A stretch of DNA of 64,000 bases, taken from positions 560,463 through 624,462 of the forward strand of contig CP065002.1 in NCBI GenBank assembly GCA_016700095.1, read 5' to 3'. The stretch is from Candidatus Woesebacteria bacterium (GTDB lineage Bacteria > Patescibacteriota > Microgenomatia > UBA8517). The notes under the pieces were generated by a model. The model was not told where the DNA came from and did no database searches. It saw only the letters and a program-made list of their open reading frames with translations. This document shows positions 1-64,000 of this stretch, piece after piece. Positions within the stretch are counted from its first letter, which is position 1. The number at the start of each line of letters is the position of its first letter. The translations under genes were made by a program, and so were the position numbers.

Positions 1-621
1 TAGATATTCTCTAGCCTTGTTTTTCTCGATCCCTTTTTTGATCATATCTTCGATAACACCTTCTGTTCCAATCTTTTTTAGCTTATCAATGGCTACTATG
101 GCTTCGTAAGGTATACCCTTAAGAAGTTTTCTGTCATTAACGTATACTTTTATATTCTTGAAACCTAATCGTTTATAAATATCCAATAACAGTGCAATGA
201 CTTCAGCGTCAGCTTGTGACGATTCTACTCCAAAGATGTCTGCGTCACACATAATAAATTCTCGGTAGCGCCCCTTTTGCGGCTTTTCTGCTCGAAACGT
301 AGGTTGAATTTGATATCTGCGAAAGGGCATAGGGAGCTGTTGATTGTATTGGCCAATCACTCGAGATATTGGTACGGATTGGTCATATCTTAATGCAACT
401 TTCCTACCACCCGGATCATCAAACTTATAAAAAAGTTTTTCATCTTCGCCAATTTGACCTTCAAAGATTTCCAAAGGTTCGAGTATTGGTGTTTCCACTG
501 GGTCGTATCCCCAAAGTTCGAAAATTTCTTTAAGTTTGCCGATTAGCCATTCACGCTTTATGGCATCTTCGGGCAAAAAGTCTCTGAAACCTTTTAGTGT
601 TTGTATTTTATTTTTCGACAT
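1..621 (-). CDS. hisS: Histidyl-tRNA synthetase, N-terminal part; the gene runs off the window start
   Basis: Reverse-strand translation from the ATG at 621-619 gives MSKNKIQTLKGFRDFLPEDA...RYREFIMCDADIFG, the class II HisRS motifs. The frame stays open to position 1. It is not in the ORF track because it is partial. Confidence 0.85.
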   Translation of the reverse strand, partial: MSKNKIQTLKGFRDFLPEDAIKREWLIGKLKEIFELWGYDPVETPILEPLEIFEGQIGEDEKLFYKFDDPGGRKVALRYDQSVPISRVIGQYNQQLPMPFRRYQIQPTFRAEKPQKGRYREFIMCDADIFGVESSQADAEVIALLLDIYKRLGFKNIKVYVNDRKLLKGIPYEAIVAIDKLKKIGTEGVIEDMIKKGIEKNKAREYL

Positions 622-628
622 TACTTTA

Positions 629-1606
629 TTATATCGCATTACTAAATTTGCTCAAATTGTTGATTAGCATAATGAGTCTTTTTGTCTCCTTGTCATAATC
701 AGTTGAATTTGAAAGAAAAACACCAGAAAGTTTCTGAGATGGAATTAACACCAGCATACATCTAAATCCCACCCAGCTTCCACCATGATAAACAATTTTA
801 TCACTTCCATATTTATCCAGAATAAAACTATAACCTCTATCGGCTATCGTACCACTAAGTAGTTGTGTTTTAGAAAATGATTTGTCGATTAGATAACTTG
901 AAATGATTTTTTCACTAAACCAAGCTGATGTCCATTTTCCTAGATCTTGGGCACTGGAATATACCCCTTCGTTTCCAATGACATAGTTAAGAGGATTATA
1001 GTCGTAAATAGTGTACTTGCCCTTGGCGAACCTGTATCCCATTGCTCGATTATCAAAAACTGCCGTTGAGTTTTCGTAGACAAGAGTGTTATCCATCTTC
1101 ATGGGTTGAAATATTATTGTGTTTAATTGCTTTGAGTAACTACTGCCACCAACTCTTTTGATTATTTCTGCCAGAAGTACATAACCGGATTCGCTATAAA
1201 CCTGCATTTGACTTGGTTTAAAAATCAATTTGTCAAAACAAGAAATTACACTAATTGCTTCCTGGTTTGTTGGCTCGCTGCCTTTTTTGTATTTGTTCTT
1301 TGCAAGTATTTTCTCATAATCTTTGATACCCGATGTGTGATTTAGTAGATTCTCAACAGATACTTTGTATTTCCAATTCGGTAGTTCAGGGAAAAATCTA
1401 TTTAGTGTGTCGTCTAACTTAACCAACTTGTCATCAATTAGCTTGAGGATAAGCATGGCAGTGAAAGGTTTTGTTAATGACGCTAACCGAAATTTTGTAC
1501 TCCGCGATATTATTTGATTATTTTCGATGTCAGCATAACCCTCGTATTGTTGGTACAGAGTTTGTCCATTTCTTGAAATGATCAGTGCATAGCCAGGTTG
1601 TTTCAT
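629..1606 (-). CDS. Serine hydrolase, beta-lactamase / DD-peptidase (class C-like) family
   Basis: 325 aa with an S-x-x-K motif (ASLTKPF) near the N-terminus, typical of the PBP / beta-lactamase fold. It overlaps the upstream gene by 4 bp in the same orientation. Confidence 0.55.
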   Translation of the reverse strand: MKQPGYALIISRNGQTLYQQYEGYADIENNQIISRSTKFRLASLTKPFTAMLILKLIDDKLVKLDDTLNRFFPELPNWKYKVSVENLLNHTSGIKDYEKILAKNKYKKGSEPTNQEAISVISCFDKLIFKPSQMQVYSESGYVLLAEIIKRVGGSSYSKQLNTIIFQPMKMDNTLVYENSTAVFDNRAMGYRFAKGKYTIYDYNPLNYVIGNEGVYSSAQDLGKWTSAWFSEKIISSYLIDKSFSKTQLLSGTIADRGYSFILDKYGSDKIVYHGGSWVGFRCMLVLIPSQKLSGVFLSNSTDYDKETKRLIMLINNLSKFSNAI

Positions 1607-3345
1607 ATTTTCCTTTCATTTTTTGATTGTTGGTATCTATTTTCAATTTGTTTGTTTTTCCATTTGTAAAACTCAGTCATGTCATTTGGCTTAATCGGAG
1701 TAAGGATCGTAATATTTCCATCGGCTCCTAAATATTCGAGTTGGCTTACACGCATTTCTTCAAAATTTAATATGAGAATATTTCTGTCTCTTTGTGTCAT
1801 TTCTGAAAAGGCCGTACCTTCACCTACATACATACTGTAATATGCTTCCTGAATTGCAAGTAAAACTTTAGGATCTAGATTTATTCCTTTTCTAGTAAAT
1901 CTGGCTTTGGCACTTTGTAACATCTCATTTTTAATCGATCTAAAATTAGGTGAGGAAGTAAGTTTAATATTACCCAATTTTGTATATTCGTTTTGTGTTC
2001 TTGGTGCAGTAATCTTTGTGAGATATTCTTCCCATGTAAGCACACCGATTGAAAGTTCTGGTGCACTTTTTTTAAATTCTGATTGTAATCCAACTTGTGT
2101 TTGTTCAATTATTTCCTGTCTTTCGTCAGTGCTTTGGCTATATAAACCAAGAGAAGAATATGTATTATCAAACACCTCGTTGGTAGGGAGTAAAATTGTA
2201 AAGGTGGGTGGCGCAATGGGGGATAGATTTTTGGCGATTTCTTTAAGTTTGTTTATATAGTAAAGCGCAATTGATTCGTCAACATTTGCTACCACGTCGA
2301 CTTTGGGAAATTTATCTCGCCATGCCTTTGTCCAATAAAAGCCCATACAATTCCAAATAAGAAAATCTGTTGCTTCTCCTTTTGAAAACCTGATTAGATT
2401 ATTTGCAAACAGAAGCTCGCTATCACCAAGTATCCAGCTACTTTTTGTACCTTGTTCACGAAACCACGAATAAACATTAAATAACTTGTCGGCGTTTGGT
2501 TCTTGTGTAATTACGTTAACAGCTTCTAAATTTCTAGACCGCGCTACGTAGTTGGAAAGCTGTTGTTGAACATCAAGCGATTGATTAGATAAATTTCCAT
2601 TACTTATTCCATTGAGATCTTCTTGGGGTGATCGTTCAAATCTTATTCTTGCTTTTTCTTTCGCATATAAAGGTATTTGGTTGGAAAATTTTCTTTTGCT
2701 AAATCTTGTGCGGGCGATTGATGTACTTCCTTGTTTATATTGAGTATCCAGTGATCTTTTTATAAGTCGTTTTGGACTTAGAGCTACTTCTTGTCTTAGT
2801 ATTTCCTCTCCTTCTTGTTTGCCGATAACATTGCCTCTTTCGAGGGTGTAATCAATTTTAATCTTCCTCTTTCTTTCCCTGTTAACAGTTCTACCGTATT
2901 TATTTTCTTCACGAACTGCCTCTTTAACAGTATTTGAATCGGGAAGTTTCTGTAAATCTGTTTGTGCTATGAATATGTCATTATCCCATCTAATTGTTAT
3001 ATTTCCCGATCTGACTATTTCTAGAATTTTACTTTCCGATAATCCCGTTAGTCTTGCGATTTCAATTGCCGAAAAAGTGGGCAGGGGAACACTTGTTGAT
3101 GGAAGTGACAGCCATGGTTTAAGGAGGTCGTATAACCCAGAACTTAATTTCTCTTCTTCTTCATTTTGTTGCGTAGCCCTGGATACTTCTTCTTCAGAAA
3201 GATCAGGAAAAAAATTCATTAGGGCAGATTTGGTTGATTGAGTAACTGGTTTTAACTCCAAATATTCCACTAAGCGTTTGGCTGAATCGGTAGCTCTAAT
3301 TCGGTTGTCAAAAAAGTCTTGATTGAATTTTATATTTTCTACCAT
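1603..3345 (-). CDS. Hypothetical 580-aa protein with no recognisable domain; possible HTH near residues 95-130
   Basis: Long uninterrupted ORF, co-directional and tightly spaced with its neighbours. Spurious opposite-strand ORFs overlap it. No motif I can assign. Confidence 0.5.
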   Translation of the reverse strand: MVENIKFNQDFFDNRIRATDSAKRLVEYLELKPVTQSTKSALMNFFPDLSEEEVSRATQQNEEEEKLSSGLYDLLKPWLSLPSTSVPLPTFSAIEIARLTGLSESKILEIVRSGNITIRWDNDIFIAQTDLQKLPDSNTVKEAVREENKYGRTVNRERKRKIKIDYTLERGNVIGKQEGEEILRQEVALSPKRLIKRSLDTQYKQGSTSIARTRFSKRKFSNQIPLYAKEKARIRFERSPQEDLNGISNGNLSNQSLDVQQQLSNYVARSRNLEAVNVITQEPNADKLFNVYSWFREQGTKSSWILGDSELLFANNLIRFSKGEATDFLIWNCMGFYWTKAWRDKFPKVDVVANVDESIALYYINKLKEIAKNLSPIAPPTFTILLPTNEVFDNTYSSLGLYSQSTDERQEIIEQTQVGLQSEFKKSAPELSIGVLTWEEYLTKITAPRTQNEYTKLGNIKLTSSPNFRSIKNEMLQSAKARFTRKGINLDPKVLLAIQEAYYSMYVGEGTAFSEMTQRDRNILILNFEEMRVSQLEYLGADGNITILTPIKPNDMTEFYKWKNKQIENRYQQSKNERKI

Positions 3346-3346
3346 G

Positions 3347-4138
3347 TTATATTTTCACCTGTAAATTAGTTTTTAGAATTTTTACTTGTCCAGAAATTGT
3401 CGATGTCTCAAATTTGCCTTTATTAATCCCAACTGTTGTTGATATTGTTTCTTGTGATGGCTGGAGAATTGGTAGATCGTTAATGCTTTTTCCTTGTTTT
3501 AGTGTTTGGATTAATCCAACTGCAGCAGTCCCACTCGCACACGCTGTTTCGTAAAAAAGAGTTTCAATATTTCTTACCCAAATCACAGGATCTATTTTTA
3601 ACCCGCCTTTGGTTTTAGATACATAAATTACCCCTGCGGCAGGTTTAGTTATTAGATTAAGAGAAGTTAAAATATCAAAACCTTGCTTTTTAATATTTTC
3701 GCCAATTGGTATTTCAGTTACGACATGTGTGATTCCTTGCATTGGGACGATGTATCCGATTTCAATTTTTGTTATTTTCTTTAGGTCTTTATATATAGGT
3801 ATACGAGTCCAGACTTCGTAGTTACCTTTAATTCCAGACAGTAATCTATTTTTTACACCAGATGTTTTAATCTCTAACACTCCTTGCTTTCCCCCAAGGA
3901 AATAGTACGTTGCTGCTCTAGTTGCGTTACCACAAAATTCGCCACCTGCCATTTCAAGTACTTTATTTTTCTTGTCAACAAATCCCACTTGTTCTACCTT
4001 GGGATTTGCTTTCATTATCATTTTGTTGATTTGTCCTTTTAATACAACGTTTTTTACCATAGCGGTTACTAGGGCAGTATCGTTACCCCCCGGACGATAT
4101 ATGTTGTATTTGTATGTTTTCATTTTTGTTGGTTGCAT
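3347..4138 (-). CDS. DapF-family PLP-independent epimerase/racemase (diaminopimelate epimerase-like)
   Basis: 263 aa. GGNDTALV near the N-terminus, and two Cys-containing motifs (GEFCGNATRAA and ETACASGTAAVG) that resemble the two catalytic Cys loops of DapF. Confidence 0.5.
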   Translation of the reverse strand: MQPTKMKTYKYNIYRPGGNDTALVTAMVKNVVLKGQINKMIMKANPKVEQVGFVDKKNKVLEMAGGEFCGNATRAATYYFLGGKQGVLEIKTSGVKNRLLSGIKGNYEVWTRIPIYKDLKKITKIEIGYIVPMQGITHVVTEIPIGENIKKQGFDILTSLNLITKPAAGVIYVSKTKGGLKIDPVIWVRNIETLFYETACASGTAAVGLIQTLKQGKSINDLPILQPSQETISTTVGINKGKFETSTISGQVKILKTNLQVKI

Positions 4139-4168
4139 TACACTTTAAATTCATTTTTCCCACAAAAA

Positions 4169-4187
4169 ATCCCGCATATAGCGGGAT
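4169..4187 (-). terminator. Hairpin atcccgc-atatag-gcgggat followed on the minus strand by a T-run
   Basis: Perfect 7-bp stem. Downstream of the minus-strand operon 5458->4363. Confidence 0.4.
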
Positions 4188-4221
4188 GTTCGAGTCTTTC
4201 TCGGTTAGGGTGAGTATAAAT

Positions 4222-4247
4222 AAAAAAACCCACCGGTTTGGTGGGAT
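4222..4247 (-). terminator. Rho-independent terminator (cccacc-ggtt-tggtggg plus T7 on the minus strand)
   Basis: GC stem followed by 7 T on the minus strand, downstream of CDS 4363..5031. Confidence 0.6.
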
Positions 4248-4362
4248 TATTTAATCACAATAAATCACCAATCCGATTTAGACTCGATTGGTATGATGAT
4301 TGTTTGTGATTATTACTTTCATAAGTAAAGGAATTGTAAAGCTCCATTTTGACAATGTCAAA

Positions 4363-5031
4363 TTATTCGCTTTTTTCGGATTCATCGACATCACCTTTAT
4401 TGACAATTTGTATTAACGAAGCGTCAATGGTATCGTCTTCTTTTTCTCCCATAACTATGGCAGTATCGTTATCATCAAATTCAGAATATTTTACACTCTG
4501 ATTCTCATTATCCTGATAAAGAAAATATTTTGCTCCCTTTACTGGGTTTACGATAAATACATTGCCGTCCTTGTCGGTAATTTCCATGTTGTCATCGTCG
4601 TTAAAACTAATCTTTCCCCAAACAGTCACTTTCATTAAATCAGGTTCGACAGAGGTTATCAAAATTCTACTTGCAGATAGAACCGATGTGCCGTTTTTGA
4701 AACCCATAGCAACAATGTAATCGCCGATTGCGACATCGTCTAAACTTATTTTACTGGAGGATCCGTTGGTTTTGACATACATAGCATCGTCGTTTGACGA
4801 AATTTGTTGAATTTCACCTTGTGCATCTTTGATCTGTATGGTTGTATCGGTTATGTCGGTAATGGTACCAATATAAGCTTTTGCTTTGTTTTTTGCTTCC
4901 TCCAGCTTTTCCTGTACTTTCTCTCTAATTTCATTACTCTCGGCTGAATCACTTGACACCTGAGCATGAACCCCTCCAATTGAAAAGACGAAAAGTAGAA
5001 AGACAATAAGTATTTTATTTATGTTAATCAT
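4363..5031 (-). CDS. Secreted hypothetical protein (signal peptide, acidic C-terminus)
   Basis: N-terminal MININKILIVFLLFVFSIGGVHA is signal-peptide-like, followed by an acidic D/E-rich tail. Confidence 0.5.
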   Translation of the reverse strand: MININKILIVFLLFVFSIGGVHAQVSSDSAESNEIREKVQEKLEEAKNKAKAYIGTITDITDTTIQIKDAQGEIQQISSNDDAMYVKTNGSSSKISLDDVAIGDYIVAMGFKNGTSVLSASRILITSVEPDLMKVTVWGKISFNDDDNMEITDKDGNVFIVNPVKGAKYFLYQDNENQSVKYSEFDDNDTAIVMGEKEDDTIDASLIQIVNKGDVDESEKSE

Positions 5032-5458
5032 CTTGTTTGTTAAATTCAGTTGAATATACCAAGGTTAGTGTAGTGTGTGTAGATTGGCCGTCGTTGGTAA
5101 ACGCCGTCAGTGAAATATTATTAATTCCACCCGTTAGTTCAATGTCGTGATTAAATTCACCGGAAGCGTTGGCGAGTACAGTATAATCGTCATCCTCGGT
5201 TTGAATTCCAACCCATGAATTTGGTGTTGTTACACCGACGATATTGACAGGGGATATGGTGATGACATCGTAATTTTCCGGATCCGAAACACTTATTCCT
5301 ACTGTATTATCTTCGTCCAGTGCTAGTTTTTCTTCTTCGACAATTTCGACTTCTTCGGGTTTGGTGGAGAATGCGTTATTTGCACGCCAAACACCCAGAG
5401 CTATAATCAACCCAAAACTGACGCCGGCTATGATTGCCAACAATACTTCTTTTCGCAT
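5024..5458 (-). CDS. Membrane-anchored hypothetical protein
   Basis: N-terminal transmembrane helix. An 8-bp overlap with the downstream gene suggests an operon. Confidence 0.45.
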   Translation of the reverse strand: MRKEVLLAIIAGVSFGLIIALGVWRANNAFSTKPEEVEIVEEEKLALDEDNTVGISVSDPENYDVITISPVNIVGVTTPNSWVGIQTEDDDYTVLANASGEFNHDIELTGGINNISLTAFTNDGQSTHTTLTLVYSTEFNKQDD

Positions 5459-5580
5459 AATTTATTACATTATCGCCCAATATTGCGGTATCGGGTATAG
5501 CTTGTCCCAATTCGTGATTAATATAGGATACTAACGTCCACTTGTCAAGCTAGGGGGCATTTGGTAGAGTTAGACGAGTT

Positions 5581-6225
5581 ATGGAGATTACATATTTAGG
5601 CCATTCATCGTTTCGCATCAAGGGTAAAACTGCGACTGTAATTACTGATCCTTACAGTGATTCTATCGGATTGAAATTTCCAAAGGTTTCAGCCGACATT
5701 GTAACTGTTTCGCATATACACGATGACCACAACAACGTCCAAGCCGTTAGCGACGTAAAACATGTGTTTAATGGACCCGGAGAATACGAAATGATGGGTG
5801 TATCGTTTATAGGATTACCTACATACCACGACGATAAAAAAGGTGAAGTGAGAGGAAAAAATATCGTTTTTGTTATTGAGATTGATAATCTGCGTTTGGC
5901 GCATTTGGGTGATTTGGGTCACAAGTTGTCGGAAAAGCAATTAGAAGATATGGGACAGATTGATGTTTTGATGATTCCCGTTGGTGGATTTTATACGATC
6001 AGCCAAGACGTTGCCGTTGAAGTGGCGCAAGGTGTTGAATGTCCTGTTACGATCCCTATGCATTACAAAGTAGATGGATTGTCTAAAGATTTAGCGGAAA
6101 AAATCTCCGGGTATGAAGACTTTATTGTTAAAATGGGTTTACCCAAACAGGTTTTACCCAAATTAAATCTAACCAAAGATACGATCGGGGAAAACGAAAG
6201 GGTAGTGGTCTTAGAAAAAATATAA
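5581..6225 (+). CDS. Metallo-beta-lactamase-fold metal-dependent hydrolase (UPF0173-like)
   Basis: MEITYLGHSSFRIKG...VSHIHDDHNN, the histidine motif of the MBL fold. Confidence 0.7.
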   Translation: MEITYLGHSSFRIKGKTATVITDPYSDSIGLKFPKVSADIVTVSHIHDDHNNVQAVSDVKHVFNGPGEYEMMGVSFIGLPTYHDDKKGEVRGKNIVFVIEIDNLRLAHLGDLGHKLSEKQLEDMGQIDVLMIPVGGFYTISQDVAVEVAQGVECPVTIPMHYKVDGLSKDLAEKISGYEDFIVKMGLPKQVLPKLNLTKDTIGENERVVVLEKI

Positions 6226-6268
6226 AATTGCTCTTTACTTCAATAGTCTGCCAATTAAGTAAACATAA

Positions 6269-7600
6269 ATGGCGATGTCACAACAAATTAATGTACGTAT
6301 CCCGCCTCACTCATCGGACGCGGAAGAATCCGTATTGGGTGCACTGCTTCTTGATAAGGATGCCGTAATTGCAATTGCGGAGTTTTTGTCACCCGAGGAC
6401 TTTTACAATGAAAAGTTAAAAGAAATATATTCATCGGTTCTTGATTTATATCAAGATAGAACTCCCATTGATGTCTTAACCATTTCTGAAGCTCTTAAAA
6501 AGAAAAAGATTCTAAAAAAAATCGGTGGTGTGTCGTATTTAGCCGAATTGACAAACAAGGTACCGACATCAGCACACATAGAACACTACGGAAAAATTGT
6601 TAAAGATACGGCGATAAAAAGAAGTATGATGTCTGCTGCTAGCCGGTTAGTGGAATTGTCGATGGACGATGGTCTAGCTGCTCAGGAATTATTGGACAAA
6701 GCCGAAAGTGAAGTATTTTCCCTAACACAAACATCGATTGATAAATCGTTTGTTAAAGTACGTGATGCCTTGTCGGAAAGTTTCGACCGATTAGACGAAT
6801 TACATAAAGACAAAAGCGGTATGAGAGGAATTGCCACGGGTTTCAAAGATCTCGACCAGACCTTAGCCGGTTTACAAAAGTCGAATTTGTTAATACTTGC
6901 CGCACGACCTGGTATGGGTAAATCAACCCTGGCATTAAATATTGCACAAAATATTTCCGTAAACAGTAAACGCCCAGTTGGTTTTTTCTCTCTTGAAATG
7001 AGCAGGGAAGAATTGGTTGATAGATTATTGGTAACCCAGGCTGATATAGATGCTTGGAAATTAAAAACGGGAAAATTATCAGAAGATGATTTTACCAAAT
7101 TGTCGAATGCGATGGGAAAACTCGCTGAGGCACCTCTTTTTATTGATGACACACCGGCACTTACAATTCTTGAAATGCGAACAAAAGCTCGCAGATTGCA
7201 AGTCGAAAGTGGTGTGGATTTAATAATTGTTGACTATTTACAACTTGCCCGCGGCCGTACGTACGACAATCGCGTTCAGGAAGTTTCGGAAATATCTCAA
7301 GGGCTCAAAAACCTTGCCCGCGAATTGAAAGTTCCGGTAATAGCCCTTTCGCAGTTGAATAGGTCAGTTGAACAGCGTGGAATAAAAAAACCTCAACTAG
7401 CGGATTTACGCGAATCCGGGAGTATCGAGCAAGACGCAGACGTGGTTATGTTTTTGTGGAGAGAAGATGACGAAGATTTATCTAATTATGAACTGGATAT
7501 CGCCAAACACAGAAACGGACCCTTGGCGTCAATCAAACTGTTTTTCCGTGGAGATAGAGTACGGTTTTACGATCGAGAAGGCAAAAACACCAAGAGCTAA
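6269..7600 (+). CDS. dnaB: Replicative DNA helicase DnaB
   Basis: N-terminal DnaB domain (SDAEESVLGALLLD), Walker A GMGKSTLALN, and a RecA-like C-terminal domain. Confidence 0.9.
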   Translation: MAMSQQINVRIPPHSSDAEESVLGALLLDKDAVIAIAEFLSPEDFYNEKLKEIYSSVLDLYQDRTPIDVLTISEALKKKKILKKIGGVSYLAELTNKVPTSAHIEHYGKIVKDTAIKRSMMSAASRLVELSMDDGLAAQELLDKAESEVFSLTQTSIDKSFVKVRDALSESFDRLDELHKDKSGMRGIATGFKDLDQTLAGLQKSNLLILAARPGMGKSTLALNIAQNISVNSKRPVGFFSLEMSREELVDRLLVTQADIDAWKLKTGKLSEDDFTKLSNAMGKLAEAPLFIDDTPALTILEMRTKARRLQVESGVDLIIVDYLQLARGRTYDNRVQEVSEISQGLKNLARELKVPVIALSQLNRSVEQRGIKKPQLADLRESGSIEQDADVVMFLWREDDEDLSNYELDIAKHRNGPLASIKLFFRGDRVRFYDREGKNTKS

Positions 7601-7822
7601 CCCTGTAAAATTTTTTTGTCATGTACATTGATAGCTTACTTATTTATTACCTCCAGCATAAATAATCGGATGACTAAAATATTTCCTCGAGGTATTTATT
7701 GTATGCAGTAGACCGCAAGTATGAGATTACAACTCGCAAATTGTCGGACAATAAACGTAATTTCCTAAAGGACAAATAATAAAAAATAGAAGCAATCGGA
7801 TTTTTGTTTACCGCTAGTCAAG

Positions 7823-7908
7823 TGGCCGGAGAGGGACTCGAACCCTCACGAGGTATTATCCTCATAGGTTTTTGAGACCTACGCGTCTGCCAGTTCCGCC
7901 ATCCGGCC
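7823..7908 (-). tRNA. tRNA-Leu, anticodon CAA, long variable arm
   Basis: The reverse complement folds as a cloverleaf: acceptor GGCCGGA/TCCGGCC, anticodon stem TAGGT/ACCTA with loop CTCAAAA, a long extra arm, and T-arm GGTTCGAGTCC. CCA is not encoded. Confidence 0.8.
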
Positions 7909-8022
7909 AAGTATTACAAAAGTATCACCGGCAAACTTAAGTAATATAATGTTATTTTATCAAAAAGTAAAATAATACCAAGTGCTTGTAAATTATAAGA
8001 ATTATTAATAGAATAAGTCGTC

Positions 8023-8595
8023 ATGGTGGATGCAGCAGCATTGAAAAACGGAACAACATTCGAATCGAATGGGATTCCTTATTTGGTTCTAAAATACGAA
8101 TTACAGAAAGTAGCACGAGGTGGGGGAACTGTTAAGCTTACTTTGAGAAATTTAGTCAATGGTAATATGGAGCGTAAGGTATGTAACTCGACCGCAAAAT
8201 ACGAACTAATTTCTACCACAAAAAGAAGCCTGCAGTATTTATTTAAAGATGCATCAACCGCTTGTTTTATGGACGAAAAAACATACGAGCAGGTCGAGAT
8301 CCCAATAAGTATCGTAAAAAACGAAATACAATTTATTAAAGAAGGGCAATTGGCGAACGTTCTTTTCTGGGATGACAGACCACTATCTGTTGATATTGCA
8401 CCAAAGGTAACTCTTGAAGTAACGCAAACCTCGCCGGGTGTAAAGGGTAATTCGGCGACAAATGTCTTCAAACCCGCAATACTGGAAAACGGCTTAGAAA
8501 TAAAAGTGCCGCTTTTTATCAAAACGGGTGACAAAATCAGAGTTGACACGAGAAGCGGTGAGTACCTCGAGAGAATGACCGGCAAAGGAATTTAA
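8023..8595 (+). CDS. efp: Elongation factor P
   Basis: 190 aa. The KOW-like N-terminus aligns with E. coli EF-P. The loop-tip residue is Arg (KVARGGG) where E. coli has Lys34. Confidence 0.85.
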   Translation: MVDAAALKNGTTFESNGIPYLVLKYELQKVARGGGTVKLTLRNLVNGNMERKVCNSTAKYELISTTKRSLQYLFKDASTACFMDEKTYEQVEIPISIVKNEIQFIKEGQLANVLFWDDRPLSVDIAPKVTLEVTQTSPGVKGNSATNVFKPAILENGLEIKVPLFIKTGDKIRVDTRSGEYLERMTGKGI

Positions 8596-9170
8596 CTAAA
8601 AAACCACACAAGAGAAAGTATTATAAGAGTGACCTGTACGAAAACTCCGGGAATAAAATCAACATCTACTTGTAACGATTTCTCAAAAAGCACCCATTTT
8701 TTATACACCCCGTATCGTAATTTACTAAATAAAAAGTAAGGGTATTTGGTTATATCAGGCAAAACTCCCAAAAACGCTCCGGCAATAATTAATACAACCA
8801 TTCTTGTGTCAGGAAGTTGTGACAAAGCCATCAAGAAACCGGCAATTAAAGCTGTAATTATATCTATAGCAACAAACACGTAAACTTTTTTTATGCTTCC
8901 TAGATAACGGAAAACGCCACGTGGAGTGTAGGAGAAAGCCATTGGCCGGTTTTTCATACCATAAACGTGTGGGGTGTCTTTGATCTTGTCGGACATTACG
9001 GCTATATTATGTTGCTTAATATCGGTATTTATTTTGGGATTCCAATGTGGCACTTTATCAAGTACAAAATGACTTAGAAATGCAAGCGATAAACCAAGAT
9101 ACGGATTAACTACTTTGGAAACAATAACGGCTCCTACGATTGCGTGCGGTGTTTCAAGCATGTGTTTCAA
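8592..9170 (-). CDS. Hypothetical membrane protein
   Basis: Hydrophobic multi-helix ORF. Its 5' end overlaps the next ORF, so the exact start is uncertain. Confidence 0.35.
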   Translation of the reverse strand: MKHMLETPHAIVGAVIVSKVVNPYLGLSLAFLSHFVLDKVPHWNPKINTDIKQHNIAVMSDKIKDTPHVYGMKNRPMAFSYTPRGVFRYLGSIKKVYVFVAIDIITALIAGFLMALSQLPDTRMVVLIIAGAFLGVLPDITKYPYFLFSKLRYGVYKKWVLFEKSLQVDVDFIPGVFVQVTLIILSLVWFFS

Positions 9171-9225
9171 TGGTATGACCTTGGCTAAATATAGTCAAAC
9201 GGGTATAATCAAGTTGCCTAAAAAA

Positions 9226-9828
9226 ATGTTTATTACACTATTTGCGATAATTCTTTTTGTAGGAATATTTCTTTTTTTGTTTTGGCAAAAACTAAAAGAA
9301 GATTATGTGGCAACACAAATATTTACAAGTGCAAGTTATGTGATGTTTTTCGCTCTCGTTTGTTTTTGTATCGCTTATATTGTTAATCCCAAAGCGTGGT
9401 TTTGGCTTGAGGTTATAGGTTGTATCGGAGGTTTGGCGGTTGCTGTAAAAAGACAGAGAATTCGTCCAACGGAAATTATGGAAGCGTTTGTTGCTGCAAC
9501 CCTTCCTGTTTTTACGGGTATAAACATTATCTACTATCTAAAACCAGGTTTATTTGAATTCATTTTTATACCAATATTGTTAGTAATTTTAAATATTATT
9601 TTCCTCTTTCTAAAAAGCCATTACAAAAAATTTACATGGTATAAATCGGGCAGGGTTGGTTTTGCCAGTTTGGCTATTTTAATTATCTTTTTCTTATCAA
9701 GAACTATACTTGCGATATTCTTTGACAATGTGTTATCCTTTTGGTTAGATAAAGAGTTTTATCTTTCAGCTTTTCTTACTACTCTTTGCTTAGGGGGATT
9801 ATATAAGTTGTCAATAAAATCTGTATGA
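9226..9828 (+). CDS. Hypothetical polytopic membrane protein
   Basis: The track ORF is 9115..9828. I prefer the Met at 9226, which avoids overlap with the minus-strand gene. Confidence 0.4.
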   Translation: MFITLFAIILFVGIFLFLFWQKLKEDYVATQIFTSASYVMFFALVCFCIAYIVNPKAWFWLEVIGCIGGLAVAVKRQRIRPTEIMEAFVAATLPVFTGINIIYYLKPGLFEFIFIPILLVILNIIFLFLKSHYKKFTWYKSGRVGFASLAILIIFFLSRTILAIFFDNVLSFWLDKEFYLSAFLTTLCLGGLYKLSIKSV

Positions 9829-10238
9829 AAAATAAAAAAACCAAGAAAGTGCAAGAATCTGCGCCTCACGGCGAAACTGTAAAATTTCCCAAAAGAATAC
9901 TCAAACCGGTTTCTGAATTTTTGGCGCATCGAGTTAAAACTCTTGAGAAAAGACGCAAAGAGATCGATTCCGAAGATCCTTTCAAAAATGCTGAACGTGC
10001 CACAGATAATGCGTCGCCTGATGCCGATGCCGAAGAGCAATTTGGTCATGCCAGAACATCAGCTTTAAAAAATCAATTGGATAGAAAAATAATCCAGACC
10101 AAAAAAGCGCTGTCTCGTATCAAAATAGGTACATATGGAATTTGTGAGGATTGTTCGGAAATGATTGATACCGATAGGCTTATAATTTACCCCGAAGCAA
10201 CTCTTTGCTCCAAATGCCAGGCTAAACGTGAAGCGTAA
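9825..10238 (+). CDS. DksA/TraR-family C4 zinc-finger protein
   Basis: C-terminal CEDCSEMID...CSKC is a C-x2-C-x17-C-x2-C zinc finger. The N-terminus is coiled-coil and acidic. Confidence 0.7.
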   Translation: MKNKKTKKVQESAPHGETVKFPKRILKPVSEFLAHRVKTLEKRRKEIDSEDPFKNAERATDNASPDADAEEQFGHARTSALKNQLDRKIIQTKKALSRIKIGTYGICEDCSEMIDTDRLIIYPEATLCSKCQAKREA

Positions 10239-10506
10239 ACTTAACGCCCCTTCTTTCTTTCTCTCTAATCCGATTAGGTGTAAGTTCTACGAAATATGAA
10301 TTTAATTTGATCTTAATAATTATAAGTGCTTGTGGTGTCGGTAGTCTGTGTGGTGGCAGGTAGAGCAGGAAATGATCAAGCTTTATTGGTAAACCGCGGA
10401 CTTTTAGGTAAAGGTTGTTTATAAAATTAAAAATTACAAAATTATTTTAAAATACGTTTAGTCGCAGCATATATTAGATAGTATTTTTAAGAACCAAATT
10501 AATTAG

Positions 10507-11286
10507 TTGTTTAGATACGATTTGGATTATAATAGACCGATGGAAACACCTCGAGTAATACACGAAGATATCGAAACACCTCGTGTAATACACGATGATA
10601 AGGAATTTATAATTGTTGACAAACCTTCGGGTTGGATTGTAAATGATGCACAGACGGCAAAAGGTCAACCCGTTTTGCAAACATGGCTTGATAATAATCT
10701 TAAATATGAGCTTTGTGGACAGACTATTTATCGGTCGGGGATTGTGCACCGCCTGGACAAAGAAACAAGTGGACTAATAATCATTGCCAAAACCGTTGCG
10801 GCTTTTGATAACCTGCAAGCGCAATTTAAAAACCGCGTGGTCGAAAAAACATATAAAGCCTTGACGCATGGTAAGGTAAATCCGGCAAAAGGTGTCATTA
10901 ATGCACCTGTTGGGAGATTGCCATGGAGGAGAGACCGCTTTGGAGTGTTGGCAGGTGGTAGAGAGGCATTCACAAGCTACGAAACAGTGTCAAATTACAA
11001 AGATAATAAAAACAATTTATATAGTCTAATAAACACCTTTCCCAAAACAGGAAGGACGCACCAAATCAGAATTCACTTAAAACACCTGGGTCATCCGCTT
11101 GTTGCGGACGAGTTCTATGCAGGCAGAAAAACCGCCAGAAACGATCGAGTTTGGTGTCCAAGACTATTTCTACATGCTTGTGCTATCTCTTTTAAACATC
11201 CTGTAACGCACGAAAATCTTAATTTCGCCTCAGATTTACCGGCTGATTTACAAAAAGTAATTGAAAAATTAACCAAGCTTGACTAA
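10507..11286 (+). CDS. RluA-family pseudouridine synthase
   Basis: HRLDKETSGLIIIAK carries the catalytic Asp motif. The start is probably the ATG at 10539 (METPRV...), since the track start is a TTG. Confidence 0.8.
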   Translation: MFRYDLDYNRPMETPRVIHEDIETPRVIHDDKEFIIVDKPSGWIVNDAQTAKGQPVLQTWLDNNLKYELCGQTIYRSGIVHRLDKETSGLIIIAKTVAAFDNLQAQFKNRVVEKTYKALTHGKVNPAKGVINAPVGRLPWRRDRFGVLAGGREAFTSYETVSNYKDNKNNLYSLINTFPKTGRTHQIRIHLKHLGHPLVADEFYAGRKTARNDRVWCPRLFLHACAISFKHPVTHENLNFASDLPADLQKVIEKLTKLD

Positions 11287-11335
11287 CGGCGCTTTACTTA
11301 GAATTTAACCTCAATTACACTTAAATTGTATTTAT

Positions 11336-13015
11336 ATGGATATGTTTTTAAATATCGCGGTTTTGCTTGTTGTTGCAGCTTCGTTTGGTATACTTGCTAA
11401 ACTTTTTAAACAACCACTTATTGTCGGATATTTGTTCTCTGGAATATTTTTAAGTGCAACTGGATTATTGGGAGATACTGAGGTTTTTGAAAGCTTCGGG
11501 ACGATCGGAGTTACACTCCTACTTTTTCTTCTGGGTTTGGAAATGAATATCCGTGAGTTACCGGTTATTGGAAAGGTTGCTGTCATAACGGGATTAGGGC
11601 AAATAATATTTACCTCGTTAATTGGATTTATCCTGGCGACAATATTGGGATTTGATACACTTCCGGCCGTCTATATTTCTATCGGTCTTACTTTCTCATC
11701 AACAATTATTATTGTAAAGCTACTGTCCGAAAAGAAGAGCCTGGCAAGTTTATACGGGAAAATAGCAGTTGGATTTTTGTTGGTTCAGGATTTTGTTGCC
11801 TTAATTATTCTAATGTTACTTGTGGGCTTGGGAAACGGAAACCTGTCTGGATGGAATTATTTGTTTATACTTCTTAAAGCAATTTTTCTTTTTGGTCTTG
11901 TGTGGTTTTTGTCAAAGAAAGTACTTTCCGTACTTTTTGAAAGAATTGTCGGAAATTCACATGAACTTCTGTTTGTCGTAAGCATTGCTTGGGCTATCGG
12001 TTTTGCCGCATTTCTTGCAGGACCGATGGATTTTACTCCCGAAATCGGTGGGTTTTTGGCCGGTCTTTCGCTTGCAGGTTTACCTGCACATTTGCACATT
12101 GCAAGTAAAACCAGGCCACTTAGGGATTTTTTTCTAGTAATATTTTTCATGTTGCTTGGGACAAAGCTTGTTGTCGGTGGAGATGTTTTTAATTTAATTC
12201 CACATGCTATTATATTTTCGTTATTTGTACTAATTGGAAACCCGATTATTGTTCTAATAATTATGGGAGTGATGGGATTCAAAAGAAGAACAAGCTTCAT
12301 GGCTGGTTTGACAGTTGCACAGATTTCGGAATTTTCATTAATCGTTGCCAACATGGGTTTAATGTTGGGTCATATTACTTCAGAGCATGTGGCGTTAATA
12401 GTCATGGTTGGAGTAATCACCATGACTATTTCGACGTATTTGATACTGGGATCCGATAAACTGTATAACAAAATATACAAACAACTGGCAATATTTGAGA
12501 GAAAAAAGACCAAAGAGTTACAGCTGGTTACGCAGATTGATAAAAGTAATCATATCGTCTTAGTCGGTGCCGATTCGACTGGCACACCGCTTGCGATGTA
12601 TTTTAAGCACAAAAAAATGGATTTTGTGGTAGTTGATTTTAACCCTAATGTATATGAACGATTTACCAAAAAGGGAATTCCGACTGTTTTTGGAGATATC
12701 AATGACTCGGAAATTTTAACTGCATCAGGGATAGTCCGTGCACGAATTGTTATATCAACTATTTCCGATCTCGCCAGTGACCTGACACTACTAATTCATA
12801 TCAAAAAAGAAAACATTAACCCTGTGGTAATTATGTCTGCTTCATCTACTCACAATGCACAAGTATTATACGAGAATGGAGCATCTTATGTTGTTGTCCC
12901 CGACGTGGTATCTGGGGAACACATTCGCCATATGCTTACTGTCTATGGTAATTCTCCTCAAAAATTTAGAAAAATTGGCAAGAACCATTTATCAAGGTTG
13001 AAGAAAAAACAATAG
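11336..13015 (+). CDS. Monovalent cation:proton antiporter (CPA2 / Kef-type) with a C-terminal TrkA-N (RCK) domain
   Basis: About 12 TM helices, then the Rossmann motif HIVLVGADSTG. Confidence 0.8.
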   Translation: MDMFLNIAVLLVVAASFGILAKLFKQPLIVGYLFSGIFLSATGLLGDTEVFESFGTIGVTLLLFLLGLEMNIRELPVIGKVAVITGLGQIIFTSLIGFILATILGFDTLPAVYISIGLTFSSTIIIVKLLSEKKSLASLYGKIAVGFLLVQDFVALIILMLLVGLGNGNLSGWNYLFILLKAIFLFGLVWFLSKKVLSVLFERIVGNSHELLFVVSIAWAIGFAAFLAGPMDFTPEIGGFLAGLSLAGLPAHLHIASKTRPLRDFFLVIFFMLLGTKLVVGGDVFNLIPHAIIFSLFVLIGNPIIVLIIMGVMGFKRRTSFMAGLTVAQISEFSLIVANMGLMLGHITSEHVALIVMVGVITMTISTYLILGSDKLYNKIYKQLAIFERKKTKELQLVTQIDKSNHIVLVGADSTGTPLAMYFKHKKMDFVVVDFNPNVYERFTKKGIPTVFGDINDSEILTASGIVRARIVISTISDLASDLTLLIHIKKENINPVVIMSASSTHNAQVLYENGASYVVVPDVVSGEHIRHMLTVYGNSPQKFRKIGKNHLSRLKKKQ

Positions 13016-13024
13016 TTATATATT

Positions 13025-13963
13025 ATGCCTGCCCGAAAAAACAGACAGCGTCGTGCTGTAAAACACACTAAACCAAAAAACAAAAATAGATCAAAGAAAT
13101 ATCTCGTTTTGATATTGGTTTTTGTTTTTCTTGGCTTGATTCTGGTATTTTTACACAGGTCGACAAAATACTGGAGTGGGGAAGGTAAGCTTCGTTTGGT
13201 TTCTCCAGCGGAAAATGGTGATGTTGTTATAAGCGTTTTTGATCCCGAACTTGATGATATAACTACCGTTATTGTTCCGGGAAACACCCAGATTAAAGTT
13301 GCCAGACAAATGGGAATATGGAAAACAAGATCGCTTTGGAAACTGGGGTTCGATGAAGGCTTGGGTGGTAAATTGCTGGCAGAATCTTTGACACATCATA
13401 TGAAATTACCCGTGGTTGCTTGGGGTGATGAAGAGGCAATTGGTTTTTCCAGTCAGAGTGTCATCCAGATTGTTAAAACCGCATTGTTGATGACGAATAC
13501 CAATTTGACGTTTGGAGATAGGATAAAAATTGCACTATTTGCATTTGGAATTCAGAATACAAATATGTCGACCATTGATCTTCGCAACACGGCATATTTA
13601 AGTAAGACCATATTACCTGATGGAGAGGAGGGATATGTAGTAGCAGACACACTTCCACAAAAAGTCGCCGTGATATTTTCTCAGGAAAGTATTTCGAAAG
13701 AGGGAACCAGAATTAGAATAATTGATCGAACGATAAATTCCAACATTGCCGAGGAGTTGGGGGAAACACTACAAGTGGCTGGGGGTAAAATTACCTCAAT
13801 TACAAATGAAAGTAGCGATAATACAGACTGTGTTGTCGTGGGAAGTAATAAATTTACAGTAGATTATGTAGCCGATATGTTTGATTGCACTAAAAACTAC
13901 GAGAAAACCGCTAACTTTGATTTAGAAATCACAATCGGAGAAGAGTTCGCTAAGCGATTTTAG
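13025..13963 (+). CDS. Membrane-anchored protein, possibly a LytR_C / LCP-related domain
   Basis: Basic N-terminus, one TM helix, and an extracytoplasmic domain. The family assignment is weak. Confidence 0.35.
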   Translation: MPARKNRQRRAVKHTKPKNKNRSKKYLVLILVFVFLGLILVFLHRSTKYWSGEGKLRLVSPAENGDVVISVFDPELDDITTVIVPGNTQIKVARQMGIWKTRSLWKLGFDEGLGGKLLAESLTHHMKLPVVAWGDEEAIGFSSQSVIQIVKTALLMTNTNLTFGDRIKIALFAFGIQNTNMSTIDLRNTAYLSKTILPDGEEGYVVADTLPQKVAVIFSQESISKEGTRIRIIDRTINSNIAEELGETLQVAGGKITSITNESSDNTDCVVVGSNKFTVDYVADMFDCTKNYEKTANFDLEITIGEEFAKRF

Positions 13964-14622
13964 AAGTCTTCATCCTCGGATTTTGACTGCGGATCAAATG
14001 CCATATAATCAATCTTATCAGAGGAAAATGAAGGAATATCTTGCAGATCTTTACATCTTTTAGTTTCTCGAATAAAGACAGTTACGTCTTCTTTCTCGAC
14101 GGATTTAATACACACACTGTATTCATTTCCATATCTGATTAAGTTTCTGATATGGCCGGAAAGATCATCGGACAATCTACCGATATATTTCCCTTCACAG
14201 GAACATATATTTACGCGATGTCCGTGCGTGTTGAGCTTTACTTCGTCTCCGGTGTCAATCGTGGCAATAACTTTGGCACTTCCTAAATGCATCAGCTGAA
14301 CAATTTTTGTTTTACCCGGTTCTTCTAAAAATATATTAGCTTTGGAAACAGTTGATGGTTGGCCGGAAGTTTTTTTCAATCCCTTCCATCGGTTGAGAGA
14401 TTTATTTGCAATAGAATTAAAAGCGTCTATTTTTAGAACCTTTTGAGCTGTCGCACGCGCGAGTGGCAAATCGCCCATCTCGGCGTACGCCCTGGCTAGT
14501 CTATTCAATGCATCGACATCGCTTGGGTTTGTCTCAAGTATTGTCAAATTTATTTTTGAGGCTTCTTTCCATTTGCCTGCCAAAGCAGCCGATACGGCTT
14601 GGTTGTCTAGATCAATATCCAT
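13960..14622 (-). CDS. TPR-repeat-containing hypothetical protein
   Basis: TPR-like helical repeats (ALNRLARAYAEMGDLPLA...). Confidence 0.45.
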   Translation of the reverse strand: MDIDLDNQAVSAALAGKWKEASKINLTILETNPSDVDALNRLARAYAEMGDLPLARATAQKVLKIDAFNSIANKSLNRWKGLKKTSGQPSTVSKANIFLEEPGKTKIVQLMHLGSAKVIATIDTGDEVKLNTHGHRVNICSCEGKYIGRLSDDLSGHIRNLIRYGNEYSVCIKSVEKEDVTVFIRETKRCKDLQDIPSFSSDKIDYMAFDPQSKSEDEDF

Positions 14623-14708
14623 TTTTTGCTGTTTAAGAGTATAGAGTCGAGTAGTTTATTGTCAAGAGCCTATCGTTGGAAAGTAGATCGTAGTATAATC
14701 TAAAAAAT

Positions 14709-15443
14709 ATGTCTGGACATTCTAAATGGTCGACAATAAAGCACAAAAAGGAAGCTACCGATTTTGTTCGCGGTAGACTTTTCTCGAGACTTTCAAGAGC
14801 CATTACGATTGCAATCAAAGCTGGTGGGGGTCCAAATCCCGAAACAAATTATCGTCTTAGAGTGGCTATCGAAACGGCTCGTAATGCCAATATGCCCAAA
14901 AGTAATATTGAAAGGGTTTTGGCAAAAGCCGAATCGGCAGGGGATATGTATGAAGCGAGATATGAAGGTTTTACCCCTGGCGGTGCCGGGGTTCTGGTCG
15001 ATGTTGTTACTGATAATAAAAATAGATCGGCACAGGAAATAAAACAAGTGTTTGAGAGAAATGGTGGACAGTTCGCTACCCCTGGTGCAGTCTCTTTTAA
15101 CTTTGAATCAAAGGGCTTGTTAACTGTTGAAAAGACCGACAAAACCGAAGACCAGATTTTGAATCTGATCGATTTAAATCCGGAAGATGTTATTGAAAGT
15201 GAGAGTAATCTTGAGGTGTATGTAAAACCTGATAGTTTGCACGAGATTAAGCAAAGTATTGAAGCAAAAGGTTACAAAGTAATGTCGGCGAGTTTGATTC
15301 AGAAACCAAAAATGCAATGTTTGGTTACCGATAAGTCATCCATTAACCAAGCTTTGGCACTTCTTGAATTACTTGAAAATCACGAGGATGTGCAAGCAGT
15401 ATTTACAAATCTGGACATACCGGATGAACTAGCACCAAAATAA
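14709..15443 (+). CDS. YebC/PmpR-family transcriptional regulator
   Basis: MSGHSKWSTIKHKK...RLRVAIETARNANMPK, the family signature. Confidence 0.85.
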   Translation: MSGHSKWSTIKHKKEATDFVRGRLFSRLSRAITIAIKAGGGPNPETNYRLRVAIETARNANMPKSNIERVLAKAESAGDMYEARYEGFTPGGAGVLVDVVTDNKNRSAQEIKQVFERNGGQFATPGAVSFNFESKGLLTVEKTDKTEDQILNLIDLNPEDVIESESNLEVYVKPDSLHEIKQSIEAKGYKVMSASLIQKPKMQCLVTDKSSINQALALLELLENHEDVQAVFTNLDIPDELAPK

Positions 15444-15455
15444 AACTATATAATA

Positions 15456-16226
15456 ATGACCAAACGTCAACGGTTTATCCTCTCTTCTTTTTTACTATCT
15501 CTTGGATTTATTGCGATTGCCTTTATTGAAAATCAATACAGGATTTTGGGTATCGGAGTTCTAGGTTTATTTACATTAATAATATATTACTGGTCCTTGC
15601 GAGAGGGTTTGGGTTTGAATATGACTCTGATCACTCTTGTTTTACCTTTTTTCTTTACGGTTGGCGTAGGACTATTTTGGTTTTTATTACCTGTGGGTTT
15701 TGCTGTCAGAGTTCCGATTGTAATTCTTTATGGTCTCGGGATATATACTCTTTCACTTACGTCAAATATTTATACTGTCGCGGCAATTAGAACCATTGCC
15801 TTACTGCGTGCCGCGCGGGGAGTGGGGTTTGTGCTTACACTGCTTACTTTCTTTTTAATTTATGACGCAATATTTTCGATACGCGAAAGTATTTTTATTA
15901 CCTCACCATTAATCGCGGTGACCTCCATGCCGTTATTTTTGCAAGGGTACTGGTCTGTCGGATTGGAGAAACGCATAACCAAGGAAGTTGTTAATCTGTC
16001 CTTAGTTGCGAGTTTAATTTTGGGGCAAGTAGCCCTGCTCCTTCACTTCTGGCCGGTAACTGTTGTTGTCGGATCTTTGTTTTTGACCATTGCTTGCTAT
16101 ATCATTTTGGGATTGGGTCAAGCTAAAATAGAAGGACGGCTTTTCAAGCAGACTGTTCGAGAATATCTCTTTTTGGGAATGCTGGTGTTTATCGGTATGT
16201 TTTTTGCTACACGTTGGGGTGGATAG
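15456..16226 (+). CDS. Hypothetical polytopic membrane protein
   Basis: Hydrophobic along its whole length. Confidence 0.5.
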   Translation: MTKRQRFILSSFLLSLGFIAIAFIENQYRILGIGVLGLFTLIIYYWSLREGLGLNMTLITLVLPFFFTVGVGLFWFLLPVGFAVRVPIVILYGLGIYTLSLTSNIYTVAAIRTIALLRAARGVGFVLTLLTFFLIYDAIFSIRESIFITSPLIAVTSMPLFLQGYWSVGLEKRITKEVVNLSLVASLILGQVALLLHFWPVTVVVGSLFLTIACYIILGLGQAKIEGRLFKQTVREYLFLGMLVFIGMFFATRWGG

Positions 16227-17670
16227 TTTTGTTTATCCCAAGCTTACCTTACTTATGCTTGTTTTTCGTTAAAAATTAAAGTAAGCGATGCACTTACTTT
16301 ATTCACACTTATTTGGGCAATTCCACTTCGTAAACATGGCCGGGTCAGCATGAATAATTAATTATTGAGGAAACATAAGACTTAAATATTTTTGATACAT
16401 CGACAAAGGGGGAGGAGTGTGGGTGTAAGTATATCCTATAATATATTATGCGACGTATTTACCTCATTGTTTTCACGAATATTATAGGATCTTTTCACGA
16501 AATAGGTTAGTTTTTCATCGACCATAATTTAGCCGAAGCTAGACGCCGTTAGGAAAGTAAATAGATGTTATACAATGATATAGTTAATAGGCACGAAAGA
16601 CCCCATTAGTGATATAGTTTGTACAATAAATGTGGATATCTTTATATCGACTTGGTAGGTTTGCTAGGTACGCTACTTTCTTTGGAGCTATATTTCAAGG
16701 TACCCGGACAAAGAGGATGACGGTAAGACGGGTTTAGTTAAGCCTTAGAACCCCTTATTGGTTCTCTGTAATTACGGTACGCCAAAGCGTGTGTAGTTAT
16801 AAGAACATCAAAAAGTAATAAGTCGCACAATAATACTTTTGCGACTAATACAATATACCAGGGTGGAGACTTCATAGATAACAACTTCCATAAACATATC
16901 GCGTTAAGTATTGTATTACTTTACTATAAATGTATTTAGTTCTCCTTTTAGTAAGTTGGCTAAACAATCTTTCCGAATATATACCGAAATATATTTTTAG
17001 CCTTCTAACCTTACTCCCCCAACTTGTTGTGTGAATTTACTTTATGAAAATATAGCGAGAGATAATATTTTTATAAAGTAAACTTTGACGTGTAGGGATA
17101 AGACATAAATAGGGGTTATTAATTAGTTACTGAGTAAAATAATATTAAGTGAATGAATCTCATATCATTAAAGAAAACAAACATGGCTTAGAATTGAAAT
17201 AAGAAAGCCATAGCCTTAAAAAGAAGCGAATTTAAGCCTATTTATGATACACAATATTGAATATTGAATTTATGAAATAGCATATAGGAAATGTTAAATA
17301 CTAATTAATGAATATTGGAAAACAAAATTAAAGACAAAATGTTAGACAATTAAAGACGGATTATTAGAAAACTTAATTGAAAGCGAAAATAACACAATAT
17401 TGAATTCGAATATTGAAAAGAGTAAACGCATATCGAAATGAAATAAAGAAAACTGAATATTTAACAAGGGAAAATGAAATCTGTAGTTATGTGTAACTTG
17501 TAAGACTAAAGTAATGCAAGCTTAATATGCGGTATTCAAAGCTCGTGGTTTGAAGGCATAAGAAAAGAGATAATAACAAAAAAATTATTGGTCGCACATT
17601 ATTGACAATAAAAACACTACCCTGTAGGATGAAATTATAGCTGTTTAATTAAAACATCTTACTGTAACTC
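16227..17670. other. 1.45 kb AT-rich region with no ORF of 60 aa or more on either strand; purine-rich plus strand over 17150-17520
   Basis: The ORF track is empty here. Visible local hairpins (gtcgca...tgcgac at about 16825-16850, gaacc...ggttc, ggctt...aagcc) and repeated AATATTGAAT motifs. Confidence 0.5.
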
Positions 17671-18627
17671 ATGGCTGCCCGCTCTGAAATTAGTCAACAC
17701 ATTGATTCCTTTTTGGAATATTTGGAGGTTGAGAAGGGCTCCTCTCCCCTAACAATTCGCAATTACCGTCATTACTTAACTCGCTTTCTTGAATATCTGG
17801 AGCATGAGGGGATTAGAACTAATTTAGCCGATATAAACAAAGAAACAGTTCGCATGTTTAGACTTTACTTAAGCCGGCTTCCGGGTAGTCCACGAAATTC
17901 ACAGCTTGATGCTGAAACGCTTTCAAGAAGGACGCAAGGATATCATGTTATTGCGCTCAGATCATTCCTTCGTTGGTTAATCAAAAACGACTTTAAGGTT
18001 ATGTCTCCTGATAAAATCGATTTACCCAAAGTCAAAGACAGAGAAGTACAGTTTTTGTCGGGGGAGCAAGTAGATAAAATTCTAAACGCCCCTACCCTAT
18101 CTAACATTAACGGTAAACGAGATAAAGCGATTTTAGAAGTGTTATTTTCTACCGGTCTTAGAGTATCGGAGTTGGTTAAATTAAATAAAGATAAAATTGA
18201 TTTTGCTTCACGGGAATTTGGTGTTGTTGGTAAAGGTGGGCGCGCAAGGGTGGTTTTTTTGTCTCAGCGGGCAGCTTCTTGGATACAAAATTATTTAGAT
18301 GCCAGACGTGATCATTTCACTCCCCTGTTCATCCGCCATAAAGGAAAAGTCGATCCATCAACGTCAAGTGAAAACATGCGTCTTACACCACGGAGTGTAC
18401 AAAGAATGATAAAAAAATATTCACATAAAATGAAGTTACCGATTGAAGTTACTCCACACGTCCTTAGACACAGTTTTGCCACAGATTTACTTATGGCAGG
18501 GGCAGACCTGAGAAGTGTACAAGAAATGCTTGGACACAAGAATGTGCAAACAACGCAAATCTATACACATGTAACCAATAAACAATTAAAGGATGTGCAT
18601 GAGGCGTTTCATGGAAGAGTAAAATAG
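17671..18627 (+). CDS. Tyrosine site-specific recombinase (XerC/XerD / phage integrase family)
   Basis: C-terminal HVLRHSFATDLLMAGADLRSVQEMLGHKNVQTTQIYTHV carries the R..H-x-x-R...Y catalytic motifs. The N-terminus is a SAM-like core-binding domain. Confidence 0.85.
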   Translation: MAARSEISQHIDSFLEYLEVEKGSSPLTIRNYRHYLTRFLEYLEHEGIRTNLADINKETVRMFRLYLSRLPGSPRNSQLDAETLSRRTQGYHVIALRSFLRWLIKNDFKVMSPDKIDLPKVKDREVQFLSGEQVDKILNAPTLSNINGKRDKAILEVLFSTGLRVSELVKLNKDKIDFASREFGVVGKGGRARVVFLSQRAASWIQNYLDARRDHFTPLFIRHKGKVDPSTSSENMRLTPRSVQRMIKKYSHKMKLPIEVTPHVLRHSFATDLLMAGADLRSVQEMLGHKNVQTTQIYTHVTNKQLKDVHEAFHGRVK

Positions 18628-18672
18628 CTTTGTATAATTGACCCTTCTATCTAATTTTGTTTAAATACATTT

Positions 18673-19617
18673 ATGGCTGATGAAGTAACAACGGTGGTAC
18701 AAGAGTTAACCGCACAACAAAGTAGTAGGGCATTAGTAGAAAGATACAAAGGACATAAACCCCAAGAAACATTCATAGAATCAGTCAGAGGTCATGACGG
18801 TGTATTTCGACCAGTAAGTATAAGTGACGCGGTTGTTGATGTAAATAAAATGCCTTCTAGAGTAGATCCCAAAGATGCTCCAATTATACATGCACATGGA
18901 GGTACCCCCAAAGGCGACAAGCAAAAAGGTAATCCAAAAGTAAATGATGGGTTTACATCAGTATTTTCAGAAAAAAGACAACAGGAAATTGAAGAAGAAG
19001 AAAGAAAACAAAAAGAGGCGCAACACGCTGCCGAACAGCAAAGAATTAAAGAAGAAGAATTGAGGCAAAAATATATTAGAGATATCGCTGAAGGTGAGGC
19101 AAAACGGGTGGTGGGGTCTATTTATACAACCGAGGGTAGAAGAAATACAACACAGCTTATGGATCAATTAGTTGATGTTTCAAAGAAAGGTTTGTTTCCC
19201 AAAACTGATCGTGTCCGCGAACAGGTGCTTTATTCTGTAGATAGACTGATAGACCAACAACTAAGTGCCGAGTCTTTGGGTGTACTGGGATACAAACTTC
19301 AAGTACGCTGGGAAAAAGAAAATCCGATTGGTAAACATGCAAGTCGTAGCGAACAAGATGAATGGAAAAAGAAGAAAGAAGAACATTTCGAAACAGTAAC
19401 GCAACAACTGCGCGATATTGCTCAAGCTTTAGCTTATTTGGCCAGAGGAAGAAACGCGGTGAGAATCCCTCGTTTTTCAGGTGAACAAAGGAAAATTGTT
19501 GATAGTGGAATAGAAAGAAAGGTGTATTGTGATCAATTCGAGAAATCGTGGAGGGGGGTTCAAGATAAATTCACAGAAGACAAAAATCCTCCGTGGTATA
19601 TAATTAAACAAAGTTAA
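18673..19617 (+). CDS. Hypothetical protein with a highly charged E/K/Q-rich coiled-coil segment
   Basis: 314-aa ORF with no recognisable domain. Confidence 0.45.
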   Translation: MADEVTTVVQELTAQQSSRALVERYKGHKPQETFIESVRGHDGVFRPVSISDAVVDVNKMPSRVDPKDAPIIHAHGGTPKGDKQKGNPKVNDGFTSVFSEKRQQEIEEEERKQKEAQHAAEQQRIKEEELRQKYIRDIAEGEAKRVVGSIYTTEGRRNTTQLMDQLVDVSKKGLFPKTDRVREQVLYSVDRLIDQQLSAESLGVLGYKLQVRWEKENPIGKHASRSEQDEWKKKKEEHFETVTQQLRDIAQALAYLARGRNAVRIPRFSGEQRKIVDSGIERKVYCDQFEKSWRGVQDKFTEDKNPPWYIIKQS

Positions 19618-19619
19618 TA

Positions 19620-20165
19620 ATGGTAGAAGAAGTTAGTCAGCCAACTGTGCAAGCCAAAGAAGCGGTTAGTTCGTGGGAAAAAACCGAGTGGAGTGGAGTA
19701 TATGATGGAATGGATTTGGCTCATTATTGCTACGATACCGGGGAGAATAAAATAAACAGAGATATTTTAGATGAACTCACTAAAATTCAGAAGATGGGGT
19801 TACGTCAACGCCTTTTTTTAGATGAGGGAGGAAGAATGTCCATTGTGCTTGATAGACTTGATAGACTTCCCTTAACCGATGCTAGTAGTCAATCTGTGGA
19901 GGAGTTGTTTGGCTCAAAAGCGATTGCAAAAATTGCTGCCAAGGAACAAAAAGAAGAGAAAGAAATAACAGCAAGAATTATTAAAATTGCACAAGCAAGA
20001 GCCTATGTAAGAAACGGTGATATACCTGAAAATATACATACTACAGAGTTGGGTAAAGATAACGTGAGAAGGGATTTTTATAATAATGGTTTTAGAAATG
20101 GATGGAATACCACTAGAGATGCGACTAAATCTAGGCGGGATGAAAGTCCTTGGTATCTAACATAA
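19620..20165 (+). CDS. Hypothetical protein
   Basis: 181 aa, follows the previous gene with a 2-bp gap. No recognisable domain. Confidence 0.45.
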   Translation: MVEEVSQPTVQAKEAVSSWEKTEWSGVYDGMDLAHYCYDTGENKINRDILDELTKIQKMGLRQRLFLDEGGRMSIVLDRLDRLPLTDASSQSVEELFGSKAIAKIAAKEQKEEKEITARIIKIAQARAYVRNGDIPENIHTTELGKDNVRRDFYNNGFRNGWNTTRDATKSRRDESPWYLT

Positions 20166-20201
20166 CAACTCAGATTGTTACAAACCAAATTTCACACCCC
20201 T

Positions 20202-22832
20202 TTATTGTTTTTTGATTTCCTCATCCTCGTCATCGATGGATTTTTTAAGTGCGGTTACACCCGTGACACTATCTGATGCTTTGGCAAATCGCATTAAGAT
20301 TACTCCTTGGGTAATCCTTCCCATCTGGGGAATATTTTTTGAAGGAAGTTTTATTACTTGACCCGACTTGCTTGTTACTACTATCATGTCGATTTCTTCG
20401 TTGACCATCGTAGCGCAAGCCAGAGCACCTGTTTTAGTATTTATAACAGACGCCTTAACTCCCTTCCCCGCCCTTTTTTGTACGGGAAATAGGTGTATTC
20501 CGGTTCTTTTACCAAGACCTCGCTCGGAAATAATAACCATATCGCGGTATGTTTTTCTGCGCTTATCTTTATTTTCTTTGATTTGTCCCGGAAAAACTTC
20601 CATTGTTATTACGTGGTCGTTGGGGCTAAGTTTAATTCCTGCGACGCCTGTCGTTGCTCTTCCCATGGATCGGACATTTGCCTCAGGAAACCTGATTGAT
20701 TTGCCCTGTTTTGAAATAAGCAAGATATGATCGTCTCCGTAAGTTTCCCTGACGTGGGCTAATTTGTCAGTTCCCTTTAGTCTCATGGCAATTAGTCCTG
20801 ACGTTCTCATGTTTTTGAAATCTTTGATTGAAGTTTTTTTAACGATGCCGTTACTGGTTGCCATAATTAAATATTTGATTTTACTTTCGGATCCGATCGG
20901 GAGAATGGACAATACGTTTTCACCCTGTTCCAGGTTTAGGAAATTAACTAACGCTTGACCCTTTCCTTGTCTTGACGAATCCGGTATATCCCATGCTTTT
21001 GTTCCGTATACTTTTCCTTTGTCGGTGAAGAAAAGCAGGTCATCGTGAGTAGTTGCTGAGTAAATATGTTCAATTTCGTCCTCTTCTTTGGTTGTCATGC
21101 CGATAACCCCCTTGCCTCCCCTGCGTTGTGATTTATAGGTATTTCTGGGCACTCGTTTGACGTAACCTGTTTTCGTAATCGTAATTAAAGTTTCTTCTTT
21201 GGGTATAAGGTCCTCTTCGGAGAAATCACCGATGGCTTGCTTGTAGATTTTAGTCAAGCGTTTGTCGCCAAATTTTTCTTTCAAATCTGTAATTTCTTCG
21301 ACAATAATATCCAACACTCTCTCGGGATTTCTTAGAATTGCAGTAAGTCGGTCGATTAATTTTTTAATTTCTTCGTACTCCTCTTCAATTTTTTGTCTTT
21401 CCAGGGCAGCAAGGCGCCTTAATTGCATGTCGAGAATTGCCGTCGATTGGATGTCTGTTAGCTTAAATCTGGTCATAAGATTTAATTTTGCTTCCTCTTG
21501 AGTCTTGCTTTCGCGGATAGTTTTTATAACGGCATCCAAATTGTCGAGCGCGATTTTTAATCCTTCGAGGATGTGAGCTCGCTTTTTGGCTTGGGTTAGA
21601 TCAAAGATGGTTCTTCTGACAATCACCTTTTGGCGGTGCTTAACGTATTCCACCAAAATTTGTTTGAGATTAACCGTATGTGGAGTGCCGTCGACAAGAG
21701 CAACGAAATTGGCAGAAAATGTGGTTTGTAATTTGGTATATTTATACAATCTGTTAAGAATCGATTTCGGTCTGCCATCTCTTTTTAGATCGATAGCAAC
21801 TCTTAGACCGTCCTTGTCTGATTCGTCTCTTAAATCTGCAATGCCTTTAATTTTTTTGTCTCTGACAAGATCCGCAATTTTTTCAACTAACTGCGCCTTG
21901 TTAACTTGGTATGGTAATTCGGAAATAATAATTTGTTGTTTCCCTTTTGCGCCTTCTTCGATTTCGGCTACTCCCCTAACCACAATCCGACCGCGTCCTG
22001 TAGCATAAACATCTTTTATTGAGTTACCGTCGTAAATAGTACCTGCTGTGGGGAAATCCGGTCCGGGAATGATACCAACCAAGTCTTCGACCGTCACATC
22101 ACTTTCAAAACTAATTGAAGCGGGATTTGTTTCCTTTTCAACAAAGTCTTTTTGCTCTCCTGAGGCGATTAAGTCGATTTTCTTGAGAACAAAACTGGCT
22201 TCGGTTTGTTGTGTATCTTTCTCGAAAATTACATGACCTTTTTCGATAGTTAAAATAATGGCGTCAACTACTTCCTTTAAATTATGGGGGGGGATTTTGG
22301 TTGCCATACCTACGGCAATTCCCTCACTGCCCATGAGCAAAAGATTGGGCAAAAGTGCCGGTAGATAAACAGGTTCTTTTTCCGTAGCATCGAAGTTGTT
22401 AGTAAACTCAACTGTTTCTTTATTAATATCTTCCAAAAGCTTTGGAGCATATTTGCTTAGTCTGGCTTCGGTGTACCTCATTGCCGCAGGGGGATCACCG
22501 TCGATACTGCCAAAATTTCCCTGTCCGTCAACGAGCGGATAACGCATCGAAAAATCCTGAGCGAGACGTACCATAGCGTCGTATACGCTGGTATCCGAAT
22601 GCGGATGGTATTTACCCAACACTTCTCCAACGACCTTGGCGGATTTGGAAAAAGCCTTACCGGGGACTAACCCCATTTTGTTCATGGCAAAGAGGATTCT
22701 CCTGTGAACTGGTTTTAACCCATCACGAACATCGGGAAGTGCACGCGAGACGATCACGCTCATGGCGTAATCGACATACGACTTTGACAGCTCTCTTGTG
22801 ATTGGTACTATTTCTACTTTTCCGATATCCAT
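20202..22832 (-). CDS. gyrA: DNA gyrase subunit A
   Basis: [14 protein letters not shown]...[20 protein letters not shown], a full-length GyrA with an acidic C-tail. Confidence 0.95.
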
Positions 22833-23027
22833 ATTTTTTATCTCCGCGATACAAATAATCCAATAAATTGGAGGCAGTACAATTTGTTATCTATAAATTG
22901 GAGATGTATTGTAATTAGTCATTATTGCATTGATAACCTAGCCATCAATACCCCTTAGCGTTTAGCGTATTTAATACTACATTTTTCGAAGCCACGAGAC
23001 AAGTGCTAGTATAAAAAATAGCCATGT

Positions 23028-23438
23028 TTAGTGAGAATGTGTTTCTTTACTACCGCTAACTACACCAGCCATATTGTTTACGATTATTGGGCGAAGAAGC
23101 TGAATTCCAACGGAAGCGATTTTATATCCGACATTAACAATAAAACCCATAATAACCAATTGTGCAATAAAGTTGGTTGTTTGGTTCATGATGCCGGCAG
23201 GAAGTATTTCCTGTTTTTTTGATGTTGGCATGTCGACACTGACCCCCGCATCGGTCAACTCTTGTGGAATTTCTACTTTGTATGATTGACCCAAATCGAT
23301 TTCCAAACCGGGAAGATCAAACATCTGAACGGGTTGGGTGTTTTGGGTAAAAAGCCCTAAAACATTAAAAACCGCATAACCTATGATTGTAAGACCAATT
23401 ACCAGTAGAGCATAACCAATAAGTTTTTCGTTTGCCAT
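23028..23438 (-). CDS. Small hypothetical membrane protein
   Basis: Two or three hydrophobic helices, between gyrB and gyrA. Confidence 0.4.
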   Translation of the reverse strand: MANEKLIGYALLVIGLTIIGYAVFNVLGLFTQNTQPVQMFDLPGLEIDLGQSYKVEIPQELTDAGVSVDMPTSKKQEILPAGIMNQTTNFIAQLVIMGFIVNVGYKIASVGIQLLRPIIVNNMAGVVSGSKETHSH

Positions 23439-23461
23439 ATCTAAAATTTCAATTACCTAAA

Positions 23462-25465
<2,004 letters not shown>

Positions 25466-25521
25466 TCACGTTAATGTAACTTACAACTGTAGTAGTTTAT
25501 AGTATACCTTGGGTAGAATTG

Positions 25522-26136
25522 TCAAACAAGATGCGTAATAAAGTTAAGCAACTGAAGTTTGACATTACCATTATCTAATAGCGCCAGATACAATTTATCG
25601 GCAGACTTCACATTAGTTGCGGCACGGATATCGACTTTATCCTGTAAATCATGTTGATAGTAATTTATTAGCGTTTCGGCAAATTGCAAAGCGGATTCTC
25701 GGTCTTTAATTTGTGATATAAATGTAAGTTTTTCGCCGATGGTCATCGCGTCAAAGTCAAGTGCTTCTTGGGAAACGTTCGCCGGTTGAGATGTTATGTA
25801 AATAACCTGACACCGCGAAGTAATGGTGGGAATTACTTTATGAATATTATTTGTGACCAAAATGTAGAACAAGTTCACCTGAGGCTCCTCGATACTTTTA
25901 AGAAGGGCGTTTGCCGCTTCGTGTGACAGATCTTGCAGATTGTTAACCAAAACAATCGTTGCTGTATCGATCTTTAATTTTGTAAAACCGATTAGCTTTC
26001 GTACGTCTTCAATTTTTTTAATTTCAAATTCAATAACCTTAGCACTTATTCTTTTCACCAACTTGTCAATTTCGCAATTTATGGCATCACCACCACTTCC
26101 TACAAGTAAATATGCATGCATAGCTAAATATAACAT
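25522..26136 (-). CDS. DNA polymerase III delta-prime-like subunit (short)
   Basis: HAYLLVGSGG with no intact P-loop, then LLKSIEEP...TITSRCQ, the clamp-loader AAA+ sensor motifs. Confidence 0.55.
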   Translation of the reverse strand: MLYLAMHAYLLVGSGGDAINCEIDKLVKRISAKVIEFEIKKIEDVRKLIGFTKLKIDTATIVLVNNLQDLSHEAANALLKSIEEPQVNLFYILVTNNIHKVIPTITSRCQVIYITSQPANVSQEALDFDAMTIGEKLTFISQIKDRESALQFAETLINYYQHDLQDKVDIRAATNVKSADKLYLALLDNGNVKLQLLNFITHLV

Positions 26137-26433
26137 TTAATACTGCCAGAGAAAATGGAAACGACATTGTTACAATTTGATGCGAAAGGGCTGTACAAAT
26201 GAAACATGTAGGGTTTTGGTAACGAGACTAAAATGCGCTATAATAGTTGTTCACGACAATTAAGCCTCTTTTTTGTCAAAAAAAACAATTGATAAAATTA
26301 TTTTTGGGCTTTTTGGCGGCGTTTTTTGTTTTATTAAACTTACTACTTTTACCTGTTAACGTATTGTGTAGAGGTAATCGCACGTAAAAAATACGACAAA
26401 CTACGTGTAAGTAATGTCTTATAGAAATTTATT

Positions 26434-28200
26434 ATGACAACAAAGTTAAAAAGGAAGAAAGATTTGCCAAGATTTTCTGTTGTGGCAAAACACTTTATGA
26501 ATTTTGCTGCCGGAAAACGAGGTTGGTATATCCTTTTTGTCGTTATCTTAACCGTTCAATCGGCAATTTATGCAACTCTCCCCTACTTTTACAAAATATT
26601 TGTTGATGCTATTCCCTCGTTGAACCTTACATTATTGGTAAAAATATTGGGATTTTTTGTAATTGTAAGGATTGTTGAAATGTTACTTAGTGTTTTGGCT
26701 CACACTTTAGGAGATGTGAATTTAATCGATTCCGCAAAACTTGCGCGTATAAGAGTCGTCGAAAAAGTCCAACAGCTTGATTTTGCCTATCATACGACAA
26801 AAAGTACGGGATCTTTGATTAGCTCCGTCAAACGTGGCGATGGTGCTTATTTTGGAATATTTCATGACCTGCATTTTCGTGTTTACAGCACGTTGGTCGA
26901 ATTTGGAGTTATGATTTACTTTTTTGGGAAAATAAATTTCTATATTTCTCTTATAGTTGTTGTCTCAATCGTAATAAGCTTGATTGCGGCTAAATATATA
27001 GTTAATTACAACATTGATAAACGCACGAATCACCTGAAAGACGAAGATGAGATTTCGGGTGTAATTGTTGACAATTTTGTAAATTTTGAAACTGTTAAAT
27101 ATTTTGCAAAAGAAAAATTTGAGATAAGCAGATTGGAACAAAAATTTGCCATCTGGACAAAGAGCCTTTGGGGTTTCGCGAATTCGTTTAGGGTTTTTGA
27201 TATCACACTTTCTCTAATCAATATCGTTACAATGGCGTTTATTTTACTTTTCGCACTCTATCTTTCGGTTGAAGGACAAATCGAACTGGGCGACTTTGTC
27301 CTTATTGGAGCATTTATGAGTACCGTGTATCCCAGGCTTTTCGCAATGATTTGGGATTTCAGAAATCTCGCAAAAAACTATGCTGATATTCAAAAATATT
27401 TTTATGTATTTGGCTTGGAACCTGAGATAAAAGATCCGAAAACTCCGGTAACACTCAACAGCGTTCGTGGTGAAATCGCATTCAACCGTGTAGTTTTTTC
27501 GTATAAAGAAGGTAAGAAAAATGCTATTAATAACTTGTCTTTGAATATTCGTCAGGGCCAGTCTGTTGCACTTGTGGGTCGATCGGGTTCGGGTAAAACG
27601 ACGTTGGTAAAACTTCTGATGCGCTTTTACGATTTAACCGCCGGAAGCATTGTAATTGATGATGTAAATATCAAAGCATTTGATAAGTCGTATCTGAGAA
27701 GTCTTATGGGAATTGTGCCGCAAGAACCAGTTTTGTTTAACAACACGATCGGTTATAACATCGGCTACGGAAAGTCACATGCCACAAAGAATGAAATTAT
27801 TTCTGCTGCAAAGCTTGCGAATTTACACAATTTTATAATGACGCTTCCGAAAAAATACGACACGAATGTTGGCGAGCGGGGTGTGAAATTGTCCGGCGGA
27901 CAAAAGCAAAGACTTGCAATTGCCCGTATGGTTTTGTCTAATCCTGACATTGTTGTTTTCGATGAAGCAACAAGTCAGTTAGACAGCGAAAATGAAAAAC
28001 TTATTCAGGAAGCTTTTTGGCAAGCTGTCAAAAATAAAACGACAATTATTATCGCTCATAGGCTTTCTACTGCGATGAGAGCTGACAAAATTATCGTGAT
28101 GGATAATGGAAAAATTGTCGAGGAAGGATCACATCATGCACTTTTGGCTAGAGAAAGTTTATATAAGTACTTTTGGAATTTGCAGATAAACGTCGATTAA
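26434..28200 (+). CDS. ABC transporter, fused permease/ATPase (MsbA-like exporter)
   Basis: Six-TM domain, then Walker A GRSGSGKTT, signature LSGGQKQRLAIAR, and Walker B IVVFDEATS. Confidence 0.85.
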   Translation: MTTKLKRKKDLPRFSVVAKHFMNFAAGKRGWYILFVVILTVQSAIYATLPYFYKIFVDAIPSLNLTLLVKILGFFVIVRIVEMLLSVLAHTLGDVNLIDSAKLARIRVVEKVQQLDFAYHTTKSTGSLISSVKRGDGAYFGIFHDLHFRVYSTLVEFGVMIYFFGKINFYISLIVVVSIVISLIAAKYIVNYNIDKRTNHLKDEDEISGVIVDNFVNFETVKYFAKEKFEISRLEQKFAIWTKSLWGFANSFRVFDITLSLINIVTMAFILLFALYLSVEGQIELGDFVLIGAFMSTVYPRLFAMIWDFRNLAKNYADIQKYFYVFGLEPEIKDPKTPVTLNSVRGEIAFNRVVFSYKEGKKNAINNLSLNIRQGQSVALVGRSGSGKTTLVKLLMRFYDLTAGSIVIDDVNIKAFDKSYLRSLMGIVPQEPVLFNNTIGYNIGYGKSHATKNEIISAAKLANLHNFIMTLPKKYDTNVGERGVKLSGGQKQRLAIARMVLSNPDIVVFDEATSQLDSENEKLIQEAFWQAVKNKTTIIIAHRLSTAMRADKIIVMDNGKIVEEGSHHALLARESLYKYFWNLQINVD

Positions 28201-28378
28201 TAGTGCCGCAAAAGAAACATTTTAAAAACTGGTATTTAAAATATTTCGCGGTCAACACATTGCCACTTCTTTTTAATTTAGTTTTTATTCATTCAAATTT
28301 GTTATTAATGGTATGATCGTTTTTTCAATGACATACTAATATTATCTTGCTATACTGAAATAGTATTATTAATAAGTT

Positions 28379-30112
28379 ATGACTGCCCAAACAAATACAT
28401 TTCCCGATAGTGTGGATACGAAAACACTGGCTGATATATTGGCGGATCAAGGTGTTATAAACTCGGATAAAGCAAAACAGATTAAATTCACGGAAATTCA
28501 AACCGGTAAACCTCAGGAAGAAATCATAAAAACACAAAACATCGTGAGTGAAAGTGATTTGACGAAAGCTAAGGCTGCCCTGTACAACATCCCCTATCTG
28601 GATTTAAGTACTGTACCCACCTCCCCCGAAGCACTTTCCAAGTTGCCTAAAACGGTAGCTGAGCGGTTTAGGGCATTTCCTGTGTCCATCGATTCGGTGA
28701 ATAATTTAATAAATGTCGCGATGGCTGATCCTTTGGATTTGACGGCTATCGAATTTATCGAGCAACGTACCGGTTTTATGGTAAAACCGTATGCTGCTGA
28801 TCCGACAACGGTAGAAAACCTGATCGCAACCGGTTACTCCTCTACTCTGGCAAGAGAGGTTACCGCTGCACTAAAAGACGTTTCACCGGGTGCCACGCAA
28901 GTACGTATGATGGATACTTCCCGTACGGGTGTAATCCGAGAAGAAAAAGTGGCGGAAATTGTCACTCATATTTTAAGTTTTGCTATGAAAGCACGAGCGT
29001 CCGACGTACATATTGAACCGCAAGAATATGCTACAAGAGTCAGATATCGAATTGACGGAATTTTGCAAGAGAAATTAACAACCCCAAGAGAACTTCATGA
29101 AGCCCTGGTTTCCAGGATTAAAATTCTCTCAGGTCTAAAAATTGACGAAAAGCGTATTCCCCAGGATGGTAGATTCAATTTCCGTTCGGAAGATCAGGAA
29201 GTCGACCTTCGCGTCTCTTCCTTGCCTACCACATGGGGTGAAAAAATTGTAATGCGGTTACTGAAAAAAACCGGTGGTGTACCGGATTTGCCCGATCTTG
29301 GACTTCGTGGCAGAGCACTGAAAAACTTGGAAGATGCGATTTTAAGGCCACACGGCATAATTCTTATTTGCGGACCAACAGGATCGGGTAAAACAACAAC
29401 CTTGTATTCGATTATTCAAAGAATTAATACACCCAAAATTAACATTGTAACTTTGGAAGACCCGATCGAATACAAAATCCAAGGTGTCAACCAGGTTCAG
29501 GTAAATCCGGGAGCAGGACTTACATTTGCATCCGGTCTTCGGTCGTTTTTGCGGCAAGACCCCAACGTCATTCTGGTGGGAGAAATTCGCGACCAGGAAA
29601 CAGCCGATTTAGCTATTCAAGCGTCTTTGACTGGCCATCTGGTCTTTGCAACACTTCATACGAACGATGCGGCGGGAGCACTTCCCCGACTTTTGGATAT
29701 GGGTGCCGAGCCATATCTTTTGTCATCGTCGATGACGGCAATTGTCGCTCAGCGTGTCGTTAGAAAAATTGATGAGAATTCTAAAGAGGAAGATCATCCC
29801 AGTCCAAAGGCGATTGAAGACATGAAAAATGAGTTAGGAACGCTTTGGCCGAAAGACAAAAAAATTATTTATTACAAAGGTTTACCGACAAAAGAAAACA
29901 ACAATACAGGCTATCATGGAAGGATGGGAGTATTTGAAGTATTGCCAGTTACCGAAAAAATAAGTAGGCTTATATTAGAGCGATCAGCGGCAGGAGCGAT
30001 TAATAAGGTAGCTGTTGAGGAAGGAATGATAACCATGAAACAAGATGGGTACTTGAAAGTGTTGGAAGGGACAACTACATTAGAAGAAGTACTACGTGTT
30101 GCACAAGAATAA
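28379..30112 (+). CDS. pilB: Type IV pilus assembly ATPase PilB / GspE family
   Basis: GSPII_E N-domain, Walker A GPTGSGKTTT, and Asp/His boxes. Confidence 0.85.
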   Translation: MTAQTNTFPDSVDTKTLADILADQGVINSDKAKQIKFTEIQTGKPQEEIIKTQNIVSESDLTKAKAALYNIPYLDLSTVPTSPEALSKLPKTVAERFRAFPVSIDSVNNLINVAMADPLDLTAIEFIEQRTGFMVKPYAADPTTVENLIATGYSSTLAREVTAALKDVSPGATQVRMMDTSRTGVIREEKVAEIVTHILSFAMKARASDVHIEPQEYATRVRYRIDGILQEKLTTPRELHEALVSRIKILSGLKIDEKRIPQDGRFNFRSEDQEVDLRVSSLPTTWGEKIVMRLLKKTGGVPDLPDLGLRGRALKNLEDAILRPHGIILICGPTGSGKTTTLYSIIQRINTPKINIVTLEDPIEYKIQGVNQVQVNPGAGLTFASGLRSFLRQDPNVILVGEIRDQETADLAIQASLTGHLVFATLHTNDAAGALPRLLDMGAEPYLLSSSMTAIVAQRVVRKIDENSKEEDHPSPKAIEDMKNELGTLWPKDKKIIYYKGLPTKENNNTGYHGRMGVFEVLPVTEKISRLILERSAAGAINKVAVEEGMITMKQDGYLKVLEGTTTLEEVLRVAQE

Positions 30113-30115
30113 AAT

Positions 30116-31180
30116 ATGGGCATAAAAGATTTATTACAACTGACAGTAGATAAAAACGCATCCGATTTACATATTTTGGCTGGTATAGCACCCCACTTGA
30201 GAATTGAAGGAGTTTTGGCACCCATTCGTGACGCCGGAATCGTTACCGCAGAAGTTGTTGAGAAATATGTCAAAGACATTCTTACTGCTGAGCAATTTGA
30301 GAAACTTTCTATAAATAAAGAAATTGATTTTTCGCTTTCCTTTAACGAAAAGGCACGTTTCAGGGTTAACGCTTATACGCAAAAAGGCAATTATGCGATT
30401 GCTTTCCGTGCAATCCCTCTTCGGGTGCCAAAGATTGAGGATTTGGGACTTCCACATATTTTGCATTCTTTTACGGGATTAAAGCAGGGCTTTATTTTAG
30501 TTACGGGACCAACGGGTCATGGAAAATCAACAACTCTTGCGGCGATGATTGATGAGATAAACGATAATCGTGCGGAGCACATTGTGACCATTGAAGATCC
30601 GATTGAATTTATTTTTACACCGAAGCTCTCCATGATCTCTCAGCGCGAGATGGGTTTTGATACTCATTCTTGGCAAGTTGCCCTTAGAAGCGCACTTCGC
30701 GAGGATCCTGATATTGTCCTTGTTGGCGAGATGCGCGATTACGATACGATTTCGAGCGCAATTACTGTTGCGGAAACCGGTCATTTAGTTTTTTCTACAC
30801 TTCATACCAATTCCGCGGCACAAACAATTGACAGGATAGTCGATGTTTTTCCCGAAGAACAACAACAGCAAATCAGGCTTCAATTGTCAAATGTAATTGA
30901 AGCGGTTTTCTCTCTGCGTTTAGTTCCGGGCATTGACGGACGACGTGTAGTGGCTTATGAAGTGATGCTTGGTACTTCTGCTATCAAAAATTCCATCCGC
31001 GAAGGTAAAACCCACCAGATAGATAATATTATTCAGACCTCGACGGAAATGGGTATGCGCACACTGGAAATGTCGCTTGCTACTCACGTCAAGCAAGGCC
31101 GCATCACACTCGAAGTTGCCCAAACATATTCGGTTAGACCCGAAGAATTGGCAAGACTGGTTAGAACTACCAAAGATTAA
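30116..31180 (+). CDS. pilT: Twitching-motility retraction ATPase PilT
   Basis: GPTGHGKSTTLAAMIDEIN plus the PilT-type C-terminus. Confidence 0.85.
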   Translation: MGIKDLLQLTVDKNASDLHILAGIAPHLRIEGVLAPIRDAGIVTAEVVEKYVKDILTAEQFEKLSINKEIDFSLSFNEKARFRVNAYTQKGNYAIAFRAIPLRVPKIEDLGLPHILHSFTGLKQGFILVTGPTGHGKSTTLAAMIDEINDNRAEHIVTIEDPIEFIFTPKLSMISQREMGFDTHSWQVALRSALREDPDIVLVGEMRDYDTISSAITVAETGHLVFSTLHTNSAAQTIDRIVDVFPEEQQQQIRLQLSNVIEAVFSLRLVPGIDGRRVVAYEVMLGTSAIKNSIREGKTHQIDNIIQTSTEMGMRTLEMSLATHVKQGRITLEVAQTYSVRPEELARLVRTTKD

Positions 31181-31190
31181 CCTTCAAACA

Positions 31191-32399
31191 ATGCAACGTT
31201 ATAAATACAAAGCCAAAGACCAAGCTGGTAAAGAGATTAAAGGAGAGGTGGAAGCATCAAATGAATCATTGGCAGTTAAACTTATTCGCGAAAAGCAATT
31301 GACGGTTATTTCGATGGTGCCCAAAAACGCCATCCCCTTTGCTAATCTTCTTAGTGGTATTACGGAACGTATAAGTAGCGGTGATATTGCTAATTTTACC
31401 CGCCAGTTTGCGACAATGGTAAATGCGGGACTTCCACTTACTGAATCGCTATTAATTTTGCGGTCGCAATCAAGTGGAAAAATGCAAGCTGTTATTTCAC
31501 AAGTACTAGCCGAAGTCGAAGAAGGTCAGTCGTTATCTTCGGTTATGTCGAAATTCCCCAATGTCTTTTCCAAAACTTATGTCGCTTTGATCAAAGCAGG
31601 AGAAACCGGGGGAGTTTTGGATGAGGTGTTGCTTCGCTTAGCCGACAATATGGAAAATTCGGAAGAGTTTAAAGGTAAGGTCAAGTCGGCAATGATTTAC
31701 CCGGTTATTATAATTTTCGGTATGATTGCCGTGGCTTTTGTAATGCTTGTTTTTGTCATACCAAAACTGACGGATTTGTACGATCAGTTCGACGCCGAAT
31801 TACCGTTTGCAACGCGCTTTTTGATTGGATTATCCGACTTCATGGTGAGTTACTGGCCGATCGTACTTGTGTTGGCAGCTATCGGTGGATATTCCTTTTT
31901 ACTTTACAAAAAAACTCCCGATGGCAGAAGAAGGGTGGATGGAACGATACTTAGTATTCCCCTATTTGGACCGTTGCAAAAACAAATTATTTTAACCAAT
32001 CTCGCGCGGACTTTGTCATTGATGGTTGGCTCGGGAGTGTCGATACTTGAAAGTCTTGCAATCACGTCGGGAGTGGTTGGCAATGTCGTAATTTCTGATG
32101 CTTTGGATGATTCTGCCAAAATGGTTGAAAAGGGTTTCCCTGTCGCGCTCGCTTTCTCCAGGCATCCCGAGGCATTTCCTTTCATCTTTTCTCAAATGAC
32201 GGCAGTCGGCGAAGAAACGGGAAAAATGGATGAGGTCTTGGCGAAAGTTGCCCATGTTTTCGAAGTGGAAAGTAACCAAAAGGTCAAAGCAATGACGAGT
32301 GCGATTGAGCCAATAATACTTCTTATTCTTGGAGTCGGTGTCGCCTTTCTCGTAATATCCATCATCATGCCGATTTATAATTTGACGACCTCAATTTAA
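31191..32399 (+). CDS. pilC: Type IV pilus platform protein PilC / GspF
   Basis: Two GspF repeats with TM helices. The track ORF starts at 31077 and overlaps pilT; the ATG at 31191 (MQRYKYK...) is the likely start. Confidence 0.8.
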   Translation: MQRYKYKAKDQAGKEIKGEVEASNESLAVKLIREKQLTVISMVPKNAIPFANLLSGITERISSGDIANFTRQFATMVNAGLPLTESLLILRSQSSGKMQAVISQVLAEVEEGQSLSSVMSKFPNVFSKTYVALIKAGETGGVLDEVLLRLADNMENSEEFKGKVKSAMIYPVIIIFGMIAVAFVMLVFVIPKLTDLYDQFDAELPFATRFLIGLSDFMVSYWPIVLVLAAIGGYSFLLYKKTPDGRRRVDGTILSIPLFGPLQKQIILTNLARTLSLMVGSGVSILESLAITSGVVGNVVISDALDDSAKMVEKGFPVALAFSRHPEAFPFIFSQMTAVGEETGKMDEVLAKVAHVFEVESNQKVKAMTSAIEPIILLILGVGVAFLVISIIMPIYNLTTSI

Positions 32400-32413
32400 G
32401 GTACTAGGAATTT

Positions 32414-32483
32414 AGTAGTTGGCAGGTAGCATGTAGCAGATAGCATGTAGCAGGTAGTTGGTAGAAAGCAGTTAGTAGATAGG
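32414..32483. repeat. About 10 tandem heptamers, (AGCAKGT)n / GTAGCAK family
   Basis: agtagtt ggcaggt agcatgt agcagat agcatgt agcaggt agttggt agaaagc agttagt agatagg, read directly. Confidence 0.8.
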
Positions 32484-32583
32484 TTTTAATTTTAACCTAT
32501 GCTTTTGGCTTTTCGTTTTTTACTTTTAGTTCTTCGCTTTAATTTTTAATATTTAGTATTATTAACAACTTTCACGCCGACAC

Positions 32584-32612
32584 TTGACAGACAAGCCAAG
32601 CTAGTCAATACT
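32584..32612 (+). promoter_or_regulatory. Candidate sigma70-like promoter for major pilin 1 (perfect TTGACA -35, weak -10 AATACT)
   Basis: TTGACA at 32584-32589, a 17-nt spacer, then AATACT. The -10 is weak. Confidence 0.3.
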
Positions 32613-32678
32613 TAAATATAAGAAAAATTATCAAACAGTTTTGTTTGTAGTTTTGTAAAAGGGGGTGAGAATGAAAAA

Positions 32679-33203
32679 ATGACTGTCCAAAATTTAAAGA
32701 AAAATTTTAGAGATTTGCGTTCCGGTTTTACCCTCATCGAGCTTTTAATCGTTATTGCCATTCTCGGTGTGCTGGCTGTAGTTGTACTTGTAGCTATTAA
32801 TCCTGTACAGCAATTAGCAAGAACCAGAGACGCAGGAAGGATTTCGACTGTCGCACAGTTGGGTCATGCTTCTGAAGCTTATTACACAGCACAAGGAGCG
32901 GTTTATCCGCAAACCTTAGCAGCTCTTGCATCAACCGGAGAATTGAATCAAGTTCCTGGTATGGTTGATAATTCGTTGACAACCGAATGTACCGGACATA
33001 CTGATGGTTGGTGTGTAGATGTCGACGCTGATCCTGCAACCGAAATTGCAATTTGGTCGGCATTAGAAGCCCAGACGAATATTAGTTTGTGTGGTGTATC
33101 AGCTACTGCGGCTTATGCTGCTTATCTGTCAAGTGCAGGTAGGACTTGTATCGTGTGTGATGAGCCAACTAGTGCCACAACTGATACAGATTGTGTTAAC
33201 TAA
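32679..33203 (+). CDS. Type IV major pilin 1 (prepilin with N-terminal cleavage/methylation motif)
   Basis: Leader MTVQNLKKNFRDLRSG then FTLIELLIVIAILGVLAVVVLVAINP. RBS-like aaaggggg upstream. Confidence 0.8.
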   Translation: MTVQNLKKNFRDLRSGFTLIELLIVIAILGVLAVVVLVAINPVQQLARTRDAGRISTVAQLGHASEAYYTAQGAVYPQTLAALASTGELNQVPGMVDNSLTTECTGHTDGWCVDVDADPATEIAIWSALEAQTNISLCGVSATAAYAAYLSSAGRTCIVCDEPTSATTDTDCVN

Positions 33204-33206
33204 TCT

Positions 33207-33247
33207 CGTAAAAAAGAGGCATTGTGAAATATATGCCTCTTTTTTGT
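33207..33247 (+). terminator. Rho-independent terminator after pilin 1
   Basis: aaaaagaggcat-tgtgaaatat-atgcctc followed by ttttttg. Confidence 0.6.
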
Positions 33248-33391
33248 GGGAAATCGATCCAGTGATTGGACTTGTTAAACTAATTTCGCAATATTTATAC
33301 TCTGGATTCCCCGACTTACACATTGTTATCCTTGACCTGCCTCGCCCATCGTAGCTAATTGGCGAAGGTGGAATCAAATCTTATATTTATC

Positions 33392-33767
33392 TGTCATCCC
33401 GCACTTGATGCGGGATCCAATATTCTCTTCTGGATTCCCGCTTTCGCGGGAATGACAATTCACCTTACTGTCATCCCACACTCCCGCCTACAACGCTTTG
33501 TGTAGCAACGCGGGCAGGTGATACGGGATCCAGTCCACATTCTTTCTGGATTCCCGCGTGCGCGGGAATGACAAAGAGGGACTGCAGGAATGACAAAAAA
33601 CGGGAATAACAAAAGCGCGCGGGAATGACAATTCACCTTACTGTCATCCCGCACTTGATGCGGGATCCAATATTTCTTTCCTGGATTCCCTTTTCCTCCT
33701 TCGCTGAAAGCTACGGAAGGACACGGCAAGGGAATGACAAAGAGGGACTGCGGGAATGATAATGATT
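33392..33767. repeat. GC-rich cluster of nested hairpin repeats with TGTCATCCC...GGGAATGACA ends and ATTCCC-N8-GGGAAT inner hairpins (dRS3-like)
   Basis: Three composite units at 33392-33457, 33469-33573 and 33642-33739. Units 1 and 3 begin with the same 30-odd bases. Repeated stems are atcccgca/tgcgggat, attcccgc/gcgggaat and tgtcat/atgaca. The cluster is visibly GC-richer than its flanks. Confidence 0.75.
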
Positions 33768-33843
33768 TAGATGCGAGAACACTAATGAAACGCGTATTGT
33801 TCTTGCATATTACTAACCAAATACAGTAAATTAAAGTATTAGC

Positions 33844-34362
33844 ATGAAAAGAAACCTCGGATTTACACTCATTGAACTACTGATTGTTATCGCCATTCTT
33901 GGAGTAATGGCTGTTGTAATGCTTGTTGTGATTAACCCAGTTGAGCGCTTGGCGCAAAGTAGAGACGCAGGAAGAATTTCTACAATTACACAATTAGGTC
34001 ATGCTGGAGCCGCTTACTATACCGACAAAGCAAGTTATCCAACAGAAGCAAACTGGGCGCAGGAGTTAATTGATGCAGGAACCCTGAAATCTTTTCCTGC
34101 AGGAGTTGCCTATACTGCAAATGATGTTGTTCATTGCGCATCTCAAGAACAACCTGTATTTAATCCTACATTTTGTTATGAAACCGATGCCTTGCTCGAC
34201 CCGATTATGTTTGCCCGCGCTGAGGCGGATATTCACAATCTTAAGTGTACAGTCGGTGGAGCCTACTTTGTCTATTCATTTGAAGATGGACGAGCTGGTA
34301 CAGTTTGTTCAGTCGATGACCCTGATCCATGGGCTGCGGGAACGCAGACGTATGTGGAGTAG
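33844..34362 (+). CDS. Type IV major pilin 2, paralog of pilin 1
   Basis: MKRNLG then FTLIELLIVIAILGVMAVVMLVVINPVERLAQSRDAGRIST. The first ~50 mature residues are near-identical to pilin 1; the C-terminal domain is divergent. Confidence 0.8.
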   Translation: MKRNLGFTLIELLIVIAILGVMAVVMLVVINPVERLAQSRDAGRISTITQLGHAGAAYYTDKASYPTEANWAQELIDAGTLKSFPAGVAYTANDVVHCASQEQPVFNPTFCYETDALLDPIMFARAEADIHNLKCTVGGAYFVYSFEDGRAGTVCSVDDPDPWAAGTQTYVE

Positions 34363-34487
34363 CCACCAGCCAACAAACAACAAACAACGGCTAATAAATA
34401 ACCGCATTAAAATTACAAATAGTCCGATATTTTCTTTTCACTATTCAATATTTGATATTAAGTATTTGATATTCAATATTCAAATCC

Positions 34488-34531
34488 CCAACTACCAACT
34501 ACTTGCTACTTACTACATGCTACCTGCTACC
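34488..34531. repeat. Inverted copy of the heptamer array (CTACMTG)n
   Basis: ccaactaccaactacttgctacttactacatgctacctgctacc, the reverse complement of the 32.4 kb array motif. Confidence 0.75.
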
Positions 34532-34652
34532 TAAAACTAAATACGTAAGACAGAAATTTATTACAATAATTATAAATTACTCTAATTCATCTAATTGCAA
34601 ATTGGAAATCAATTAGAAATTATAAATTAGGTCAATTAGTGAATTTAAATTC

Positions 34653-34740
34653 CCATCTACCAACTACTTACTACCTGCTACATGCTACCTGCTACCTGCT
34701 ACATGCTATCTACCAACTATCATCTACTATCTACCCACAC
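34653..34740. repeat. Second inverted heptamer array, about 12 units of (CTACMTG)n
   Basis: It contains ctacctgctacatgctatc, the exact reverse complement of gatagcatgtagcaggtag at 32436-32454. Confidence 0.8.
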
Positions 34741-34787
34741 ATCAGTATTATCTTGTAATACCCCCAAATATTAAGTAGTCTTAAGGT

Positions 34788-35609
34788 ATGGAGGCAATTT
34801 ATCTTCTTTTAATTATAGTCAGCGGTTTCGTGATGGGATCGTTTATTACGGCGTATTCATATCGCGCACCAAGAAAAAAAAGCATTGCAAAGGGTAGGTC
34901 GTTTTGTGATAGCTGTGGGAAAAAGATAAGTTGGTATGACAACATTCCCCTATTTTCCTATATCTTGCTTAATTCCAAAAGCCGTTGCTGTAATAAAAAA
35001 ATCGGACGCAGGTATCCCTCGATTGAAATCTCGACGGCGGCAATTTTTTCTCTTATGTATTTTGCTTACAAAAATTGTTCCTTTGCAGGTAATTTCCCCG
35101 TTTTACCTAGTACCGTTTGTTCGATGCGTGAATCATTTGGAATCGGTGCGCTATTTCTTTTACTATTTGCGGTAGTGATTTTAATAAGTATTTTTGTTAT
35201 CGATTTTGAAAACCAGATAATTCCCGATGAACCCGTTTTCTTACTTTTTACGGTAGCATTTTTGGTGTTTGTTTTAGGAACGTCCCCCCTGCTGTATCAA
35301 AATTTACTGGTGGCTTTTGCGGTTGCGGCGTTTTTCCTATTACTGAATTTGATCACTTTGGGACGCGGGATGGGTTTGGGAGACGTAAAACTTTCTCTCG
35401 TCCTTTCATTTATTCTCGGTTGGCCAAACAGTTTTGTCTTTCTTTTTGCAAGCTTTGTTACAGGTTCAATTGTCGGAGTATTTCTAATTTTAACCGGAAA
35501 AGCAAAATTCGGTAAACATATCCCCTTTGGACCTTTTTTGGTTTTTTCATTTTTTATGGTACTAATCTTTGGCCCGCTATTTGTATTTCCAATGTTACCG
35601 TATTATTAA
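34788..35609 (+). CDS. pilD: Prepilin peptidase (A24 family) PilD
   Basis: N-terminal Zn-binding CDSCGKK...CCNKK, the Asp-containing TM core, and a ggagg RBS. Confidence 0.85.
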   Translation: MEAIYLLLIIVSGFVMGSFITAYSYRAPRKKSIAKGRSFCDSCGKKISWYDNIPLFSYILLNSKSRCCNKKIGRRYPSIEISTAAIFSLMYFAYKNCSFAGNFPVLPSTVCSMRESFGIGALFLLLFAVVILISIFVIDFENQIIPDEPVFLLFTVAFLVFVLGTSPLLYQNLLVAFAVAAFFLLLNLITLGRGMGLGDVKLSLVLSFILGWPNSFVFLFASFVTGSIVGVFLILTGKAKFGKHIPFGPFLVFSFFMVLIFGPLFVFPMLPYY

Positions 35610-35659
35610 TTACCCCCAAGACCCTAACATAATATCTTTAGTCTGATACAATTATTACA

Positions 35660-36265
35660 ATGAAACCGTTTTCAAGGCAAGAAGGTGTCGTGGTTACAAT
35701 TATTTTGGCATTAATACTTACGGCATCTTTATATAATTTTAGAATTTCACTGCGACGGACCAGGGATTCACAAAGAAGGTCGGACACCAATAGCGTTGTC
35801 AGCGCACTCACCTATTACAAGGATGAGACCGGAAGGGCTCCTTTGTCGACTGCGGATGGAAGAATAATTGCCTGTGAACCGGAAAATCACGCAGAGCTTG
35901 CCGAGAAACTAATTAATCGAGAAATAAATACCTATGAGTATTTAGAGGGACTTGTACCATGTACATGGGGAAATGACAAGATTGTGGATTTAATTAGCGG
36001 TAAAGTGTATATGGAGGTACTACCCATGGATCCAAAAGGCAATGAGGATTTATCATATAAATACATATCAAACGGGAGAATATTCCAGCTTTATTCGTAC
36101 ATGGAGGGTGGAAAAGATGAAGAAGCATTTAGTGAAGCAATTGTTGCCAGAAACCTACTGTGCGGAGTAAGTATTTGCAATCAGGGAAAAGCTTATGAAA
36201 AAACTGCACTTGATAAATCATTGGAAGAATATGAAAATGAATTAACAATTAAAAATGCGAAATAA
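35660..36265 (+). CDS. Pilin-like hypothetical (N-terminal hydrophobic helix, non-canonical cleavage motif)
   Basis: MKPFSRQEGVVVTIILALILTASLYNF. It sits inside the minor-pilin block. Confidence 0.4.
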   Translation: MKPFSRQEGVVVTIILALILTASLYNFRISLRRTRDSQRRSDTNSVVSALTYYKDETGRAPLSTADGRIIACEPENHAELAEKLINREINTYEYLEGLVPCTWGNDKIVDLISGKVYMEVLPMDPKGNEDLSYKYISNGRIFQLYSYMEGGKDEEAFSEAIVARNLLCGVSICNQGKAYEKTALDKSLEEYENELTIKNAK

Positions 36266-36701
36266 ATCTGCCTTTACACTTATTGAATTACTTATTGTGA
36301 TGGCTGTTTTGGGACTTCTGACTGCCATGGTTATGCTTACGTACCCCACGTCACAAGAAAAAGCGCGCGATACGAGACGCAAAAGCGACATTAAACAGTA
36401 TCAAACGGCGATGGAGGTGTACGCAACCAGGCATAATAATTTGTTTGCCACTAGCAGTAATGCAGTTGCAAATGCGACGACCTTGTGCGCTACTTTTAAC
36501 TTAACCAGTTGCCCTGACGATCCGCGATTAATCGGCTCTCAACCCAACTATAAATATGCATCGACGGCAAACACTTACGTTTTCTGGGCGCAGTTGGAAC
36601 GGCCCAATACAGCTAATTTAACTCAATGGTTTGTGGTTTGTTCAAACGGAAAAGCGGGTGATTCCACTACTCAACCAAGTAACGCAACATGCCCAATATA
36701 A
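36255..36701 (+). CDS. Type IV minor pilin
   Basis: MRNKSA then FTLIELLIVMAVLGLLTAMV, a prepilin motif. Confidence 0.7.
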   Translation: MRNKSAFTLIELLIVMAVLGLLTAMVMLTYPTSQEKARDTRRKSDIKQYQTAMEVYATRHNNLFATSSNAVANATTLCATFNLTSCPDDPRLIGSQPNYKYASTANTYVFWAQLERPNTANLTQWFVVCSNGKAGDSTTQPSNATCPI

Positions 36702-37132
36702 CTATGCACAAAAAAACTAATAAGGGTTTTACCCTGGTAGAGCTATTAATAACAATGATGATTGTTGCGATTCTTGCCGCCATTAGTATTTTTGGTTTGC
36801 AAGGTGCACGTGAGTCCGGCAGGGATGCCAAAAGGAAAGCGGATCTGGAGTCGATTAGATCAGCACTTGAAATTTACAGGGCTGATTGTGGAAATTATCC
36901 GGCATCGCTTGGGACGTCGATAACCGGTGCTTGTCCAGGACCAGCAGCAAACACTTATATGCAGGCAGTCCCCACTGACCCACTTGGTGGAGCTTATATT
37001 TACAATAGAATTACACTTACAAGCTATCGGATATGTTCGACTTTAGAGCAAATTCCGGATCCGGCAAACGATGTTTCGGGTTGTTCGGGATGTAGCGGTG
37101 GAGATTGTCGCTATAGAGTGTTAAATCCATGA
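36689..37132 (+). CDS. Type IV minor pilin
   Basis: NKG then FTLVELLITMMIVAILAAISI. Confidence 0.7.
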   Translation: MPNITMHKKTNKGFTLVELLITMMIVAILAAISIFGLQGARESGRDAKRKADLESIRSALEIYRADCGNYPASLGTSITGACPGPAANTYMQAVPTDPLGGAYIYNRITLTSYRICSTLEQIPDPANDVSGCSGCSGGDCRYRVLNP

Positions 37133-37668
37133 TGTACTTCGATTTGCGTTTAAACATGAGACGCCCAATAAATATCCAAACACGACAACGAGGTTTTACT
37201 TTCATTGAACTTCTGATAGGTCTGGTGATTATGGGAATACTCTTTATGGTGGGATTTGCCAATTATCGTGGGTTTGCAAGTAGACAAAACATCGAAGCTG
37301 TTGTGAGAGAAATGAAAGGAGACCTGAGATTAGCGCAGCAAATGGCGACAAGTGGGGTCAAGTCGAGTGATCCGGCCAGTTCGTGTCATGCTATCGATAA
37401 GGAATTGCAAGGATATGTTGTGAGAGGAACAAGCGCAACATCTTACGCAGTTTACGCAAACTGCGACGGAGAAAATCTTGTCAAGGAAGTCAATCTTTCC
37501 GAAAAATATCCCAATATAACGCTTTCAGATTTCGAATTTACTTTCTTACCGCTTGCCGGAGGGATAACCTGGTCGGGACCGGATAGGATAGATATTGACG
37601 AAGTTGTTGGTGGTGCAAGTATTGAATCGCGACAAATTATAGTGACCGCAGCCGGCCAAATCAATTAA
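37129..37668 (+). CDS. Pseudopilin (GspH/FimT-like)
   Basis: QRG then FTFIELLIGLVIMGILFMVG. The start is possibly the Met at 37156. Confidence 0.6.
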   Translation: MMYFDLRLNMRRPINIQTRQRGFTFIELLIGLVIMGILFMVGFANYRGFASRQNIEAVVREMKGDLRLAQQMATSGVKSSDPASSCHAIDKELQGYVVRGTSATSYAVYANCDGENLVKEVNLSEKYPNITLSDFEFTFLPLAGGITWSGPDRIDIDEVVGGASIESRQIIVTAAGQIN

Positions 37669-38097
37669 ATGAAAAATCATAAAGGACAATCGCTTTTTGA
37701 AATAGTAATTACGGTTGGTATTTCTGCTTTGATTATTGTTGGTGTTGTGTCATTGGCGAATAAAACGCTAGGTAATACCAATGCTGCCCGTGACCGTTCA
37801 CTTGCTGCTAGATATGTCCAGGAAATGACGGAATGTCTAAGGAAACAAAGGGATGCAAATTGGGATACATTTATCGCAAATGGGGCGACCAGCTGTGTGT
37901 CAAACGTTGCAACTCAATCCCACTTTACAGGTAAAACAATTTTACTGAATTGTTTTGACAAGGATGAAAACGCGGTTTTATGCAGTTTGCCTACTGCCGT
38001 ACAGGCCGAGGCTGATGTGGCAATTGGCTGGGATGATGGATCGGGATCACATGTTGTGCGCACCATTACTCGATTTACGGATTGGAGACGGCAATAA
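37669..38097 (+). CDS. Type IV minor pilin (PilV-like)
   Basis: MKNHKG then QSLFEIVITVGISALIIVGVV, G-x4-E. Confidence 0.55.
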   Translation: MKNHKGQSLFEIVITVGISALIIVGVVSLANKTLGNTNAARDRSLAARYVQEMTECLRKQRDANWDTFIANGATSCVSNVATQSHFTGKTILLNCFDKDENAVLCSLPTAVQAEADVAIGWDDGSGSHVVRTITRFTDWRRQ

Positions 38098-38112
38098 ATT
38101 CAAAGTTAAATC

Positions 38113-38631
38113 ATGCTAAAAAATCAAACAATAACCCCAACCAAAATTAAAGGTTTTTCTTTGGTAGAACTTTTGATTGTTGTTACGATATTTGCGATCT
38201 TGTCGGTTGTCGGTACACAAATTGTTACTGTTAGTCTAAGAAGTACAACCAAAAGTGAGGAGATGTCTACCGTACGTGAAGATGTCGATTTTGTTTTGAA
38301 TGTGATCAACAGACAGTTAAGAAACGCCAAAAGTATCGACTGTACCGCTTCAAATCCGATTCAATTATCTTACACCAACGCAGACGGCAATCCGGCTACT
38401 ATTGCTTGCGTTAATAGTACAAATGGTGAAATTCGACTAGATGGTACCAGGATAAATTCTGCAAATACGCTTATTAATTGCAACTTCCCAACCGTACCCG
38501 CGATATTTATTTGTACACCGTCAATTGGAACAAATCCTCCGGCTGTCCAAGTTGCTTTGACGGCGAGAAATTCTGCCAACAGCACATCCGTTGTTTCGAG
38601 TGTTGTTAACATTGTTTTAAGGTCTTATTAA
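38113..38631 (+). CDS. Type IV minor pilin (PilW/GspJ-like)
   Basis: KIKG then FSLVELLIVVTIFAILSVVG. Confidence 0.6.
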   Translation: MLKNQTITPTKIKGFSLVELLIVVTIFAILSVVGTQIVTVSLRSTTKSEEMSTVREDVDFVLNVINRQLRNAKSIDCTASNPIQLSYTNADGNPATIACVNSTNGEIRLDGTRINSANTLINCNFPTVPAIFICTPSIGTNPPAVQVALTARNSANSTSVVSSVVNIVLRSY

Positions 38632-38750
38632 TTATTTTTATCTAATCTATCAAGAATTAAAACCTTCATATTTAAGTATAAACAGTGTGTAGTTATTGCT
38701 CTTACATAAATGCTTTATAGGTTGCAATTTACGAAAGTTTAGTTATAAAC

Positions 38751-39725
38751 TTGAAGTGTATGAAAAACCTGTCCAAGTTCTTTAAACACCGTGTATCTTG
38801 TATGCAGGGAGGGTTTGGACGACAAAAATACAGCAATACTTCTGGGCAGGCATTACTCATAATTCTGCTTATTTTAGCCGGTACTTTGACGATAGTGCTT
38901 TCAACTGCATCCAAAAGTGTAACTGATATCCAAACAACCGGGTTAGAAGAAGATTCAGTGAGAGCCTTTAATGCAGCCGAACTTGGTGTAGAGCAGGCAC
39001 TACTGAAACAAGGGATTGCCACGGGGACGCTTGCTAACCAGGCAAATTACAATGTAAACATCGAAAATTCTGAGGCGGGGTCTTCTTATATTTACCCTGA
39101 TAGTCTTATGTCGGGAGAGGTGGCAACTTTTTGGTTTGTTTCGCAAGCCGAAGATGGTGATTTAATTTGCGATGGAGATCATCCGTGCACGAAGACTAAT
39201 AACATACGATTTTGTTTCGGTGACGATAATGTCACATACGCTAGTAATCCGGCAATTGAAGTGACGATATACTATGATAGCAATGCTGGTGATCCATTAG
39301 CTAAAGGAGTAAATACAGGAGACTTTTCAGGCGTTAAAACTGCAAGATATGCATTTGATTCTTTGAATGCGAGAACAACCAATAATAATTTTACAGCTGC
39401 CACACAACCCTGCAACGTAAGTGGATTAAGTGAATTAAGATATCGAATACCACAAATAATGGCAAACGATCAAGTAACATGCAACCCTGCGGCAAACGAG
39501 GGCTGTTTACTTATGGCAACTGTTAGATCGCTTTACAATACCCAACCCAACAAAGTTGGACTGAATGTGGTAGGGGCTAGCACTTTACCTGCTCAAGGTG
39601 TTACGATTAACTCAACGGGGGTTTCAGGTGAAGCATCACGAAAGATAAACGTACAGCAAACATATGGTGAAGTTCCCGGAATTTTTGACACAGCTATTTA
39701 TAGTAAAAGTGATATAAGCAAATAA
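38751..39725 (+). CDS. PilX-N-like pilus tip/assembly protein
   Basis: SGQALLIILLILAGTLTIVL hydrophobic N-terminus, then a large extracellular domain. The start may be the Met at 38802. Confidence 0.5.
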   Translation: MKCMKNLSKFFKHRVSCMQGGFGRQKYSNTSGQALLIILLILAGTLTIVLSTASKSVTDIQTTGLEEDSVRAFNAAELGVEQALLKQGIATGTLANQANYNVNIENSEAGSSYIYPDSLMSGEVATFWFVSQAEDGDLICDGDHPCTKTNNIRFCFGDDNVTYASNPAIEVTIYYDSNAGDPLAKGVNTGDFSGVKTARYAFDSLNARTTNNNFTAATQPCNVSGLSELRYRIPQIMANDQVTCNPAANEGCLLMATVRSLYNTQPNKVGLNVVGASTLPAQGVTINSTGVSGEASRKINVQQTYGEVPGIFDTAIYSKSDISK

Positions 39726-40735
39726 TGAGCGTCGGACTAGACATAGGAAGTAAAACATTAAAGATAGTAGAGCTATCAAAGGATGGATCTAAATTTAAAC
39801 TTAGGGCATCCGGAATAGTCGGTTATATGGGAGAAACCATCGAACACATGAAATCCGACAAGGAGCTTCAGGTACTTGGTGCTGCGATTAAAAAATTACA
39901 TAAAGAAGCTAAAATTTCTACAAAGGAAGTCGCCATAGCCCTTCCCGAGCCGCAGGTTTATATGAGAACGGTAAGATTTCCCCTTCTTACTGATTCCGAA
40001 ATCGCTTCTGCTGTCAAATGGGAAGCGGAACAATATATCCCAATACCCAAAGAGGAAGCAATAATTCAGCATATGGTAATTGAGAGAAACGAGAATACGT
40101 CGCCACCGAGTACGATTGTTCTTCTTGTTGCCGCACCGAAAGCATTGGTTGTGAAATATGCCAAGGTTGTTGAATCCGCAGGTTTAAAACTTGTTTTTGT
40201 TGAAACGGAGTTGATGTCTTTGGTGAGAGCTTTAACGACGGATACGAGGACGATCATGCTTGTTGATTTTGGGGCGCGGTCGACGGATATTGCGATCGCA
40301 AAAAACTATCAACTTATATTTTCTAGATCAATTCCCACTGCGGGTGAAGCATTCACGAGGGCTGTGTCGCAAAGCCTCGGAGTTGAAGCAAAACAGGCGG
40401 AAGAATACAAAAGAGCTTATGGATTGTCAAATAATCAATTGGAAGGAAAAATCAGAAACGCGCTTGATCCGATTTTTAGAACCGTTGCAGACGAGATGAA
40501 AAAAGCTATTCAATTTTACAAAACCGATGCCAAGGGTGAATCGCCACAAAGTGTAATGCTCTCCGGTGGTACTGCCGGTATGCCCGAGGTTGCGTCTTAC
40601 TTTACAAAGATTCTCGGTATTGAAGTTGTGGTGGGTAATCCATTTTTGAAAGTAAATGTTGATCCCAATGCGGCTAAATCGCTTTCGGGTTATGCACCAC
40701 TTTATGCAGTAGCCACGGGTTTGGCAATGCGATAA
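39725..40735 (+). CDS. pilM: Type IV pilus assembly protein PilM (actin-like ATPase fold)
   Basis: MSVGLDIGSKTLKIVEL... with FtsA/PilM-type phosphate motifs. Confidence 0.8.
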   Translation: MSVGLDIGSKTLKIVELSKDGSKFKLRASGIVGYMGETIEHMKSDKELQVLGAAIKKLHKEAKISTKEVAIALPEPQVYMRTVRFPLLTDSEIASAVKWEAEQYIPIPKEEAIIQHMVIERNENTSPPSTIVLLVAAPKALVVKYAKVVESAGLKLVFVETELMSLVRALTTDTRTIMLVDFGARSTDIAIAKNYQLIFSRSIPTAGEAFTRAVSQSLGVEAKQAEEYKRAYGLSNNQLEGKIRNALDPIFRTVADEMKKAIQFYKTDAKGESPQSVMLSGGTAGMPEVASYFTKILGIEVVVGNPFLKVNVDPNAAKSLSGYAPLYAVATGLAMR

Positions 40736-40745
40736 TTAATACCTT

Positions 40746-41273
40746 ATGGCAAATATAAATTTACTACCCACCGATTTAGGTCCAGATCCGCAGGTTGCGA
40801 AAGTCTCGGAAAAACTGGTGCGTTTTGTCACATTTCTCACTGCTTGTCTAGTCATCCTTATCATTGTTTCGATTGCGTCGTTTGAGCTAATTACCCGAAA
40901 GATTAATGAAACCAACACCAATAAGGAAAATTTAAAAGCATCAATATCTTCTCTGGAAACAACTGAGCAAAAACTTATCTTAATTAAAGACCGGATTGAC
41001 AAATCGTCAACGGTGATCTCCGAAGAAACCGCCAGCAAGCAGATAGAAGAAATTGAAGGATTAATAACGTCGGTACCTTCCGGAGTTACGATTGTCCAAT
41101 CCGAAGTTTTTCCTCAACGTACCGAGATTGTTTTTAGCGTACCCGAGTCAAAAACCGTCGGAGAGTTGGTTCAATTGATTGAATCAACGGGACGCTTCAG
41201 AATCGTTCAACTTAAATCGATAGAATTTAGCAATAAAGATGCTTATAAATTGGGTTTTGTGTTAATCAATTAA
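40746..41273 (+). CDS. pilN: PilN-like bitopic protein
   Basis: N-terminal INLLP motif, a single TM helix and a coiled coil. Confidence 0.6.
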   Translation: MANINLLPTDLGPDPQVAKVSEKLVRFVTFLTACLVILIIVSIASFELITRKINETNTNKENLKASISSLETTEQKLILIKDRIDKSSTVISEETASKQIEEIEGLITSVPSGVTIVQSEVFPQRTEIVFSVPESKTVGELVQLIESTGRFRIVQLKSIEFSNKDAYKLGFVLIN

Positions 41274-41277
41274 TTAT

Positions 41278-41970
41278 ATGATATTGGGTTCTGTCAGCAT
41301 GCGGTCAAATCAAAATATAAAAGCATTAGCTGTGCCGATAGGTTTTTCTATCACAGTTAGCGGACTTTTATTGCTTGCGGGGTTTTTTTCCGTGACTCGA
41401 ATTACCAAGCAATACGACAATCTCAAGCAATCACGTATCGAGGAAAATGTTTTATTGTCCAAAAACGACGAACTCTCATCCGTCCAGATTGAAAGTCTAG
41501 ATGCGTCTAACCGGACTTTGATCGCAATGCCAAAAGAGAATCCGGGTTTGTTTATGGTGACACAACTAAAAAGCATGTCCGCAAAATATTCGTTGTCGGT
41601 TACCGACATCCAGCTAGAGAAAGAGTCGGAATACGCCGGTGGTATGTCGAGGGCAAAAATTGTTTTCGTATTTGAATCTTCAGACCTAAATTCTGTGATT
41701 GCTTTTTTCAAAGAGTTGAAAACCTTGTCACCTTTGTCGACGACCGAGAAAATAGATATTAACGGAAATAAATTAGGTAATTACATCGTCGAATCTGAAA
41801 TTTATGTATATTGGTCGGATTTTCCCGAAACATTGCCGCCAATTTCCGACCCGATTATTAAGTTGACAACGTCAGACCAAGAATTGCTTACGCGATTGTC
41901 AAACCTCACGGTACCCGCCTTTACAGTCTTAAATCCCGCGGAGCCAGTTGAAAGAACAACTCCCTTTTAG
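41278..41970 (+). CDS. PilO-like bitopic protein
   Basis: One TM helix then an extracytoplasmic domain. Position after pilM and pilN. Confidence 0.5.
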   Translation: MILGSVSMRSNQNIKALAVPIGFSITVSGLLLLAGFFSVTRITKQYDNLKQSRIEENVLLSKNDELSSVQIESLDASNRTLIAMPKENPGLFMVTQLKSMSAKYSLSVTDIQLEKESEYAGGMSRAKIVFVFESSDLNSVIAFFKELKTLSPLSTTEKIDINGNKLGNYIVESEIYVYWSDFPETLPPISDPIIKLTTSDQELLTRLSNLTVPAFTVLNPAEPVERTTPF

Positions 41971-42095
41971 TGCGAACTTTGACTCTTCAATTATTTTTAT
42001 CAATATTAACTTTATAGACATACCGAACAATTTTGTACCTGGAGGAGCACACATTGAAGACCATAATGCAGCTATAACAATGAAGTAGTGAGCGA

Positions 42096-42335
42096 TTAAT
42101 CAATTTTTTCTTCGACCAATACGTACACCGAAGTTTTGTCAAGCGTGCTTTTAACGCGGAGAAGATTGCGGATAGCTTTAATTGTCGAACCACCTTTGCC
42201 GATAATTAGCCCCATATTTTCTTTGTCTGCAACGATAGTAAGCTCGAGACGATTATTTTCATTTTCGACTTCACGAATTTCGAAATTATCATTACCAAGA
42301 ATTCCCGTTAAAATGTAATGAAGAAGCTCTTTCAT
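42096..42335 (-). CDS. KH-domain RNA-binding protein (KhpA / YlqC-like)
   Basis: GLIIGKGGSTIKAIRNLL, a GxxG KH motif. Adjacent to rpsP. Confidence 0.7.
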   Translation of the reverse strand: MKELLHYILTGILGNDNFEIREVENENNRLELTIVADKENMGLIIGKGGSTIKAIRNLLRVKSTLDKTSVYVLVEEKID

Positions 42336-42338
42336 GTT

Positions 42339-42554
42339 TTATATTAATTTCTTTAGCGTAGCCGTTATTTGCGCACCTTTTTTGACCCAAGCATCTAGTT
42401 TTTTCTTGTCAATGCTTTTTTCTTGTGATTTGGGATTCCAGAAACCCAATACCTCAAGCGGTTTACCTGTAATTTTACGTTTTGAGTCTGTGACCACGAC
42501 CCTGTAAAAGGGTTTGTTTCTTGCTCCAAATCTTGCTAAGCGAATTTTGATCAT
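42339..42554 (-). CDS. rpsP: 30S ribosomal protein S16
   Basis: MIKIRLARFGARNKPFYRVVV... The track ORF extends to 42605 with a non-ATG start; the Met at 42554 matches the canonical S16 N-terminus. Confidence 0.85.
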   Translation of the reverse strand: MIKIRLARFGARNKPFYRVVVTDSKRKITGKPLEVLGFWNPKSQEKSIDKKKLDAWVKKGAQITATLKKLI

Positions 42555-42632
42555 AATTAAATTTAAGTCTGGGACAATTTTACTATAGTTTAACCAAAGC
42601 CTCAAGTGTGGGATATAAAAATGATGTATTTC

Positions 42633-43307
42633 CTAATCCTTGATATTGTTGTCGATGGCATTCTCAGCTGCTGCTTGTGCCGCTTCAGCTTTGTTTTTCC
42701 CTTCCCCTTTCCCCCATCGTTTACCGTCAACTAAAACCGAAATGTAAAATATTTTGTCGTGATCGGGTCCAATTTCTTTCTCTACCTTGTATTTGGGAGC
42801 TTGGAATCCTTTTGCTTGGACGTATTCTTGTAATCTGCTTTTAGCATCTTTAAGCGGTTCTTTAATTTTCTTATCAAGATCTACCAACAAATATTTTTGA
42901 ATGAATTCTTCGGCTTTCGTAATACCACTGTCCATAAAAATAGCGCCGATTAAAGCTTCCACTGTGTTGGCGAGTAAGGAAGTATTGCTTCTTCCACCAC
43001 CATCCTCCTCGCCTTTGGATAAATAAAGAAGTTTCCCAATATCCATTTTTCCGGCGACATGTGCCAGATTAACCGTATTGACCAAATTAGCACGGAGCGC
43101 GGTTAAATAACCCTCTTCCTTGTCAGGAAGTAATTTAAACAGTTCTTTGGAAACGATAAATTCAAGTACGGCATCGCCTAAAAATTCAAGTCGCTCATTT
43201 GATGATCGTTGATCCGGATGCTCATTTACCCAAGACTTGTGGGTGAGAGCGAGCGTTAACCAGTTTGCATCTTTAAATAAAAGTGATATTTTTCGCGATT
43301 TGTCCAT
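42633..43307 (-). CDS. rnc: Ribonuclease III
   Basis: ERLEFLGDAVLEFIVS signature plus a C-terminal dsRBD. Confidence 0.9.
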   Translation of the reverse strand: MDKSRKISLLFKDANWLTLALTHKSWVNEHPDQRSSNERLEFLGDAVLEFIVSKELFKLLPDKEEGYLTALRANLVNTVNLAHVAGKMDIGKLLYLSKGEEDGGGRSNTSLLANTVEALIGAIFMDSGITKAEEFIQKYLLVDLDKKIKEPLKDAKSRLQEYVQAKGFQAPKYKVEKEIGPDHDKIFYISVLVDGKRWGKGEGKNKAEAAQAAAENAIDNNIKD

Positions 43308-43660
43308 TATTCCTCCTTGTGGTATATAGTACCCAAAACGCCGTTTATAAACGAGGGTGATTTTTCACTTCCGAATTGTTTGGCAAGTTCGACGGCTTCA
43401 TCGATTATTACTTTGGGGGGTGTTGAAGTGAAATCCAATTCATAAACAGCAAGCCTTAATATTACCAGGTCAACCCTATTAAGCTTATCAAGTGGCCAAG
43501 CTGGTGCAGCTTGGGATATTTTGGCATCAAGTACGTGTTGATTTTCCAATATCTTATCCACCAATTTTTCGGAGTGTGGCTGTTGGGTGAAACTCTGCGC
43601 AAACAATTGCTTAACCACGTCAACGCGTTGTTTGTGTCGTGGATCTTTGGAAGTTTTCAT
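43307..43660 (-). CDS. nusB: NusB-family transcription antitermination factor
   Basis: 117-aa all-helical protein with RLAVYEL-type motifs. Confidence 0.6.
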   Translation of the reverse strand: MKTSKDPRHKQRVDVVKQLFAQSFTQQPHSEKLVDKILENQHVLDAKISQAAPAWPLDKLNRVDLVILRLAVYELDFTSTPPKVIIDEAVELAKQFGSEKSPSFINGVLGTIYHKEE

Positions 43661-43785
43661 CTTGCCTTTGATTTATTGTAGGATGTAACAGCTTTTTGTA
43701 AAGTTTTTTCTGCACGGTTTTTACGCTGTGCATTTCTGCGTGTGTTACTCCTGCTGCGAGAATGTTTTTTCTTTGGTACAGCCAT
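43657..43785 (-). CDS. rpmF: Short ribosomal protein bL32-like (42 aa, no zinc ribbon)
   Basis: Translates to MAVPKKKHSRSRSNTRRNAQRKN..., matching the bL32 N-terminus (MAVPKKKTSKSRRD.RR). Its TGA stop overlaps the nusB ATG (ATGA). Below the 60-aa track threshold. Confidence 0.5.
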   Translation of the reverse strand: MAVPKKKHSRSRSNTRRNAQRKNRAEKTLQKAVTSYNKSKAR

Positions 43786-43865
43786 AGATGTATTGTAACC
43801 CAAGTTTTCTTTGTAGGCAATCGGATAAGTGTAAATTGACGAAAGTAGACATCGATTTCGGGTTA

Positions 43866-45875
43866 CTAATATTGCTGACTGTTGTGCATATATTTTATCA
43901 GAGCATCATACGTGTCCTCGTTTTCCAAAGCGTAAAGGGCGAGTTTTTTTGTTTTTTTGATAATTTCAATATCAGTCCAGGATGCAATTTTTAACTCATC
44001 GAAACCGCTTTGTTTAGTCCCAAAAATTTCCCCTGGCCCCCTAATTGAAAGATCGATCTCGGCAAGTTCAAAACCGGTTTTGTTTTGGGTGAGTGCGGTT
44101 AAGCGTTTGTCGGATTTATCTGATTTTGCATGTGCGAATAAAAGACAATATGATTTTTTAGTGCTCCTGCCTACCCTTCCTCGTAATTGATGAAGCTGTG
44201 CGAGTCCAAATCTGTCAGCCGCCTCAATTATCATAATTGTTGCATTGGCAACATCAATGCCAACTTCGATTATCGGTGTCGTAACAAGAATATCGTATTT
44301 TTTATCTCTGAACATGGAGATTACATCTTCTTTGACTTGTGCCTTTAATTTTCCATGTAAGAGGGCGATGCGACGTTTGGGGAACGACTTCACAATCTTC
44401 TCGTATTCGACGGTAACTGCTTTAACCTCTTTCATAATACTGGATTCACTCTCCTCAATTAACGGACAAACGACAAATGCTTGGATATTTTTCGTCTCGA
44501 TTTCATTATCTACCCATGTATAGGCACTACTGCGTTTGTCTTCGGGTACTATCCAAGTGGTAATTTTTCGTCGCCCTGCAGGTAATTCATCAAGAGTGGA
44601 AAGATCAAGATCTCCATAAAGTGTTAAGGCAATGGTTCTCGGAATTGGAGTTGCAGTCATTGTCAAAACATCGGGAGCGTAAAAACCGTTTTGGGTTTTT
44701 TTAACAAGGTATTTACGTTGGTTTACTCCGAAACGGTGTTGTTCGTCAATTATCACAACAGCGACCTTATCGAAATGATCCTCTTTCCCCAGTAGAGCAT
44801 GAGTTCCAACAACAACATCGCAGTCATTACCACCTTTTTTCATATTCGCAGTTATCAAACCAACACTTACTCCCAGAGGTTGCAACAGCTGAGTTAATGT
44901 TTGATAATGTTGCTTTGCCAGTATTTGTGTCGGTGCCATAACCACAGCGCGGTATGTGTTAGCGTAGGCTATATAGCAGGCAAGCGCCGCGACAACGGTT
45001 TTACCCGACCCAACGTCACCTTCAAGTAAGCGATTCATGGGATGAGGTTTTTTTAAATCTACAATTATTTCGTCGATAACTTTTTTTTGAGATGACGTAA
45101 GCTCAAAAGGTAATGAATTGATATATCTATTTAATGTGTTTTGTGTTATCGCCAGTGCGTGTGCCTGATTGGTTTTTTCCCATGTGCGTTTTTTGTAAAG
45201 TGACGACAATTGGATAGATAAGAGTTCGTTAAATGCAAGTCGATAACGAGCCTTTTTGGCGTTTTGTAGTGTGTCGGGAAAGTGAATAAGGCGTAACGCA
45301 TCGGTTAACGAAAGTAAGTCATAGTGTTTTAAATCATCGTCGGGGAGTATTTCCTGCATATCTTCCATAAGAGTAAGGAGTGATGCGATTCTTGCCCTGA
45401 ACCATTTTGACGTAAGACCTTTTGTTTCGTTGTATACCGGGACAAGTCTTCCCGTATGGAGACCCGTGGCTGATTTAACCAATTCGTAAACCGGCGACAT
45501 CATAGCTTTTTGCCGTCCAAACCACTTTATTTCACCCGAGAGATAGACCTCAACATCCTTTTTAAGTGTTGATAGAATATATCTCTGATTGAACCAAACG
45601 ACGTTGAGCGATCCGCTTTTATCGCTAACAGAGATTAATTGCATTTGCTTTCTTTTTTTTGTGTACGTTGAGACGATGTCTTGTACCTTAGCTTTAATAG
45701 TGACAGTTTCCCCCACTTGGGAATTGGCAATTAGTGTTGTTTTTGAAAAATCATAATACCGGTGTGGTACATGATATAGAAAGTCGTGTATGTTAAATAT
45801 TCCCAATTTTTCTAACTTTTTAGTGTATGAGGGGCCGATTGACGGGATATGTGACACACTGGTGATCAAGTCCAT
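43866..45875 (-). CDS. recG: ATP-dependent DNA helicase RecG
   Basis: Wedge domain then an SF2 helicase (DVGSGKTVVAALA, DEQHRFGV). Confidence 0.9.
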   Translation of the reverse strand: MDLITSVSHIPSIGPSYTKKLEKLGIFNIHDFLYHVPHRYYDFSKTTLIANSQVGETVTIKAKVQDIVSTYTKKRKQMQLISVSDKSGSLNVVWFNQRYILSTLKKDVEVYLSGEIKWFGRQKAMMSPVYELVKSATGLHTGRLVPVYNETKGLTSKWFRARIASLLTLMEDMQEILPDDDLKHYDLLSLTDALRLIHFPDTLQNAKKARYRLAFNELLSIQLSSLYKKRTWEKTNQAHALAITQNTLNRYINSLPFELTSSQKKVIDEIIVDLKKPHPMNRLLEGDVGSGKTVVAALACYIAYANTYRAVVMAPTQILAKQHYQTLTQLLQPLGVSVGLITANMKKGGNDCDVVVGTHALLGKEDHFDKVAVVIIDEQHRFGVNQRKYLVKKTQNGFYAPDVLTMTATPIPRTIALTLYGDLDLSTLDELPAGRRKITTWIVPEDKRSSAYTWVDNEIETKNIQAFVVCPLIEESESSIMKEVKAVTVEYEKIVKSFPKRRIALLHGKLKAQVKEDVISMFRDKKYDILVTTPIIEVGIDVANATIMIIEAADRFGLAQLHQLRGRVGRSTKKSYCLLFAHAKSDKSDKRLTALTQNKTGFELAEIDLSIRGPGEIFGTKQSGFDELKIASWTDIEIIKKTKKLALYALENEDTYDALIKYMHNSQQY

Positions 45876-46004
45876 ATGCCTTTACTATAACATCTTGGAA
45901 CTAGAGATAAAAAAAGAATGGAAGGAACGTAGTAAGAAGAAGCATTAATGAAGCAACAACCAGTACGAATGTTGTAACTATTTTTTTTTGCTTTTTTGTC
46001 ATGA

Positions 46005-47168
46005 CTATACAACCTTTAAAAATATTTTCTTACCTAGTTTGATATTTTGACCGCTTGAGGTTTTATAATGTGGATCGCGGATAACTTGTTCGTTTACGCT
46101 TACCGCGCCTTGGGTAATCTGCCTCTTTGACTCCGAGACACTTGCCAAAGATGTAAAGGGCGCAATGGTTTTTGCGAGAGTTCCTTCGTTTTTAACGTTT
46201 TTTGTGAAATCGGGTTTTTTATCCTGGAAAGTTTTTTTAAACGCTTCTTGAGCTTGATTCGCCTTGGTTGTGTCGTGAAGCTCGGTGACAATTGTATGAG
46301 CTAATAGTTTTTTGGTTTCCATCGGGTGAACCTTGCCAGATTTAAGATCACCAATGATTGTTTTGACGACTTCGGTTGGTGTATCGGTTGCAAGTATAAA
46401 ATACGATTCAATGAGTGAGTCGGAAATATTCATAACCTTCCCATACATGTCGCTTGGATCATCCATCAGCCAGATGCAGTTGCCGACGCTTTTACTCATT
46501 TTTTTGCCATCTGTCCCCTCCAAAATATCAAGTGTCATAAAGTAACTTTCCTTTGCTCGATAGTATTTTTGTAAAGTGCGTCCTGCTTGAAGATTAAAGG
46601 TTTGCTCGGTTGCACCGATTTGTAAGTCGGCATCCAGATAATAGTGATCATAGCCCTGCATAATAGGATAAAGCATTTCGTGAAGACCGACCCTTCCACC
46701 TGAATATAGTCTTTTCCTGACCAATTCACGTCCTATAAAATCGCCGACGGAAAATTGCTGCGTTATTTTAACGACATCACTAAAGGTTAGTTTTGACAGC
46801 CAGTCGCTATTCTTTTTGACTTCAATCAGTGAGAAATCCAGAATTTTTGAAGCTTGTTTTTTAAAATCCTTCCAATTGTTTTTAATTTCTTCACTGGTTA
46901 ATATCGGCCGCTCGGTTTCTTTGTCAGAATTATCCCCCACTAAGGTGGTGAAGTCGCCGATAAGAAATATGACTTTATGCCCCAGTTTGGCAAAGCGCTG
47001 CAATTTTCTGAAAGGAACCGTATGGCCAAGATGTAATCTCGGTGCGGTGGCATCAAAACCGGCATATATAGTAATTTTTTTAGACGTGAGTAATTTCGCC
47101 AAATGTTTTTTATCCGGCACGATATTGGCAACTCCGCGGGTTAAAATATCTTCAATATCATTATGCAT
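46005..47168 (-). CDS. tyrS: Tyrosyl-tRNA synthetase
   Basis: HIGH-type PRLHLGHTVP and KMSKS (KMSKSVGN). AGFDATA is characteristic of TyrRS. Confidence 0.85.
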   Translation of the reverse strand: MHNDIEDILTRGVANIVPDKKHLAKLLTSKKITIYAGFDATAPRLHLGHTVPFRKLQRFAKLGHKVIFLIGDFTTLVGDNSDKETERPILTSEEIKNNWKDFKKQASKILDFSLIEVKKNSDWLSKLTFSDVVKITQQFSVGDFIGRELVRKRLYSGGRVGLHEMLYPIMQGYDHYYLDADLQIGATEQTFNLQAGRTLQKYYRAKESYFMTLDILEGTDGKKMSKSVGNCIWLMDDPSDMYGKVMNISDSLIESYFILATDTPTEVVKTIIGDLKSGKVHPMETKKLLAHTIVTELHDTTKANQAQEAFKKTFQDKKPDFTKNVKNEGTLAKTIAPFTSLASVSESKRQITQGAVSVNEQVIRDPHYKTSSGQNIKLGKKIFLKVV

Positions 47169-47392
47169 AAATTGATTTTATCACAAACGTAAGTTTTTGG
47201 ATGATAGTTGATATTATGAGGTTAATGATACATCGCGGACTAAAGTTTATGATACCTTTATTACGCCTTTGGTATAAGACAAATCTCCAATCACACAATA
47301 TATCGCGTTATTACTTAAGAAATACTACAAATTAATTCGAGCTCATATTTTAAGTTTTATTAAAATTTGATATTTTTGCTACAATACTAGAT

Positions 47393-50011
47393 ATGGCAAA
47401 GTGGAAGAAAGTCTACAGAAGAAAAAGAAAGTATGAAAGACTTGCCAGGCGGCAATTGGCCGATAAATCAAATATACGCTCGCTTGTATCCAGTAAATGG
47501 CTGGTGCGAATTGCAAAGTTTGGTTTTGTTAGTGTAATTCTTGGATTTCTGGCAATTTTTGTACTTATCCCGCTTTTTGCTTTTAATCTCCCTTCCCCAG
47601 ATAAAATAATAAGACGTGAAGGATTTTCCACAAAAATACTCGCCCGGGATGGTCAGGTGCTGTACGACATTTATGTCGATCAAAACAGAACCCATGTAAA
47701 TCTTGAGGATATTCCCGATTACTTAAAACAAGCTACGGTTGCTATCGAAGATAAAAATTTTTATCATCACCAAGGGTTTGATATTTTTGGTATGGCACGA
47801 GGTGTAACTAGAATTTTTACACGAGGAAGAGCGCAGGGGGGATCGACATTGACACAACAATTGGTAAAAAATGCATTGTTGTCACCGGAACGTAGTGTAT
47901 TTAGAAAAATTAAGGAGTTTATTTTAGCGATTCAAATAGAACGTGCATACAGCAAAGATGAAATACTAACACTTTATTTAAATGAAGTACCCTATGGAGG
48001 TACTGCGTGGGGAGTTCAAGCTGCTGCGCAAGCGTATTTTGGTAAAGATGCAAAAGAGTTGTCGTTAACAGAATCGGCAATACTGGCTGGTTTACCACAA
48101 CGGCCGTCTTTGTATTCACCGTATTCTTCAAGTCCAGATGCGTATATCGGACGCACTCAAGATGTGTTAAGGAGAATGCGTGAAGATGGTTATATTACAA
48201 AAGAGCAGGAGGAAGAAGTCAAAGAACAACTGGGCGATATTGAATTTCAGCCACGGGGTGCTAGTTTTAAAGCACCGCATTTTGTGCAATATGTCCAAGA
48301 AATTTTGGAGGAAAGATACGGACAATCTGCCGTTGAGCAAGGAGGTTTGAAAGTTACGACTACTCTTGATATCGATCTGCAGGAAAAAGCGCAGACGATT
48401 GTAACTGAGGAAATTGAAAAAGTGGAAAGCCAAAATATCGGAAACGGTGCGGCTGTGGTTTTGGATCCGCAAACGGGAGAAATATTGGTGATGGTGGGAT
48501 CAAAAGATTTTGCCGCAGCCGATTATGATGGTCAGGTAAATGTTACGACTCGCCTTCGACAACCGGGATCGGCAATAAAACCGATAACCTACGCAACTGC
48601 GCTTGAGAAGGGTTACACCGCGTCTACGATGCTTATGGATGTACCAACAGAATTTCCGGGTGGTGAAGGTCAACCTCCCTACATCCCTGTCAATTACGAC
48701 GGTGAATACCGCGGTCCGATACAATTAAGGTACGCTTTGGCAAATTCTATTAACGTTCCCGCAGTGAAATTACTTGCGCTTGTTGGAATCAATGATGTGT
48801 TGGATACGGCGTATAAATTGGGAATTTCATCTTTTGAACCAAACAAAGAGACTTTGAGTAGAGTCGGTCTCTCGTTGACACTGGGCGGCGGTGAAGTAAA
48901 ACTTTTAGAATTAACAGGTGCTTATTCTGCTTTCATGAACAAAGGATTTGCGGTGGAACCCGTAGCCATTCTCAAAGTTGAAGACGGTGACGGAAACATC
49001 CTTGAAGAAAATAAACCGGAAAAAGGTAAGCAAGTAATCAGTGAAGAAGTTGCCTACATTATTTCGCATATTCTTTCCGACAATCAGTCAAGAGAAGCGG
49101 TTTTCGGATCGAATTCACTTTTAAATATTTCAGGACGACAAGTAGCCGTAAAAACAGGTACAACAAATGATAAACGGGATAATTGGGCGATTGGTGGAAC
49201 ACCCGGTGCCTTGACGGGAGTATGGGTGGGAAATAACGATAATTCGCAGATGAAAAATGTTGCCTCAGGTGTGTCTGGAGCAACACCAATTTGGAGAAGA
49301 ATCATCCTTGAGGCATTGAGTCAAAGACCGGCGCAAGGTTTTGAAGTGCCCGATGGTGTGGTAACAAAATCAGTAGACAGTGTTTCTGGTTATGCGTCTC
49401 ACGATGGTTATTCATCCAGAATTGAGTACTTTGTAAAAGGAACTGAACCCGGTGATGATCCGGTGCATACGAAGCTGAAAGTGTGTAAAACTGATGGAAA
49501 GTTGGCTAGCCCATCGGATATTTCAAGTGGTAATTATGAAGAAAAGGAATTTTTTGTATTCAAGGAAGAAGATCCGACTTCAGCTCCTGGAGGAATAAAT
49601 AAATGGCAAGAAGGTATATTAACTTGGATACAGACGCAGGAAGACGCACGTTACAAACCGCCCACCGATTATTGTCAAAGCGGTTCGCCGGTCGGGGTAT
49701 CTTTTGACAACCCGCAGGATCAGACATCAAATCACCCAAATGCCTTACAAGTAAAAATAAAAGCCGAGAGTACAAATAATTTAACTGAGGTTGCTGTATA
49801 TGTCGATGGAACGAAAGAAAAAACGTTTACCCAAGCACCGTACACACTTACTTTAAATTTACAAGACGGTAAACATGAGCTGAAAGCTGTTGTGCGAGAT
49901 GAAAAAGGCAACCAGGGTGACCGGGTGGTGCGAATTGGTGTCAATACAACTTGGGATTATCAAACTCCAACCCCGAGTCCGACTAGTGCTCCGAGTATAA
50001 CACCGGATTAA
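47393..50011 (+). CDS. Class A penicillin-binding protein (PBP1A-type transglycosylase/transpeptidase) with a C-terminal Ig-like extension
   Basis: GT51 motif AIEDKNFYHHQGFD, transpeptidase motifs SAIKP / SxN / KTGTT, N-terminal TM anchor, and a Pro/Thr-rich tail. Confidence 0.9.
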   Translation: MAKWKKVYRRKRKYERLARRQLADKSNIRSLVSSKWLVRIAKFGFVSVILGFLAIFVLIPLFAFNLPSPDKIIRREGFSTKILARDGQVLYDIYVDQNRTHVNLEDIPDYLKQATVAIEDKNFYHHQGFDIFGMARGVTRIFTRGRAQGGSTLTQQLVKNALLSPERSVFRKIKEFILAIQIERAYSKDEILTLYLNEVPYGGTAWGVQAAAQAYFGKDAKELSLTESAILAGLPQRPSLYSPYSSSPDAYIGRTQDVLRRMREDGYITKEQEEEVKEQLGDIEFQPRGASFKAPHFVQYVQEILEERYGQSAVEQGGLKVTTTLDIDLQEKAQTIVTEEIEKVESQNIGNGAAVVLDPQTGEILVMVGSKDFAAADYDGQVNVTTRLRQPGSAIKPITYATALEKGYTASTMLMDVPTEFPGGEGQPPYIPVNYDGEYRGPIQLRYALANSINVPAVKLLALVGINDVLDTAYKLGISSFEPNKETLSRVGLSLTLGGGEVKLLELTGAYSAFMNKGFAVEPVAILKVEDGDGNILEENKPEKGKQVISEEVAYIISHILSDNQSREAVFGSNSLLNISGRQVAVKTGTTNDKRDNWAIGGTPGALTGVWVGNNDNSQMKNVASGVSGATPIWRRIILEALSQRPAQGFEVPDGVVTKSVDSVSGYASHDGYSSRIEYFVKGTEPGDDPVHTKLKVCKTDGKLASPSDISSGNYEEKEFFVFKEEDPTSAPGGINKWQEGILTWIQTQEDARYKPPTDYCQSGSPVGVSFDNPQDQTSNHPNALQVKIKAESTNNLTEVAVYVDGTKEKTFTQAPYTLTLNLQDGKHELKAVVRDEKGNQGDRVVRIGVNTTWDYQTPTPSPTSAPSITPD

Positions 50012-50205
50012 CACTACTTGGTGAGATTTATTTGTGCAATTTTCATTAACTTATAAATCTTGTGAAGTTAATTTGCTCCCTAGATTCGTCAATGACAGGT
50101 GTTAGACAGGTGACCAAAGAACTACTAATTAAACAGACTTCATTTGATTAAATTCGGTAAACGACAATACCCGAAGACGAAAAATTGATTACATTTATCG
50201 GGAGT

Positions 50206-52164
50206 CTATTCTTTGACGGTTACATGGTGTTTTGCCGATAAATATTTAACAACTTCCTGGCGTATCTTTCTGACATCCTCATCAGAGAGAGTTTTGTTAC
50301 AATCTTGATACCAAATACGGAAAGTAAAAGCATCGTTATACGTATCAATTAATTGAATTTTGGTTATTTGATTACTGGCGTGTTTGATTCCATCCATTAA
50401 ATCACCGATATAAGTATTTTTGGGAACAATACTGGTGATGTCTTCGATATGCGCCGGAAATTGCGGAATAGGTTTGTATGTAGCATTTCTACTAAACTTC
50501 TTTAAAAGTGACATGTCGAATTCAAAGTAAATACTATTATCCATGAGGACTCCGAAAAATCCTATGTATTTACGGTTTGTGAGAACTTGCAGGCGTTGCC
50601 CTGCTTTAAAGCCATGTGCATCTGTTGGATGAAAAACGTAAGGAATATTGAGTTTATCAAGTAAAGTTTCGATGACACCTTTGGCTTTTTCATAGTCCGT
50701 CTTAACGAAAATCCCACCCAAGGTCATTTTTTCTTGAGGAAGATTTCCCTTCGACGGGATGTAAATATTTGCGACCTCAAAAAGTAGAAAGTTTGATTCT
50801 TGCGCTACATTTACATCAGCCGCTTTTCTCAGACTCGGTAACAGAGATACCCTGAGAAATGAATGATCGGATCCCAGAGGATTGGACAATTTCAGTTCAT
50901 TCCCCACAGTCATTGTCTTGGAAACGAGTGAAAATGTGTAAACTTCATTTGCACCCAATTCCTTGAGAATACTTTTGACCGCCATCTCAAATTTAAATGG
51001 CATATCAGTCGGTTTATCAGGAATTTCGCCCGAAAGTTTTGTGCAAGGTACATTGTGATAACCAAAAATTCTGACCACTTCTTCTACGATATCTTCGGCA
51101 ATAGTTATATCGCGGTTTCGCCATGATGGTGTCGAAACTTCATAGCCTTCTTTTGTTGCCTTCATGCCAAACCCTAAGCTTGAAAGAATAGTTATTACAC
51201 GTTTTTTGTCTATATGTGTCCCGATTAATTTTTCAATTTTTGCATGAGTTATCTTCACGATATTTTGTTTTTGTTTCTTCGGGTACTTATCAATAACGTT
51301 ACTTGCAACACTCGCATGGCAAATTTTTTGAAATAATGACACACCCAAACTTAATGCATAGTCTGAAAGCGTAGGATCAACCCCCTTCTCGTTAAGAGTA
51401 GCGGCAACAGTACGGATTCCAAGTGTCATTGAAGTTTTGCGTATCCGAACCGGATCGTTTGTTTCCATAAATAAAAGAACACGTTTGGTGGTAGCGTTTA
51501 CAACTGAATTTTTAGTTCCGATGATTCCGGGTAAATCAATGATTTGCCCCGTTGAATCGTCGATTACGATGTCCCCTCCCGGTAATTTGTATTCTTTGTT
51601 TTCAAGACTGACGATTCTTTCATTTTTTTTGGATTCTCGAAGTACAAACTGTTTTGTCGTGATGAGATCATAATCAAAGACATGCGTGGGATGACCTATC
51701 TCGGTCATGACGTAGTTTGTTATATCAACAAGTGCTCCCAAGCTTCTAAAACCACTTGCCGTAAGTCGGTCTTTCATCCACTTTGGCGTTTCTCTGTTTT
51801 TTATGTTATCAATCACAATACCCATAACGCGGTGGGTTAATGCAGGATTAATGGAAATTTTTAAAGGTAGCGGTTTTGTTAATTTAGCGTACTTTTGAAG
51901 TGCGGGTTTTTTTAACTTTGCCTTGAAACCGAACTCGGGCAAAATTACACTTGCTTCTCGGGCTATGCCCCAAACGCTCATCATATCAACCCTATTAGTT
52001 GTAACTTCGATGTCGTAAACGTAATCTACTTTACCGCCAATGTTAATTTTATTGATACGCTCGACCGATGGTCCACACAAAGACAGGCATCTTGCGATAT
52101 CCTGCGCTTTGGCGTTGGTAATTAGATAATCCCGTAACCAAGAATCAAGTATTAATATATTCAT
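50206..52164 (-). CDS. pheT: Phenylalanyl-tRNA synthetase beta subunit (no N-terminal tRNA-binding domain)
   Basis: B3/B4, B5 and the catalytic-like core are present. 652 aa. Confidence 0.85.
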   Translation of the reverse strand: MNILILDSWLRDYLITNAKAQDIARCLSLCGPSVERINKINIGGKVDYVYDIEVTTNRVDMMSVWGIAREASVILPEFGFKAKLKKPALQKYAKLTKPLPLKISINPALTHRVMGIVIDNIKNRETPKWMKDRLTASGFRSLGALVDITNYVMTEIGHPTHVFDYDLITTKQFVLRESKKNERIVSLENKEYKLPGGDIVIDDSTGQIIDLPGIIGTKNSVVNATTKRVLLFMETNDPVRIRKTSMTLGIRTVAATLNEKGVDPTLSDYALSLGVSLFQKICHASVASNVIDKYPKKQKQNIVKITHAKIEKLIGTHIDKKRVITILSSLGFGMKATKEGYEVSTPSWRNRDITIAEDIVEEVVRIFGYHNVPCTKLSGEIPDKPTDMPFKFEMAVKSILKELGANEVYTFSLVSKTMTVGNELKLSNPLGSDHSFLRVSLLPSLRKAADVNVAQESNFLLFEVANIYIPSKGNLPQEKMTLGGIFVKTDYEKAKGVIETLLDKLNIPYVFHPTDAHGFKAGQRLQVLTNRKYIGFFGVLMDNSIYFEFDMSLLKKFSRNATYKPIPQFPAHIEDITSIVPKNTYIGDLMDGIKHASNQITKIQLIDTYNDAFTFRIWYQDCNKTLSDEDVRKIRQEVVKYLSAKHHVTVKE

Positions 52165-52168
52165 ATAA

Positions 52169-53212
52169 TTAAAATTGTCTTAAAAATTGCAAATCTGTGC
52201 CATAAATTAGTCGCACATCCGGAATTTGGATACCCGATTTCATCATGTATACGCGCTCCACGCCCCAACCAAATGCAAATCCGGTGTATACAGTAGGATC
52301 GATTCCCCCTGCCTTGAGTACATTAGGATGAACCATGCCGGAACCTCCTATTTCAAGCCAGCCTTCCTTGCAGAGTTTGCACTTATGTCCTTTAATTAAG
52401 CCCGTACCTTTGCAGATATCACAGCTTATATCAACTTCAAAAGACGGTTCAGTGAAAGGAAAGTTATAGGGGCGGATACGCGTTTTTCTGCTTGGTCCAA
52501 AAAACGAACGCGCAAAATAATCGAGAGTTCCCCTTAGATGCGCTATTGAGATATCTTTATCGACAACCAAGCCTTCAAATTGATGAAAAACGGGAACATG
52601 ACTTACATCGGACTGTCGTCTGTAGCATTTAGCAATGTTAATCATTCTGATTGGTGGAGTTTTAATCGCTTGCATTTCTCTTACTTGTCCACTTGAAGTA
52701 TGCGGAGTAAGAAGCATTCTGCCGAATTTAGGATGGTCTTTCGCTTCGATAAAAAAAGTTTCCCAATCATCGCGTGCGGGGTGAAGAGGGTCAAAGTTAA
52801 GCGACCCAAAAGAATACCAATCCCATTCGACTTCTGGATATCTTGATCTGACAAAACCAATACTTTCGAATACATTTGATATTTCTTCTATTGCTTGAGT
52901 AACCAGGTGCAGTGATCCCGTCTGTAGTTTTGATCCGGGGATAGTCGGATCAAACCATGTTTTAGGAGTGTCGCAAAACTGTTGTTTTTGTGTGTTTAAT
53001 GCCGTCTCGATTGTTTTTTTGACGTCATTAATCAATAATCCTGTTTGTTTTCTATCTTTAATTTCTAAGCTTGTAAGTTCCTTGATTAGTTTTGTTAACT
53101 TACCATTTCGCCCCAAATACGCGATTCTAATTTCCTCTAAATCGTTTACACTTTCGGCCTGAGTAATTTGAGCTATTGCTTCACTTTTTAAGTTTTGTAA
53201 ATTTTCAAACAT
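52169..53212 (-). CDS. pheS: Phenylalanyl-tRNA synthetase alpha subunit
   Basis: Class II motifs with a C-terminal GSGMVHPNVL, GFAFGWGVERV. Confidence 0.9.
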   Translation of the reverse strand: MFENLQNLKSEAIAQITQAESVNDLEEIRIAYLGRNGKLTKLIKELTSLEIKDRKQTGLLINDVKKTIETALNTQKQQFCDTPKTWFDPTIPGSKLQTGSLHLVTQAIEEISNVFESIGFVRSRYPEVEWDWYSFGSLNFDPLHPARDDWETFFIEAKDHPKFGRMLLTPHTSSGQVREMQAIKTPPIRMINIAKCYRRQSDVSHVPVFHQFEGLVVDKDISIAHLRGTLDYFARSFFGPSRKTRIRPYNFPFTEPSFEVDISCDICKGTGLIKGHKCKLCKEGWLEIGGSGMVHPNVLKAGGIDPTVYTGFAFGWGVERVYMMKSGIQIPDVRLIYGTDLQFLRQF

Positions 53213-53340
53213 GTTTATATAAGTTTATGATGATTCACCATAAATATAAAGCTTCAATGATAGTATTTGTAAACTTGATACTTATCAATCCGATTTAGCA
53301 AAAAGAAATGTTTGTAACAAGTTTGCTGATAAATAGTACA

Positions 53341-53367
53341 AAAAAAACCTCCGGTTTGGAGGCTTTT
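53341..53367 (-). terminator. Rho-independent terminator after the rplT operon (cctccg-gttt-ggagg plus T7 on the minus strand)
   Basis: GC hairpin flanked by A7 on the plus strand and T-runs on the minus strand. Confidence 0.65.
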
Positions 53368-53430
53368 AGCATCACAAAATTGCCTCCTTTTTTCAAAGAA
53401 AGCTAAAGTTAAAACTATTATTAATAAAAA

Positions 53431-53775
53431 TCATTTTAGATGTTTTAAAATTTGTGCAAAAGTTTCAGGATCACTAATAGCGATTTCGGATAGTATTTTT
53501 CTATCAAGTTCAACATGTTTGTCATTGAGTGCTTTTATAAAAGATGAATAATTCAAACCATGTTCTTTTACCGCAGCATTTAGTCGGGTTATCCAGAGCC
53601 TGCGTAGATTGCGTTTCTTCAGTTTTCTTCCTTCGAACGCATATTGTCCAGCATGAAGCACTGCTTCGTTGGCCGTCCTAAAGCGTCTGTGTGCAGAAAA
53701 TTTAAACCCTTTTGCAAACTTTCTAACTTTGTTATGCTGCTCGCGTCTGGTTGTACCTGTTTTTACTCTTGTCAT
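53431..53775 (-). CDS. rplT: 50S ribosomal protein L20
   Basis: MTRVKTGTTRREQHNKV...RLWITRLNAA. Confidence 0.9.
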   Translation of the reverse strand: MTRVKTGTTRREQHNKVRKFAKGFKFSAHRRFRTANEAVLHAGQYAFEGRKLKKRNLRRLWITRLNAAVKEHGLNYSSFIKALNDKHVELDRKILSEIAISDPETFAQILKHLK

Positions 53776-53776
53776 A

Positions 53777-53974
53777 TTACTTACCCAAAGCCTTTCTTAT
53801 TTTTCTTGAATGAAACTTGTTTGTATGAATTATTCGTTTCAATCTTCTTTTTTTACTTTTGCTTTTTTTAACATTCAAATGTCCACTAAAACCCTGTCTA
53901 CGTAAGACTTTGCCGTTTTTTGTTACCTTAAACCTTTTGGTTAAACTCTTTCTTGTTTTTTGTTTAATTTTCAT
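53777..53974 (-). CDS. rpmI: 50S ribosomal protein L35
   Basis: MKIKQKTRKSLTKRFKVTKNGKVLRRQ. Confidence 0.85.
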   Translation of the reverse strand: MKIKQKTRKSLTKRFKVTKNGKVLRRQGFSGHLNVKKSKSKKRRLKRIIHTNKFHSRKIRKALGK

Positions 53975-53977
53975 AAT

Positions 53978-54580
53978 CTAAATATCTTCACTACTGAGAT
54001 TGCTTTTTTTAGGTTCCTCGCTATTTTCACTGTCGCTCTCAATTTTTTTATTGGTTGGTGAAATTACCATTGCCAAATGTCTTCCAAGGAATTTGGGTTC
54101 CATGTCGATTACAACATTCGTCGTAAGGTCTTTGAGTAATCTGTTGGTTAAATTGTAACCAAATTTCTTACTATCCATTTGTCGGCCTTTAAATTTTACG
54201 ACAATCCGTATTTTGTAACCGTCTTTCAAAAAGTCATTAACTTTTTGTAATCTGGTTGTGTAATCCGCCTCGCCAATAAAAGGTGAAAATCTAATTTCTT
54301 TGATTTCGCCTCCCTTTGCTGATTTCTTTTGTTTTTTAAGTTTTTTCTCTTCCCTGTATTTAAATTTTCCAAACTCGATAACTTTTGCTACCGGTGGAAC
54401 TGCTTTGGGCGCTATCTCAATTAAATCACAAGATGCTTCACTGGCAACCTGTAAAGCTTCAGGTAAACCCATCACACCAATCAACTTGCCGCTTTCGTCA
54501 ACAACACGAAGTTTGTCACTTCGGATTTGGTGATTAATGCGCCAACTTAACTTTAGTTGTTTGGGCCTAGCGTTTCTCAA
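53978..54580 (-). CDS. infC: Translation initiation factor IF-3
   Basis: INHQIRSDKLRVVDESGKLIGV... Classic thrS-infC-rpmI-rplT order. Confidence 0.85.
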   Translation of the reverse strand: MRNARPKQLKLSWRINHQIRSDKLRVVDESGKLIGVMGLPEALQVASEASCDLIEIAPKAVPPVAKVIEFGKFKYREEKKLKKQKKSAKGGEIKEIRFSPFIGEADYTTRLQKVNDFLKDGYKIRIVVKFKGRQMDSKKFGYNLTNRLLKDLTTNVVIDMEPKFLGRHLAMVISPTNKKIESDSENSEEPKKSNLSSEDI

Positions 54581-54618
54581 ATTACAATTTAGTATTTTAA
54601 CAAACTATTGACATAAAC

Positions 54619-56379
54619 TCAAAGGTCAAGATCTTTTGAGTCGTTTTTGTCGTTAATTAGCTTGATAAAATTATTAAGTTCGATTTGACCCAAGTCTTTA
54701 CCGTTTCTTGTTCTTAGTGCGACCTTTCCGGCTTTCTCTTCCTTATCGCCGATAACAAGCATATAGGGAATTTTTTCATTTTGTGCTTTTCTGATTTTAT
54801 TGCCAAGCGTGTCGTTTGTGTTGTCCATGGCGACACGAACACCCGCCGTTTTCAAATTTTGGGTTAACTTATTTGAATAGCCGATATTCCTTTCCGTTAT
54901 CGGTAATACTTTTGCCTGTTGGGGTGAAAGCCAAACCGGAAGATTGCCGGCTAAGTGTTCCAACAAGATCATCATAAATCGCTCCGGAGAACCGATGACG
55001 GCTCTGTGAATCATTATCGGTGTAACTTTCTCCCCCTTTTCATTTATGTAATACAATTCAAATCTCTCCGGTTGGACATAATCAATTTGCACGGTAGATA
55101 ATTGCCATTCACGTCCCAATGCGTCGGTTGCCATGAGATCCATTTTGGGAGCATAGAATGCAGCCTCTCCGGGTCCGTCGTAATGATCGATATTATTTCG
55201 CTTCATAATTTTCTCTGCCCATTTTTCTACCTTGTCCCATGTCTTTGGATTACCCAAATACTTTTCGGGATGTTTGGGATCACGAATTGACAAGCGATAA
55301 CGATATGTAAAGCCAAAAGTGTTCATTACTTTTTTAATCATCGAAAGAGCTATGTCGATCTCTTCGTCTACTTGGCTCTCCATGCAAAAGATGTGGCAAT
55401 CATCTTGCGAGAAGGATCTCACTCTGGCAAGACCTGATAATTCACCCGGTCTTTCGTCGCGATAAAGCATTGCAAAATCCGTCATTCTTATTGGTAAGTC
55501 CTTGTAACTTCTAAGTTTGCTTGCGAATATTTGTGTGTGTTGTGGACAGTTCATCGGCTTGAGATACATTTCCTCATCCGAATAGTTAGAAATCACCTTA
55601 AACATATCGTCTTTGTATTTTGCGTAGTGACCTGATATTTTAAACAATGATGCCTTGCCGATTTGCGGTGTCCATACTTGTTGATAGTCTAGTGGACTTT
55701 GTAAATCTTCAATGTATTTGTTAAGAGCCAATCGGATAAACGCACCCTTGGGTGTGTAGAGTGGAAGTCCTGCTCCGACTAAATCCGAAAAAGTAAATAA
55801 ATCAAGATCCTTACCCAACTTTCTGTGGTCCCTTTTTTGCGCTTCTTCTTGGGCGATCAGATATTCATCCAATTCTTTTTGCGAAGCAAATGCTGTCCCG
55901 TAAATTCTGGTTAACATTTTGTTTTTCTCGTCTCCACGCCAGTAAGCTCCGGCAAGCGATAATAATTTAAAGAATTTAATCTCTTGTGATGGATTTGCGA
56001 TATGACCTCCTTTGCATAAGTCGCGAAAATCCCCTGAGCGATATATGGTTAACCCCTTACCCTCTTTGGTGAATTCTTCAATTAGTTCCTTTTTATATTC
56101 ATTTCCCGAAAATTCCTTTAAAGCTTCATCTTTGGTCACTTTTATCTTGTCGAATTTTTTCCAACCCTTAACAATACGGTGCATTCTTTCCTCAATTTTT
56201 GCCAAGTCTTCCTCCCCCACTTTGACATTGCCAAAATCGATATCGTAGTAAAAACCTTTGTCGATAGAAGGACCGATTGCCAATTTCGCCTTGGGGTATA
56301 ATTCCAAAACGGAAGCCGCCAGCAAATGCGACGAGCTATGTCTTAGATTACTTAAATATGTTTCGTCTATTTTTTTCAT
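54619..56379 (-). CDS. thrS: Threonyl-tRNA synthetase (no N-terminal TGS domain)
   Basis: Editing-domain motif RHSSSHLLAASV, class II core FSQDDCHIF, and an anticodon-binding domain. The track ORF starts at a TTG at 56445; the ATG at 56379 (MKKIDE...) is preferred. Confidence 0.9.
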   Translation of the reverse strand: MKKIDETYLSNLRHSSSHLLAASVLELYPKAKLAIGPSIDKGFYYDIDFGNVKVGEEDLAKIEERMHRIVKGWKKFDKIKVTKDEALKEFSGNEYKKELIEEFTKEGKGLTIYRSGDFRDLCKGGHIANPSQEIKFFKLLSLAGAYWRGDEKNKMLTRIYGTAFASQKELDEYLIAQEEAQKRDHRKLGKDLDLFTFSDLVGAGLPLYTPKGAFIRLALNKYIEDLQSPLDYQQVWTPQIGKASLFKISGHYAKYKDDMFKVISNYSDEEMYLKPMNCPQHTQIFASKLRSYKDLPIRMTDFAMLYRDERPGELSGLARVRSFSQDDCHIFCMESQVDEEIDIALSMIKKVMNTFGFTYRYRLSIRDPKHPEKYLGNPKTWDKVEKWAEKIMKRNNIDHYDGPGEAAFYAPKMDLMATDALGREWQLSTVQIDYVQPERFELYYINEKGEKVTPIMIHRAVIGSPERFMMILLEHLAGNLPVWLSPQQAKVLPITERNIGYSNKLTQNLKTAGVRVAMDNTNDTLGNKIRKAQNEKIPYMLVIGDKEEKAGKVALRTRNGKDLGQIELNNFIKLINDKNDSKDLDL

Positions 56380-56552
56380 TGGCTTACAAACTGATTGTAC
56401 TACACTTAAATACTTAATAAATAGCCTTGTTCCCGTTAAACTCAAAACTATCGATTTGAGTCGGATGCTTAGATTAAAGTCTTAACACTAAGACGACTAC
56501 AATCCGTTTTAGTCGGTAAAAACGTCTATATACTTATTAAGTTACTTAAACT

Positions 56553-56576
56553 AAAAAACCTCCGATTTCGGAGGTT
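56553..56576 (-). terminator. Rho-independent terminator after ahcY (cctccg-attt-cggagg plus T-run on the minus strand)
   Basis: GC hairpin with a flanking T6 on the minus strand. Confidence 0.6.
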
Positions 56577-56683
56577 GTCTTTTAAACAAAAAACACCACC
56601 TCCACTATAAAGCGGTGGTAGTTGTAAAGATGTTTAATATAGTACTCATAACTGCGTTATTGTTATCCAAAATATTTAAATTG

Positions 56684-57946
56684 TCAAGTTCCTTCTCTCC
56701 AACTTGTTAAATATGTTTTTTGTTGGGTGGTTAATTTGTCCAAACTCCAGCCGTTTGCCTTGAGTTTAATTTCGGCAACCTTATAATCAATATCTTTGGG
56801 TAAAACGTATACCTTGTTTTCCAATTTACCTTCGTTTTTCAAGAAATACTCAGCTGCCAATGCTTGATTTGCAAAGCTTAAGTCCATGACCGATGCCGGA
56901 TGGCCTTCGGCGGCAACAAGATTAATAAGTCTTCCTTCACCCAGTACGTAAACAACTTTTCCGCCGGGGAGTTTGTATTCGTCGACGAACTCACGTATTT
57001 TTCTCTTGCCGACTTTTATTTTTTCCATCTCCGTGAGATTAATTTCGACATTGAAATGGCCGGAGTTGGCGATGATTGCTCCGTTTTTTAGTTTAGCAAT
57101 ATGTTTTTTGTCGATGACGTTAATGTCTCCGGTTACTGTAACGAAAATATCGCCTATCCCCGCCGCCTCTTCACCCGTTAATACTCGAAAACCATCCATT
57201 CCGGCTTCCAACGCTTTTACGGGATCAACTTCGGTAACGATAACATTTGCCCCCATTCCTCTGGCGCGGTTTGCCAATCCCTTTCCACAAAAACCATAAC
57301 CTAAGACGACAAAGGTTTTGCCTGCAAGTAAAATATTTGTCGCCCTAAGAATTCCGTCGATAGTTGATTGACCTGTTCCATATCGATTATCAAACATATG
57401 CTTAGTGTCGGAATCGTTTGCGGCGATAACCGGTACTTTGAGTACACCTTCTTTTTCCATCGCTCGTAACCTGATTACTCCCGTGGTTGTCTCTTCGCTT
57501 GACCCTATGATGTTTTTGAGTTCATGCGTCCTTTTGGTATGAAGCAAAGTTACCAAATCCCCACCATCATCCATGGTGATATGGGGTTTTAAGTCAAGTG
57601 CGAGATTAAGATGTTTGTAATACACCTTATTGTTTTCGCCGTTAATCGCATACGTTGTAATTTGATAGTCTTTAACCAATGATGCGGCGACATCGTCACT
57701 TGTCGACAAAGGGTTACTTGCACAAAGAACACAATTCGCACCACCTTCTTTGAGTGTGATCATCAAATTTGCGGTTTCACTGGTTACATGTAGACAAGCT
57801 GCGATGGTTTTTCCCTTGAATGGTTTGTCCTTAGTAAATCTTTTTCTAATTTCTCGTAGGACATCCATCTGACGCTCCGCCCATTCAATTTTTAATTTAC
57901 CGGACTTTGCTAGAGTTAAATCTTTTACGTCACTTTTCGTATTCAT
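56684..57946 (-). CDS. ahcY: Adenosylhomocysteinase
   Basis: 420 aa with the SAHH substrate and NAD domains ([19 protein letters not shown]). Confidence 0.9.
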
Positions 57947-57981
57947 AATTTATGCAGTATATTTACTTAAGCCACTTACTG

Positions 57982-58935
57982 TCAAATCTTGAGATCTTCA
58001 TTGAAATTGTCCTTATATCTTTTTAAGAATTCTGTTTTTGTAAAATGGTGTGTTTGTGTACCGTTACGATCAACCGTATACACAGAGCAAGTCGCACCCA
58101 ACTGGCCACATGTTTTAAGAGGTGCTCCTTTAATAAAACCCGACAAAAATCCCGCCCGATATGCATCGCCTGCTCCTGTGGGGTCGATTATTTTCTTTTG
58201 TGTTTTTGCGGATTTTATTTTAATTATTTTACCGTCTTTTGAAATGACGGATCCGTCTTTTCCCATTGTCGTAACAACAATGTCGGTTGCATCTAATAAT
58301 TCGTGAAGATTCCAACCAATCCTTTCCAAAATAAGGGCGATTTCGTAATCATTCCCGATGACAACTTTTGCATTTTCCAACGCTTCTTTGAGGTTATATG
58401 TCGGGATATGAGGAATGTTAAAAGCGGGATCAAACATATAATCAATGCCTGCCGCAACCGCTTCTTTTGCGTAACGGATCATTGCCAGTGGATTGTTAGG
58501 AGCAATTACCAAAAAATCACCCTTTTTGAAAATTTTTGCCAGGGATATTTTATTAGCATATCTCATGGCACCTTCATAAAATCCCCATATTTGATTATCG
58601 TCCTGATCGGTCATAACAAAACCGCTTGCAGTTGGTACTTTTTTGTAAATTTTAATTTTTGAAGTATCAATATGCTTTTGCTTACGAAGATGAGTCAAAT
58701 ACTCGTGGAAGTCGTTACCGACAGTTGCAATCAAGTTTGACTTTACGTTAAGTAAAGACAAGTTATATGAAATATTTCCACCTGTTCCACCAAATTCACG
58801 ACGGAATCTTTCCATAATAAAGCTAACATTAATAATGTGAATTTTGTCAGGAAGGATGTGATCTCCAAAACGGGAAGGCATACTCATTATGTGATCATAG
58901 GCTACAGACCCAGTAACGATAATTCTTTTATACAT
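57982..58935 (-). CDS. PfkB-family carbohydrate/nucleoside kinase (probably adenosine kinase, given ahcY next door)
   Basis: DPTGAGDAYRAGFLSG, the PfkB C-terminal signature. Confidence 0.7.
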   Translation of the reverse strand: MYKRIIVTGSVAYDHIMSMPSRFGDHILPDKIHIINVSFIMERFRREFGGTGGNISYNLSLLNVKSNLIATVGNDFHEYLTHLRKQKHIDTSKIKIYKKVPTASGFVMTDQDDNQIWGFYEGAMRYANKISLAKIFKKGDFLVIAPNNPLAMIRYAKEAVAAGIDYMFDPAFNIPHIPTYNLKEALENAKVVIGNDYEIALILERIGWNLHELLDATDIVVTTMGKDGSVISKDGKIIKIKSAKTQKKIIDPTGAGDAYRAGFLSGFIKGAPLKTCGQLGATCSVYTVDRNGTQTHHFTKTEFLKRYKDNFNEDLKI

Positions 58936-58957
58936 ATTTAGAAGTTAATACTCATTG

Positions 58958-59224
58958 TTAGTGGGGGGTTATAGTGGGTGTTCTGACACTTAATTGTTTT
59001 TGAGTTTCCTCGACAATTAAAGCTATCCAATTACCGATTATTGGCATACCACCAAGACTTCTTACAACAAAAACCAGAACCATCGAGATCATGACAAAAC
59101 CTATCGTCACACCAAGTGCCCATCCTATACCGGCGAATATTCCCTGACGAAATAAATCAAGTGAAGACATAATCGGCTTTACTTTTTTTTCGATATTATT
59201 TTTGATTAATATTTCTTTAGACAT
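58958..59224 (-). CDS. Small hypothetical membrane protein
   Basis: The track ORF runs to 59272 and overlaps tRNA-Ala; the Met at 59224 (MSKEILIK...) avoids it. Two TM helices. Confidence 0.4.
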   Translation of the reverse strand: MSKEILIKNNIEKKVKPIMSSLDLFRQGIFAGIGWALGVTIGFVMISMVLVFVVRSLGGMPIIGNWIALIVEETQKQLSVRTPTITPH

Positions 59225-59230
59225 ATTTTG

Positions 59231-59303
59231 TGGACCGTACCGGGATCGAACCGGTGACCTCTTCAATGCCATTGAAGCGCTCTACCAGCTGAGCTAACGG
59301 CCC
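59231..59303 (-). tRNA. tRNA-Ala, anticodon GGC
   Basis: The reverse complement is GGGCCGTTAGCTCAGCTGGTAGAGCGCTTCAATGGCATTGAAGAGGTCACCGGTTCGATCCCGGTACGGTCCA. G3:U70 is the Ala identity pair. The anticodon loop ATGGCAT gives GGC. Confidence 0.85.
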
Positions 59304-59356
59304 TAATTTGGTAATTTGTCTAAATAACCAGCAACACAAGTTGTTATAATTGTAGC

Positions 59357-61705
59357 ATGAAGTTATTTAAACAAAACATATTACTTTTAATTGTATTTGT
59401 AACTGGCGCATGTGTTTTAATTATTGAAATAACAGCACTTCGTATTTTATCACCGTATTTTGGAAATACCATATACACATCAAGCAGTGTAATAAGTGTG
59501 ATATTAGCTGCGTTGTCGTGTGGTTATTATCTCGGCGGAAGGCTTGCTGACCGCAGACCTGAAAGAAAAATATTTTTTCTCATAATTTTAGCGTCGGGGT
59601 TGGCGACACTTATTACGTTTACAATTAACTTAATCTTTCTGCCATCGTTGTCGCAAGAATTATCTCTTGTAGAAGGGCCGTTAATCTCTGCCTTTGTTCT
59701 TTTTACAGTCCCCGCTTTCTTGTTAGGTACTCTCTCGCCTTACGTTATAAAGTTACAAGAAATTGTCAATCCGAAACTGGGTACAGGATCGCTTTCAGGA
59801 CAGGTATTTTTTTGGTCGACACTCGGAAGTATTGTCGGCAGTTTGCTTACAGGATTTTTCTTTATACCCTACTTTGGAGTATCGCAAATTGTTATTGCGA
59901 CAGGAGTAGTTCTTTCCTTGATTGGTTTTGTAGGTGTAACTGCTAATTTAAAAAAAAAGTGGACTAATTTATTAATAATCGGTATTTCTTTTCTGTCTTC
60001 TTTGCCATATGTTGTATTGAAAAGTAGAGTAAGTGTAAACACGATTTACTCCAAAGACGGTGTTTATGAGAAAATTGAGATACAAGATCGTGAACTCAAT
60101 GGTCACAAAAGTAGGATTTTGTATCAAGATATAAGTTTCTCAAGCGGTAAATACTTAGATTCACAAGAATTGGCTTTCAGTTACACGAAGTATTTTTCGT
60201 TATACAAATTATTTGAGATGGATATTAATCATGCCTTGGTTTTGGGCGGGGGTGCATACACAATTCCCAACGCTTTGGTCAAAGACAATACCAACGTAAT
60301 TGTTGATGTAGTCGATATTGAACCGGAACTTCTTGATATTGCAAAACAATATTTCGACGTTAGCGATAATGTAAGAATTATTAGTCACACGGGTGATGGC
60401 CGAAGATTTTTGAAAGATAATAAAAATACATATGACTATATTTTCAGCGATGTGTATTCATCGCTGATGTCTCTTCCTGTGCACCTGACAACCAAGGAGT
60501 TTTTCTTGTCTGTCAAAGATAGTCTTAATAGCGATGGGATATTTATTGCTAATGTAATTTGCGGTATAAATAGGGATAGTCCTAATTTATTTTTATCAGA
60601 AGCAAAAACTTTGTTAAGCGTTTTCCCAAATAGCTACTTTTTTGCCACTGTTTCCCCCGGTCATTCTCGAGTTCAAAATGTAATATTTTTGGCGGTAAAT
60701 AGCGATACACTTCTAAGTGAAGATGCCTTAACTAACTACATAGTTGATGGCAATAAAACACTTGCAGATAAAAGAATAAAGCTAGAGCGCTTTGATATGT
60801 CAAATCAGATAGTACTTACCGATAACTATTCTCCAATCGAAAGAATGATTGCTGACAATATCAAGAATTACGAAAGGATACGTGTTTTCAATGCAAATGA
60901 AGTAGTTCATTTAATTAAACAGCAGGTCGATATGGGAAGTCGTTATGTAGTTTCTAATGCACACGAGAAAGCTCGTAATTTAATTATTAATGAAATGGAA
61001 CTTTTGTCTGATGAAGTGGTGATACAAAGCTGGAAAGATAGCACATATGATTTTACTAATCTAATATTTAGAACTCATCCGGAAAAGAAGGATAGATTTA
61101 TTATTGCAACCCACTATGACAGTAAGAAAAAATCACTCGATAAACCTAATTTGCCAGTACCGGGTGCCAATGATTCAGCAAGTGGAACGGCGATGCTAAT
61201 TGAATTGGCAAGAGGTATCAAAGAATATAATATTGATACACATTATGGAATCGATTACGTATTTTTTGACGGCGAAGAAGGTTTGGAAGATTTTGGTGAA
61301 AGCAAGTGGGAAGCTGTCGGATCAAAATATTTTGCCAATAACTTGAAAAGTATATATGAAAGCAAACCGCCCAAAGGCGCAATCATTGTTGATATGATAT
61401 GTGATAAGGATCTAACACTATATAAAGAAATTAATTCCAATATGCATGCAAAAGAAATTGTCGACAACATCTGGTCAATTGGAGCAAATAAAAACGAAAG
61501 CATTTTTAAAAATGACATTAAATATAGTATTGCGGACGATCACACTAGCTTAAACGATATTGGTATACCAAGTGTATTAATTATTGATTATGATTATCCA
61601 TATTTTCACACAACGCATGATTTACCTGATAAGTGTTCTGAAGATAATCTCAAGGTTATAGGTGAAACTCTAATGGAATTTATGAAATCGCCAAACTTAT
61701 TATGA
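59357..61705 (+). CDS. Fusion protein: spermidine-synthase-like polytopic membrane domain plus C-terminal M28-family peptidase domain
   Basis: N-terminal about 220 aa with 7-8 TM helices, then an aminopropyltransferase-like Rossmann region (ALVLGGGAYT...VDVVDIEPELL). The C-terminus has ATHYDS...PGANDSASGTAMLIELARG...FFDGEEGL, resembling the Zn-ligand motifs of M28 peptidases. Confidence 0.55.
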   Translation: MKLFKQNILLLIVFVTGACVLIIEITALRILSPYFGNTIYTSSSVISVILAALSCGYYLGGRLADRRPERKIFFLIILASGLATLITFTINLIFLPSLSQELSLVEGPLISAFVLFTVPAFLLGTLSPYVIKLQEIVNPKLGTGSLSGQVFFWSTLGSIVGSLLTGFFFIPYFGVSQIVIATGVVLSLIGFVGVTANLKKKWTNLLIIGISFLSSLPYVVLKSRVSVNTIYSKDGVYEKIEIQDRELNGHKSRILYQDISFSSGKYLDSQELAFSYTKYFSLYKLFEMDINHALVLGGGAYTIPNALVKDNTNVIVDVVDIEPELLDIAKQYFDVSDNVRIISHTGDGRRFLKDNKNTYDYIFSDVYSSLMSLPVHLTTKEFFLSVKDSLNSDGIFIANVICGINRDSPNLFLSEAKTLLSVFPNSYFFATVSPGHSRVQNVIFLAVNSDTLLSEDALTNYIVDGNKTLADKRIKLERFDMSNQIVLTDNYSPIERMIADNIKNYERIRVFNANEVVHLIKQQVDMGSRYVVSNAHEKARNLIINEMELLSDEVVIQSWKDSTYDFTNLIFRTHPEKKDRFIIATHYDSKKKSLDKPNLPVPGANDSASGTAMLIELARGIKEYNIDTHYGIDYVFFDGEEGLEDFGESKWEAVGSKYFANNLKSIYESKPPKGAIIVDMICDKDLTLYKEINSNMHAKEIVDNIWSIGANKNESIFKNDIKYSIADDHTSLNDIGIPSVLIIDYDYPYFHTTHDLPDKCSEDNLKVIGETLMEFMKSPNLL

Positions 61706-61715
61706 TGGATTTAAT

Positions 61716-62783
61716 ATGATAGATAAACCTGAATTAGTAATCAATATAATTCTTACACTTGTAGCAATATTTATTGCCGATATTAGAAAAGTTGTATTTG
61801 AAAATCATACAACAAGTAATGAAGTTAATGTAAAAGACAGAGAACCGTTTCTTGATTTAATTAAAGGAGTGTCAATCATTGCCGTAATTATTATTCATGT
61901 AGGATATTTTTTCGGGGTTAGCAAAACCGAGGTGAATGTGTCGTTTTTGAATATTACGAATAATGTTTTAAGGTTTGCGGTACCCTTTTTTCTCATTACT
62001 TCGGGTATTTTAGCAAAGGATATTAGGAAAAAAGAAGTTGCTTGTCGGTCATTTGTTTTCGCAAAAACAAAAAATATATTAATCCCCTTTATCATTGCAA
62101 ATCTTTTCGTATATGTAATTTATAATAAAGATTTACGATACTTTATATTTGACCTTATTACCGGGAATACTTTACCGCCGTATTACTACATTATAGTGTT
62201 GTTGCAGATATATCTTATTTACCCTTTCATTTATTCTTACCGAAAACAATCTTGGTTTTTACCGCTTGCGTTTATTATTTCCTTTTTGTCATTTGTTTAT
62301 AAAGATTATTTAGAGCTTATGAAGATACCATTTATGGGTGGATATCTATTTTACTTTGCTTACGGTATGGCAATGCGCGAGCATTTTCTATCCAAAGAAA
62401 ACGTTAAGGTAAAAAATAGTTGGTATGTATTAATTATCTTGTTTTATTTGCTTACACTTATTTTGGGAGGATATTACTATAATATGCTTTTTATCTACGC
62501 TATAGTATCTTTCAACATTCTTTATGCGTTTAGAAAACCCTTGCGAAAAGCCAAAATCGGACTTGTTTTTATATTTTTAGGTAAATACACTTTGTGGATA
62601 TATCTAACCCATTTTATAGTTAGTCTTTGCATTTATACATTGGTTAAAGACATTTCTTATGGTTTTGCGATTAAATATATAATTGTTACAATTTTTAGTT
62701 TGCCCGTTAGTATTTTTGTAGGTCTGTCTTTCGACAAATTATATAAGCACCTGGTTAACTACATTTACATGTTAGTGAAATAA
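61716..62783 (+). CDS. Acyltransferase family 3 (OafA-like) membrane protein
   Basis: About 10 TM helices and an N-terminal LDLIKGVSIIAVIIIHV motif. Confidence 0.6.
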   Translation: MIDKPELVINIILTLVAIFIADIRKVVFENHTTSNEVNVKDREPFLDLIKGVSIIAVIIIHVGYFFGVSKTEVNVSFLNITNNVLRFAVPFFLITSGILAKDIRKKEVACRSFVFAKTKNILIPFIIANLFVYVIYNKDLRYFIFDLITGNTLPPYYYIIVLLQIYLIYPFIYSYRKQSWFLPLAFIISFLSFVYKDYLELMKIPFMGGYLFYFAYGMAMREHFLSKENVKVKNSWYVLIILFYLLTLILGGYYYNMLFIYAIVSFNILYAFRKPLRKAKIGLVFIFLGKYTLWIYLTHFIVSLCIYTLVKDISYGFAIKYIIVTIFSLPVSIFVGLSFDKLYKHLVNYIYMLVK

Positions 62784-62814
62784 GGTGTACAAGATTTAGT
62801 CTCAGTTTGCTTGC

Positions 62815-62843
62815 TTGAGAGAAGTAGTGCCAACAGGTATAAT
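62815..62843 (+). promoter_or_regulatory. Sigma70-type promoter for tRNA-Val (TTGAGA-17-TATAAT)
   Basis: -35 TTGAGA at 62815-62820, a 17-nt spacer, and a perfect -10 TATAAT at 62838-62843, 10 bp upstream of the tRNA 5' end. Confidence 0.6.
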
Positions 62844-62853
62844 TTGCTAGTTT

Positions 62854-62927
62854 GGTCGGTTAGCTCAGTTGGTTAGAGCGTTGCATTGACATTGCAAAGG
62901 CCGCAGGTTCGAGTCCTGCACCGACCA
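62854..62927 (+). tRNA. tRNA-Val, anticodon GAC
   Basis: GGTCGGTTAGCTCAGTTGGTTAGAGCGTTGCATTGACATTGCAAAGGCCGCAGGTTCGAGTCCTGCACCGACCA. The anticodon loop TTGACAT gives GAC. Confidence 0.85.
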
Positions 62928-62936
62928 CATAGCACA

Positions 62937-63161
62937 TTACTCACTTTCTGTCCTTCTTACTTGTGTCCGTCTTGTTCCAACTGCTTCCTCAGTTTTTCTC
63001 ATTCTATGTTCAATAACTCGTTTTGGTGTGCCTTGTGGGAAAGCAGAAACAGTTCCCTCTCCCCTAGCCGGATTTTTGGCCATTTCTTGCCATACTCTCC
63101 CACCTCCATGTTCTTCAACAATGTCTTTTTCCAGTTCTTCATATTTAGGATCCATTGGCAT
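62937..63161 (-). CDS. Possible small charged protein (74 aa), unknown function
   Basis: ORF in a pyrimidine-rich plus-strand stretch, directly downstream of the M20 peptidase gene. No recognisable motif; it may be non-coding. Confidence 0.25.
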   Translation of the reverse strand: MPMDPKYEELEKDIVEEHGGGRVWQEMAKNPARGEGTVSAFPQGTPKRVIEHRMRKTEEAVGTRRTQVRRTESE

Positions 63162-63164
63162 AAG

Positions 63165-64000
63165 TTATTTAATTCTTAATAGAAATGCTTTTAATATGTT
63201 GTAATAATTATCTAAGCTAGATAAATCAACCCATTCATTGTCAGAGTGAAGTCCTGCTCCTTTGGGGCCAAAAGTTATCGTATAACTTCCTGCTTTACTA
63301 AAGAATCTCATATCTGATCCGCCATGTTTGACTATTATGTTAGATTTGTGACCCGATATCTTATTCACGCAATATTGAAGTAATTTAATATCTCTATTGT
63401 TTTTATCTGTATACATGCAAGATTCGTTTAATAATAGCTCTTTCTTGAAACCTCTGGGTAACAGTTTGGTAATATTATTGCTTATTGTATCTTCATCGTC
63501 GGGAATATATCTGATATCTAAATACACTTCACAGTGATCCGGAACTTTATTAAAGGTGGTATTTTCAGCTTTGATGTGAGCGACATTAATTGTTGTTTTC
63601 CATGTTTCCTTTTTTGGAACTGGGTAGTGTTTCCATAAGTTAGTTAAAAATACGTTCATTTTTTGAATAGCATTTTCACCACGCCACGGGTAAGCTCCAT
63701 GTGAATTGACTCCGGCAGAGTGGATTTTGTACCATAAGATTCCTTTTTCTTGATGATCAATGTCAAGATCTGTTGGCTCTCCAGCAAGAGCAAATTCAGC
63801 TTTGACTCCATTGTTGATTTGAAACTTCGTTCCATTGAATCCACCAACTTCTTCATCGGTAACGAGTTGAAGACCAAGTGGATATTCTACTTTTTCAACT
63901 ACTTCTTTGAAAGCTAGAATTTCAGCTGCTGCAGCCGCTTTCATGTCATACGCCCCACGTCCGTATATGTTTTTCCCTTTTATGATTGGCGAAAATTGGG
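63165..64000 (-). CDS. M20-family metallopeptidase (ArgE/DapE-like), C-terminal part; the gene continues beyond the window end
   Basis: The frame stays open upstream of the track start. The translation ...NIYGRGAYDMKAAAAAE matches the M20 GRGxxDMK motif, followed by the dimerisation and C-terminal domains. Confidence 0.7.
   Translation of the reverse strand, partial: QFSPIIKGKNIYGRGAYDMKAAAAAEILAFKEVVEKVEYPLGLQLVTDEEVGGFNGTKFQINNGVKAEFALAGEPTDLDIDHQEKGILWYKIHSAGVNSHGAYPWRGENAIQKMNVFLTNLWKHYPVPKKETWKTTINVAHIKAENTTFNKVPDHCEVYLDIRYIPDDEDTISNNITKLLPRGFKKELLLNESCMYTDKNNRDIKLLQYCVNKISGHKSNIIVKHGGSDMRFFSKAGSYTITFGPKGAGLHSDNEWVDLSSLDNYYNILKAFLLRIK

Follow-up and report, generated by a model that had tools for sequence, protein, structure and literature searches.

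Several described Xer systems resemble parts of the locus considered here. The dif site is normally no farther from the point at which the GC skew shifts than about 1.4-3% of the genome (PMC3025954). In some bacteria the recombinase gene and its target are neighbors: xerS adjoins difSL as one module, and autoregulation by XerS at its own promoter has been proposed (PMC1914069). The dif sites of archaeal XerA are near-perfect palindromes with conserved flanks, and 14 of their 28 positions are common to the bacterial consensus (PMC2958812). The plasmid sites cer and psi combine an Xer core with long non-coding accessory DNA that binds architectural proteins (cer is about 280 bp), and thanks to which recombination requires neither a given chromosomal position nor FtsK (PMC5357621). 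Elements without an integrase of their own can borrow the Xer of their host (PMC5357621). For the radiation that includes the Microgenomates and Woesebacteria, the literature searched gave no description of Xer/dif.

The window, meaning the whole stretch of DNA that was analyzed, is 64,000 nt of contig CP065002.1 from a Candidatus Woesebacteria bacterium. Its positions 16227-17670 form a gap of 1444 nt in which no ORF of either strand exceeds 48 aa, and ignoring any one stop codon, as an alternative genetic code could, gives no convincing frame there. The original prediction of a 1.45-kb ORF-free tract is therefore borne out. This is the largest gap in the window, across which ORFs of at least 100 aa that do not overlap leave a median gap of 45 nt. 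The accompanying statement that gaps elsewhere are typically 0-250 bp goes slightly too far, as two further real gaps measure 662 nt (41971-42632) and 640 nt (33204-33843). The description of the tract as AT-rich and strand-skewed likewise holds overall, at 30.9% GC against 38.6% for the window, but not evenly: 16350-17000 is near genomic (0.32-0.38), and only 17100-17550 is both very AT-rich (GC 0.24-0.26) and strongly purine-skewed (AT skew +0.26 to +0.28, GC skew +0.24 to +0.30). The gap has three parts, a conserved non-coding module (about 16405-17210), a filler and the xer promoter; a short spacer precedes the module, and a recombinase gene follows the promoter. It may well be a recombination and regulatory region linked to xer and not an RNA gene. 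Its main features are these:

16227-16404, no strand assigned: 5' spacer after the stop codon of the DUF5656 gene; lineage-specific, about 40-60 nt in relatives
16820-16847, no strand assigned: core site of 28 bp (11-6-11), recognized by sequence and metagenome matches, with a 24-bp palindrome, GTCGCACAA and TTTTGCGAC around TAATAC, at 16822-16845
17210-17590, no strand assigned: AT- and purine-rich filler with AATATTGAAT-type repeats; lineage-specific, recognized by composition and repeats
17591-17630, plus strand: xer promoter region, found by promoter scan (10/12 matches)
17671-18627, plus strand: xer, a Xer-family tyrosine recombinase of 318 aa (Pfam Phage_integrase and a SAM-like N-terminal domain)

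The module is conserved in more than 130 Microgenomates/Woesebacteria loci, where it stands between a DUF5656 gene and xer, and the order DUF5656, ORF-free tract, NT5C-like gene (where there is one) and xer is kept in all relatives. By nhmmer, the non-coding element is found in 13 of 16 genomes, in which the flanking protein is only 59-69% identical. If the reading of the module given below is right, what recurs in these genomes as a "missing gene" gap is DNA with a function and not a failure of assembly or gene calling. The spacer and the filler are a different matter. In the 5' spacer, nothing is conserved in relatives, including a terminator-like hairpin with a minus-strand T-run that a terminator scan placed at 16277-16301. 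The filler, which carries the repeated motif ACACAATATTGAAT at 17249 and 17392 just as first described, has no similarity to any relative past about 17205-17220.

At the position of the filler, many relatives have an NT5C-like gene of about 240 aa; the filler may be what is left where others carry that gene. A pseudogene of it was sought by tblastn and by a profile search of the six-frame translation, and no trace was found; ORF L008, used as a control in the profile search, is a different protein and was uninformative. Of the earlier ideas, the decayed remains of an integrated element keep some ground only at 17210-17590, where relatives do have a gene but the window has no remnant of it. The module of about 800 bp has a fixed synteny across the whole clade and is not decaying.

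The center of the module is a palindrome that was first noticed as a hairpin (gtcgca-N12-tgcgac, 16822-16845). With extended arms it reads AAGTCGCACAA, TAATAC, TTTTGCGACTA in the window: inverted arms of 9-11 bp, agreeing at 8/9 (9/11) positions, around a 6-bp AT-rich spacer. Two arms of about 11 bp with partial dyad symmetry and a 6-bp center, 28 bp in all, are the layout of a dif site. The core pattern has at least 120 exact matches in metagenome contigs, every one of them between DUF5656 and xer, and this context holds down to 30% DUF5656 identity; the 24-bp signature can thus be used to find the locus in metagenomes. Conservation is limited to about 28-30 bp and falls within about 4 nt outside the core. 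Only the spacer (TAATAC, TATAAC, TGATAC or TGTAAC in host loci) and the same Y position of each arm are free to vary. These would-be paired positions, 5 and 20, vary independently (CG 61, CA 37, TG 15 and TA 14, with 11.6 TA expected), which fits the half-sites of a protein and not an RNA helix.

Counting exact matches only, the core occurs once per chromosome: six contigs or chromosomes, 0.79-1.19 Mb in size, have a single match each, and no contig is listed twice. In all loci with enough flank it precedes xer by 68 nt to 5.5 kb, both being on one strand, and it is always inside a large ORF-free tract (median 884 nt, minimum 622). There is about an even chance that the core is the target of the adjacent, single Xer recombinase and that the module is a single-recombinase, Xer/dif-like system with accessory flanks. 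The earlier suggestion of a cognate dif/att site with a regulatory region is accordingly the best-fitting of those made, with the correction that the site is the hairpin at about 16825-16850 and not a palindrome at about 17600. The latter, put forward as a weak dif candidate, is simply the part of the xer promoter around the -35 element TTGACA, and relatives do not keep it as a palindrome.

The product of the adjoining gene is a Xer-family tyrosine recombinase, in line with its first assignment to the XerC/D family. Its NCBIfam scores are 260.6 bits for XerD and 254.5 bits for XerC, both below the cut-offs of those models, while the archaeal model NF040815 (recomb_XerA_Arch) is passed with 230 bits against 220. 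The XerS model gives 142.5 bits against a cut-off of 267. The best PDB match is E. coli XerD (1a0p), with all catalytic residues aligned, and the Arg-Lys-His-Arg-His-Tyr set is conserved in the segments GLRVSEL, GKGG, HVLRHSFAT, LGH and QIYTHV. It is the only recombinase gene among the roughly 35 window ORFs scanned and in the loci, and the two core arms are nearly identical. An integron (intI/attI) was also considered and rejected: the integron integrase model TIGR02249 has a cut-off of 265 bits and gives 120.7, the site and xer point the same way, and a cassette array is absent.

The promoter of xer holds a second trace of the core. A copy of one arm, GTCGCACATT at 17591-17600, is followed by a -35 element TTGACA (17602-17607) and a -10 element TAGGAT (17625-17630). 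Of 89 loci, 73 have the arm copy (GTCGCACAAT) within 250 nt upstream of xer. It is almost always plus-oriented, and in most cases TTGACA comes directly after it; elsewhere the word is about as frequent as chance would give. The C/T variants of the left core arm and of the promoter copy are correlated (odds ratio 5.3, p=0.013). The fusion of arm copy and -35 (17591-17607) would allow Xer to regulate its own gene.

Such an arrangement could also be regulatory and nothing else. The palindrome and its promoter copy would then be operators, bound by Xer acting purely as a DNA-binding repressor or activator or by an unrelated regulator, with no recombination, and the 800-bp module would be a complex promoter, leader and regulatory region for the NT5C-like gene and xer. 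The fusion of the arm copy to the xer -35 in most loci speaks for this, as do the TATAAT words on both strands of the left arm and, further to the right, a plus-strand stem with a T-run and a conserved hairpin 30-45 nt before the next gene, both leader-like. The position of the site away from a skew switch and the placing of phage cores upstream of terminase and late genes, both described below, also agree with it. However, the 9-6-9 (11-6-11) layout with its AT-rich spacer is the signature of a tyrosine-recombinase core, and the neighbor is a catalytically intact recombinase. The palindrome lies 0.27-5.5 kb from xer, often before another gene, which is too far for a simple operator; the word occurs at just two places per locus, which is unusual for a general regulator; and contigs resembling filamentous phages carry the core without an integrase. 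Operators alone are therefore a rather unlikely account. The conserved words were also compared with parS and with NrdR, LexA and Spo0A boxes, and their geometry or sequence did not fit.

The core stands within a set of conserved, oriented words that span about 420 bp to its left and 380 bp to its right. A global MAFFT alignment of 93 sequences of 1 kb was too gappy and was replaced by anchor-based modules. The words are 30-60-fold enriched in the ORF-free tract and strictly oriented. In the window they are:

16408-16425, plus strand: left boundary block, purine-rich, GGGGGAGGAG..GGGTG (consensus AGGGGAG..GGGG), conserved in relatives
16433-16490, no strand assigned: inverted repeat ATCCTATAATAT/ATATTATAGGAT (consensus CCYATAAT ... 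ATTATAGG) with 12-nt arms, 100% complementary
16470-16479 and 16492-16501, plus strand: direct repeat TTTTCACGAA, two exact copies 22 nt apart, nowhere else in the window
16533-16538, plus strand: left CCGAAG word in conserved alignment columns (CCGAAG-N6-CCGAA in relatives)
16576-16585 and 16610-16619, plus strand: TGATATAGTT, a repeat with two copies (usually 10 nt apart in relatives)
16631-16639, minus strand: DnaA-box-like 9-mer ATATCCACA, the window copy having one mismatch
16860-16869, plus strand: G-rich block AGGGTGGAGA immediately right of the core, recognized by position and composition
16870-16972, plus strand: AT-rich tract, T-rich on the top strand, conserved in length and not in sequence
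16973-16988, plus strand: right CCGAA pair CCGAATATATACCGAA with 11-nt spacing (45 plus, none minus)
17014-17020, plus strand: pyrimidine block CTCCCCC (consensus CYCTCCCC), median position +191
17036-17082, plus strand: AT-rich inverted repeat with an 18-bp stem, 94% complementary, then CTTT
17185-17209, plus strand: hairpin GGCTT-N15-AAGCC, a diverged version of the GGCCTTAGAATCGATT..GAGGTC element that relatives have

On the left side, 69 loci have AGGGGAG on the plus strand, the median position relative to the core being -394. Since the block and CTCCCC at 17014 are complementary, long-range pairing of the two was considered; it was dropped, as the duplex energies of cognate and non-cognate pairs barely differ (p=0.025 on the plus strand, 0.33 on the minus strand). 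The inverted repeat at 16433-16490 encloses the first TTTTCAC box and has TATAAT on both strands; 68 loci have ATTATAGG and 56 have CCYATAAT, and the C/T variation of its left arm is uncompensated in the right arm. Among 31 relatives with two copies of TTTTCACGAA, 27 have them 22-23 nt apart. TTTTCACR occurs in the element 186 times on the plus strand against 31 on the minus strand, about 40-fold more densely than outside, and TGATATAG 116 times against 4 in 97 loci; the latter word is also present in 41 of 65 distant loci. The DnaA box is perfect in relatives, as TTATCCACA, which reads TGTGGATAA on the plus strand, where it is found 85 times in 83 loci and never on the minus strand.

On the right side, 60 of the 92 non-redundant loci have a G-rich block at a distance of 11-21 nt from the core, and the +25 bin has a GC content of 0.47 and a GC skew of +0.33. 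From +50 to +150 the GC content drops to 0.26-0.33 and the AT skew to between -0.24 and -0.35 (93 loci). The CCGAA pair keeps a fixed distance of 151-158 nt from the core (quartiles 154-156). The inverted repeat at 17036-17082 stands where relatives have a small stem with a T-run (AGACGA..TCGTCTTT), a clean hairpin with TTT in 12 of 41 of them and with some compensatory changes on the plus strand of the stem; this stem and T-run in the 3' part of the module hint at some plus-strand transcription through the region. The second hairpin of the original description, GGCTT-N15-AAGCC, is present as stated, and its counterpart in relatives lies about 30-45 nt upstream of the next gene.

Several of the flank words are direct-repeat pairs with spacings near whole helical turns. 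By analogy, the flanks would be DNA bound by accessory or architectural proteins and in part the leader of the downstream gene. They would set the timing and direction of recombination, as the accessory sequences of cer and psi do, and such control would explain why the site need not be at the terminus. No box of a known accessory protein was recognized in the flanks.

Islands of very high conservation in diverged sequence, together with a conserved length and a strictly fixed motif orientation, can also be the mark of a large non-coding RNA, which was the first of the earlier suggestions. Here, a transcript of about 650-800 nt would run over the module, the words would be RNA motifs and the palindrome an RNA hairpin, with the -10-like CCYATAAT on the left, the stem and T-run on the right with its few compensatory changes, and the species-specific small hairpins seen by eye in some spacers all finding a place. 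The searches speak against it. With Rfam 15 at the gathering threshold, the window yields only three tRNAs, all elsewhere, and at E<=10 the sole match in 16100-17800 is a spurious miRNA (E=7.6). No covariance model matches for OLE, GOLLD, ROOL, HEARO, raiA, RNase P, tmRNA, 6S, SRP or group I and II introns. RNAalifold on four modules, both strands, gives 0-8 pairs, none of them compensatory except within the near-invariant hairpin, and thus no covarying consensus structure. Whole-region folding is not significant (MFE z-scores -1.4 and -0.2), and the segments (-0.2 to -1.3) do not differ from the coding control (-0.6, -0.9).

The details of the motifs agree with these searches. The independence of positions 5 and 20 leaves mismatches in the would-be hairpin on both strands, a promoter carries one arm of the core word by itself, and the spacings of motif pairs (10, 11 and 22 nt) suit DNA-binding proteins. 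The strand hints conflict, as the G·U patterns point to the minus strand and the T-run hairpin to the plus strand. A large RNA is for these reasons very unlikely. A minus-strand RNA, based on the hairpin at 16277-16301 and the G·U patterns, was rejected on the same conflict and on the lack of conservation of that hairpin.

The core is not confined to host chromosomes. With the same pair of arms and a free spacer, it is found in at least 120 viral contigs, where the spacers are AT-rich and dif-like (TATACA, TGTATA and similar) and 97 of 120 sites lie outside ORFs. Many of these contigs come from tailed phages, in which the core precedes the terminase gene, and at least 10 are filamentous-phage-like loci with a Zot-like ATPase. 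An Xer-like gene is present in the retrieved stretch in only 2 of 120. Integrase-less elements thus carry a matching core, and to judge from sequence this is the pattern of elements that would borrow the host Xer. The strict host pattern has no viral matches, and the viral spacers differ from those of the sampled hosts. Host accessory words are not enriched near viral sites, a shared geometry of core, G-block and AT-tract in hosts and phages was not supported, and BLAST of the viral core against cultured phages returned nothing useful. If the core is a target of Xer, it offers a candidate class of attachment site for integrase-less phages, filamentous ones included.

One could go further and regard the host core as a landing pad, that is, the attachment site of integrase-less elements (phages or plasmids of the IMEX type), with the variable DNA between core and xer (NT5C-like gene, other ORFs or filler) as cargo or decayed remains. 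The range of core-to-xer distances, from 68 nt to 5.5 kb with differing gene content, would follow from this, and so would the lack of a homolog of 17210-17590 in relatives and the wide viral distribution of the core class, Zot-carrying contigs among them, almost always with no recombinase nearby. Yet 136 host loci contain no integrated element or second full site (at up to 4 mismatches), no phage genes and no Zot-like gene; the host and viral spacers differ, and the filler has no coding remnant. As a reading of the whole, it is improbable. It is compatible with the core being a recombinase target and does not exclude that explanation.

A classical dif site is defined by its position on the chromosome, and the site here departs from that. 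Four-fold sites were used for the skew, since raw GC skew is confounded by gene orientation. Along the strand, the GC skew at these sites is +0.17 to the left of the core and +0.13 to the right (93 loci), and across the whole 64-kb window it is +0.15 and +0.13. There is no inversion within -17/+47 kb of the site and so no sign of the terminus location usual for dif, which is why the site is not filed as a canonical dif here. In the complete genome CP066686.1 the core lies at about 0.79 of the record, the start point of which is not stated, so this value is uninformative about the terminus.

A skew of the same sign on both sides is also what unidirectional replication predicts, and for some Microgenomates monotonic GC skew has been reported and replication in one direction proposed (PMC7143001). 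The module could then be an oriC, or a joint start and end of such replication, with the DnaA box and AT tract for initiation and the palindrome for dimer resolution or termination. The canonical DnaA box TTATCCACA, perfectly conserved in fixed orientation in 83 loci, speaks for this, as do two DnaA-box-like TTTTCACA words, the G-rich block and fixed-length AT-rich tract beside the core (+50 to +150, a possible unwinding tract), and the presence of dnaB, gyrA, gyrB and holB nearby. But there is only about one DnaA box per element: with up to 1 mismatch the mean is 1.12 against 0.39 in shuffles, and with up to 2 there is no excess (4.86 against 4.51). An oriC has a skew minimum and diverging genes and usually adjoins dnaA/dnaN. 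Here there is no skew switch, no dnaA was detected in any locus with the probe sequence used, genes converge on the region and do not diverge, the window lacks the extreme G/C strand disparity of monotonic-skew genomes, and the phages share the core only and not the DnaA box. A replication element is thus very unlikely indeed.

Its most specific form is that replication starts and finishes at the module in these (almost) unidirectional Microgenomates, with the Xer core resolving dimers there, and this is very unlikely too. The same must be said, taken jointly, of an initiation role for the single DnaA box, the TTTTCACA repeats, the G-rich block and the fixed-length AT-rich tract. A coincident start and terminus would explain a dif-like site within 800 bp of conserved DNA with no skew inversion, and it would give a sequence-level handle on the monotonic GC skew of some Microgenomates (PMC7143001).

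To return to the core as the target of Xer, its working can be pictured from other tyrosine-recombinase core sites. One recombinase monomer would bind each arm, two copies of the core would synapse as a tetramer, and the strands would be cleaved at the edges of the spacer and exchanged via a Holliday junction. With one site per chromosome, the only partners are the sister copies on a chromosome dimer or a copy on an incoming element; the outcome would be the resolution of the dimer or the integration of an element with the same core. On balance, we give an even chance to an unusual variant of the bacterial chromosome-dimer-resolution system in these uncultured, ultra-small bacteria. A version less radical than a coincident start and terminus, with a dimer-resolution site that is independent of chromosomal position, has cer/psi-like accessory arms and is mimicked in its core by integrase-less phages, is rather unlikely. 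If the target reading is true, a large clade of Microgenomates/Woesebacteria runs Xer recombination with a single recombinase. Its palindromic target would be linked to the recombinase gene, with an arm copy on the promoter and accessory DNA around it, and would lie away from any GC-skew switch.

Each of the closest known systems shares some features with the locus. OLE, GOLLD, ROOL, raiA and HEARO RNAs are likewise long, conserved ORF-free tracts with strong conservation islands in compact genomes; the module differs from them in having neither a covariance-model match nor a conserved secondary structure. The IMEX elements (CTXphi, VGJphi, XacF1 and other filamentous phages) are integrase-less phage genomes with a dif-like core, as here, but at this host site no integrated copy was seen and the spacers in the viral contigs are not the ones that the sampled hosts have.

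The canonical XerCD/dif system of E. coli and B. subtilis has the same 28-bp layout with 11-bp arms, a 6-bp AT-rich center and one copy per chromosome; the inner bases of the arm resemble a XerC arm (CGCACAA against CGCATAA), and the recombinase is closest to XerD in sequence, with its catalytic residues kept. In an ungapped comparison of our own, the core is identical at 12 of 28 positions to E. coli dif. Canonical dif, however, has two different arms for two recombinases, the genes of which are unlinked to the site, and is placed at the GC-skew shift point under FtsK/KOPS control, a location at which this site is not found. Archaeal XerA/dif also has a single recombinase, an 11-6-11 site of almost perfect dyad symmetry and conserved flanks, and the protein passes the XerA_Arch cut-off (230 against 220 bits). 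The archaeal site is not beside xerA and lies in the termination region, whereas here the two are linked, the host is a bacterium and the protein scores higher against the bacterial XerD and XerC models.

Linkage of the site to the recombinase gene is the hallmark of XerS/difSL in Streptococci and Lactococci, where one recombinase gene and its own chromosomal site also form a conserved module, and the arm copy on the xer -35 suggests a parallel to the autoregulation proposed for XerS. Of the 31 bp of difSL, 11 bp form the central region, and the site directly precedes xerS at the terminus. The site described here has a spacer of 6 bp and a distance of 0.07-5.5 kb between full site and xer, a separate single arm is on the promoter, the skew does not invert, and the protein reaches 142 bits where the XerS cut-off is 267. 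Finally, cer (ColE1) and psi (pSC101) resemble this locus in joining a core to long non-coding DNA, which here amounts to several hundred bp with conserved, oriented motifs at fixed distances. Their accessory DNA is on one side only and binds ArgR/PepA or ArcA/PepA, architectural proteins that make the reaction selective for resolution, whereas here both sides are conserved, the words are others and the site is chromosomal. The locus would thus combine features that are known separately: the linkage of XerS/difSL, the palindrome and flanks of archaeal XerA, and the accessory sequences of cer and psi.

The tract at 16227-17670 is bordered on the left by a gene for a DUF5656 membrane protein (15456-16226) and on the right by a tyrosine-recombinase gene (xer, 17671-18627, plus strand). 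The original prediction had singled it out as an AT-rich gap free of open reading frames (ORFs), and the gap is real: the longest ORF on either strand is 48 aa, GC content is 30.9% compared to 38.6% for the window, and the median intergenic gap in the window is 45 nt. An alternative genetic code offers no way out, as ignoring any single stop codon opens no convincing frame in the tract. The hairpins and repeats listed in the same prediction were also found in their places. Composition is uneven within the tract, with 16350-17000 near-genomic and 17100-17550 at 24-26% GC with a strong plus-strand purine excess. The gap is explained by three parts:

16405-17210, conserved non-coding module of about 800 bp, centred on a dif-like putative Xer core at 16820-16847
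17210-17590, lineage-specific AT-rich filler, where relatives have a gene
17591-17630, promoter of xer, with a copy of a core arm on its -35 element

The next largest real gaps in this compact window are also long and ORF-free (41971-42632, 662 nt; 33204-33843, 640 nt), and neither has an Rfam match at the gathering threshold. Genes of replication and topology cluster around the locus. These include dnaB about 10 kb upstream (6269-7600) and gyrA, gyrB, and a holB-like delta-prime subunit gene directly downstream on the opposite strand (20202-26136), with the position of gyrA kept across the clade. GyrA (20202-22832, minus strand) matches the DNA_topoisoIV Pfam domain in two stretches, the best covering profile positions 1-172 of 432, and an insertion within the domain may account for the split. 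Two ORFs that follow xer on the same strand, 18673-19617 (314 aa) and 19620-20165 (181 aa), match nothing in Pfam or NCBIfam and went undetected beside xer in related loci (tblastn, E<1e-8).

The DUF5656 protein has relatives in 16 species-representative genomes, every one from Woesebacteria or other Patescibacteria. In nearly all 16, an ORF-free stretch of 750-1200 bp comes after the gene, then often an ORF of about 240 aa, and then the recombinase gene. A search with nhmmer detected window positions 16337-17036 in 13 of these genomes, in islands that are 85-97% identical, whereas the flanking protein is just 59-69% identical. The alignment resolves the module into conserved short words in a fixed series.

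Conserved words of the module, left to right
AGGGGAG..GGGG, left purine block
CCYATAAT, includes a -10-like TATAAT
TTTTCACRA-ATATTATAGG-N-TTTTCACRA, two boxes flanking an inverted-repeat arm
CCGAAG-N6-CCGAA, left CCGAA pair
TGATATAGTT, twice, direct repeat
TGTGGATAA, DnaA box, reverse complement
GTCGCACAATAATACTTTTGCGAC, palindrome
G-rich block, directly right of the palindrome
T-rich tract, length fixed but sequence not conserved
CCGAA-N6-CCGAA, right CCGAA pair
CYCTCCCC, pyrimidine block
3' module, two small hairpins

The predicted ggctt-N15-aagcc hairpin of the window (17185-17209) is a diverged copy of the second 3' hairpin of the relatives. The density of the flanking words is 30-60 times higher within the element than outside it. 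The more distant half of the loci carries them as well, and they are almost perfectly oriented. For example, inside the element TGATATAG occurs 116 times on the plus strand and 4 times on the minus strand, TGTGGATAA 85 times and never, and the CCGAA pair 45 times and never. Several words form direct-repeat pairs spaced 10, 11, or 22-23 nt, near whole helical turns, and the right CCGAA pair keeps a fixed distance of 151-158 nt from the core despite the unconserved T-rich sequence between them. The words look like oriented protein-binding arrays. At cer and psi, a Xer core with long accessory sequences gives selective recombination that is independent of FtsK and of position (PMC5357621), and by analogy the flanks here would have an accessory or architectural role. 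Several public metagenome-assembled genomes carrying this clearly Patescibacteria-type locus (related loci L002, L003, L010, L011, L015, and L016) are titled "uncultured Gammaproteobacteria" or "Alphaproteobacteria," which are probably taxonomic mislabels in the source records.

The palindrome has a 6-bp spacer between two inverted arms of 9 bp, GTCGCACAA and GTCGCAAAA; when the weakly conserved flanking bases are counted, the layout is 11-6-11. The search pattern GTCGYACAATRWWACTTTTRCGAC found at least 120 exact matches in metagenome contigs and no match in viral contigs. Among 127 unique sites, conservation outside the 24-mer is gone within about 4 nt, while the identity of the 24-mer is itself partly imposed by the search pattern. 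The spacer is allowed to vary (TAATAC, TATAAC, TGATAC, TGTAAC), as is the fifth position of each arm. The two positions that would pair in a hairpin, 5 and 20, vary independently (C/G 61, C/A 37, T/G 15, and T/A 14, with 11.6 expected for the last), a pattern that fits two protein half-sites sharing one degenerate position. There is exactly one copy per contig or chromosome (six records of 0.79-1.19 Mb). The site is near 854.1 kb of 1,078,985 in CP066686.1, at 643-658 kb of 956,516 in Ga0209542_10000005, at 889-897 kb of 1,189,027 in Ga0210044_10000002, at 813-818 kb of 905,580 in Ga0209717_1000001, at 269 kb of 1,012,456 in Ga0082335_1000006, and at 699-707 kb of 790,768 in Ga0265292_1000009. 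Gene order and orientation are the same in every locus with enough flank, namely YebC, DUF5656, palindrome, optional extra genes, xer, and gyrA on the other strand, and this order persists at DUF5656 identities of 30-40% and Xer identities of 42-57%. The ORF-free tract around the palindrome is always large (median 884 nt, minimum 622). One related locus, L079, is the one clear exception: its core (6648-6671) lies within the last 16 or so codons of a 400-aa ORF (6623-7825, minus strand in locus coordinates), and xer begins just 68 nt downstream of it; a DUF5656 gene was not detected in the vicinity.

A structured RNA, one of the options of the original prediction, found no support. At gathering thresholds, Rfam 15 reports only three tRNAs in the whole window, all outside the tract, and nothing credible in the tract at E<=10. 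The folding z-scores of 16260-17060 are -1.4 (minus strand) and -0.2 (plus strand). When four anchor-defined modules from 20-36 relatives were given to RNAalifold, 0-8 base pairs per module were returned on both strands, the sole helix being the near-invariant palindrome. The spacers that separate the conserved words have mean alignment-free folding z-scores of -0.2 to -1.3, the same range as a coding-sequence control from the neighboring gene (-0.6 and -0.9). If the palindrome is read as an RNA hairpin, the independence of positions 5 and 20 creates mismatches whichever strand is taken. The 3' part of the module has a small stem followed by a T-run, with a few compensatory changes but a clean version in only 12 of 41 loci. 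It may be the end of some plus-strand transcript or the leader of the next gene, and part of the 3' module is proposed to serve as such a leader, but this does not turn the conserved module into an RNA gene. The structured-RNA interpretation of the gap is not supported.

The recombinase has a Phage_integrase catalytic domain and a SAM-like N-terminal domain. Its closest solved structure is E. coli XerD, and the active-site Arg, Lys, His, Arg, His, and Tyr all align.

NCBIfam scores of the recombinase
XerD, 260.6 bits, cut-off 329.6
XerC, 254.5 bits, cut-off 335
XerA_Arch (archaeal single recombinase), 230 bits, cut-off 220
XerS, 142.5 bits, cut-off 267
Integron integrase, 120.7 bits, cut-off 265

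A single arm copy, GTCGCACAAT, lies within 250 nt upstream of xer in 73 of the 89 loci where the xer start could be placed. Its orientation is nearly always the same, its typical position is between -60 and -100, and in most cases a TTGACA hexamer is fused to it, as in GTCGCACAATATTGACA. In the window, the copy at 17591-17600 is followed by the region's best sigma-70-like promoter (TTGACA at 17602, TAGGAT ending at 17630). Beyond the palindrome and the promoter copy, the arm word is about as frequent as chance predicts. The C/T variant of the palindrome's left arm tends to agree with the promoter copy (odds ratio 5.3, p=0.013), an agreement to which shared ancestry may contribute. The simplest reading of these sequences is that the recombinase, as one protein, would read both the palindrome and the promoter copy. 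Because of its architecture, its linkage to xer, its copy number, and the promoter arm copy, the site is predicted to work like a Xer core.

Le Bourgeois et al. recognize dif candidates by likeness to dif, a single copy per genome, and location at terC (PMC1914069), and according to Kono et al. the GC-skew shift point is 0-1.39% of the genome away from dif, and less than 3% away even for outliers (PMC3025954). All 93 non-redundant loci have genes that converge on the region: over the 10 kb to the left, the plus strand holds 92-100% of the coding sequence, one conserved gene excepted, and from +3 to +8 kb the minus strand holds 78-95%. Since the coding strand confounds raw skew, four-fold degenerate sites were used.

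Coding-strand GC skew at four-fold sites
Left, plus-strand genes, +0.03
Left, minus-strand genes, -0.32
Right, plus-strand genes, -0.01
Right, minus-strand genes, -0.27

These values give a strand-wide component of +0.17 (left) and +0.13 (right); the whole 64 kb of the window alone gives +0.15 and +0.13. The top strand is therefore G-rich on both sides, and there is no inversion within -17/+47 kb. The window and the 93 loci also have a coding-strand preference for C (about -0.05 to -0.14 at four-fold sites) beside the strong top-strand G excess of about +0.15, so raw GC-skew plots of these genomes largely reflect which way the genes point and may be misleading. If replication is bidirectional in the ordinary way, the site falls within a replichore and is co-oriented with replication. 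In the complete genome CP066686.1, it lies about 0.79 along the record, counted from the first base as deposited. As terminus location is a defining feature and the skew shows no inversion at the site, the site is not classed as a canonical dif.

An origin of replication was considered as well, given the perfect DnaA box and the AT-rich tract, but there is only about one DnaA box per element, no dnaA is nearby, and genes converge on the region instead of diverging from it. Some Microgenomates have a monotonic cumulative skew, for which an adjacent origin and terminus were suggested (PMC7143001). Unidirectional replication from such a junction at this module predicts no skew flip there, as found; since those genomes have an extreme G/C strand disparity that is missing from the window, the junction is considered very improbable.

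To the right of about 17210, no relative matches the window. Between the module and xer, many relatives have an ORF of about 230-250 aa (for example, L012:7540-8295, L004:7543-8241, and L015:7935-8666), which is absent from the window, L003, and L011. Two of three such ORFs tested have a weak to moderate match to the NT5C (5'-deoxynucleotidase) Pfam family, and neither tblastn nor a profile search of the six-frame translation found an NT5C-like remnant in the window filler. Unrelated ORFs occupy the slot in L008 and L016. Since relatives differ in the ORF carried there, the slot is a variable-cargo position. Inside the filler is a near-perfect palindrome, CAATATTGAATTCGAATATTG (17395-17415), which is not conserved in relatives and is related to a repeated word, ACACAATATTGAAT, at 17249 and 17392.

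Phages carry the same core. The relaxed pattern GTCGYAMAA-N6-TTKTRCGAC, in which the spacer is free, matches at least 120 viral contigs (IMG/VR, L138-L257), with spacers that are non-random, AT-rich, and dif-like (TATACA, TGTATA, TATATC, CATATA, GATATA). Among the matches listed, 97 of 120 sites lie outside ORFs of at least 70 aa, and in 36 loci genes for the large terminase and portal lie 74-2300 nt downstream of the site. A Zot-like ATPase, a hallmark of filamentous phages, is encoded in at least 10 viral loci, mostly on contigs of 4-8 kb. A Xer-like gene is present in the retrieved stretch of only 2 of the 120 viral contigs listed. Filamentous phages with a dif-like site and no integrase are the classic elements that integrate via host Xer recombinases (PMC5357621). 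Near the viral sites, the other words of the host element are not enriched; only G-rich blocks, AACAGGGG, and TATATA runs are, with no fixed geometry, and AACAGGGG/CCCCTGTT words and G-rich blocks often flank the site. The 136 host loci yielded neither an integrated element nor a second full site, and nothing was found for the viral core in cultured-phage records.

A literature search found no description of such a Xer module for this radiation. The nearest class is the single-recombinase Xer modules: the linkage of site and recombinase is shared with XerS/difSL, and the palindrome is like that of XerA. To the features of this class, the module adds extended flanks, as in cer and psi, and a non-terminal position.

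Follow-up and report, generated by a model that had tools for sequence, protein, structure and literature searches.

The locus considered here lies in a stretch of 64,000 nucleotides from a Candidatus Woesebacteria genome, referred to in whole as the window, and consists of two tandem pilin genes on the forward strand with a long, structured spacer between them. Pilin gene 1 (32679..33203, +; 174 aa, QQS39536.1; Pfam N_methyl PF07963, E 9.9e-9) and pilin gene 2 (33844..34362, +; 172 aa, QQS39537.1; N_methyl E 6.3e-8) lie outside the element and serve as its context. Both carry the prepilin N-methylation motif and are presumably 'major' pilins. They are 42% identical to each other, while each is 52-55% identical to its own orthologue in the relative L170, and judged by their sequences they are old paralogues. 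Pilin 1 is followed by a terminator-like hairpin at 33210..33245 (+; inverted repeat I3), with a 13-bp perfect stem (100% complementary), a 10-nt loop and a T-run, and this hairpin is the left limit of the original spacer. Further downstream, positions 33392-33767 form an island of 50.5% GC, compared with 0.31-0.35 in the adjacent spacers and 0.386 in the whole window. The first-pass annotation had described a GC-rich island of nested hairpins here, and each of the elements it listed was recovered in place.

Three composite units were recognized within 33392-33767, each comprising a forward-strand hairpin, designated hairpin A (TGTCATCCCGCACTTGATGCGGGATCCA), and an inverted hairpin of the form CTGGATTCCC..GGGAATGACA, with half-sites surrounding these hairpins. 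Unit 1 (33392-33457) has hairpin A copy 1 as its left end (33392..33419, +; 8-bp stem, 5-nt loop, SRM-like), then a 10-nt spacer, and as its right end an inverted hairpin at 33430..33457 (-), NTS copy 1, which reads TGTCATTCCCGCGAAAGCGGGAATCCAG on the minus strand and contains an exact dRS3 at 33434-33453. The linker between units 1 and 2, ATTCACCTTAC (33458..33468), is repeated exactly at 33631..33641 and belongs to a 38-nt direct repeat (D4) that is 97% identical. Unit 2 (33469-33573) begins with hairpin A copy 2 (33469..33533, +), whose loop is split by a 36-nt insertion (33483-33518) that is itself a hairpin and appears as a clean 36-nt indel in the super-unit alignment; it ends with NTS copy 2 (33546..33573, -), which reads TGTCATTCCCGCGCACGCGGGAATCCAG on the minus strand and contains an exact dRS3 at 33550-33569. 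Positions 33574..33630 (-) harbor three bare half-sites of family D1, namely CAGGAATGACA (33585-95), CGGGAATAACA (33601-11) and GCGCGCGGGAATGACA (33615-30), which on the minus strand are GTCATTCC 5' halves located upstream of NTS copy 2; this run has no fold of its own (z = +0.4). With GCGGGAATGATA included, the spaces between the units and the stretch behind them contain three to four bare half-sites. Unit 3 (33642-33739) follows the second linker copy and consists of an intact hairpin A, copy 3, as its left end (33642..33669, +), the same as copy 1, and an NTS-type hairpin, copy 3 (33681..33739, -), whose loop has been enlarged to 39 nt (33691-33729) with the arms CTGGATTCCC / GGGAATGACA retained. 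The tail, AAGAGGGACTGCGGGAATGATAATGA (33740..33767), holds one further half-site and forms part of a 33-nt direct repeat (D6) 94% identical to 33564-33596; it is overlapped by a promoter-like sequence, ATGACA, 18 nt, GATAAT (33734-33763), which precedes the start codon of pilin 2 by about 80 nt. To the left of unit 1, the segment 33289..33391 (family D3; CAATATTT..CTGGATTCCC, then TGTTATCC) includes a 23-nt stretch 83% identical to 33668-33690 and an arm of inverted repeat I7 complementary to 33693-33704, and folds weakly (z = -1.1). It is probably the decayed remnant of an older unit, an assignment that we make with low confidence.

Units 1 and 3 match exactly over their first ~34 bases and are 82% identical over 55 nt. 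The pattern ATTCCC-N8-GGGAAT occurs exactly twice in the 64 kb, at the two dRS3 positions given above, compared with 0 occurrences in 100 shuffles; TGTCATCCCGC, allowing up to one mismatch, has three copies in the cluster against 0.58 expected per whole window, and GGGAATGACA, at the same tolerance, has seven copies inside 314 nt. Folded as DNA, the whole cluster gave z = -5.65, and units 1, 2 and 3 gave z = -5.7, -3.2 and -4.8, respectively. The units are non-coding, 66-105 nt long and bounded by TGTCATCCC / GGGAATGACA, and thus possess the terminal inverted repeats of a miniature inverted-repeat transposable element (MITE); no target-site duplication is visible at their borders. Further copies of NTS, SRM or hairpin A were found nowhere else in the 64 kb window. 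A CRISPR array, a riboswitch and an attenuator were also considered and ruled out, given that there are no regular spacers and no Rfam match, and that the cluster lies 3' of the terminator.

The sequence of the inverted hairpins connects the cluster with a described family of repeats. ATTCCC-N8-GGGAAT had been given in the first-pass annotation as the consensus of the neisserial dRS3 repeats, which proved correct (PMC1797815, PMC11893778), and two of the inverted hairpins carry it exactly. The likeness is stronger than was claimed, as both copies match 27 of the 28 positions of the 28-nt Neisseria Transformation Sequence (NTS), CGTCATTCCCGCGMAVGCGGGAATCYRG, the single mismatch in 33430-33457(-) and 33546-33573(-) being T for C at position 1; both are therefore found by the Ssn authors' own search rule of at most one mismatch to CGTCATTCCCGCGMAVGCGGGAATCYRG. 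SsnA, a GIY-YIG nuclease acting on single-stranded DNA, targets NTS, and Ssn nucleases cut hairpin repeats as single-stranded DNA in many bacteria (Chenal 2025, PMC11893778). The published pattern of the Ssn-related motif (SRM), HGTCWYN(0-2)YYVSBRHN(0-5)WNVSBRGN(0-2)RNCYNB, has two matches in the 64 kb, both inside the cluster and identical with the two NTS copies, and a hand check revealed that the hairpin A copies miss it at the last position only, with A where B is required. For SsnA, cleavage depends critically on the three bases located 5' of the palindrome, and binding on the C that directly follows it (PMC11893778); GTC and C are kept at these places in all four intact hairpins (two NTS and two hairpin A). 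The premise that such an architecture is peculiar to Neisseria is outdated, since NTS-like repeats have been reported from many phyla (PMC11893778). The dRS3 of NTS copy 2, with its loop GTGC, recurs in an Alphaproteobacteria MAG (L027). Our text search of the literature returned one NTS string, in a paper on the N. gonorrhoeae pilus only, and the hairpin A sequence GTCATCCCGCACTTGATGCGGGATCC was absent from the paper texts.

Hairpin A is extensively dispersed. Its core is unchanged in at least 120 GTDB genome stretches from many phyla, with hosts that include Saccharibacteria, Moranbacteria, Nomurabacteria, Peribacteria, Gracilibacteria and WWE3. Its context was investigated in a sample of 134 copies in 850 kb from other genomes: GTC precedes the hairpin in 129 of the 134, an inverted hairpin ending in [AG]TGAC follows on its 3' side in 75 (median 40 nt) compared with 3 of 134 control positions, and similar left half-sites lie upstream of 16. 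The combination of hairpin A with an NTS-type partner was detected in nine other genomes, and the composite unit of a Saccharibacteria MAG (L046) shares 91% identity with unit 1 across 69 nt. Neither NTS nor hairpin A was detected in 80 more distant relatives (689 kb in total), and the loop inserts, linker and tail have no real blastn-short match among the fetched loci. Viruses were dropped as carriers, as hairpin A was found in only 4 stretches among 2.9 million viral contigs.

In three genomes (L035, L092 and L106), Ssn-like genes encoding single-domain GIY-YIG proteins of 94-98 aa begin 6-77 nt after hairpin A. The L106 protein matches Pfam GIY-YIG (PF01541) with 60.6 bits, and the L092 protein has 94 aa with Y6, Y17 and E64; Nm SsnA likewise has 94 aa, and Y6, Y17 and E64 are the residues that were mutated in it (PMC11893778). 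The hairpin-A neighbour proteins thus show the size of ~94 aa, the single GIY-YIG domain and the catalytic residues of the Ssn family. The closest homologues of the L035 protein, at 80-91% identity, come from Roizmanbacteria and other Patescibacteria. The order in the L035 MAG is hairpin A, ssn, TGGATTCCCGCCTCCGCGGGAATGACA (NTS), which are the same two ends as those of unit 1, with a loop-expanded right end downstream of ssn as in unit 3; at a Roizmanbacteria locus (L207) ssn is preceded by a composite unit and followed by a loop-expanded right end. An NCBIfam search of the neighbour proteins returned weak GIY-YIG (group I intron endonuclease) matches and no specific family, and a search of solved structures returned distant SLX1 and UPF0213 matches and none for Ssn. 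The 64 kb window itself contains no ssn or GIY-YIG gene by a regular-expression search or by tblastn with four Ssn-like proteins (best E = 0.25).

The spacer between pilins 1 and 2 measures 640 nt here, compared with 88 nt in L170 and 76 nt in L220, the two closest syntenic relatives, where it holds just the equivalent terminator hairpin with its T-run. Because the spacers of the closest relatives are empty, the cluster is regarded as an insertion. The proposal in the first-pass annotation of a laterally acquired MITE-like element is borne out by this absence from the syntenic spacer of L170 and L220, by the presence of the same unit in other Patescibacteria, and by the agreement of the unit ends with those flanking an ssn gene in another MAG. 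Two collinear copies of a ~170-nt super-unit (33445-33617 and 33618-33767) can be aligned, and they differ by two clean insertions located exactly at hairpin loops. The element may have landed 3' of the pilin 1 terminator and then grown through a ~170-nt tandem duplication and through insertions into the loops, being single-stranded, of hairpins already present, with bare half-sites left behind.

Taking these observations together, we consider it likely that the island is a mosaic of Ssn-related hairpin repeats of the NTS/SRM family, to which the neisserial dRS3 belongs, set in the spacer between two old paralogous pilins. Each unit is a gene-less, MITE-like miniature of a mobile Ssn element; the units are seen as gene-less derivatives because the ends of unit 1 match the order hairpin A-ssn-NTS in a MAG. 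A full element would consist of a left hairpin, an ssn gene and an inverted right hairpin, with the GIY-YIG gene of ~290 bp inside, and a unit of the present kind would retain hairpin A (+) at the left and a canonical NTS (-) at the right, with about 10 nt between them in place of ssn. Whenever either strand becomes single-stranded, in replication, transformation or repair, the hairpins could extrude, and a putative cognate Ssn would bind each of them and cut a few nucleotides 5' of GTC, by analogy with the enzymes of Neisseria, N. elongata, N. wadsworthii and Wolbachia, on which this cutting model is based. The ends face outward on opposite strands, so that cuts would be predicted at both outer borders of each unit. 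The effect on the pilins is probably incidental: the cluster sets the two genes ~480 nt further apart with structured DNA and brings a promoter-like sequence 5' of pilin 2.

Other explanations of the same island were weighed against this Ssn-related mosaic. That a chimeric join or a mis-assembled repeat created the GC-rich island is very improbable: Logan contigs of the same run do break in the hairpin A copies at 33420 and 33645, which leaves 33421-33644 without independent support and the number of units possibly wrong if repeats were collapsed or expanded, but the junctions of the AT-rich flank with hairpin A and of the last unit with pilin 2 are reproduced in Logan contigs, L170 and L220 show the same gene order across the island, the repeats form a real family that other genomes contain in at least 120 stretches, and the source record consists of one contig of 1.27 Mb. 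The chimeric join that the first-pass annotation had allowed for is contradicted by independent Logan contigs, covering 23744-33420 and 33645-34700, in which both outer junctions recur base for base. It is barely credible that the repeats are of the REP/BIME type and owe their dispersal to a REP-associated tyrosine transposase (RAYT, IS200/IS605-like) instead of Ssn, even though GC-rich imperfect palindromes clustered in an intergenic spacer in alternating orientation have the look of REP/BIME. A 5' GTAG tetranucleotide is typical of RAYT-associated REPs, whereas the hairpins here start with GTCAT (the GTCAT..ATC signature of NTS/SRM), and the gene found next to hairpin A in other genomes encodes a GIY-YIG protein and not a Y1 transposase. 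The Ssn authors themselves liken their repeats to REP/BIME (PMC11893778), and a GTAG REP is mentioned for the Coxiella element QMITE2 (PMC5896051). A regulatory or RNA function, with the island serving as an insulator after the pilin 1 terminator, supplying pilin 2 with a mobile promoter, stabilising an mRNA through its 5' structure or giving rise to an sRNA like FtrB, is unlikely as the explanation. At Rfam gathering thresholds the window yielded three tRNAs only, and under relaxed thresholds FtrB alone was meaningful (the miRNA and gltS matches being noise), aligning end to end (model 1-115 of 115) with 33369-33474 on the minus strand at 42.3 bits (E = 1.6e-5), NTS copy 1 forming the core of the alignment; this score nevertheless falls below the Rfam gathering score of 66, and mutants lacking FtrB showed no phenotype when assayed for growth, under stress, in macrophages or in mice, although a few transcripts were altered on microarrays (PMC3091763). 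The promoter-like sequence 5' of pilin 2 is made of repeat half-sites, and MITEs of other bacteria do donate promoters and sRNAs (PMC5896051); it agrees with 10 of 12 consensus positions, as a consensus match only, and the region holds as many promoter-like sites as its shuffles (8 vs 7.5). Moreover, the hairpins are without T-tracts, the gene pair is expressed in relatives that lack the cluster, and SsnA shows no RNA binding. Such a function would be compatible with the Ssn-related mosaic and would then be a side effect of the insertion.

The location between pilin genes raises the further question of whether the array is kept to promote or delimit pilin exchange with a nuclease or recombinase, in the manner proposed for the NIME arrays around neisserial pilS/pilE, and this appears decidedly unlikely. 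In its favor, the three closest genomes each have an SRM-type sequence in a pilin-locus spacer: pilin1-pilin2 in the window, and the neighbouring pilin2-PilD spacer in L220 (an NTS composite from ~4018) and L170 (a degenerate mosaic), the latter two with SRM-like pieces that differ from those described here. The pilin1-pilin2 junction is plastic in the clade; in L222 it is occupied by a 4.9-kb glycosyltransferase island, and the contigs of several relatives stop just after PilC. On the other hand, the tandem pilin pair predates the cluster and occurs without it, the two pilins share so low an identity, no silent cassettes were seen, and neither pilin gene has NTS on both sides. The co-occurrence in relatives is confounded, because possession of the pilin locus was the criterion by which these relatives were selected, and their short loci have no long spacers other than those of the pilins; in the 850 kb from other genomes, not one of the 134 hairpin-A copies has a pilin-like gene within 1.8 kb. 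These observations lend no support to the suggestion in the first-pass annotation that the element targets pilin loci, and the existence of the pair without the cluster, together with the lack of visible silent cassettes, speaks against the convergent recombination or variation module offered there as the alternative. The more specific idea that this Woesebacteria clade recruits or retains Ssn-type hairpins near pilins, with a genome-encoded Ssn cutting incoming or displaced single-stranded DNA between them so that each pilin is exchanged as a separate cassette in natural transformation, is held to be hardly probable; if true, it would provide a candidate-phyla analogue of the NIME/NTS arrays at neisserial pilS/pilE, and the host might take up DNA through the same pili. 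Service of the hairpin repeats to the pilin genes, pilin targeting and a new mechanism of pilin variation are not supported.

In comparison with known systems, the cluster comes closest to NTS/SRM with SsnA (GIY-YIG family cd10448; PMC11893778), with which it shares 27 of 28 NTS positions, the SRM pattern, the GTC and C bases, opposite-orientation hairpins as in NTS-ssnA-NTS, copies clustered in an intergenic spacer, and ssn-like genes flanked by these hairpins in other genomes, Patescibacteria included. It differs in its host, a Candidatus Woesebacteria member of the CPR (PMC11893778 uses neither 'Patescibacteria' nor 'Candidate Phyla' in its main text), in its gene-less units with no ssn in the 64 kb examined, in a left end of a second class, hairpin A (stem ATCCCGCA, loop CTTGA), which is off the SRM pattern's last position, and in forming one cluster in the 64 kb window rather than hundreds of copies. 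With neisserial dRS3/NIME (Parkhill 2000; Bentley 2007, PMC1797815) it has in common the exact 20-bp ATTCCC-N8-GGGAAT, GC peaks at the repeats and a position beside pilin genes, like the NIME arrays around pilS; its two dRS3 copies are 96 bp apart, formally dRS3-RS-dRS3, the RS of NIME being about 50-150 bp. Here, however, the host is not Neisseria, there are no DUS, Correia elements or pilS cassettes, and the array is tiny (about 0.4 kb); NIME arrays were unobserved outside Neisseria according to Bentley 2007 (PMC1797815). FtrB (RF02748) is a Northern-verified 115-nt sRNA of Francisella tularensis (Postic 2010, PMC3091763) in which two parts align with the cluster, first an NTS hairpin (GUCAUUCCCGCGUAGGCGGGAAUC) and then a hairpin-A-like stem in reverse complement, with CAAG as its loop. 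FtrB is transcribed from a locus present in one copy, for which a single candidate paralogue is described, and has been called Francisella-specific. Like MITEs and REP/BIME (Coxiella QMITE1/2, PMC5896051; E. coli BIMEs), the units are short, non-coding and palindromic, with ends TGTCAT...ATGACA, and are intergenic, clustered and nested, and short-read assemblies break there. They differ in that no target-site duplication was found, in being linked to a GIY-YIG nuclease gene instead of a DDE/Y1 transposase, and in a hairpin sequence that is conserved across phyla, theirs being conserved within one species. Coxiella QMITE1/2 were dropped as candidate relatives, being of other size and having GTAG-type REPs, with no sequence link found (PMC5896051).

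This study places the NTS/Ssn system, which was reported in 2025 and chiefly for Pseudomonadati in culture, in the genome of an ultra-small candidate-phyla bacterium, Candidatus Woesebacteria, with close Ssn-like genes also in Roizmanbacteria and other Patescibacteria. It also highlights a second hairpin, GTCATCCCGCACTTGATGCGGGATCC, which serves as the left end of Ssn elements and does not differ by a single letter among at least 10 phyla, a sign of either very recent inter-phylum transfer or very tight constraint by the nuclease. The cluster keeps a readable history of gene-less two-ended units, tandem duplication, loop insertions and half-sites, which could help to test hairpin-ssn-hairpin units as mobile elements that move via single-stranded DNA. 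An 89-aa ORF of the cluster interior is spurious and has no match on record; the identity of the repeats accounts for such spurious ORFs (e.g. ..WIPAFAGMT..) and for the contig breaks at this locus.

The repeat island (33392-33767) is surrounded by a type IV pilus gene cluster encoding PilB (28379-30112), a PilT-like ATPase (30116-31180), PilC (31191-32399, GenBank QQS39535.1), pilin 1 (32679-33203, QQS39536.1), pilin 2 (33844-34362, QQS39537.1), a prepilin peptidase (34788-35609) and minor pilins (36255-38631). The spacer between the two pilin genes is 640 nt long, with a terminator-like hairpin (33210-33245) between pilin 1 and the island, and it is the sole GC-rich one among about 14 spacers of at least 150 nt in the window (island 50.5% GC, neighbouring spacers 31-35%, whole window 38.6%). 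The three units (33392-33457, 33469-33573 and 33642-33739), their ends and their inner stem-loops were all found as the first-pass annotation had described them, and the island folds much more stably than shuffled sequence, with a z of -5.65 for the whole and of -5.7, -3.2 and -4.8 for units 1, 2 and 3. All three units display the same layout: a + strand hairpin A (TGTCATCCCGCACTTGATGCGGGATCCA) and, after a short spacer, an inverted hairpin, CTGGATTCCC..GGGAATGACA. Bare half-sites occur outside the units, three of them between units 2 and 3 and another past the end of unit 3. By alignment, a super-unit is present as two collinear copies (33445-33617 and 33618-33767), which are distinguished by two loop insertions, one of 36 nt in hairpin A and one of 31-39 nt in the inverted hairpin; the stretch at 33289-33391 may be a decayed older copy.

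The island contains two copies of ATTCCC-N8-GGGAAT, with 0 expected. The first-pass annotation had assigned this pattern to the neisserial dRS3 repeats, correctly so, and the match is closer than was proposed. About half of the neisserial dRS3 copies belong to the 28-nt Neisseria Transformation Sequence (NTS), CGTCATTCCCGCGMAVGCGGGAATCYRG (Chenal et al. 2025, PMC11893778), and the two island copies, read on the minus strand as TGTCATTCCCGCGAAAGCGGGAATCCAG and TGTCATTCCCGCGCACGCGGGAATCCAG, are both identical to the NTS except for the first base. The NTS is bound as a single-stranded hairpin by SsnA, a 94-aa GIY-YIG nuclease that cuts a few nucleotides upstream and is inactive on double-stranded DNA, RNA and the opposite strand; ssn genes in many phyla are flanked by NTS-like Ssn-related motifs (SRM), and an insertion-sequence-like layout, NTS-ssnA-NTS, has been described (PMC11893778). 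Both dRS3 copies match the SRM pattern, which has no other match in the 64 kb. The GTC before the palindrome matters for cutting, and binding depends most on the C that follows the palindrome (PMC11893778); both are kept in the two NTS copies and in the two intact hairpin A copies (33392-33419 and 33642-33669).

Spurious ORFs run through the repeats at 33359-33505 (+), 33460-33729 (-) and 33625-33759 (+), giving peptides such as ..LFWIPAFAGMT.. and ..CHSRARGNPE..; peptides of this kind are found again and again among the "hypothetical proteins" of many genomes, and are translated NTS-type repeats. GenBank apparently has no CDS between the two pilins, because their accessions are consecutive. 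Half-sites make up a promoter-like sequence about 80 nt ahead of pilin 2, and a scan of the region found no excess of promoter-like sites over shuffled sequence.

In a scan of one genome per species, hairpin A (ATCCCGCNCTTGANGCGGGATCC) was found in at least 120 stretches. The hosts among the matches listed include Coxiellaceae, Legionellaceae, Rickettsia and many Alphaproteobacteria, as well as Bacteroidota, Rhodothermales, Chloroflexi, Nitrospinota, Omnitrophota, Planctomycetota, Calditrichaceae, a Firmicute, Saccharibacteria, Moranbacteria, Nomurabacteria, Peribacteria, Gracilibacteria and WWE3. Among these listed matches, GTC precedes hairpin A in 129 of 134 copies, an inverted hairpin ending in [AG]TGAC follows 75 of the 134 at a median of 40 nt (controls, 3/134 positions), the left half-site lies just upstream of 16/134, and at least nine genomes combine hairpin A with an NTS-type partner as in the window. 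Unit 1 has 91% identity to one such copy in Saccharibacteria (L046). At three loci (L035, L092 and L106), small single-domain GIY-YIG genes of 94-98 aa start 6-77 nt after hairpin A. The L092 protein has 94 aa like meningococcal (Nm) SsnA and carries Y6, Y17 and E64, the residues mutated in the latter, and the L035 protein has its nearest annotated homologues in Roizmanbacteria and other Patescibacteria. The order at L035 is hairpin A, ssn and TGGATTCCCGCCTCCGCGGGAATGACA, so that L035 and unit 1 share both ends, and the gene takes the place of the 10 nt in unit 1. Given this association and the matching ends, the window units are therefore read as gene-less, MITE-like derivatives of Ssn elements; no ssn gene was found within the 64-kb window. 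At one Roizmanbacteria locus, ssn lies between a composite unit on its upstream side and a right end with an expanded loop on its downstream side. One identical 97-aa Ssn-like protein (P0005; loci L207-L216) occurs in 147 blocks of the assembly collection; in all 10 listed of the 147, the downstream neighbours, TIM and UvrD, are alike and the upstream neighbours differ. Many of these contigs stop about 300-430 nt upstream of the gene, beside the composite hairpin unit, and an IS3-like transposase lies upstream in some samples.

The cluster is an insertion rather than a conserved feature. In the two closest syntenic loci, the pilin1-pilin2 spacer measures 88 nt (L170) and 76 nt (L220) and contains the terminator only, the spacers of other tandem-pilin relatives are about 140-200 nt, and neither NTS nor hairpin A was found in 80 relatives (689 kb; PilC 58-66% identical, one at 83%). 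These empty spacers and absences support the proposal of a laterally acquired MITE-like element. A target-site duplication was not observed. Identity is 42% between the two pilins and 52-55% between each of them and its L170 orthologue, so the pair is older than the insertion. A chimeric join at the island edges, the alternative set out in the first-pass annotation, is opposed by two Logan contigs (run SRR11674018) identical to window 23744-33420 and 33645-34700, whose ends fall inside the two identical hairpin A copies; the outer junctions, covered up to 33420 and from 33645, are therefore independently assembled. The gene order on both sides of the island is the same as in relatives. The window was taken from a record that comprises one 1,274,238-bp contig from a Candidatus Woesebacteria MAG, on which PilC, pilin 1 and pilin 2 have consecutive accessions.

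The further suggestions, that the element targets pilin loci or acts as a variation module for the major pilin, did not find support. Within 850 kb around the hairpin A copies listed from other genomes, we observed only two pilin-like ORFs, both more than 1.8 kb away. Within the clade the evidence is mixed: in related Woesebacteria, the pilin2-PilD spacer of L220 harbors an NTS composite (4018-4090: CTGTCATTCCCGCGTAGGCGGGAATCCA, spacer, TGGATCCCCAGTCAAGCTGAGGATGACA), that of L170 a mosaic of degenerate, SRM-like pieces (GTTATTCTGAG.., ..CTCAGGATGACA and ..GCGCAATGACA; 2330-2530), and in L222 (PilC 71% identical), with no SRM-type element in 21 kb, a 4.9-kb island (12104-16865) separates the two pilin genes. 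The latter encodes a TMEM260-like protein, a large glycosyltransferase and a methyltransferase, possibly for pilin glycosylation. In this clade, the junction between pilin 1 and pilin 2 is an insertion hot spot; since the relatives' loci were picked for the pilin locus and contain no long non-coding stretches other than pilin spacers, this is read as insertion tolerance at a plastic locus and not as targeting. Contigs of several other relatives (L218, L219, L221 and L223) stop about 50-440 nt past PilC, at the first pilin gene or shortly before it, which suggests that the pilin locus of these metagenomes contains repeats or varies between strains.

Family identity, two-ended architecture, the association with ssn in other genomes, empty sites in relatives, and a duplication within the cluster together with its loop insertions were directly observed. 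As for the mechanism, the hairpins would extrude when the DNA is single-stranded and be cut 5' of each GTC by a putative cognate Ssn. Because the two ends of a unit face outward on opposite strands, cutting would be expected at its outer borders.

Among known elements, Rfam FtrB (RF02748), a 115-nt Francisella small RNA (PMC3091763), aligns end to end with unit 1 on the minus strand (aligned stretch 33369-33474) at 42.3 bits, below the gathering score of 66. Like the unit, it contains a canonical NTS hairpin and then a hairpin-A-like stem, and it looks like an Ssn-type two-hairpin element that is transcribed, a connection mentioned neither in the FtrB paper (PMC3091763) nor in the main text of the Ssn paper (PMC11893778). 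With their spacing of 96 bp, the two dRS3 copies formally constitute a minimal NIME unit. No NIME arrays had been observed outside Neisseria (Bentley 2007, PMC1797815), a picture since changed by the 2025 Ssn paper (PMC11893778). RAYT-type REPs are a poor candidate and do not fit the island, nor do Coxiella QMITEs.

Several other features were noticed. In the closest relative, L170, a minor pilin (4318-5004) carries an in-frame N-terminal fusion to a GIY-YIG domain; this domain shares 32-37% identity with Ssn-like proteins (best E = 6e-7), we read it as UPF0213/YhbQ-like, no flanking hairpins were seen, and the window orthologue (36255-36701) is without it. Directly upstream of a tyrosine-recombinase-like gene (17671-18627) lies a 1,444-nt stretch (16227-17670, 31% GC) with no ORF above 48 aa and no Rfam match, containing a 22-nt tandem repeat (17324-17376). 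The pilin pair is bracketed by arrays of a 7-nt repeat, [G/T]GTAGCA, in inverted orientation (32418-32466, +; 34504-34531 and 34669-34710, -); GGTAGCAGGTAGCA, allowing up to 3 mismatches, has 17 matches against 1.8 expected, nearly all in these three arrays. An AT-rich 7/14-nt array lies at 34437-34483, the end of one Logan contig (L002) falls within one heptad array, and L170 displays different heptad-like tracts at the equivalent positions.
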